Of a stretch of 33,263 nt of DNA, positions 1 through 33,263 are shown one piece after another; position 1 is the first letter of the stretch; every line of letters begins with the position of its first letter. The translations under genes were made by a program, and so were the position numbers. The stretch comes from Rhizaria sp. SCN 62-66 (lineage: Eukaryota). Below the pieces are notes generated by a model that made no database searches, was not told the DNA's origin, and worked only from the letters and a program-made list of their open reading frames with translations. The stretch spans positions 1 through 33,263 of the forward strand of contig MEDY01000331.1 in assembly GCA_001724265.1 (NCBI GenBank), in the 5' to 3' direction.

Positions 1-1
1 C

Positions 2-139
2 CGCACCGCCCGCAAGGCGTACAAGTACTTCGGCACCCCCGGCACCCCCGGCTCCAAGACTCGCCCCTTCGTCGAGTCCAAGGGCCGCAAGTTCGAGCGT
101 GGACGTGGTCGTCGCTCTTCCATGGGCTTCAAGGTCTAA
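2..139 (+). CDS. RPL18: 60S ribosomal protein eL18, C-terminal fragment (5' partial)
   Basis: Frame from base 2 reads [45 protein letters not shown] then TAA (137-139), matching the conserved eL18 C-terminus ([27 protein letters not shown]). Not in the ORF track. Confidence 0.95.
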
Positions 140-626
140 GCGTCTTGTCCGCCAAAGCCAAAAAAAGCACCGGGTGTCACGGCGGCGCTCGCAATGGACG
201 CGGCAAAGCCGTCCAGTCCGTCGCGGTTGCCGTCGCAACACTCTCTCAAGGCATACGACCGTCCTGCGTGTGTCACCCTAATGTTGTCTACAAGTCACTC
301 AATCCACTCAATACAACATCTGAATCCAATCCATTTCTTCCCCTTGCTGTGCTCTATCTCTCATGCTCATTTTGTGCTTGATTCGTTGTCCCACCACAAT
401 TTGCCTTGGCGTTCGATGATCTTCGACGAGTCAGCAGATTTGTATTGAACATCCTTCATTAGCCCAACCGTTATTCTCAGTGTTACGAGCACTATCAGCA
501 TTTAAACTAACATTTGAATACTATATCTTTTTGAATGTTCTTTCTCGAGCTACTCTTTTCTGTTTCCTACTGTCTCAAAGATCTCGCTTTGCATCTCCCC
601 TTTGCTCCGCCAACACAGCTTCGCCA

Positions 627-1014
627 ATGTCCGCCCCCGGCCACAGTGGGGCTGCCCCGTACCAGTCGTACTTCTCCCAGAACCCCTGGTCCCCGAAGAA
701 CATCTTTTGGACCGCGGTAGATGTTGTCACTCTCTATTTCCGCACCCTGGTCGATCCGACTGCCGACCAGGCCTTCGCCCCCGGACACAACAACGCTAGC
801 GGTGCTTCCGGCGCAGGCTCCGGCAGCAGTGGCGCTGCCGCAGGCGGCCAGGGCGGTGCGGCGCAGCAGCCTCTGCGTCGCCCCGGCGGCTCCTCTAATA
901 TCCACGGTTGTACGTTTCATATTATGCTTGCTTTTCACTAGATTGCTAACTGACTATTCGGGTGTGTCAGTGACTGACTTTCCACAAGTCAGCTCATATG
1001 AGGCCTCGATCTGA
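627..1014 (+). CDS. SELENOK: Selenoprotein K (SelK/SelG)-like small ER membrane protein; simplest model join(627..909,971..1014), C-terminus unresolved
   Basis: ATG 627; NPWSPKNIFWTAVDVVTLYFRTLVDP resembles the SelK PW...FW...V.LFF.TL segment, followed by a Gly-rich tail and RRPGGSSNIHG. Intron 910-970 (GTACGT donor, TGCTAAC branch, CAG acceptor) continues in frame as LTDFPQ. Confidence 0.7.
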
Positions 1015-1830
1015 CTATCAATCAAAATATGTTTGGTATAATATGACACAAATGATTAAGTTTATGTTTTTGTTTTCACGTATACGAATTCGGACAATTA
1101 CGCTCACTATCTACTGTTTTTTCTTCTATTATTTTGTTCGTCCCTCACAGTCCGGTAAGAGCCCGATCACTATGATTGATAGCATACCTGTTCCAATCTT
1201 AAACATGGCGCTGCAGCTGTAAAATGTCGTCATACATGCATTTTTATGTGTGTGTTTATCTGCTCATCTCTGCTACGACTCCGTCAGCACCCTTTCACTG
1301 GAGACATCACAAACAACATTTGTTTCTGACTATCTCACACTCGTTACAAAGCCCTCGACTAAATTTGAAGCGCTAATACCGCGCGTAATAAAGCAATTAT
1401 AACATCTCATTCTGACTTAGTTAATCAAATGTGACTTTTCATGAAGAAACATACGTTTCCAGCAGCTTATGTGCGAATATTAACTATGTATTCTTGATAA
1501 ACCTCGCTCCATCATCCTAAAGATACATCGTCACAGACAGACAGGTTGGAAACGTAAGCAAACTCAAACCTGCAGTAGCTTAGTTGCTTAGGTTGCACTT
1601 TCTTTCTATCACAATGATGCTCTTCTTATTTACCGACAGTGCGTGTTTTTTGATGTGAAAAACAAAATCAAACCAACAGCCATTCTTGCGGCTATATGAA
1701 GTTATTACTTTACATTGATACATATTTTGATTAAAAACAAATAAAGAAATTACGTCGAATCAAAAATCACTCTGATGACATCCTCATCCTTCCATCAGTG
1801 CCAGGAGACACAGCTTACGAAGATTCGGGA

Positions 1831-1981
1831 TTACGCCGCGTGGTTATTCGCGCCATCGTCCTCGTCCTCGTCCTCATACATGTACTCGTCTTCTTCGTCG
1901 TAGTACTCGTACTCTTCCTCATCGACCTCGGGGTCGGCCTCGGAGCCGGCCGCAGGCGCAGTAGCAGCAGTAGCAGCGGCA

Positions 1982-2012
<31 letters not shown>

Positions 2013-5000
2013 AGGCAGCCGGGACAGGCGCAGCCAAGTCAGCGACAGCAGCCGGAGCAGCAGCCGGGGCGCTGCTGTCGGCGCTGGGGACGGCGACGGC
2101 GGGCGTGCGCGGCGCGTCGAGGTGCGCGTGCGACGTGGGGGCCGCAGGCGACACGGGCGGGCTTGCACTCGCGTTCGCACTCGCGCTTGCGGGGGACGCC
2201 AGGCTGTTGCCGGATTTGGGCGTCGCGCCCGCGACGACACCAACAGGAGCAGCAGCAGGAGCAACGGCAGCGGCGGCAGCATGGTCGAGTTCGACGTCGC
2301 CCTCGTCGCCCATGTCCTCGTCCTCCTCGTCGGTGTACACGTAGTCCTCCTCCTCGTCCTCGCCGGGCTGTGCGAGCGCGGCCGGGGCGGCGTCGGCCGC
2401 GGGCGCCGCGCTGGGCCGGACCTGCGGCGAGCCCTGGGCCGGCGGGGGCGGCGGGAGCGCGCCGGAGAGATGCGCTTGCGGGCCCGCCGTGCTGGGCTCG
2501 ACGTCCTCCTCTTCCTCCTCGTCCTCGTACTCTTCCTCGTCCTCGTAGACGTTGCCCTCGTCGTCGGCGACCACGGTCATGTGTCCGTGGCCGTCGAGTC
2601 CGCCCGCGAGCATCCCGTCTTTCTTGAGTTCGCGCGCAGCGGCGATCGTCGGCGTCGCGGGCTCGCTCGTGGGGCCGCGCTCCACCACGGGCCGCAGCGC
2701 GGGCGGCAACTCGTCGGCGTACACGCACCCGCCGTCGTCGTCGCCGCTCACGGCGGCCGCGGTGAGGCGCATGAAGCGCTCGCTGGCGTCCTCGCGGTAG
2801 CGCATCACGCGCTGCTCGATCGCGCCGGGCGCCTCGACGTGCGTGAGCCTGCGCGCGCGCGCCCACAGCTCGGCGGGCGCCCACGCCGACGGGGCCGCGC
2901 CGGCGCCCGAGGCGAGGGTCCAGGCCTCGCGCTGGTAGAGCTCGACCTGGAGGTAGAGCACGCCTGTGGGGTGCAGCGCGTCCTGGAAGGCCGACAGTGC
3001 GGCCACGATGAGCTCCACCTGCAGCGGCAGCGACGCGCGCGCCGAGGGCGGCAGGTGCACCAGCGCGGCCGATGCGGCGCCCAGCACGGTCGAGCCGGCG
3101 TCCGCGTTGGCCGCCGCGCCGCCGAGAAAGGCCGAGGCGTTGGTGGTCATGCCGGCGACCGAGACCGAGGCGGCGCGGCCCTGCATCCCGGCGCGGCCGC
3201 CGCGGATCGTCTCGGCGCTCGCGCCGTGGGCCTTGAGCGCGTTGACCGCGGCGACGTTGCCGCCACGCGTCTTGGCGGCGGCCGCGACGCCCAGACGCTC
3301 AAGCCACGAGGGGCCCTGCGTGGCGGAGCACGCCCAGCGCGTGCGCGCGTCGCTGCCGAGGAGCTTGTTGTGCGTGTTGGCGGTGGGGAAGAGCAGCTGC
3401 AGCCGCGCCCAGAGCGCGTAGCCGAGCGCGCGCTGCCAGTGCGTGGCCGAGAACGCCCACGGGTTGACCAGCGTGGCCAGCGACGTGAAGTGGCGGTACG
3501 CCGCGGCGTCCCACTGCGGCGCGAGCGCGAGGCGCACCGTCTTGTGCTGCTGCAGCGCGACGAGCGTGTCGACGAGCGCAGTGATGCAGAGGGCGTCGAC
3601 GTCGCGCGAGTCGTCCCACACGTAGCGCGTGCCGGCGCCCTCGCTCGCGCCGAAGGAGCCGCCACCGCCGAGGTGGCTGTGAGCAGTCGCGCCGTAGCCG
3701 GGGCCGCCACCGGAGCCCAGCTGCGGGCCCATCTCGGGCGCCAGACCCAGCGACACGGCAATGTTGTCCACAACAGCCTGAGAGAGAAAAGAAAAGGAAA
3801 CAAAAGGATAAAAGAAACATCGTGAGATTATCAGAAAACGCCAAGATATGCGTTTGGGGTTTTAGAATGCAGAAATTAGACGTACGAGGTCAACGTGGGC
3901 GTGCGAGGGGAGGTTCACGGTGACGGAGGCGGGGACGGCGCGCGACTGCGTGGTCGCGAGCAGGTCGTCCGACACGGCCGTGGTGGTGTGCGCGCGGTAG
4001 CGTTGCGCGTGGTAGTGCGCGCGCACATGGATCTGGGCCTGGCCGAGCGAGAAGAAGTTGCGCAGCACGGACCAGACTGACACGCCGCGGATCGACGTCG
4101 ACACCGCGGGGCCCTGTTGCTGTTGAGCGCTGGCGGCGGTACCGGCAGTGGCGCCAGCGGCCGCGGCCGCAGTGTTGGGGACGAGGCGGTGCGTGTGCGC
4201 GCGCGCGATGAGCTCCGCGAAGAGCGCGGCGGGCGGGGCGGCGACGACGGTGAGCGGCGAGAGCTCGAACACGTCGGCCGTATGCACGACGAGGGGCAGC
4301 GTGGCGGGCAGCCAGGAGGACAGCGCGATGGGCCGCGTGCGGTGCGCGAGCAGCCCCAGCACGGCGGCCATGTGGCTGGTGCGCGAAATAGGGATGCCGC
4401 CGCCGGGCGCGGGCGTGCGGCGGCGGATGAAGTGGTGGCGCACCTTGGCGTCCAGCAGCACAGCCTCCTCGGTCATTGCCACGCGGCGCGCGGTGTGCAG
4501 GTACGTCAGCACCTGCGGCAGCGCCCAGGCGACCGCCGAGGCCGTGTTGTGGGCCAGCGACGGCACCGACAGCACGGGCGCGCCCGCCGTCGCCATCGCT
4601 GCCGACGCGGCGCCCGCGAACGAGCGCTGCGGCACGGAGAAAACGGCGCTGGCGAGCGTCAGGTGGGGCGCCACGAAGCGGTTGATGGCCTTGGCGAGGT
4701 GGTCAAGCAGGAACAGACGCGCCTTGACGCCCAGTCCGTACAGCGTCGACACGAGCGAGGGCAGGTCGACGAGGCGCGGGCGGCCCGCGAGGCGCTCCTG
4801 CGAGCGCGCGAGCACGGCGGCGACGTTGTCGGCGGCCAGCGAGGCGGCCTCGTCGGCGTCCGAGTCATCCTCGGGGTCCACGGCGCCGCGCCCGGGCAGC
4901 GGCGCGCCGGCTGCCTCGAGCCCGCCCAACGAGGACTGGAGCAACCCGACCTGCTGCAGCCGCAGCCACGCGCTCGAGAGAGCCAAGTCGAGTCCGCGCA

Positions 5001-8000
5001 GCAGCGCCGCGTCGGCCGCGGCTGCGGCGGGGTTCAGCGAAGCCGTGACCGAGGCCGAGCCCGCGGCGCCGGAGGCCGAGGCGCCAGCGCCGCCCGCGGA
5101 AGCAGAGGCGGAGCCAGCCTTGGCGCCGGCGTCGGCAGAAGAACCAGCGCCGTTGTCGCCGCTGTTGTTCTTGTCGCCGCTGCCGTTGCCGCTGCCGTCT
5201 TTGTCGCCGTCGTTGCCCGCGCCGTCGCCGCCGTTGGCGCCGTTGCCGTCGCCGTTGGCACCGCCGTCGTCCTTGCCCTTGCCGCCCGCGCTGCCGCTGC
5301 CGTCAGCGCCGTCACAGTCGCCGCCGTTGCCGCTGCCGTCGGCCGCCATCGCGCCCTCGGTCGCCGTCTTGCCGCCGGCGTTCTTGCTACCCGCGGACGC
5401 GGACGACGCGGATGAGGAGGCCGAGGCAGACGCGGCGGCGGAGGCCGAGGCGTGTGCAGCGCGGAGCTGGGCACGCCAGCCCTCGTGCAGGTGGTACAGC
5501 ACCTTGACCATGTCTTGGTCGAGCGCGGTGCCTGCGGCGGCGACGGCCTCGGCGCGCGTCACGCCCGCGGCCTCGCCCTCGAGCCCGCCACTAGCGACGG
5601 ACGCCGAGGCCGAGGCCGACGATAGACTGCGGCGCGCGGCGCGCAGCACGGCGGCCGGCAGCGCGGGCGCCGGGAGCCAGCGCGTGGCGACGGCCTCGGC
5701 GCCTGCGACGCGGCGGCCTGCGGCGGCGTCGACGGCGTCGAGGTTGGGGTCGGCGAGCCAGACGAAGAGGCGCAGCAGGTGGAACAGCGCCTCGAGCGGC
5801 GGGTGACCCAGCACGAGCTGCCGCACGCGGTCGCTCTCGGGCCGCGCCGCGACCTCGGAGAGCAGGTCGAGCGCGGAGCGGAAGCGGCAGCGCTGGACGA
5901 GAGCGTGCACGAGCGAGAGCACGAGCGCGGCGTTAACGTCGGGCGTGTCGTTGTAGAACGAGTCGTCCACAAGCCGGTTCATCGCGGCCGAGCCAGCGTC
6001 GAGTTCCTGCGCCGTCTCAGCCTCGGCGTTGGCGGCGGCGTCGGCGGCGTCGGCCGCGGCGGCCTCGTCGTCCTCGCTGCCGTTGCCGTCGCGGTCCGCG
6101 CCGCGTTCGTCGTCGTCCTCGTCATCGTCGTCATCGTCGTCGTGCAGCGCGTTGGTGTGGTGGCTGCGGCGCGCGATGCGGGCCGCGCGGCGCATCTGCC
6201 GCTGCGCCTCGCGCTGTTGGCGCGCGATCACGCGGCGCTTCGCAGCGGCATCGCGCAGCGCACGGCGGCGCGCGGCACCGTCCTCGTCGGCCCACGGTAC
6301 GCGCGCGCCGGGCTCGAGCAGAGGGAAGGCCTCGCAGCCGACGAGCGCGACGGGCAGCGTCGCCAGACTGTCAGCCGTCATCATCGCCGGCGTGCGCGCA
6401 GTGTAGCTCGCGAGCGCGCGCGACACGGCGGCGTCCTTGTCGAACTTGGGCAGCGCGGCCAGCGCGGCGGCCGCGGCCGTGACGGGTTTCTTGGCGCGCG
6501 CGGCGGCGATCTGCGCGGGCAGCGTGGGGTGCGCGGCGTCGAACTCGGCCTGCGCGGCGTCCGTGATGGCCGCCACGTGTGTCTTGCGCGCCGCGTTGAT
6601 AAGGTCGGTGACGACGTCGGCGTTGGCGCGCACCTTGGCGCGCGCGGCCGAAGTCGCGCGGTCATACTGCTCCTCGAGCAGCGCGCGCGAGACGATGGCG
6701 ACGCCGTGCTCCTCGTGGCCCAGTTCCGTCTCGATGTGCGCGCGCACGGGCTCGCCGGCCGCGCGGGACAGCGCGTGCACGGCGCCCGCGGCCGCTGAGG
6801 CGCGGGTCGTGTACCAGCCCTCGCTCGACAGCGCCGCGAGCAGCCGCTTGGGGCCCAGCTTTACCGAGTGCAGGTCGTAGACCGTCATGAGCCACATCGC
6901 GCGGGCGCCGCAGCGGCGCGCGGCCAGCGACAGACGCGCGCGCTCGACCGGAGTCAGTCCCACGGCGGGCAGCGGGGAGCCCGCGAAGCGCGCGGTGGCG
7001 ACCGGGGCGGCGTTGGCGGCGATAGGGGCTTCGCGGGCGAGCGCGCGCGCCTTCTCGACGGCGTCGGCGTCGAGCAGTGCGCGCCACGAGGCGGCCGCGA
7101 GCACGAGGGCGCGGATGACCTGCAGCGCGCTCTCGGCACGGTCACGGTCCATGTGCGCGGCCACGGCGGGCGGCACCACGACGCCGCTGGACACGGCCGA
7201 CTGGTGGTCGTGTTGTTGCTGCTGAGCGGAGCGCGCCTGGCTGGCAGCGGCGGCGCGGGTCGCGGCGAGGCGGCCGCGCGAGAGCGGGACGCTGCTGCGG
7301 ACGGCGCTATTGTTGTTGTACCCACCGTAGCCGTTGCCGTCGGCGTCAGCGTCGGCGTCGGCGAGCAGCGAAGACGCGAGCAGACGGCCCGAGGCGCCGA
7401 GACGGAGCGCGGCGACGGCGGACTCAGAGAGCATGTCAGCCGCGCCCATGAGCGCGGTCGCGTGAAGCTTCTCGTCACGCGTCGAGTAGAGCGACTGCGG
7501 GTAGCCGGCGCCGGGGAGCTGCTTGAGCGCGGCGCCGCGGGGGCCCGTGGCGGCGCGGACGGCCTCGATGCGCGGCGGCACGGAGCCAGGCGCCGAGAGC
7601 GACGTGACGGCGGCGTCGACGGGCGGCAGCACGGTGCGCCGCAGCAGCACGGCGGCCGTCTGGTAGTAGAAGGCGGCGCGCAGCGCGAGCGGTGCAGCCG
7701 TGGCGTCGAGCTGGTGCAGCGCCGTGTCGATGAGCGCGGCGCGGTCGGGCGCCGAGACGCCGCCGATGTCCTCGATCGCGGCCACGGCGTCGAGCTCCTG
7801 CAGCAGCGCTGTGTACGTCACCTCGGCCAGCGCGTCGGTCGACGACAGCACGGCGCCGGCGGCGCGTGCGGCCGCGTTGGACGGAGCCGGCGCGGCGCCG
7901 TCGACAACGATAACGTCGTCGTCGTTCTTGCCCGTAGCATCGCCAGAAGCGTCGGAGGAGTCCTTCTTGGACTTGGACTTGGCCTTGTCGTTGCCATCGT

Positions 8001-11000
8001 TCTTGTCGGCGCCGTCCTCGTCGTCGTTATCTTGGTCGTCAGCGTCGTCACTGTCGCCGTCCTTGCTCTCGTCCTTGTTCCCGCCGTTCTTGCCCTTCTT
8101 GCCGCCGGGGTTGTTGTTGCGGCGAGTCTGACGGATCACGAACGAGCCGTCGTGTGCCACGGACACCTCAGTCTTGGTCGCCGCGGCGGGCGCGTTGGCC
8201 GCCACAACGCCCGCAGGCAGCGTGACCAGGCCGCCGGGCAGGCGCGACAGCGGCTCGAGGCCCTCGGTCCACGAGTAGGACAGGAACAGCGACTCAAGGT
8301 AGCGCCGGTCGTAGTCGGTCAGAAACGACTGCAGCGCGAGGAAGCGCTCCCAGAGGTGCTTGCAGACTGCGCGCGACCACGCGGCCTGGCCCAGCCACAC
8401 CTTGCGGTCGCCTAGCCGCACCACAGCCGAGGTCGCGGGCACGGCCACGGGCTCGATGCCGCCGCCGACCGCGTACAGCCCGTGGCTGGCGACGGCCGCA
8501 GCGGCCGCGGCGGCGTCTCCCGCGGCGGCGGCGGCGGCGGCGGCGGCCCCGGCGGCAGCGTGCGCGGCGCGGGCCTTGCCGGCGTTGTACTCCTGACGCG
8601 CGCAGTCCTGGCGGTGCAGCTCGGCGGCAAAGAGCGCGAAGCAGTACTCGGCGGGCGCGTCAGCGCCGCCGTTGGTCTCGTCGTCGACGGTCGCGGAGCT
8701 GATGTGCGCCAGCTGCGCCAGCGCCAGCGCGGCCGGGTCGTCGTCCAGGTCCAGCGCGGCGCGCTCGCGCGGGGTGAGCGTGGCCAGCACCTGCTCGTGC
8801 AGACGGACCTGCGCGTACTTGATCCACGGCGCGGCGGCCGACGGGGACGCAAAGTTGGAGTGAGCCGAGAGCGAGGCCGACAGCGGCGGCTTGGCGAACT
8901 GGCGGCGGCGGAACGCGGCGAGGAAGGCCACGAAGTGCGCGATGGGGTCCGAGGGGAAGCACACGCGGACGAGCGTGCGCAGCATGTTAAACTGCCCCGT
9001 CTGCAGCATCGTCGACATAAGCAACGCGACCTTCTCCAGGCGCTGCGCGTTGATGTCGGCCAGACCGGCGTAGAGCGCGTTGCGCACAACTACCGCGTTC
9101 GCGCCAGCAGCACCACTAGCAGGGGCAGCCGAGCTGGAGGCAGAGTCAGCAGCGCTATTGCTCACGGTCATGACCTGGAGCTCGGGGACTGCAATCTTGG
9201 CCGAGAGCGCCTTGTCCTTCCCGTCGGGCCACGCCAGCACGTAGCGCGACGGCTTGGACACGATGTCGAGGATAGCCTGGAGCGGGAGACCGCGGGAGCG
9301 GTCCTTGGGCGGCGCGGCGAAGATCATCTGCGCCAGCCAGACCTGCTCGCGCTCGGTCAGCACGACGACGTGCTGGAGCACGCGCTCGACCACGGTCATG
9401 GCCTCGTGGTCGGCGGCGATCTGCTCCGCGCCCGCCGAGGCCGCTGAGGACAGCGCCTCGTACGACGGAGGAGCCGTCATGACACCGCCGCGGCGCGGGG
9501 GCAGCGCGAGGATCTGCGCCAGCACGGCCGAGGGGCGCAGGCCGGTCTGGAGCAGCGAGAGTAGCACCGTGACGAGCTCCGTCTCGGCCGTCTTCTTCTC
9601 CAGGTGCGCGTCCACGTCCGACACCGGGACGGGCTTCTCGTTGGCCGCGACGGCGGCCGCGGCCGCCGCAGCGGTGGAGCCCGGGGCGGGGTACGTGGTG
9701 TCGATCGTGGGCGTCGCGCGCCACCACTGGTCGAGCTCGAGCGGGAGCGGGACGTAGAAGAGCAGGCACAGCGACGCTACGACGCGCAGCACGTGGCCGG
9801 GCGGAGGGATCACACCCGAGAACGACTGCACAGGCTGGCCCTTGAGCTTGATCGGACTCGCGCCGGCGCCCGCGACGGGGATGCCGTGGGCCGAGGCCGC
9901 GGTGTAGTAAACCGTGACGAGTGCCTTGATGAGCCACCACAGCTCGGCATCCTCCTTGACCGCGGGGTCGTAGATCAGACTGCTGGCCGCGGGCCACGCT
10001 TGACCCAGGTCGCCCAGGTGCGTCCAGCGGCCCGCGCGTGCCAGGCCCTGCGCCAGCGCCACGGACGCCAAGTCCTGCGTCGTCGCGTGCGCCGTCGCGG
10101 CGGGCTTCGGCGGCAGCGCCAGCGGGGAGCGCACGCCCGTCGTGTCGAACTCGGCCGCGGCCGCGATGGCCGTGGGGTTGTACGCGTCCGCGATCCACTC
10201 GACGGCGATGGTGCACAGCGAGAGGCACAGCGAGTACATGTGGGTCACGGGCACCGAGCGCGGGCCCGTGCCGGCCGCCGCCGCGGAGGCGGACGACGCC
10301 GCCTGCGCGTGCCGCGCCGCCGCAGCCTTGGCGCTCGCCGCGGCCGCCACAGCGGGGTCCACGGCCGCCGCGCCGCGCGCGTTGATCGACGCGGCGCTGC
10401 TCGCGGCCGCGGCGGCGGAGGCCGTGCGGGCGAGCGCGCCAGTGGCGACCGAGGACTGCCCGCGCTCGCGGTTGCTGCACGACTCGACGACCTGCGCAAA
10501 GGCGTGGCAGCAGTCGTTGAGGCGCTGGAACATGAGCAGCCACGCCAGGCACCCGTCGGGGTCCGCCAGTGCGCGCGCCAGGGCAGCCTTGAGGCGGTCG
10601 TACTCGGCCGCGGTCTCCGCTGAAGACGCAGAGCCGTTGTAGTAAAAGTCGCCCAGGGACGGGTTTTTCAGCACGATGACAGCGTTGGTGATGGCGAGAC
10701 CGGTCTCGTTCTTGACCACGAGCGTCGGCCGCTTGCCGTCGTCGTCGTCGCTCTCGTCGGCGTTTTCCTCCGCGTCGGCCTGCTTGGCCGCTGTCGCGCC
10801 GCCGCCGCCGCGGTTGCGGCCCGTGGCCACAAGCGCCTTAATCGGGTCGAAGTTGCGCAGCGCCAGCCGCGCCGCGGCCGTGCAGAGCCGGTGGCACAGC
10901 GTCTGGATGAGCAGCGGGTCAAACAGCTCGCCACTGGCCGTACGCAGGTAGCCGGGGGGCGCGCCGCCCGCGCCCGAGAGCGACTCGGGGGACGCGGCGG

Positions 11001-12913
11001 CGAGCGCGACGGCGCGGCGCTGGTGCTCCCATGCGATGCGCAGCCCGGCGTTGAAGCCGGCCAGCGCGGCGTGCATCGGCGCGCAGCGCGAGAGCCAGTG
11101 GACGCAGAACTTCTCGAAAAACTCGATGAAGACGTCGATGAAGGTGCCCGAGCGCGCGGCGGCGACGGCGCGGCCGCGGGCGGCGGAAAAGATGTGCGAG
11201 ATGTGGTAGCCCAGGTCCTGCAGCGCAGTCGACAGCGACACGGGGCGCGCGGGCGTGAAGGCGAAGTGCACGCCGCGGTAGTCGCTAGGGTAGAAAGAGA
11301 AGAGCATGTCGTCGAGCGCGTTGTAGGGCTGCAGCGGTACCACGAGCGGGCGCGTCTGGAAGGCCGTCAGCAGCATCACCTGGCGCTCGGGGCGCGGAAC
11401 GAAGCGCAACAGGTGCTTGAAGTTGATGTTGGCGACGTCGCCGGCGTGCTCGGCGAGCGGCTCGAGCGCGTACCACGCGCGGTACGCCTGCAGCGCGGGG
11501 GTGAGCCCGGACGCGTTGAGGTAAGAGCACATGAAGCGATGAAACGGCGAGTACTTACCGAACGGCAGCAGCGCAGAGAGCAGCGCGTTGCGGGTGAAGG
11601 CCTGCTTGGCGGCGCGCAGCTTGTGGTACTCGTCGAGGCTCTCGCCGAACGTGGGGTCGTGGTCCAGGTGCGGCGACAGCGCCAGAGACTCGCGATCGTT
11701 GCGCTGCATGAAGAGCAGGCCAGCACGCGTGAGACGCATGACCACGCGCGTGAAGTCAATCGGCGCAAAGCCGGCAGACGCGGAGCGCACAAACGCAGCG
11801 GTCGAGTAGGGCTCCTGCAGTGAGCCGCCCGCGCCGCCGGAGCCAGAGCTCGAGCTGGAGCTGCTGCTGGTGCTGCCGTTTGCAGTGTCGAGAGCGCCGG
11901 TGACGCGCGCGGCGTGTGAAAGTGAGAGCTGGACGTCGTGCGGATGGATGCGCGTAATACCGAACAGCGCGCGGTTCGCGGGCGTCGACTGGGCCGCGTC
12001 CGCAGCGGCAGACGGGCCCACGGTCGTGAGCGCACGGGCCAGAGCCTCGGCAGCCTGAGGATGAGCATAAAAGACAGGATAAAACATAAATATGAGGATG
12101 CGTTCAAAAAGTAGTTCAATATATGTTTAATTCGAGTTTTGAACGTCTTAAATAGAGAGTTTCAGCTTATGCAGTTTCATATATAAAGCAAGAGCTCCAT
12201 TGATAGATAGATGTAACGCTGCGCTTGTTTCGATCGAGACATACCTGAGCGGCGACCTCGAGCGTGGGCCCCGCGTCGGGGGTGTTGCGCTGCGAAGCCC
12301 TTAGCTTGTTCATCTGCACCTTAGCAAGCGCTGCAGCCGTGAAGAAAGAGACTTCCTGGCGCAGAATAACGCCGCGGCGCGCGAGGTCGTGCAGGATCAT
12401 CTCCTGGAACGGCGGCGGCGCGCGCGCGACGATTGAGGCGAGCACGTGGGGGAACGCGGGCGGCAGCGTGGGACGGCCCATGAACACATACGACATGTCC
12501 GAGGTCTGGTTGAGCGCGGCGCCATTGACGAGGAGGCGCGCGTCGTGCGGGGACAGCGCGCAGCCTTCAAGCGGGAGGTAGTGGATCCACCACCTTACCC
12601 AGTCGGCCTGCTGGTGCTGTATCGCGCACCACAGCTCTGTGAAGTCGGGCGCGGGGAGCTCGGGGGAGATGGGCGTGGAGGCCGAGATCAACCGCATGTT
12701 AATGAGAAGGGACAGGAGCGCCTTGCGCTGCTTGGGGAAGCGCGCAGCGAGCTCGTAGACCTTGCCGAGAGGGAGACGACGCCCGTGGTTGTGTCCGCAG
12801 GGCTCGAGCAGGTCGACGTGGAAGAGCATCTCTTGCACGGTTTTGTGAATGGAGACGATATCTGACACAAGCATGTGCATGTGCAGCGCCTCGAACAAAA
12901 GGTCGAGGCTCAT
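1831..12913 (-). CDS. SPG11: Spatacsin (SPG11)-like alpha-solenoid protein, ~3,594 aa; complement(join(12245..12913,3886..12054,1831..3777))
   Basis: Three ORF-track ORFs join in phase 0 through introns 12055-12244 (GTATGT..CAG) and 3778-3885 (GTACGT..CAG). Collinear motifs recall spatacsin: ELWCAIQHQQADWVRWWI, EMILHDLARRGVIL, DFTRVVMRLTRAG, FHRFMCSYL, LVRVCFPSDPIAHFVAFLAAF, YDRRYLESLF, ALGYALWARL, VELIVAALSAFQDALHPTGVLYL. Start codon uncertain. Confidence 0.7.
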
Positions 12914-13930
12914 GGCGATCGTCTGCGGCAGCGAAAAGACACACGCACGGGAGCAGAAGCAAGAGCGGGCACAGTGGTGAGGTGAGCAAGGCAGCGAGAA
13001 ACAAAAGAAATTGAGGACCACAGCTGAGTCCGTTAAGGATATAAAGCAAAGAGGGCAGTGTAATACTAAGTGGTATTTGTTAAGGAAGTAAATAGAGACC
13101 CAGCGGAGTCTGGTCAAATCGTGCAGGGCAGAAAAGGTGTCTGCCGCCTGTTGCTCAACAAGGAGGGTAGGACGACCGGGCAAAGCTTACAGCAAGGGCA
13201 GTACTCCGCAAATAGGCCCGGCAATATGCGCCTCACATGAAGCGGCTCGTGGCGTTAAATACCACAAAAATTAGAATATTGCGGAGCTCGGCGCGGCGCT
13301 CTATAAACAAATATCTGATCTCCAAGGAGGCTAATCCCAACCGTCTAAGGGTGACTGACAGTGACCGTGAGCAGCGGGTCTAAGCGAGCTTTTGAACCTG
13401 TGATGTCCCCACGCAAAAGTAAGACGCTAAGATAAAAGCTGCATTAGAGAGTTATTTGTAACTGGTTCTATTATGCGTTTAAAAATAGGCTCTCTATATC
13501 GTGATTATGTTGGTAAACAGGCAGTCGTTACGAACTCCGGCCGCTCCGACTGTGGGTGAACAGATACACTGGCGAAGACGAGTTGAAAATGACAAAACAC
13601 ACGCATTATTAACCAGAACGAACTTACCCAGAGCTATATTCAAGATATGCTCTTAAAACTTGTCAGGCACAAACTGAGTCTGTATTATTATCTGCATAGA
13701 TACTTGAATTGTTGAGATATCATATGAAATAGCACTGTATACGTGACTTGCTGGCCCTATTTGTACATGCTGTCAACATGTCCCAGAGAGGCAAGATAGA
13801 GACCAGAGAAAGTCAAACTTGAGTATGACATCGCCGACAACACAAATCATGTGCATGTCTAACGAGCCCCGATATTGTCAACGTTTAAGAACAGTACACT
13901 CGCGTTTTGTGTTGTCACACATTGACTGCT

Positions 13931-14813
13931 TCAACTGCGCAGCGACTTGAGGAGCTGGTCTCTAGCCAGCGCCAGCGCCGACGAGAGCGAGTGCTCAACA
14001 CCTTGGTCGTCGAGGCTAGTCAGCTCGCGCGCAGACTCACGGGAAACGATGGCCTCCGCGTCGAGGTCGAGCAGCATACCGTCGTCGACGATGTCGTCGA
14101 TGGCCTGTGAGAAATGAAGGAAATAGAAAATAAACACATAATCAGAAGCATATAAGCTATTGATACAAAGAAAGAAAAAGCCAAATACAAATTTCTCTGC
14201 AATGCCTTTGCTTCAAAGAGACAAAATATCATTTGCGTGAGATATCGTTGTGTGAGCAGACACGTACGAGGAGGACGACGTCGAAGTTCTCGGTGAGAAG
14301 CTTGACATCGAGGGTCTTCTTCAGCAGGCCGGTGAGGGTGTCGCAAAGAGTGGTAAGCACAGTGGCAAGGAGAAGCTCGTTCTCGTCAAGACTGCCCTGC
14401 GAGGGTTGCAAATCAACAAATATCAAAGCCAGAGAGCGACACAAAGTAGGCGTGAGCAACGATGAAAAAGCAGTGACAATTCTACAAACAGGAGCGAAGC
14501 AAGGCCAGATTAAACTGAAGCAAGGCAGTGAGATTTGTGAAAGATATATACCGCAGTAACATACCAGGACGTAGATGTTGAAGTCCGAGTAGCAGCGGTA
14601 CATAATGATGTAGTCGCGGAACATCAGCACCTCGGGCTCCGAGTGGCGCTCCAGCGAGGCGATCTTCTCTGTCAGGTGGTGCTCGAACGAGATCTGGTCC
14701 GCCTGCGCCGACAGCGCGGGGTCATAATACTTGGTCGCGATACGAGCTCCGCTGCTTTCCAGAAGCAGGATACCGCTCACCATGGGCGCTTTGAGGACGT
14801 CGACGGTCGCCAT
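13931..14813 (-). CDS. COPZ1: Coatomer subunit zeta, 183 aa; complement(join(14565..14813,14268..14396,13931..14104))
   Basis: Longin/sigma-adaptin motifs GILLLESSGARIATKYY, GSLDENELLL, LTENFDVVLL|AIDDIVDDGMLL and C-terminal ALARDQLLKSL. Two phase-0 introns, 14397-14564 (GTATGT..CAG) and 14105-14267 (GTACGT..CAG). Stop TGA. Confidence 0.93.
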
Positions 14814-15257
14814 CTAGAGCAGGTTACAAGATGAGCAATGAGACGGAAACAAAGGAATGAGTTGATGGAGTTATTGATCGATTTTAGATGTGTAAAAAGA
14901 GAAATGAGTAAAAAACTGCCATTGAAATTCGAAATTCATGCTAGCATTTCGAGACAACGATCGGGATCAACATGATGCTCGGTGATTTTATCGCTCGCTT
15001 CGACTGACTCATCCATCCTCGATCGCCAGCCACAGCCAGTCAGCGACTCAAAAAACGTCATGAACAGACACACAAGTCATACTGAATGAGCGACGGCCAA
15101 AGTAAATATCGACTATTATGTATTAATCAAACATTTATAACTATATATCCACATTTTATATCGCTAAAGATCAGGCCTGACCAATAACATGATGGTTTAG
15201 TAATTTAGTGCTGAAGTATAGCAGACTAGAGCTGCGTCCACTGACGTGTGAGGTGGC

Positions 15258-16184
15258 TCAGTCATCAACGACGTTCGCGGCCGCAATGCGTGCCAGCCTC
15301 GCCGTGCGCGGGTGGCGCGGGATGACGTCCTCGAGCCACTCGGCCAGCACGGCCACGCCCGTCTTGTTCTTGGCAGAAGCGCCGAACGCGATGAAGTCGT
15401 GCCTGTACATCCCCGTCCCTGCCCCCGCCGCCGTACTATTGACGCTGTTCGCGGCCGCCGCAGTACTGCCGCTGGGCGGAAGCACGTGGCTTGACGCCGC
15501 ACGGCTCAGGCTGCCGGTCTGCATCTGTCCTTGCGCCGCCTGCTGCTGCTGTTGCTGCTGTTGCTGTTGCGTTTGGGAAGCGCCGTGGATGGTGACGGTG
15601 ATGGTCTAACTGTCGCTCCGATCACCTCTACCGTTGCCTCCATTCGCGCCGTTCTTGCCGTTGCCGTCGCTCGGCGCCGTGCGGATGACGTCCCCCGGCT
15701 GGAACACAAGCGCGGGCGAGAGCAGCTCCCACACGGCGAGCCAGTCGGTGACGGCGTGGGCCGTGTGCGCGCCCTGCTTGTCCTGCTTGTTGGCCACGAG
15801 CGCGACGGGGATGTCCGCCAGCACCTCGTTCTGCAGCAGCGCAACAAGCTCAGCGCGCGCCTCGGTAAGCCGGTCGACGTCGGCGGCGTCGATGAGGTAC
15901 ACCAGGGCGTGCGCGTCGGCGTAGTAATGCTCCCACAACGAGCGCAGCGACGTCTGGCCGCCTAAGTCCCAACACTGCGCCACCGACCGCGCGGTCAGCG
16001 GCAGCCGCGTGACGTTAAGCCCCACGGTCGGGATCACGCGCGGGGGCCGCTGGGAGGGGATCTTGGAGGCCGCTAGCTCGGCCACGAACGAGGTCTTGCC
16101 GGCGTTGTCGAGGCCCAGGACGAGGACGTTGTACGTGTCCTTGCGGGTCCACTCGTGATAAAACCCCGACAGCAGGGTGTACAT
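15258..16184 (-). CDS. ARFRP1: ARF-related protein 1 (yeast Arl3-like) small GTPase, with an in-frame TAG at 15606-15608
   Basis: MYTLLSGFY N-terminus (no Gly2, ARFRP1-type), GLDNAGKT, PTVGLN, WDLGGQTSLRSLWEHYY, ANKQD. The final strand, G5 motif and helix (RHDFIAFGASAKNKTGVAVLAEWLEDVIPRHPR) lie in the same frame beyond the TAG, ending at TGA 15258. Confidence 0.88.
15538..15570 (-). repeat. CAG/CAA poly-glutamine tract within the ARFRP1 insertion
   Basis: Plus strand ctgctgctgctgttgctgctgttgctgttg encodes about 10 Gln in the ARFRP1 frame downstream of the internal TAG. Confidence 0.8.
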
Positions 16185-16762
16185 GGCGCCGTCTGCGGGG
16201 TACGCGCTAAGACGAGACACACGCCAAAAAGCGGGAGGCGAAGCGAGGTGGAGGTATCTGCGGCAGGAGCAGAGTTCTCACTTAACGCGTCTAGCGGTTA
16301 GTGACTGACCAGGGTGAGCCAGGAAAGATCTGTGTGTGTAGTGTGATGAGGAAGACAAGACGTGTAATAACAAAAATGTCGCTGCTGCAGTGAGTTAAAC
16401 TCGGTGTCGTTGTTAGATTGAGCGTTGACGCTCGGGATAAGTCAAACATAAGATACCAGATTGACTCGTCATCAAGCTCTGGGTCCATCGGTCGGTCGGG
16501 CGATCGGCCCAGCGGCAAACGGTAGCCTTTTCTTCGGCACACATTTTCATTACCTTTCCATCATCAGATAGCAATGCCGCCTTGATTTCTATTCTAAACA
16601 CTTCTTGTGTTGCTTTTTCTTATTTTGTATTTTCGAACAAGAGTCGTTGATATGTGTATCTTCCCTGTTTCTTCCCCTCACTTGATCCTCTATTCTCTTA
16701 TCTCGCTCGATGCTCTTCTGTGCTTCCGCTGCTCTGCTACTCGTGCAGTCCGGGCGAGTAGA
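16185..16762. promoter_or_regulatory. Probable bidirectional promoter and 5' UTR region between divergent ARFRP1 and PAF1
   Basis: Head-to-head start codons about 580 bp apart; no convincing coding sequence between. Confidence 0.5.
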
Positions 16763-18856
16763 ATGGATCCCTCCCAAGCTCCCCGTCCTGCCTCTACTTC
16801 GGCGACGTCTTCGTCTTCGTCGTCGTCGTCCTCGAAGCCCAAGAGCTCTTCCTCTTCGTCTTCGTCTTCGAGCTCGAAGCCTTCGTCTTCCGCCAAGCCT
16901 TCCAGTAAGCCGACCGGCAAGCCCACGGGCAAGCCTGCGATCGACCCCAACGCGGACGGCGTCAAAAAGGCCAAGTCGCACTTTCTGTGCGAGCCCGAGT
17001 ACTTCAACTCGCTCCCGCGCGTTCCACAGCGGCCCAAAATGCTCCGCGTCCCGCACTCGGCCGCGCTGCTCGCGCTCACCACGTGCTACGACGACGACGC
17101 GCTCGACCTCGCGCTCCCCGTCGCCATCCACACGGACCGCTTCCACGGGCTCCCGCTGGACCCCGTCGACGGGGACCGGTACGTGTGGCCCGCGGCGCTG
17201 GGTCCGCGCGTGCTCGACCCGCTCGACGCCGACATCATCTCGCCCGACGTGCTCGCCGCCGCGCGCAACGCCGCGCGCGCCGACCTCGTGCTGCCTTCCT
17301 CGGCCATCGTCCACGCCGCCCGCGCCGCCGCCGCCCGCGGGGACGCCCCGCTGAGCGCGATCACGCGCCACGTACCGCCGGACACCAAGACGCGCCTGGC
17401 GAACATCGACGACGTGAAGCTGCGCTCCGAGGCCACGCGCGAGGCGCTCCGCGGCACGCGCGTCAACTACCTCAACCGTAACGACTACGCCGAGGACAAG
17501 GGCCTCTCGTGGGCGGCCGAGCAGGAGCTGATCAAGCGCGGCGAGGCCGAGGCCCGCGCGCGCGCCGCTGCGTCCGTGGCCGTCGACCCTGACGCCGGCA
17601 TGACGCTGCTGGAGCGCGTCGAGGCGTCGTTCACGCGCGCGCAGCAGCTGCCGAAGCACCCCACCAAGCCCGGATGCAAAGTCGTCGAGGTCTTGGACCT
17701 GCTGCCCGACACGTCGCTGTGCTTCGCGCCCGCGGCCGGCAGCGGCTTTGTGTGGGTCGACTTCACGCGCATCGAGGACGCCGCGCTCGACGCAGACACT
17801 GCCGCGCACCTGGGCCGCCTCCGCGACGCTACCACGGGGCCCGGCATGACCGCCGCCGCCGTGGCCGCGGCCGAGAAGAGCCTGCTCGAGGCCGCCCGCG
17901 CGGCGCGCGCTGAGACGGCCAAGCAGAGCCTGCTGGCGTGGACCTTCGTCAAGGACCGGCGCGCGCGCGGCGGCGCGGGGTTGGCGGCCAACGTGTCCTC
18001 CGGCACCGGCATCGGCGGCATGGGGCTGTACCGTCCCCGCACCGCGGCGCAGACCGCGGCGGCGCGTGCCGGCGTCAAGCGCGCGCGCGCCAGCGCCCGG
18101 ATGGGCGACGACGACGACGACAACGGCGGGGACGACGACAACGACTACGAGGATGAGGACGACGAGAACGTGGACGAGGACGCATTCGACGAGGATGCCG
18201 CCGCCGCGCGCGACGCCACCACGCGCGCCGGTCTCAGCACTGACTCGGACGCCGGGCTCGAGGATGACGACGACGACGACGACGATATGGAGGACGACGA
18301 CGAGTCAGGCTCCGGCGCGCACGCTCGTTCTTCGAAGCGCGCGAGCAAGGCCGAGGCGCGGCTGCAGGCCAAGCGCGCGCTGCTTTCGACGCTGGGCCGC
18401 GTCAAGAACACCCCGCAGGAGGCCGCGCGCGCGCTGGCCGAGGTCAGGGCGCTCAAGGCCGCGGGCGCCGCGGGCGCTGCCGCCGCGGCCGCGGCCGACG
18501 CCGCGCTGGCGGCGGACGGCACCGTAGTGACCGAGTGGGTGCGCGAGTTCACCCGCGCCCCCGTGGCGGACCTGGAGCGCGACGACAACATCTACCTCGT
18601 CTTCAGCGCCGGTGCCGCCGCGGCTGCCGCCGGCGGCGACGGCGCGACCGTGAGTGACGATGTGGCTGTTGACGGCGACGGTATCCGCCGCGGCGTGGTG
18701 CGCTACGGCCGCATGCGCCAGCGTGTCGCGCTGCGCAAGCGCATTGCCAACGCGCAGGATCCCTGCGACAAAATTATCAAGTCGCGCGCGTCGCATATCG
18801 TGCTCAAGCAGCAGAACCGCGCTGTTCCTGTCGCTGAGATTGAGGCGCAGCCTTGA
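16763..18856 (+). CDS. PAF1: RNA polymerase II-associated factor 1 homologue, ~697 aa, single coding exon
   Basis: FLCEPEYFNSLP..PQRPKML, HGLPLDPVD, LDPLDADII, VEASFTRAQQLPKHPTKPGCKVVEVLDLLPD and EWVREF match Paf1 family motifs. ATG 16763 follows a pyrimidine tract; stop TGA. Confidence 0.88.
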   Translation: MDPSQAPRPASTSATSSSSSSSSSKPKSSSSSSSSSSSKPSSSAKPSSKPTGKPTGKPAIDPNADGVKKAKSHFLCEPEYFNSLPRVPQRPKMLRVPHSAALLALTTCYDDDALDLALPVAIHTDRFHGLPLDPVDGDRYVWPAALGPRVLDPLDADIISPDVLAAARNAARADLVLPSSAIVHAARAAAARGDAPLSAITRHVPPDTKTRLANIDDVKLRSEATREALRGTRVNYLNRNDYAEDKGLSWAAEQELIKRGEAEARARAAASVAVDPDAGMTLLERVEASFTRAQQLPKHPTKPGCKVVEVLDLLPDTSLCFAPAAGSGFVWVDFTRIEDAALDADTAAHLGRLRDATTGPGMTAAAVAAAEKSLLEAARAARAETAKQSLLAWTFVKDRRARGGAGLAANVSSGTGIGGMGLYRPRTAAQTAAARAGVKRARASARMGDDDDDNGGDDDNDYEDEDDENVDEDAFDEDAAAARDATTRAGLSTDSDAGLEDDDDDDDDMEDDDESGSGAHARSSKRASKAEARLQAKRALLSTLGRVKNTPQEAARALAEVRALKAAGAAGAAAAAAADAALAADGTVVTEWVREFTRAPVADLERDDNIYLVFSAGAAAAAAGGDGATVSDDVAVDGDGIRRGVVRYGRMRQRVALRKRIANAQDPCDKIIKSRASHIVLKQQNRAVPVAEIEAQP

Positions 18857-20003
18857 ACTTGACTCTTTTGTAATGAACTGTTTATGACAGGGACATAGTT
18901 GTATTGTGGGATTTTAAGTGTGGGTTTGTATTGGTACGACTGTGTCACAACGCATGCTATGGTTTTGTGTTGTTTCGAGTGCACTAAGGGGCATATGCAT
19001 GCTCTTTCGTGACCGTTTGTTGTTGTTGCGCCCGCGCAGGCTTTCATGTGGCTATGGGGGCTAGAAAAGTGTGACACGGGCCAGAGCGAAATACATTATA
19101 ATCGATCCGTCTGGAGCGCATAATACGCCTTGCACAAGAAACCTCCGTTTGTGTAGGATATTATTTGTTATTTATACATGACGATCTTTGATCATGTCGT
19201 AACAAAGAAGGTCCGTAATTTTCTTGTTCCACACGTGCATTTTTGTCTTCCGTCACTGCTCTTGATTGGTCTCTGTACCTATCACTCGCTGCAGTACCAG
19301 CATGTTTTGCACATAAGATCAATAATGTGCCATTATTTTGATGTTGTGCGCTGCCATTGGTGCTTGGCATGCTTTTGTGCTGCTGTGGAGGTGCCGCGGT
19401 GTTCGATGCCCCCTTGCTGTCGTGCTGACGCTGCTCACAATCTTTAGCTCATAGCAGGCATTACTCGAAGTGTCAGGCACTGTCCACGCACCAGAGTATT
19501 GTAGGCTGCGTTTTGAGTGCGATATGCTGTGCCACATTTGAAGCTGGCGGTGTTGTTGCATGCATAAAGAGTCAACATCGACTGTCACTCTTCATGTTTG
19601 CTAACCAAGCTTTGCCGAGCCGCTATCAGAGCCAGAGTCATTGCATTAAGCGACGCATAACAGCATATGCAACTGTCGCATATGCCTACTGTTTGGAGCA
19701 GCCGCGTCATTGTCTGCAGCAGCGACTATGTGAGCTATTGTGCTTGGATATCGCCGCTGATGCAACATGAGCAACTGTGGTTCAACACGCGGAAAGAGCA
19801 CAGATAACACGCAACTTGCGTTGATGAGAGAGAATTTAATATTGGCTGTGTATGAGTATGCGGAGTATATAAGAATACCTGTCTATACGAATGATGCGGA
19901 CTAATAGCCCAATCTAACCTCTCACTTTCTCGTCTCATTCTTTGCTTAACACACGTGCATCGCTTGCACAAACACACCACAACCATAACACACGCCTGCA
20001 CAG

Positions 20004-21813
20004 ACCTTCGCGGTGGGCCTGACCGCGACGGTTATCATTGCGTCGCTGTTGCTTTTGCTGCGCACTGTCGCGTACAAAGCAGTTGCCACTTGTGCGGGCT
20101 CCTTTGCGGCTGGCTATCCGTACGTCTATTCCGTCAGCATATGTGTAAAGATTACAAAGAACTGCAAATTTGTTGTAATGTAGCAATGTGGAATTAACTT
20201 CGAGTTTTTATATTGATTTATTGAACTAAATTGAGTTAAACGGCTGATATTCAAATCTGCTATTCCCAAATATGCATCAACGACACTTTAGGAGCCGTGA
20301 AGTGAACCCCGATGTGACGCAGACCAACCTCGTCCCGCGCTACATCCGCACGTTTCTCACGAGCACCGGCGTGCTCACTGTCCTCTTTCTTGCTCTCGCG
20401 CGCTCGTTCTCGCTGGAACACGCAGCGCGCGCGCGCGCCGCCGCCGCCGCCACTGCACTCCTTGCGTCGCAACAGCACGAACCGCAACTCAAGTCCAATA
20501 GCCCTAGCTCTAGCTCAAGCTCGAGCTCTAGCTCTAGCGTGGCTGCGACTGGCCAGACGGATACTGCCGTGGCTACGCTGATTCCGCGCCGGCGTCGTTT
20601 GGTGTTTCTCGTGCTCGTTGCTATTGTCTCTTGTCTTGCGTTGTTCCCAGTTGTCTATCACGGTTACATCGCACCGCTCAAGGCGAGGTAAGTCCGCGCA
20701 TTGAGAGTAACATACTATACTTCACTATATTTGGTCTTAACATAGTGCTCTCACAATAATGCGTGTCATTGTGATGAGTTCTTTCAGGTGTTTTGTTAAT
20801 TTATGATCATTCATGTCAAATCATAATCTCACAACATTTGTTTTTCGTGTTTTGTTCGTTCGTGTAGGTCCAACGACTTCGAGTGCTCTTTGGGCACCAA
20901 CGGCGGCGCGGTGCCTCCCGGAGCCCTGTTGGCGTCCGACGTCTACGGTACACCTGAGCAAAAGAGCACCGATGTTGCGGCTGCAACGACACCCCCAGAG
21001 ACTACGAGCGACAGCGCAGGAGGCCTCAAGAGCGACAGCGCCGCTGCCCCCGCCCCGCCCGCGACCGCCGCCGCGGGGACTGCTGGCGGCGACGCTTCCC
21101 GTGCCAACGGCGGCGTGGGCCCCCTGATCCCCAACGGCGTCAGCGGCCACACCTACTACATCATCTGGGTTTGTCTCTGGGCCTGGTACGCGGGCGCGCT
21201 GGCCGCGGCGGCGCGCGCGACGGCGCGGCGGCTGCGCGCGGGCGGCGCCGTCAACGCGATTGCGGGCGCGGACAGCCCGGCTGCGACCGAGGGCGGCGCG
21301 GCGACTGGGACGAGGAGCAAGCTCGCAAGCGTGCCTCTGAGTGCCAGTGCCAGCGCGAGCGCGAGCGCGAGTGCTGCGACGGCGGAGGACGGTGTCGCCA
21401 GCGCTGAAGACGAACCCTTGCTTTCCCTATACCGCCGCACCGCCTCCAGCTGCGGCCGCCGCTCCGGCAACGCGGCCGCCACGGGCAGCGGCGGCGGCAG
21501 CGATGGCGGCGACAGCGGTGGCGGCGACTACGACGGCGATGTCGCCGGCGGCCGTGGCGGTGGCGGCGGTGCGTGTGCGCCCGTGTCCGGTGCCGTCCGG
21601 TCCCCGTCACTCGCGGTCACGCTGGCGCCGCTGCTGGTTTGGGGCTTGTGCGCGTGGGAGCTCTGGGTGACGGTTTATTACGCCTACCACAGCCCGCAGC
21701 AGGTGATGCTGGGCGCGGTGGCGAGTATCCTGCCCGTGCTTACAGTCATTTGGGCTGTGGACACCGCTAGGGTCGCCACTGCGGGCGCGGCGTGGGCCCG
21801 GAGGAAGGCGTGA
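20004..21813 (+). CDS. Multi-pass membrane protein of the FIT (Scs3/FITM)/PAP2 phosphatase fold; join(<20004..20119,20292..20687,20868..21813), first exon unresolved
   Basis: Two His motifs NGVSGHTYY and TVYYAYHSPQQVMLG resemble FIT DISGH and TxxYFH motifs; about six hydrophobic segments. Introns 20120-20291 (GTACGT..TAG) and 20688-20867 (GTAAGT..TAG), both phase 2, keep the frame. Exon 20004-20119 encodes TFAVGLTATVIIASLLLLLRTVAY and is absent from the ORF track. Confidence 0.65.
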
Positions 21814-22282
21814 GTGCGGGGCGTCAAGTGACAAGTTGGCGGGAAGTATATAAAGTTACATAGCAACCAAATTCGGCAATACACACTTTTTAGATTTAGT
21901 GTGCAAATAATATGCAGTCGATCCATGTCAAACTAAGGCACGTGTATTTCTCACAAGTTGAATCACAAACAAAAATATAAGTAAACTTGCAATCCGAGTA
22001 CAAACCGAGCGACGCGAGCATTCGCGCAGATATTATGGCCAATAGGCTTCTTAAACCTTAGCACCAAGCACTTGGCAACAAAACGCATCTTAGTACGATG
22101 ATTAACGCAACAGACCAACATGAACGTTCGACCTGTAACTTCAAAAGTGACAAGCATCGACCCAACAAACCGATGTGAAAGAAAGCATACAATCGCGTTC
22201 ACAACTTAACATTTTCTCACGACAAAAACAGACATTGACGTGGGTTACAGATCAGAGATGAGCTCTATCACGTTAATTTTAA

Positions 22283-24280
22283 TCACTTTTTGGCGTTTTT
22301 CTTCTTTCCGCCAGAAATAACCACAGGCACATCTTGCCCGCCGCCGACACTGGCGCTCGCACTGCGGCCAGCAGCAGCGCTGCCGGCATTGCTCGCTTCC
22401 GCCGTAGCCGCGTCCGCAGCGACGGACTTACTGGTCCCCGCATACCCCTCGTAGAAGTACTTCTTGGTGTTGGCTTTGGCCAGCGCGTGACCAGCACTTC
22501 CCGGACCGGCGGAGCCGCCGAGCACGCTGCGGGCGAACTGCGCGTCCGCCTCAGCCGTCGCCGCGTCCGCCGCCGAGGCCTGCAGCCACGGGAACTGCGG
22601 CTGCGCAGGGGAAACGGCCAGCGCGGTCACCGCTCTGCCGCCGTCACCGGCACCGCGGTCACCGGCGGTGGCGTCGGGGGGCCGGTACAGCCCGGCGCCC
22701 GAGGGTAGCGAGCCGACCGCGCCCGCGCCGCTCTTGGCGCTGAAGCTGCCGGGCTTGTAGCTGCCGGGCGTGGAGCCCGCGAGCGAGGAGTTCCGGCTCC
22801 GCTGCGCCTGCTGCGGGTCGCCAGCGCCGGCGACGGCCACACCGCCGCCCGCCTCGCATGTGCCGTCGCTGTTGTAGCTGTACGCGTCGCCGTTGTTGCA
22901 CCCGCTGTTCCGATTGCCGTTGTTGCTGACAGCGCTGTTCTGTGTGTTGCTGCGCTCGCGCGCCTTTTGTGCCGCGTAGTAGATATTCACACCCGAAATC
23001 TCGTCGAACATCTCGTCTTCAGCCGCGGCGGGCTCAATCACCGGCTTGTACTGCTTCTTGCCCCCCGCCGTGCCGAGACTCGCGCCGACGGAGCTGCCGC
23101 TCAGGACGTGGCCGGTCTTGTTGCTGAAGCTCGTGCGGCCCGCAGATCCGTTGGTTGCGGCCGCGGCGGCGGCTGGGGCTGAGGAGACGTTCATCGGGCC
23201 GTTTGAAGGCCCCGCACTGTACACCTGGCCGTTGAGCGACACAAAGCCTGCCGCGGTCGAGTTGGCCGCGGCCGCCAGTGGGGCCACGGCGGCAGAGTCG
23301 CTCCGACTCATGTCGGTATTGTTGTGATCCGAGAACTGCACGTAGTCAGCGCCGCCGTCGTTGCTGCCGTCGTCGCCGCCGCCGCTGCTGTCGATGCGGA
23401 ACTCTGGCGCACAACAGTCACAGTAGCGCGCCTTGACGCGCCGCAGCAGCCGCGCCCACAGGGTGAGGTTACGGCCCGAAAAGGCGAAGCAGAAGGTGAC
23501 CCAGAGCCCGCACGAGGCGAGCATAAACGTGTGGGCAATGGTAAGGCTGTAGTTGTAGCGCGAGGTGTAAGAGCTGGAGATGCGGACCGTGAGCAGGGTG
23601 GTGAAGTAGGCGCAGAAGACGATCATGAAGAGCATGTAGCGGCCCGAGACGATCGTGAGCAGCGTGCGGCGCGCGGTGCCCAGGTCGGCACGGTGCGCGT
23701 GGTACTGGTGGTACAGTGAGGACGGCAGCAGGTAGAACATGACGATGCCGACGAGCACGAACCATGAGTAGAAGAGCACGAACTGGGAAAAGGCGCTGTG
23801 TTCCGAGGTCGCGACGAAGCAGAACCAAGACTTGCGCTCCATGTCGATCTTGTCCCACAGCGCGGCGATGAACAGGAACACAACAGGGAGCCCAAAAGAC
23901 GCGGTGACGTAGGTGCTCTCGGCGGCCTTCATGTCGCCCGCGACGCGGCCCTGCGTGATCGAGAGGTGGAAGTTGAAGCAGATGAGCATTCCCCAGAGCC
24001 ACGTGGCGAAGGCAAAGTAGTACATCCCCACGGCCTGCAGCACGCACGGGCAGTTGTTCACGCCCAGAATCGTAAAAAACGCCATGCCGGTGGTGGAGAA
24101 TCCCAGATAGGCGGGGAGCCGCGTGGGAAAGTGCCGCCGCGAAGGGAAAATGGTGTATGAAAGCAGCGTGAAGACCGAGGCGAGGAGCGAGATGTAGGCG
24201 AAGATGTGACCCACAGTCCGCGAGTCGTCCTGGAGCGCCGCCAAGTTCAGCGCCAATGGGTGGGCAAGCAGGGACGACAT
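22283..24280 (-). CDS. Seven-transmembrane GPCR-like receptor (cAMP-receptor/GCR1/frizzled-like clan), 665 aa with long disordered C-tail
   Basis: Seven hydrophobic segments in the first ~270 aa; RRHFPTRL in loop 1, CVLQA..MYYF...TWLW...ICFN at TM3, WFCFV in the second extracellular loop, YCDCC after TM7. Single exon, stop TGA. Confidence 0.82.
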   Translation of the reverse strand: MSSLLAHPLALNLAALQDDSRTVGHIFAYISLLASVFTLLSYTIFPSRRHFPTRLPAYLGFSTTGMAFFTILGVNNCPCVLQAVGMYYFAFATWLWGMLICFNFHLSITQGRVAGDMKAAESTYVTASFGLPVVFLFIAALWDKIDMERKSWFCFVATSEHSAFSQFVLFYSWFVLVGIVMFYLLPSSLYHQYHAHRADLGTARRTLLTIVSGRYMLFMIVFCAYFTTLLTVRISSSYTSRYNYSLTIAHTFMLASCGLWVTFCFAFSGRNLTLWARLLRRVKARYCDCCAPEFRIDSSGGGDDGSNDGGADYVQFSDHNNTDMSRSDSAAVAPLAAAANSTAAGFVSLNGQVYSAGPSNGPMNVSSAPAAAAAATNGSAGRTSFSNKTGHVLSGSSVGASLGTAGGKKQYKPVIEPAAAEDEMFDEISGVNIYYAAQKARERSNTQNSAVSNNGNRNSGCNNGDAYSYNSDGTCEAGGGVAVAGAGDPQQAQRSRNSSLAGSTPGSYKPGSFSAKSGAGAVGSLPSGAGLYRPPDATAGDRGAGDGGRAVTALAVSPAQPQFPWLQASAADAATAEADAQFARSVLGGSAGPGSAGHALAKANTKKYFYEGYAGTSKSVAADAATAEASNAGSAAAGRSASASVGGGQDVPVVISGGKKKNAKK

Positions 24281-26009
24281 CGGGCGACGCGGGTGGTGGC
24301 GAGGACGGGGACTGGCCGCGGGGGACGAGGGAGGTTAAGTTGTGGACTCAGGAGGTGGCCGCGCGCGGCGGGGATTTAGGCCTGGAAGCGGGAAAAATGA
24401 ATGACGCAAGGCAAATAAGGATGCTTATATAAAATAAAACAGTGTTTTGTGAGTTCACAAAGTAAGTTTGTTCGCAGACACTCAATGGGAGGCTGGAGCA
24501 CAGGAGAAGTCGACGTGGGGGTGGAGGGTTGAGAGAGGTGACATATGGTCAAGTCAGAAAAGAGTCATCAAGCGACACAAGCATGGTTCCATGAGATATT
24601 ATAAAGGACACATATGTAAACACCACGGATAAAACAAGCACTGACATGGCTGTGCTACTGACGGTTGGGAAGATGTATTTTAGGTGTTACAAATTTGTAA
24701 GACGTCGCTTTTGAGTCGACCTGCCTGTCAAAACGGAGATCGAGGTCATGAGGCAAAAGGTGCACAACGGACCAGAACCAGGGCCTCTGGAGCTGTGTGT
24801 CTAATTAGTTGCTTCAAATGAGCGTATGCTTATCATACTTTAATCGTTTTGGTGGGAAATCGATTTGTCAACTGTGAGGTTAATTGCGTTGAGACCATTG
24901 CTTGGTGAGACCATGTTTGGTGTTCCTGAAGAGTCCCGAGCTAGGCTTCACTGATATACAGTCACACCAAAAGAGCAGAACCGCAACCTTTGAGTTATTT
25001 TCCCCGGTTGATAACTAATTCACGTTTGTTGTCATGTCGTGTTGCCCCTGGTTTCGTCACTCTGAGCGACTGACCCACATTGTCACAAGGCCGCTGGAGA
25101 GGTTGACTCAAACCGTTTGCCTTGCGCGACACTTCAGCAGCTTGTGTGGGGCTGCTACCGCTACCTGGTTTTTCGGTTCATTCATTATATTTCTTGCAGC
25201 TTAAACTTACTATTGGCACCACTGGTATGCACATAGACTCTGTCGTTGTCAGCTCTTCTGCTCTGAACATGTTTTGGAGATATCTCGCGTTGAAACGATC
25301 CAAATCTTGCGCATACAAAAAGATTTAGGATAAATATAGTCCATTGTAAGACGATTTTGTTTTCAATTTTGAAATGACGACCGTGAAGATGATGGAGCCA
25401 TGCTTCATTATGTTTTCACCACAAATTGTTTGAGTGAGGTGTATATTGTATGGGAGACGAGGCACCACATCTTCAGCAATCTTCAGAGTAGCCGCGTCGC
25501 TGTTGTTAGCGCAAAAGACGTTATTCTTAGCTACAATGACGTGATTATAACAGTGGGACATATTTTCCGCTTCCCCCGAGCCATTTTTTATGATGTATTT
25601 TCCTCTTCAAGAGGTTGCCGCAAAGACCTCGTCGACTCGGTTTTGTCTTCCCTATTTTCGTTTGTATACGGGACCAGCATTGATTTTTATTACATTTGCT
25701 TGTAGAGGCCGCGTGATAACTTTGGGCTATATTGCAACTCAGGGCAGCACTCTTCAATGTCACGTCTCTGCATCACTTAGCATGTTTATCCACAAGTCAT
25801 GCCGAATGCCGCAAACAGTCGCCTCCTTTCGCACATCTCGTGCTTGTCGCTGCCTCCGGGCGTGAAACGCATGCACCACACTCTATTGTCTATGTTGTAC
25901 TATATGCATGTCTTCTTAGCGTGTGCTGCTTTCAATGTGTGCGTATTTCGTTGCGAAACTGTGCTCACCTCACCTCTCTGGGTCAAAGTCAAGTCTCCCC
26001 ACGCCTGTA

Positions 26010-26039
26010 CCATGAGATCGCACACCATGAGATCGCACA
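26010..26039 (+). repeat. Perfect 15-bp tandem duplication
   Basis: CCATGAGATCGCACA twice in direct succession. Confidence 0.8.
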
Positions 26040-26970
26040 TCTAACGACGTGCTATGATCTGATGCTACCTTGATTTAACGCAACACTAATCAATTTTTTT
26101 CTAGTTGGCCTGCGTCAGATGTTGTGGTTTTGTCCCACATTGCGCTGTTTCTATCGCAACACCGTCATCGATCCGTTGGCGCGCACCTGCTGTTTGTGGC
26201 AGTTCTTCTTGACTCTTGACAACGACGTTTGGCACATCCGATCATGTTTCCACGTTGTCTACGTCCGCATCGCGCGAAGTTATTTGTCCGGTTTCTGATT
26301 TTTTCCACGCTTTGCGCATGTGTTTGGCGTTTTGCGTCTCGCGCCGTGTTTGTTTTACTCCGTGACTTGCGTATTTGTTGCCCCCTCTGTCAACACGCTC
26401 TCTCTGTCGTTTTAACGCGCGTACATTGAGCTAAGGTGTAGAGTTTGCGACGTGTGGTGTGAATTAACTGTATTAGTGACAATGTGACGTGCATTTACTC
26501 ATATGTGTGACGTGTTTAACTCGGGGCACGTAGCATCGCCGTCGCCTCCGTCGCCACCGTGGTCGCAACCGTGGTCGCCACCATAGCCGCCACAGCAGCC
26601 ACACTATGGGTGCCATTACACTACCCGTCGCCTGACGTCATTCATGCTTCTGTGTTGTGTTTTTGTTTCAGACAAGTTTTTGTAATAACTAAGTCACATA
26701 GTCGGAAATGTCAACTTTTGTCAGTTGAGTATCATTTTTTTTTCTTTGACACGTTCCCAACATTGTCATGACGCTCTTACAGAACATGGAATAACGTGCG
26801 ACGGTCACTCGGCATAAGGAACACGATGCGAACGTGTGTTTTGATCTATTAATACTTTTTGACTTTTGCAATCCTTCGTCCAACAGCTCACTCATTCGCA
26901 ACATCTCTTTGTTCTCTTTTTCCTATTTCTTTTTGTGTGTTTCGTTGCTTCACAGGGTACACCGAGGGAA

Positions 26971-29900
26971 ATGGATCCAATTCCACCTCAACCCTCGAGC
27001 GGTGGCGGTGGCGCTGGCGCTGGCGCTGGCTCCAAGCACGACAGCGAGGGTGACGCGACCGCGGCCACTCTCGCCGCGCTCTCCGCCGCCGCCACGATGC
27101 CCCACAACGACGACAACAACAACAACAGTAGCAAGAGCCGCCGCAACCATGACGCCAAGGGCGGCGAGCAGGGCATCGAGCTGGCGCTGCTGGCGCCTGA
27201 GGCCACCACGGTCGGTTTGCTCCCGTCCGCGCTGGTCTCGCCGCTGCACGACGACGACGAGGACCTCGAGCCCGTCGTGCTGGCCGACGAGAAGGACGAT
27301 GAAACCGCGGAAGAGGCCGCCGAACGCAGGGCCAAAGAAGAAGCCGCGGCCAAGGAGCTGGCGATGTTCAACGCTGTGCCTTTCGGCAAGCTCTTCCGCT
27401 TTGCTGACAACCTCGACGTCACGATGATGTGTTTCGGCACCCTCGGCGCCGTCGGCGCGGGCGCGCTGTTCCCGGCCTTTTCCCTCATCTTCGGCCAGCT
27501 GCTGGACGATCTGAACGGCGACGGCGACTTCATGACCTCTGTGATCAACCTCGCGTACACTTTCCTGTATATGGGCGCCGGTATGGGCGTCGGCGCGTAC
27601 CTTTCCGTGTCGATGTTCATGACAACGTCGGAGCGCCAGTCGAAGATCATGCGCGAGGAGTACCTCTCTGCGCTGTTGCGGCAGGAGATTGGCTGGCACG
27701 ATATGCAGAATACCGGAGATTTGGCGGTAAAGCTAACTTCTGAGACCCGCAAGGTCCAGGACGGTCTTGGTGACAAGTACGTCAATACTGCCTCACCTTT
27801 TTAAGTCTTTGATATGTTTTTTTTGAGATTTGAGAACTTCAATATTATATTAGCACTTCTATATTTGTTTTGAGGTCATCGTTTTTTCATTTATGATTCG
27901 CTCACACATTCTACCGATCTGTTGTCTTTTCGCTGTCATTTTCAGGCTTGCTCAAGTTTTGCAGCAGTCGTCATGCTTTCTTGCCGGCTTCGTCATCGCC
28001 TTTTACAAGGGCTGGGAGTTGACTCTGGTGATTCTTGCGACGCTGCCCGTGCTCATGGCGTGCGGCGCCTTCATGGGCTTCGTCATGGCTGGCGCCAACG
28101 CCGAGGAGCAGAGGAACGACGGTGAGGCCGGCGTCATCGCCGGCGAGGCCATCTCGGGCATCCGCACCGTCGCCGGGCTGCAGTACGAAGACAATCTCAT
28201 CAAGCGCTACATTGCGCGCGTTTCAGACTCGTTTGTCGCCGCCGTGCGCAAGGGCTGGATGCAGGGCGTCGGCATCGGCGCGTTCATGCTCGTCATTTTC
28301 TCAGTCTACGGCCTCGGTCTCTGGTACGGCTCCGTGTTGCTACGCGACGGCAAGGACCGCTGGCCCGGCTTGCCCTACACCGGCGGCGACGTCGTGGCGA
28401 TCTTCTACGCGCTCATCACAGCCACCATGGGCGTGTCGCAGGCCGCGCCGCACTTCGCCGCGATCGTCACCGCGCGCTGCGCCGCGCGCCCGCTGTACGA
28501 CGTCATCGACCGCGTGTCCAAGATCGACGCGCTGGACCGTCTCCGCGGCAAGAAGCTTGCCTCTGTCACGGGCGACATCACGCTCGAGCGCGTTACGTTC
28601 ACCTACCCGTCGCGCCTCGAGACCCAGGTCCTCAAGGATCTGTCGCTGTCGTTTGCCAGCGGACAGACCATCGCGCTCGTCGGCGCGTCGGGCTGCGGCA
28701 AGTCCACGATCATGCAGCTCATCGAGCGCTTCTACGACCCCGACCAGGAGCGCGTCAAGCCCACGGGCCTCGCGGCGGTCGCTGAGGACCACAACGCCGA
28801 TGGCAACAAGGACGCCAGCGCTGCCAACGCTACCGGCGCTGCCGGCGCTGACACCAAGACTGCTTCTGCAGCGGTTCCTGTTTCTGCGACTGCGTCTTCT
28901 TATGCTGCCCCTGCTGCTGCTGCTGCTGTTAATGCTGATGCTGCTCCTGCTGCTGATGTCGCCGCCACCTCTGCTGCTTCCGCAGCTGCTGCTGAGGATG
29001 AGGAGCCGTTCGTGGTTGGCCGCGTGCTTGTGCGCGGCTGCATTGCGAGCGCCGACGGCCCGGGCGAGGAGTGCGATACCGACCTCCGCGAGCTTAACGT
29101 GGCTTCGTGGCGCGAGCACGTTGGCATGGTCGCCCAGGAGCCCGTGTTGTTTGCGGGCACGATTAAGGAGAACATTCTGTACGGCCGCCCCGACGCCACG
29201 GACGACGAGATCCGCGCCGCTACAATCGCGGCCAACGCGCACGGGTTCATCAGCAAGATGAAGAAGGGCTACGACACGTACGTCGGCGAGGGCGGGCGGC
29301 TGCTCTCCGGTGGCCAGAAGCAGCGCGTGGCGATTGCGCGCGCACTGGTCAAGAACCCGCGCATTCTGCTGCTTGACGAGGCGACGTCTGCGCTCGACAC
29401 CGAGTCCGAGCGCATCGTGCAGCGCGCGCTGGACAAGGTCATCGGTGACAAGTCGAGCCGGCGCACGACGCTGGTGATTGCACACCGCTTGTCGACGATC
29501 AAGAACGCGGACCGTATCGTGGTGTTTGACATGGGCCGCATCGTTGAGGACGGCACGCACGACGAGCTGCTCGTCAAGGGCGGGCTCTATGCCAGCATGG
29601 TCCATGTGAACAACACCGACGCGACCGGTGGCGCTAACGGCAAAGCCGCTACTGCAGCAGCGGGCGACGCTGGCACTGATCTTGCGAAGAGTGACAGCGC
29701 TGTGAGTGCGAGCAACAACGACGGCAACGCGAACGACGAGGAGGACGATGAGGAGGACGAGGTTGTGGACGAGGACGGCGGCGACGCCGCTGCTGGCGCT
29801 GCTGGCGGTAGCGTCGCCAGTACTCGAGAGCATAGTCGCGTGTCTCTGTCCGCCGAAAAGACCACTGGCGCCGCCGAGACGCGCATCACGATCCCCGAGG

Positions 29901-32128
29901 GCAACAACACCAGCAACGCGAGCAACGACGCCGACGGCAGCGACGCCGCGGGCCTCAAAGGCGATGACGGCTCGAACAAGGATGACGCTAAGCCGCTCAA
30001 GTCCGGTATGCCAGGTCTGCTGCGCTACGCACGCCACGAGTGGTTCCGCCTCTCGCTGGGCATTCTTTTTGGCATCTGCGAAGGCGTGTCGTTCCCGCTT
30101 TACTCGCTGCTCATGTCCAAGATGACCGACTCGTTCTACTTCACTGACACGAGCAAAATGATGGACGTGACGCGCTGGTACGCCTTCTACTTCTTCCTCC
30201 TTGGCCTCGGCGCCGGGACGGCCGTGCTGCTGCGCTCCGGGCTGCTCGCTATTGCAGGCGAGGAAATGGTGCAGCGCGTGCGCGGAGACCTGTTCAAGGC
30301 CATCATGCGGCAGGAGATTGGCTGGCACGACCGCGAGGCCAACGCCGCCGGTGTGCTGCAGACGAAGCTGTCCGCCGACGCGTTGCATGTGCGCAACATC
30401 GTCACCATGCGCCTCGGTCTGCTCGTCAGCATTATCGCCAACGTGTGCGCCGGCTTTATCATCTGCTTTGTTCGTGGCTGGCAGATGGCGGTCATCATGC
30501 TCGCTGTATTCCCCGCGCTTGCCGGCGCCGGTGTTATGCAGTTCATGTTTGTCATGGGCTTCGGCTCGCGCTCGAAGAAGGCGATTGAACGCGCAGGTCA
30601 AGTGGCGACCGAGTCTGTGGCCAACATCCGCACTCTCGCGTCCTTCAACGGCGAGCTCGCGCTGCTGCAGCGCTTCTCAGCGTCGCTTCAGCAGGGCCTC
30701 GACGTCGGCCTGAGCTCGGCGCAATTCGCCGGTATCGGCTTCGGTGGTGCTAATTTCATTATTTTTGCAGCGTATGCGCTGTGCTTCTGGTATGGTGGCC
30801 GTCTCGTGTACCGCGAGGATATTACCTTCGAGACGATGTTACAAGTCTTCCTGTCTTTCGAAATGTCGTGCATGATGGTTGGCCAGCTTTTCCAGATCCT
30901 GCCTGACTTTGACAAGGTCTCCGCCGCCGTCGCCGACGTCATCGACATCATTGACCGTGATTCGGCCATCGACTACTCGAGCCCCGCAGGCGAGGACGCG
31001 CCCGTGACTGACGGTGAAATCCGCTTTGAGAACGTCTTCTTCCACTACCCGACACGGCCTGACATCAAGGTGCTGCGTGGGTTGTCTTTCACGGCGACGG
31101 GCAAGCGCACGCTTGCCATCGTTGGCGAGTCCGGCTCTGGCAAGTCCACTGTGTTCTCTCTGATTCAGCGCTTCTACGACCCGGTGCGCTCCGTCGAACT
31201 ACCCACCGGCTCCGAGACCAAGATCGTCACTGCTGCCGCCGCCGCCGCGACTGCTGATTTCGCAGCCGACCCCAACGTTGTCTCTGCGGCCACAGTCTCC
31301 GCTGCGCTTGCTGCCGCCGCCGCCAGCTCCGCTGACGCATCCGTTGTTGACACTGCTGCTGCTTCTGCCGACGCCGATGAGCTTCCTGCGGGCCGCGTTA
31401 CGATCGACGGGACTGACCTGACTACGATGCGCCTGGCTCACTTGCGCTCGTTCCTCGGCATCGTCGGCCAGGAGCCAACTTTGTTTTCGGGCACAATTGC
31501 GGACAACATCCGCTGCGGCGACCGCGAGATCACGCAGGACATGATCGAGTCGGCGTGCAAGCTGGCAAATCTGCACGACCTCATCTCGCGCCGCTTCCCT
31601 CGCGGCTACAAGACCCAGGTCGGCCCCAAGGGCGCGCAGCTCTCGGGCGGCCAGAAGCAGCGTGTGGCGATTGCGCGCGCCATCGTGCGGCAGCCCAAGG
31701 TGCTGCTGCTGGACGAGGCGACCTCTGCGCTTGACTCGCGCGCGGAGCGTCTCGTGCAGGATGCCCTGAACAAGGCGATGGAGGGCCGCACCACGGTGCT
31801 CATCGCGCACCGGCTCGACACGGTCAAGCACGCCGATGCCATTATCCTGGTCGCCGAGGGCAAGGTTGCCGAGGGCCCCGCGACGCATGATGAGCTTGTC
31901 GCGCTCGACGGCAAGTACGCCAAGCTCGTCGCCGCGGCTTCGTTGACGGGCTCGCTCGAGGCCGCCGATGCCAAGAAGGACAAGGACGGCAAGAGCGGCG
32001 GCAAGACTGACGGAAAGGGCAAAGGTGGCAAGGATGGCAAGAGCAACAAGGGCGCTAAGGGCGTCGAGGACGCAACGTCTGCGACTGCGGCAGGTGCTGA
32101 TGTCTCCAAGGCGGCCCCTGCAGCGTAA
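26971..32128 (+). CDS. ABCB1: Full-length ABCB (MDR/P-glycoprotein-like) transporter, ~1,662 aa; join(26971..27776,27946..32128)
   Basis: TMD-NBD-TMD-NBD. VPFGKLFRFAD, LRQEIGWHD, Walker A GASGCGKS and GESGSGKS, two LSGGQKQR signatures, two LLLDEATSALD, IAHRL. Phase-2 intron 27777-27945 (GTACGT..CAG). Stop TAA. Confidence 0.96.
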
Positions 32129-32716
32129 TTGCCATATCCCAAACCGTATTTTTCATTTTCTACGTGTTGCGGGTAACAAATGCACTTGTCTGTACATAGT
32201 CTCAGTCGTTCAGTTCATTGCTGTACGTTATCTATTTATTAGTTCTTCGTTTTGCTTTAATTTGAATGTTTTCACTTGTTTTCTCCTGCGTTTTTTGTAC
32301 CTTGATATTTTTTCTTGCTTGTTTGTGGCTGTTATTTTGTTCTGTTTTTGCATCGTTTTCGTGTTTTTTTTTTGGTCGTTGTTGTTGCTTAGTTTTGTTG
32401 TTGTTCTGTTTCTCCCGTGTGTTCAGATCAGAGATGCGTTAAGTCTCAATCAGGAGTCTTCTCTCTGTATTCGTCGACCAATAACTTTTTCTCATTCTAT
32501 TTGTTCATGTTTGTGGTGATCTAGCTCACCTAAGAGTATTGTGCGATGTTTGTTTGACAGCAGTAACCAATGATGCGAGCAAGATCGATATTCTAGCGCA
32601 ACTATATTACGCTGACTATTAAGTACGAAAGACTACAATCAAAGCTATACTCACAAAAAATATAAAACAAAAAAAGGTAAAAGGCAATTGCCAAAACCCA
32701 CCACCGCCAAGTGGTT

Positions 32717-33006
32717 GTGTCTACCGTCTTATAATCAGTTAAATCTGGATTTACTTTTTTTACTAACGGAATAGTGTTGTTAGTGTTGTATTTCGTAATG
32801 ATGTTTTTCCAAACGATACAGACAAGTAGTACACAGATGGCCGACGACGGCCATGGTGGTTGTGCAACCGTCTTGTACAGACAAATTGGACACACCACTG
32901 TTAGTGTTGTGGGCTGTGAGTGTTAACCGTCTTGTACAGACAAATCATACACACCATCACCATCACCACACAAGTGTTGACCGTCTTATACAGACAAGTC
33001 ATACAC
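32717..33006 (-). repeat. Array of four ~33-nt hairpin repeats with unique spacers in a 3' UTR
   Basis: Plus-strand core ACCGTCTT(G/A)TACAGACAA(A/G)T in copies 32861-32894, 32920-32952 and 32974-33006, plus a split copy 32717-32733 + 32816-32834; period 54-59 nt. Confidence 0.85.
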
Positions 33007-33052
33007 GGGGTGTGGGTGGTTGTTGGCAGCCCAGCCGCGCAGAGCCGGGTCC

Positions 33053-33262
33053 TTAGGTGTCACCATGCGTGCAGACGCCCAGGCCGAGGTTCCAGATCTC
33101 CTTGCACGTGCCGGCAGTGGTGCCGCAGTCGGACTGGGTCTCGCAGAGGATACCGCAGAACCAGTAGTCCTCGTACACGAAGGTGCAGATGGCGGGCGCG
33201 CAGAGGGGGTCGGTGGGCTGGACGCAGGTGGAGATGGGAGGGAACTCGACCTCGAGATCGGG
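33053..33262 (-). CDS. C-terminal end of a Cys-rich, probably secreted or lumenal protein (5' partial, runs off the window)
   Basis: PDLEVEFPPISTCVQPTDPLCAPAICTFVYEDYWFCGILCETQSDCGTTAGTCKEIWNLGLGVCTHGDT then TAA; strong GC3 bias, 8 Cys in 69 aa. The pattern recalls the Cys-rich C-terminal extension of some protist papain-family proteases (tentative). Confidence 0.75.
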   Translation of the reverse strand, partial: PDLEVEFPPISTCVQPTDPLCAPAICTFVYEDYWFCGILCETQSDCGTTAGTCKEIWNLGLGVCTHGDT

Positions 33263-33263
33263 C

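Follow-up and report, generated by a model that had tools for sequence, protein, structure and literature searches.

The window analysed here, meaning the whole stretch of 33,263 nucleotides (contig MEDY01000331.1, deposited under Rhizaria sp. SCN 62-66), carries near its middle an ARFRP1-type GTPase gene on the reverse strand. ARFRP1 in animals and Arl3p in yeast are Arf-family GTPases of the trans-Golgi. The frame runs from an ATG at 16184 to a TGA at 15258-15260, and its 308 codons include a single stop, codon 193, a TAG read on the reverse strand from 15608 to 15606 in the context GAC AGT TAG ACC ATC. Residues 14-156 match the Pfam Arf domain (PF00025; E=2.5e-36, with 125.2 bits where the cutoff is 22.3), and the best named protein matches are of the ARFRP1/Arl3p type at 35-47% identity in a one-way search, leaning weakly to fungi, aphelids and animals, with chytrid, mucoromycete and aphelid proteins among the better ones. 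The N-terminus, MYTLLSGFY, is without Gly2 and aligns to the ARFRP1 consensus MYTLLSGLY. G1 (GLDNAGKT, 24-31), G3 (WDLGGQ, 72-77) and G4 (NKQD, 132-135) precede the TAG and G5 (SAK, 270-272) follows it; a complete set of these motifs is therefore encoded, but split by the TAG, and does not form one polypeptide under the standard code. Domain, MYTLLSG start, encoded motifs and identity are all as in ARFRP1/Arl3p; what sets the protein apart is an insertion of about 105 residues between α4 and β6, predicted to be disordered, which holds the in-frame TAG, is shared with one relative (P0003) and has an analogue in another protein (P0259). Gln makes up about 8% of the gene product, and a run of ten Gln begins 13 codons downstream of the TAG. 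The features of the locus are the following:

15258-16184, reverse strand: ARFRP1-type GTPase gene, intronless, 308 codons including one in-frame TAG (PF00025; ARFRP1/Arl3p matches)
15606-15608, reverse strand: in-frame TAG, codon 193, +4 base A (ORFs end there on six of six ENA contigs; RNA contig with 0 mismatches)
15720-16184, reverse strand: N-terminal part of the G domain, codons 1-155, with G1, G3 and G4 (PF00025; block pLDDT means of 74-94 for residues 1-150; Foldseek)
15402-15719, reverse strand: low-complexity insertion, codons 156-261, predicted to be disordered, with the TAG and the Gln run (pLDDT; homology to P0003)
15532-15580, reverse strand: CAA/CAG repeat encoding the Gln run, masked as a repeat in the read comparison; contigs break there
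15261-15401, reverse strand: C-terminal part of the G domain, codons 262-308, with predicted β6 (264-268), SAK (270-272), α5 (274-290) and a terminal helix (model; BLASTP)
15261-15524, reverse strand: downstream ORF P0244, M221 to D308, 88 aa, as called in public assemblies (identical on six contigs)
15581-15897, reverse strand: polyA metatranscriptome contig, colinear across the TAG (X5 record 19)
15200-15425, reverse strand: second RNA contig, with the 3' coding part, the TGA and the 3' UTR (X5 record 18)
15135-15318: contig of run X8 (record 29) at the 3' end of the gene

The TAG is real and fixed in this organism. Among the contigs in ENA, the 192-aa ORF that ends at it occurs in two forms, P0122, identical to the window and present on four contigs, and P0002, present on two, and with the downstream ORF the split arrangement is found on six of six contigs, in two alleles. 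P0002 carries C71W, just before the G3 motif (codon 71 of the window lies at 15972-15974); both alleles of the gene, with Cys or Trp at this codon, end at codon 192. No full-length ORF of this gene was present among public proteins of 169-539 aa. The stretch is present, at least partly, in nine of 11 listed runs from six studies of wastewater, activated sludge and bioreactors dated 2015-2025, one of which may be the source of the window itself. In the contig comparison no differing letter was listed at the TAG in runs X2, X4, X5 and X8; each of these runs has depth in the bin 15507-16007, and X5 record 19 is the one listed piece that spans the TAG. DNA and RNA contigs alike read TAG, with no sign of the CAG or other sense codon that the original prediction had proposed looking for at the site. 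A base-call error, which had been put forward there as a serious alternative, is refuted: the agreement of six of six contigs, two alleles and several studies rules out an error of sequencing or assembly, and the broader idea that the TAG is such an error, or else a rare variant confined to one sample, can, on the same agreement, practically be dismissed.

The TAG is also transcribed, and it is not spliced out. Of the 332 letters of X5 record 19, a contig from polyA RNA, 317 align to 15581-15897, with neither a differing letter nor a gap; only 25 of the aligned letters lie past the TAG, fewer than the 31 required for bridging, and the last 15 letters of the contig belong to the masked CAG repeat, for which reason this contig is counted as evidence of colinearity only. 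Run X5 was taken as RNA on account of its short contigs and of several bins left uncovered, including 24525-27000, which is evenly covered in the DNA-like runs X2 and X4; parts uncovered in X5 (e.g. 14004-15005 and 24525-27000) are not evidence of silence. A control for splicing is provided by a contig of run X8 that joins 14395 to 14564 and thereby removes the 168-nt GT..AG intron of the zeta-COP gene (14396-14563, reverse strand). This spliced contig shows that mRNA of the organism is present in X8. Five introns were recognised in the window, all of them AT-rich and with a donor that reads GTAAGT, GTACGT or GTATGT; lengths could be delimited for three of them (108, 168 and 190 nt), the boundaries of the other two being only partly read. 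No intron resembling these five was found around the TAG, as had been claimed from the letters alone, and the RNA contigs gave no sign of a splice removing it. It nevertheless has to be considered that an unrecognised GC-rich intron, or RNA editing, could take the TAG out of the mRNA. Contigs of both DNA and RNA end near 15426-15440 and again at the CAG repeat, and 15426-15580 is without cover by any listed RNA contig, which leaves such an event some room; against it stand the colinearity of X5 record 19, the unlikeness of this stretch to the introns of the window, the zeta-COP control, and the motif TVTIH, which lies three codons past the TAG in the same frame and is conserved in a relative whose ORF is uninterrupted. 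Taken together, removal of the TAG from the message is highly improbable.

The relative in question, P0003, is a single ORF of 353 aa from a JGI metagenome, whose identity to the product of the window's gene is 51% in BLASTP and 61% when counted over aligned columns. P0003 has a homologous insertion in which TVTIH, SLSRAAS.H.LPP and RHDFIA.GASA.N..GV are conserved, and the C-terminal part of the window's gene matches it with 19/32 identities (BLASTP, E=1e-11). At the position of the TAG P0003 has a sense codon, in a column that is variable and poorly aligned (Gly in one alignment, a gap in another), and the column as aligned allows no ancestral residue to be inferred. Since P0003 is continuous, with a sense codon there and with TVTIH conserved beyond it, the stop appears to be lineage-specific and recent. 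An insertion of low complexity, rich in Ser, Thr and His, also occupies the α4-β6 loop of P0259, a more distant ARFRP1-like protein of 323 aa that comes from a different source, and this loop seems to accept insertions repeatedly. As regards further DNA of the organism or of the source of P0003, the scan of metagenome contigs gave a single, unrelated locus (L001) with a canonical ARFRP1 gene that contains introns; the scan of genome contigs returned 23 loci, all of them Asgard-archaeal Arf-like genes, and the scan of viral contigs returned none. The tandem Arf-Arf fusions that came up in the representative search (P0245 and others) are irrelevant here.

An AlphaFold2 model of the read-through protein, built on a 20-sequence alignment, reaches a mean pLDDT of 70.3. 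It is confident at about 1-150 and 262-308, with block means of 70-93 over the latter, whereas pLDDT falls below 50 for 156-206, 219-235 and 237-261; the strand at 264-268 corresponds to β6 and the helix at 274-290 to α5. According to the model, the TAG would thus lie within a disordered loop of about 105 residues between α4 and β6, and the 192-aa product would be without β6, G5 and α5 and should be non-functional as a GTPase. Three claims of the original prediction gain from this: that the TAG comes after G4 and before the last strand, G5 and the final helix agrees with sequence, motifs and model alike; that it sits in a low-complexity insertion holds, codons 156-261 being modelled as disordered; and that a G domain cut at this point should not fold is supported, the model placing all three missing elements past the TAG. 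The top Foldseek matches of the model are Arl/Arf chains (E of about 5e-13), which confirms the Arf/Arl fold; as the alignments span only 134-158 columns and come without query ranges, they offer no independent test of the packing of the C-terminal part.

Whether UAG is still used as a terminator in this organism can be approached through the remaining genes of the window. The other long open frames are eight, with about 7,300 codons counted from stop to stop, and are free of stops by construction; they were preferred to a GC3-based scan for in-frame stops, most of whose candidates lay in antisense frames, and to a codon-usage score, which told frames apart only poorly. With the ARFRP1-type gene included, the long open frames come to about 7,500 codons and contain a single in-frame TAG, which bears out the earlier observation that it is the only one in several thousand; the four longest frames (5,617 codons) hold 0 TAG, 136 CAG and 241 CTG. 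Eight gene ends could be placed, three with TAA, five with TGA and none with TAG, and a ninth is ambiguous:

137-139: TAA, end of the eL18-like gene
1831, reverse strand: TAA, end of the large gene
13931: TGA, end of the zeta-COP gene
15258-15260, reverse strand: TGA, end of the ARFRP1-type gene
TGA, end of the PAF1 gene
TGA, end of the ORF at 20827-21813
TGA, end of the Frizzled-like receptor gene
TAA, end of the ABCB gene

It had been claimed that nine clearly placed genes end without ever using TAG. The absence of TAG stands for the eight ends listed, but one of the presumed ends, the TAA at 3862-3864, is not a gene end: it lies inside a 108-nt GTACGT..CAG intron (3778-3885, reverse strand) whose length is a multiple of three, and the 2,754-codon frame (ORF 3862-12126) continues in phase for about 648 codons through the ORF 1831-3861 to the TAA at 1831. 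The label "SPG11-like" that this gene had been given finds no support, as Pfam detects neither a spatacsin domain nor any other in either part. If 20-25% of genes are assumed to end in TAG, zero of eight has a chance of 10-17%, and with so small a sample the result is suggestive but weak. The ambiguous case is a gene of the SelK/SelG family (627-1158, forward strand; PF10961, E=6.5e-07). If a GTACGT donor at 910 is spliced to the CAG acceptor at 1148-1150, the gene ends in TAA; unspliced, the frame passes a Cys codon at 909-911 and stops at a TAG at 939-941. The unspliced form, if real, would show the organism using TAG as a terminator. The window contains neither tRNA genes, whatever their kind, nor eRF1.

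How, then, is a fixed, transcribed TAG in the middle of a conserved GTPase to be understood? The original prediction had proposed that UAG might be a sense codon or be read through. This proposal survives insofar as neither a sense codon at the site nor a splice was seen, but frequent reassignment is disfavoured and nothing positive was found for decoding. A UAG that no longer terminates, having been reassigned or being at an early stage of codon capture, gone from gene ends and reappearing at neutral sites, would account for zero TAG among eight gene ends, and a single in-frame TAG at what the model suggests is an unconstrained position is what codon capture predicts. Codes with UAG alone reassigned and both UAA and UGA kept as stops do exist, as PMC5304391 documents for the rhizarian exLh (UAG=Leu; 384 in-frame UAG in 71 genes) and for Iotanema spirale (UAG=Gln; 204 in 126 genes). 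The window resembles these two in having an in-frame UAG in a conserved gene, in terminating with UAA and UGA, and in lacking TAG among the few gene ends that could be placed; it is unlike them in that their genes each contain several in-frame UAG, at positions that are conserved, whereas the window offers a single one among about 7,500 codons, and its position is not conserved. Because these densities are so far apart, a frequently used UAG sense codon is very unlikely. Recurrent in-frame UAG at positions conserved for one amino acid, the usual mark of a reassignment, were not found either: there is one TAG, in a variable and gapped column. The zero of eight itself is within reach of ordinary usage at the assumed TAG share, the SelK-like gene would end in TAG if its last intron is unspliced, and the window is without a tRNA gene that could speak for decoding. 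Amoeboaphelidium protococcarum, a fungus-related protist with UAR=Gln that is cited in PMC5304391, comes to mind in view of the aphelid proteins among the better ARFRP1 matches, but there UAA and UAG are both reassigned, whereas here TAA ends three of eight placed genes. A change of the code, even an incipient one, is accordingly held to be doubtful. Were it true, the window would show an early stage of a UAG-only nuclear code change in progress, another independent case outside the ciliates; and if UAG had lost its terminator role, the organism, a protist abundant in wastewater and open to renewed sampling, would represent a codon-capture intermediate, a stage predicted by theory but seldom seen.

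Somewhat less improbable, although still unlikely, is efficient readthrough of this one UAG, in which case it would be the full-length GTPase that functions, and the stop would be kept or at any rate do no harm. The stop stands on six of six contigs ahead of an intact, homologous downstream frame, transcripts are present on either side of it, and the residue inserted at this position would, judging from the model, not matter. Yeast offers a measure of what may be expected: according to PMC13192750, premature stops in Gln-rich low-complexity domains led to full-length protein at levels of 2-8%, about 7% sufficed for wild-type-like growth in snf5-Q225X, and total Gln content of the message correlated with premature-stop readthrough, a correlation under which the Gln content of the present gene and its run of ten Gln would be favourable. 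The same source reports the effect to be strongest with flanking Gln codons and C at +4, whereas here the flanks are AGT and ACC (Ser-stop-Thr) and the +4 base is A. The likeness to snf5-Q225X and other yeast leaky stops thus extends to a premature UAG or UAA in a Gln-containing low-complexity region with an essential part downstream; the difference is that those are laboratory mutants with measured readthrough, while the present stop is natural and fixed. Neither a readthrough-promoting context nor a downstream structure was found at the TAG: the 132 nt downstream fold with z=+0.83, and their fold is equalled or bettered by 161 of 200 shuffles. Programmed readthrough would further be expected to conserve the stop, and in P0003, the one close relative, its place is taken by a sense codon. 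Basal readthrough, by analogy with yeast, is still plausible. The best reading of the locus, to which about an even chance can be given, is that the TAG represents a nonsense allele, young but already fixed, in an organism with the standard code, null or rescued at most by such basal readthrough; what had been an alternative in the original prediction has become the leading explanation. A real, fixed, transcribed and unspliced stop fits it, as do the sense codon of P0003 and the intact G motifs and downstream frame expected of a young lesion, the predicted position of the TAG in a disordered loop ahead of β6, G5 and α5, the rarity of in-frame TAG compared with the far richer known UAG-only codes, and the absence of a readthrough signal at the site; the yeast cases of PMC13192750 may serve as a precedent for tolerance in Gln-rich low-complexity domains. 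Against the nonsense allele it must be said that a fixed loss of function in a widely conserved gene, across six studies from 2015 to 2025, is not to be expected, except where the organism can do without the gene or the population is clonal, that zero TAG among eight gene ends also fits a code in which UAG does not terminate, that polyA transcripts on both sides of the stop mean that the message is not eliminated, and that the yeast precedent calls for flanking Gln codons, which are absent here.

If the nonsense allele is taken as the explanation, the following sequence of events can be proposed. The organism would most likely read the standard code, with the TAG a genuine premature stop that has become fixed in every sampled population of this uncultured wastewater eukaryote, presumably one of low diversity. 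The stop would have arisen in the long, disordered low-complexity loop that the lineage had inserted between α4 and β6. Termination there would release a 192-residue fragment lacking β6, the guanine-binding G5 and α5, which is not expected to be a working GTPase, and full-length protein would be made only when a near-cognate tRNA occasionally reads the UAG; in yeast the amino acids placed at UAG are Gln, Tyr and Lys (PMC4150775). Whichever amino acid is inserted would probably be tolerated, because the residue would sit in the disordered loop. The gene would then be a very young null or hypomorphic nonsense allele and not evidence of a new code; it is important to stress that the standard code, the low level of readthrough and the recent origin of the stop are each what we infer. 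On these terms the locus would be a clean natural example, of modest interest, of a fixed premature stop in a conserved trafficking GTPase, probably tolerated by virtue of lying in a disordered insertion, where rare readthrough yields working protein. The public metagenomes that contain this contig should suffice to decide.

Some further features of the window deserve mention. A 683-codon open frame (22283-24334, reverse strand) encodes a Frizzled/Smoothened-type membrane region (PF01534, E=1.6e-08), and this gene, together with those for PAF1, ABCB and SelK, shows that the DNA is that of a eukaryote, without placing it. The ABCB protein has relatives at 58-59% identity, its named matches reaching at most about 40% and coming from many supergroups. 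Between about 24400 and 26800 lies a stretch of about 2.4 kb with about 45% G+C and no long open frame, in which the DNA-like runs are even and RNA cover from X5 is absent; for an otherwise compact window, this spacer is unusually long. Finally, 17500-18500 and 20000-21500 consist of GC-rich low-complexity coding sequence with acidic, Ala and Gly runs, and attract many contigs of other organisms at 90-95% likeness, giving rise to depth spikes and spurious joints.

Follow-up and report, generated by a model that had tools for sequence, protein, structure and literature searches.

Genomic setting of the Cys-rich gene

The stretch of DNA analysed here (hereafter the window, 33,263 nt) is the entire contig C331 of a eukaryotic assembly of 34.9 Mb in 714 contigs, and it contains GT-AG introns and coding blocks rich in G+C. 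At its far end, on the minus strand, lie the last 69 codons of a gene for a Cys-rich protein (33056..33262; GC3 0.91), whose reading frame leaves the contig end, followed by a TAA stop codon (33053..33055) and, starting 46 nt past this codon, by the row of hairpins that concerns us here. The gene is convergent with an ABCB transporter gene ending at 32128. The latter (26866-32128, plus) encodes a full ABCB-type transporter with long Ala/Asp-rich insertions in both nucleotide-binding regions, and the minus strand of the window further holds an Ala-rich open frame of 2741 aa (3862-12087), for which a Pfam search gave no match, and a seven-transmembrane-like protein (22283-24280) whose membrane region matches Frizzled/Smoothened (E 1e-8) and which has a long tail of low complexity. 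Sequencing runs that contain the array stretch are metagenomes of wastewater, sludge and biofilm.

The 69 codons are identical to residues 179-247 of P0003, a full protein of 247 aa. Its layout, by reading, is a hydrophobic, signal-peptide-like N-terminus, an Ala/Pro-rich linker and a Cys-rich C-terminal domain, with 11 Cys within residues 152-242, and P0003 would by this reading be a secreted Cys-rich protein. A Pfam search of P0003 returned no family and a search for solved relatives none (best E 0.83), and folds from single-sequence models were rejected as too poor (pLDDT 47.8 and 38.2). Protein searches returned the same cluster and three weak matches, nothing else: two of these (P0004 and P0005) look like chance and were dismissed as relatives, and the third, P0006, an unnamed secreted protein with three repeats, matches P0003 at E 3.7e-4 with 9 aligned Cys and had no match itself in the host genome. 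The nearest Atlas clusters comprise unnamed eukaryotic proteins with scores of at most 0.84, the nearest being mostly Cercozoa at 0.84, under the tool's bar; one weak structural row (TM 0.33) leads to a cluster of papain-family proteases. Possibly, the Cys-rich domain (P0003 residues 139-247, three times in P0006) is widespread in protists, with no fitting Pfam family. The protein, metagenome, viral and prokaryote searches found no orthologue of the gene from another species.

A row of hairpins after the stop codon

Structurally, each intact unit of the array is 33 nt long and consists of a basal helix, a one-base bulge, a 4-bp lower helix, a bulged U, a 5-bp upper helix and a loop. The upper helix is made of a U-G pair, in which the U that partners G is ambiguous, and the four Watson-Crick pairs of GUCU/AGAC; the bulged base beneath it is U in 8/8 intact copies. 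Hairpin 1 (32974..33006, minus) has the lower stem UGAC/GUCA and the loop GUAUA, which is GCACA in run X1; hairpin 2 (32920..32952, minus) has UGAU/GUUA and GUACA; and hairpin 3 (32861..32893, minus) has CAAU/GUUG and GUACA, the latter being GUAUA in run X1. Hairpin 4 consists of a 5' arm (32817..32834, minus; lower stem CUAC) and a 3' arm (32717..32731, minus; lower stem GUAG), which are separated by an A+T-rich insertion of 85 nt in its loop (32732..32816, minus) with a duplicated TA. Units recur with a period of 54-59 nt and are separated by spacers of 21-27 nt. The 13-mer GTCTGTAYAAGAC occurs three times exactly and four times at two or fewer mismatches in the window, against 0.5 expected, and none of 100 shuffles reached four.

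The first-pass annotation, which had counted four copies of this hairpin, was right about the array, but only three copies are intact, the fourth being split by the 85 nt. Its four lower stems read as it wrote them, and its claim of strand-specific pairing holds, with 16/16 lower-stem positions paired on the minus strand versus 13/16 on the plus strand. It had also called the upper stem and a GUAYA loop invariant: the upper helix is indeed free of paralogue and allele differences, but GCACA loops occur in run X1 and in the paralogous array on contig C47 described below. The common (A)CAC end stands with the qualification that the A of ACAC is missing from unit 3, whose basal stem pairs in a shifted register. 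Finally, the spacers, said to be unrelated, are mostly so, but the sequences that follow units 3 and 4 resemble each other (P 0.001; one of the 10 pairs tested) and the C47 array contains a duplication of 85 nt. We also note a small G+C-rich hairpin predicted in the spacer between units 3 and 4 (32837..32854, minus), additional hairpins predicted to flank the array (33007-33052 and 32690-32716, minus), and AC-rich and GU-rich spacers that are predicted to be able to lengthen the unit stems.

Constraint and folding

The four ancient units agree at 17 of 20 core positions. Identity within the core is 0.9-1.0, and ungapped flanks are 0.0-0.38 identical in 11/12 comparisons and 0.6 in the remaining one. 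On the mRNA strand all nine stem pairs are kept in each of the four units (36/36: 29 Watson-Crick, 7 G-U, 0 A-C and 0 other), with one lower-stem position showing four pair types (G-C, G-U, A-U and U-A) and another two (U-A and C-G). Under a mutation null of random substitution to the observed divergence, all 16 lower pairs were kept in 9/76,971, 16/68,132 and 87/55,281 cases at transition biases of 1, 3 and 6, respectively (frequency 1.2e-4 to 1.6e-3), and at frequencies of 6e-4 to 2.6e-2 when the number of substitutions was fixed at 6-8. When the 3' halves were permuted among the four units, all pairs were kept in 2/24 cases. Covariation among 8 intact copies (7 distinct; the split unit 4 left out, the C47 chimera included) was not significant against shuffles, 101-304 of 500 reaching the observed values, and lower-stem covariation comes from four units at a single locus.

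Thermodynamically, the fold z-score is -2.97 for the minus strand versus -1.45 for the plus strand, and single units have predicted energies of -7.9 to -12.5 kcal/mol. In the full UTR, hairpin 1 is predicted to form with a pairing probability of ~1.0; units 2 and 3, in the unconstrained ensemble, mostly pair with each other (local hairpin ~0.1), and the all-local fold is 1.5 kcal/mol worse than the unconstrained best. Once base pairs may span no more than 60 or 80 nt, units 1-3 form their upper stems with a probability of at least 0.93, and hairpin 2 forms at 0.94-0.99 with spans of at most 80 nt, the same folding caveat applying to hairpin 3. The proposal that selection acts on RNA structure rather than on a simple repeat draws on a core fixed amid diverged flanks and on 36/36 pairs kept, but covariation fails the shuffle and permutation tests; we consider the case for selection on the local RNA fold, with redundancy among copies, good but not conclusive.

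A paralogous array and its recombination

A second contig, C47, ends at the identical base and carries the same 69 codons, with 4/210 nt differing, all at synonymous third positions. The shared 5' part of the gene is absent from the assembly, as expected of a collapsed duplicate, and L132, an independent contig from a metagenome, carries N at four sites, by inspection those that distinguish the paralogues. The C47 UTR (L008:9480-9747, at the G000:C47 contig end) contains five units: 1, 2 and 3 come first, then a chimera that combines the 5' arm of unit 4 with the 3' arm of unit 1, and finally a further copy of unit 2; the duplicated block of 85 nt has a spacing of 172 nt. From the chimera and the repeat of unit 2 we conclude that the array recombines via its shared core and that unit number varies. 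The duplicate of unit 2 is closer to unit 2 of the window than to that of C47 itself, which hints at exchange between the paralogues.

Three of the nine units are damaged: unit 4 of the window is split, unit 1 of C47 has lost two pairs, and the chimeric unit 4 of C47 has two mismatches. The eight paralogue differences inside hairpins comprise two that break a pair, two that keep one, two in bulges, two in loops and none in the upper helix.

The split fourth hairpin

The 85-nt insertion is present in place in a contig of run X2 and is therefore not an assembly error. Two poly(A) contigs of run X6 contain look-alikes in other surroundings, their flanks diverging at the same TA boundary, and no second copy was found elsewhere in the assembly. 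Most likely, a short mobile element inserted here at the TA of a GUAUA loop, abolishing one apex; its source may be unassembled repeats, or it may be shared with a relative. The stem of unit 4 is predicted to form across the insertion at ~0.99, provided that the transcript extends that far. An intron was considered and rejected: the ends look minor-class-like by eye, yet splicing would not rebuild the hairpin, and the X1 RNA contig keeps the first 34 nt of the insertion. Searches of the genome for U12 and U6atac, run without a positive control, found neither.

The array in RNA libraries

Contigs covering the arrays come from RNA libraries of three studies, two of them linking coding sequence to hairpins (4 of 14 runs were examined, and the contigs, which have neither strand nor 3' end, could be DNA carry-over). 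The X1 contig, 552 nt, runs from coding sequence through units 1-3 and the 5' arm of unit 4 into 34 nt of the insertion, ending at 32783. It carries four differences, three at loop positions 2 and 4 and one that turns a G-C pair into G-U, and X1 shows no other coverage within the 1364 nt compared. In X6, a poly(A) contig links coding sequence with unit 1 of the C47 type; the C47 junction is present in X6 and X10, the latter continuing beyond unit 5, and in one X6 contig a change at the base of unit 3 breaks a pair. The expectation that the array lies in the transcript is supported by these contigs (X1, X6 and X10), with X1 and X6 joined to coding sequence.

Distribution of the element

Rfam gave six weak matches in 31900-33263 (E 1.1 to 9.9), all far under the cut-offs, and hence no family for the array region, nor was any match at gathering score found in L008 or L132. 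Within the assembly, the 13-mer at one or fewer mismatches occurs 48 times versus 50 in a reversed control, and its 10 exact occurrences are seven in the two arrays and three singletons with no flanking stem. A 20-mer at up to three mismatches gave 13 matches versus 10 in the control; the eight perfect ones are all inside arrays, and of the five outside, the two inspected do not fold like a unit. A relaxed upper-stem pattern gave 17 matches versus 12 in the control, the nine outside the arrays having at most 2/4 lower pairs and none scoring with model R1, and a loop-only pattern gave 816 versus 839, the first 100 of these matches being inspected. In these sequence-pattern searches of 35 Mb, from which units with a wholly different stem sequence would escape, the element is located only after the two copies of the Cys-rich gene.

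Beyond the assembly, a 16-mer scan of metagenomes found at least 119 stretches. Among the 120 matches examined, two had the full lower stem, and among the matches listed both of these lie in L132, in the same Cys-rich gene. The two-copy pattern occurred in 0 viral contigs and 0 prokaryote genomes. The literature covered, which included few subscription papers, contained no record of the exact 13-mers or of GUAUA/GUACA pentaloops, nor of tandem stem-loops with an RNA-binding protein in protists; within this scope we found no published description of the element.

Relation to known hairpin systems

The loop, described by the first-pass annotation as one it did not recognise, does belong to a described class. 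Its consensus is G-Y-A-Y-A (variants GUAUA, GUACA and GCACA), varying at positions 2 and 4 only, with U at position 2 in 7/8 intact assembly units; G at position 1, a purine at 3 and A at 5 place it among GNRNA, more narrowly GYAYA, pentaloops. According to PMC9830547, GNRNA loops resemble GNRA loops in having a sheared G-A pair, their fourth base is flipped out, and they include a named CGYAYAG family represented by a CRISPR repeat bound to an endoribonuclease. A GNRNA loop is also reported for boxB and for the eIF4G-bound stem-loop of viral 3' translation elements (PMC3597692), and yeast U6 is described as having a GCAUA loop with this sheared-pair geometry (PMC2275091); the pentaloop comparison also drew on bioRxiv 2025.04.11.648485. 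By analogy, the array loops would have a sheared G1-A5 pair with the fourth base flipped out. Solved CGYAYAG loops have a C-G closing pair, whereas the array has U-A. Compared with lambda boxB and CGYAYAG CRISPR repeats, whose role in protein docking is known, the array shares the G-Y-A-Y-A loop and a short stem but sits in a eukaryotic mRNA tail on a bulged, two-part stem. Its lower stems differ and its spacers, 21-27 nt long, are partly related or duplicated, unlike the identical repeats and unique, constant-length spacers of a CRISPR array. We take the endoribonuclease of the CGYAYAG representative structure to be Cas6f/Csy4. A search for cas6f/csy4 (PF09618) gave 0 matches in the incomplete assembly, with a positive E. 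coli control.

Transferrin receptor mRNA carries an array of five IREs, and the array had been likened to it. In architecture the comparison stands: both have hairpins of ~30 nt with two helices, a 5-bp upper helix, one bulged base and a conserved apical loop (RF00037), in several copies per 3' UTR. In detail it does not. The array has a five-base GYAYA loop and a bulged U, where the IRE has a six-base C-AGU-G-N loop and a bulged C, and it shows an extra lower bulge, a non-animal host and a gene that is not a known iron gene. The IRE-type upper helix is present (U-G plus four Watson-Crick pairs), but the C14-G18 cross-loop pair, the AGU triplet and the unpaired N19 are absent from the array loop, and with four of the five IRE features given in PMC8466369 lacking, the array is not an IRE. 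The Rfam IRE model had no match in 31900-33263 (E <=10) and none at gathering score in L008 or L132, and RF00037 had none over the genome (run without a positive control). PMC8466369 keeps protozoan cases out of the IRE family, and the array is only loosely similar to protozoan 'IRE-like' hairpins, which have a GGCACA loop and a GUU/UUG motif (PMC12845348).

A resemblance to U6 comes from the host itself, whose U6 snRNA (L153:1501-1602 = G000:C54:166524-166625, minus) has the internal stem-loop apex CU-GCACA-AG. This 9-mer is identical to that of C47 unit 4 and X1 unit 1, and the consensus of all intact units, CU-GYAYA-AG, includes it. With the U6 internal stem-loop (PMC2275091), the units share the apex, the sheared G-A pentaloop class and a bulged U lower in the stem; only the apex matches in sequence, however, the array bulge is on the 5' strand, and other U6 features are absent. 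Since this loop is used separately in many systems, convergence is the simpler reading. MAT2A offers a precedent: its 3' UTR hairpins share METTL16 with U6 (PMC9778287), and like the array they are several conserved hairpins in one 3' UTR of one gene, with a loop motif shared with U6. The METTL16 nonamer UACAGAGAA is absent from the UTR by reading of its sequence; the likeness of the array to U6 concerns the internal stem-loop apex, not the methylated motif, and its units are short and closely spaced. BTE stem-loop I likewise carries a GNRNA loop on a short stem within a 3' UTR, where eIF4G binds it (PMC3597692), but the array belongs to a cellular gene, its units are repeated and it has no hub of 3-6 helices; the 17-nt BTE consensus is absent from the UTR, and no BTE-type Rfam match was found. 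The 69 codons of the window contain no UGA and end in UAA, P0003 contains no U and no Rfam SECIS match was found. A SECIS goes with an in-frame UGA in its gene and has a tandem G-A core, and the array does not qualify as one.

Interpretation

The sequence pattern, the pairing pattern, the presence in RNA libraries and the restriction to two paralogues are matters of observation, and they are, in our best reading, those of a lineage-specific, multi-copy protein-binding element in a 3' UTR. We give a probability of roughly 0.57 to the array being a docking element in multiple copies through which stability or translation of the Cys-rich mRNA is controlled, in the manner of an IRE array or of the MAT2A hairpins but belonging to neither family. 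A protein site is suggested because the bases of the loop, upper helix and bulge are fixed while those of the lower stem are free but paired. The array would be a cis-acting 3' UTR element of a duplicated gene for a secreted Cys-rich protein, in which a sequence-specific RNA-binding protein would most probably recognise three features set a constant distance apart (loop, fixed upper helix and bulged U), like IRP on an IRE; the lower 4-bp helix would be partly free in sequence as long as its pairing is kept. Three to five copies could give stronger or graded binding, and the bound protein would set mRNA stability or translation. The fold in the cell, the loop geometry, the protein reader and the regulatory output are what we infer from these patterns.

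Among the readings that do without a regulatory protein, an unlikely one is purely structural: GNRA-like loops would dock in neighbouring helices, compact the UTR and slow 3'-to-5' decay. The strongly folded UTR (z -2.97) with spacers that extend stems is consistent with this, as is the description of GNRA-type loops as common docking modules (PMC12550061), but stability leaves the fixed A-U-rich upper helix, the bulged U and the U-G pairs unexplained, and single units are weak (-7.9 to -12.5 kcal/mol). Nor does a neutral minisatellite, an old tandem repeat whose palindromic core was homogenised by gene conversion and template switching with no RNA function, have more than a small chance of being right. 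Recombination is plain in C47 (chimeric unit 4, duplicated 85-nt block), damaged units are tolerated and the shuffle tests are non-significant; conversion, however, should yield lower stems that are alike, not different yet paired, and palindrome correction should erase bulges and G-T pairs, both of which persist, on one strand only (7 G-U, 0 A-C). Conservation is, moreover, limited to the stem and loop positions 1, 3 and 5. The least probable reading, already largely refuted, places the signal at the DNA level, as remnant terminal inverted repeats of a small transposon of which unit 4 would be a longer form. The arms of unit 4 do pair around 85 nt, and G-T pairs stabilise single-stranded DNA too. 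Against it, the 35 Mb contain no dispersed copies, all units have the same orientation after a stop codon, and look-alikes of the inner 85 nt lack hairpin arms, so the insert is separate.

Two further readings keep a protein but give the units another task. It is improbable that a stem-loop endoribonuclease cuts each unit, CRISPR-like, to end or destabilise the transcript or to process it into small RNAs, although the repeat-spacer layout (33-nt units per 54-59 nt) suits such an activity and the GUAUA and GCACA loops fit the CGYAYAG family, whose representative in PMC9830547 is a CRISPR repeat with its endoribonuclease. The closing pair is U-A rather than C-G, Cas6f/Csy4 (PF09618) is unmatched in the incomplete assembly, one uncut contig spans three units, and the spacers are low-complexity and partly related. 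More improbable still is mimicry of U6, in which the units would imitate its internal stem-loop apex and thereby attract a factor that binds U6, as with MAT2A and METTL16 (precedent from PMC9778287). The host's own apex, CU-GCACA-AG, is the 9-mer of C47 unit 4 and X1 unit 1 and fits CU-GYAYA-AG, but the match spans 9 nt only, loop position 2 is U, not C, in 7/8 intact assembly units, and the helix under the apex is unlike that of U6. The loop class, furthermore, arose separately in boxB, CRISPR repeats and viral 3' elements, and convergence suffices.

Returning to the protein-docking element, we also entertain a bolder version, which we regard as doubtful: a row of GNRA-like pentaloop hairpins, with the loop of CRISPR repeats and of the host's own U6, would recruit a U6-binding factor or an undescribed stem-loop-reading protein or nuclease and thereby govern one secreted protein, with unit number, changed by recombination, as the dial. 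If true, the array would amount to a switch of the IRE or MAT2A type, but with a new reader and from a protist lineage with no described example. To our knowledge, structured 3' UTR elements that occur in multiple copies and have a defined reader come mostly from animals (IRE, MAT2A) and viruses. The array concerns one gene pair in one species, a free-living protist of wastewater and biofilm communities. Practically, the unit is short and easily synthesised, and its natural variants flag loop positions 1, 3 and 5, the upper helix and the bulged U, so that a pull-down for a new RNA-binding protein is directly possible; a compact hairpin-protein pair would be a potentially useful RNA tag.

Other features of the assembly

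Elsewhere in the assembly, divergent ubiquitin genes (L140, L143, L144, L146 and L147) with the N-terminus MSMQIFVK are either dispersed monomers, each with a short tail, or fusions of the eL40 kind. No polyubiquitin junction was seen among them, several being broken at contig ends; with the mostly cercozoan Atlas cluster and the SSU rDNA described next, this is a hint at the host's lineage and no more. A very divergent SSU rDNA spans 4445 nt of contig C706 (L154:1501-5945, G000:C706), which is assigned to the same assembly and may be another organism's, and contains several large group I intron-like insertions. One of these carries an open reading frame for a His-Cys box homing endonuclease (~2158-2640; PF05551, E 1.3e-14) and appears nested with more intron-like sequence.
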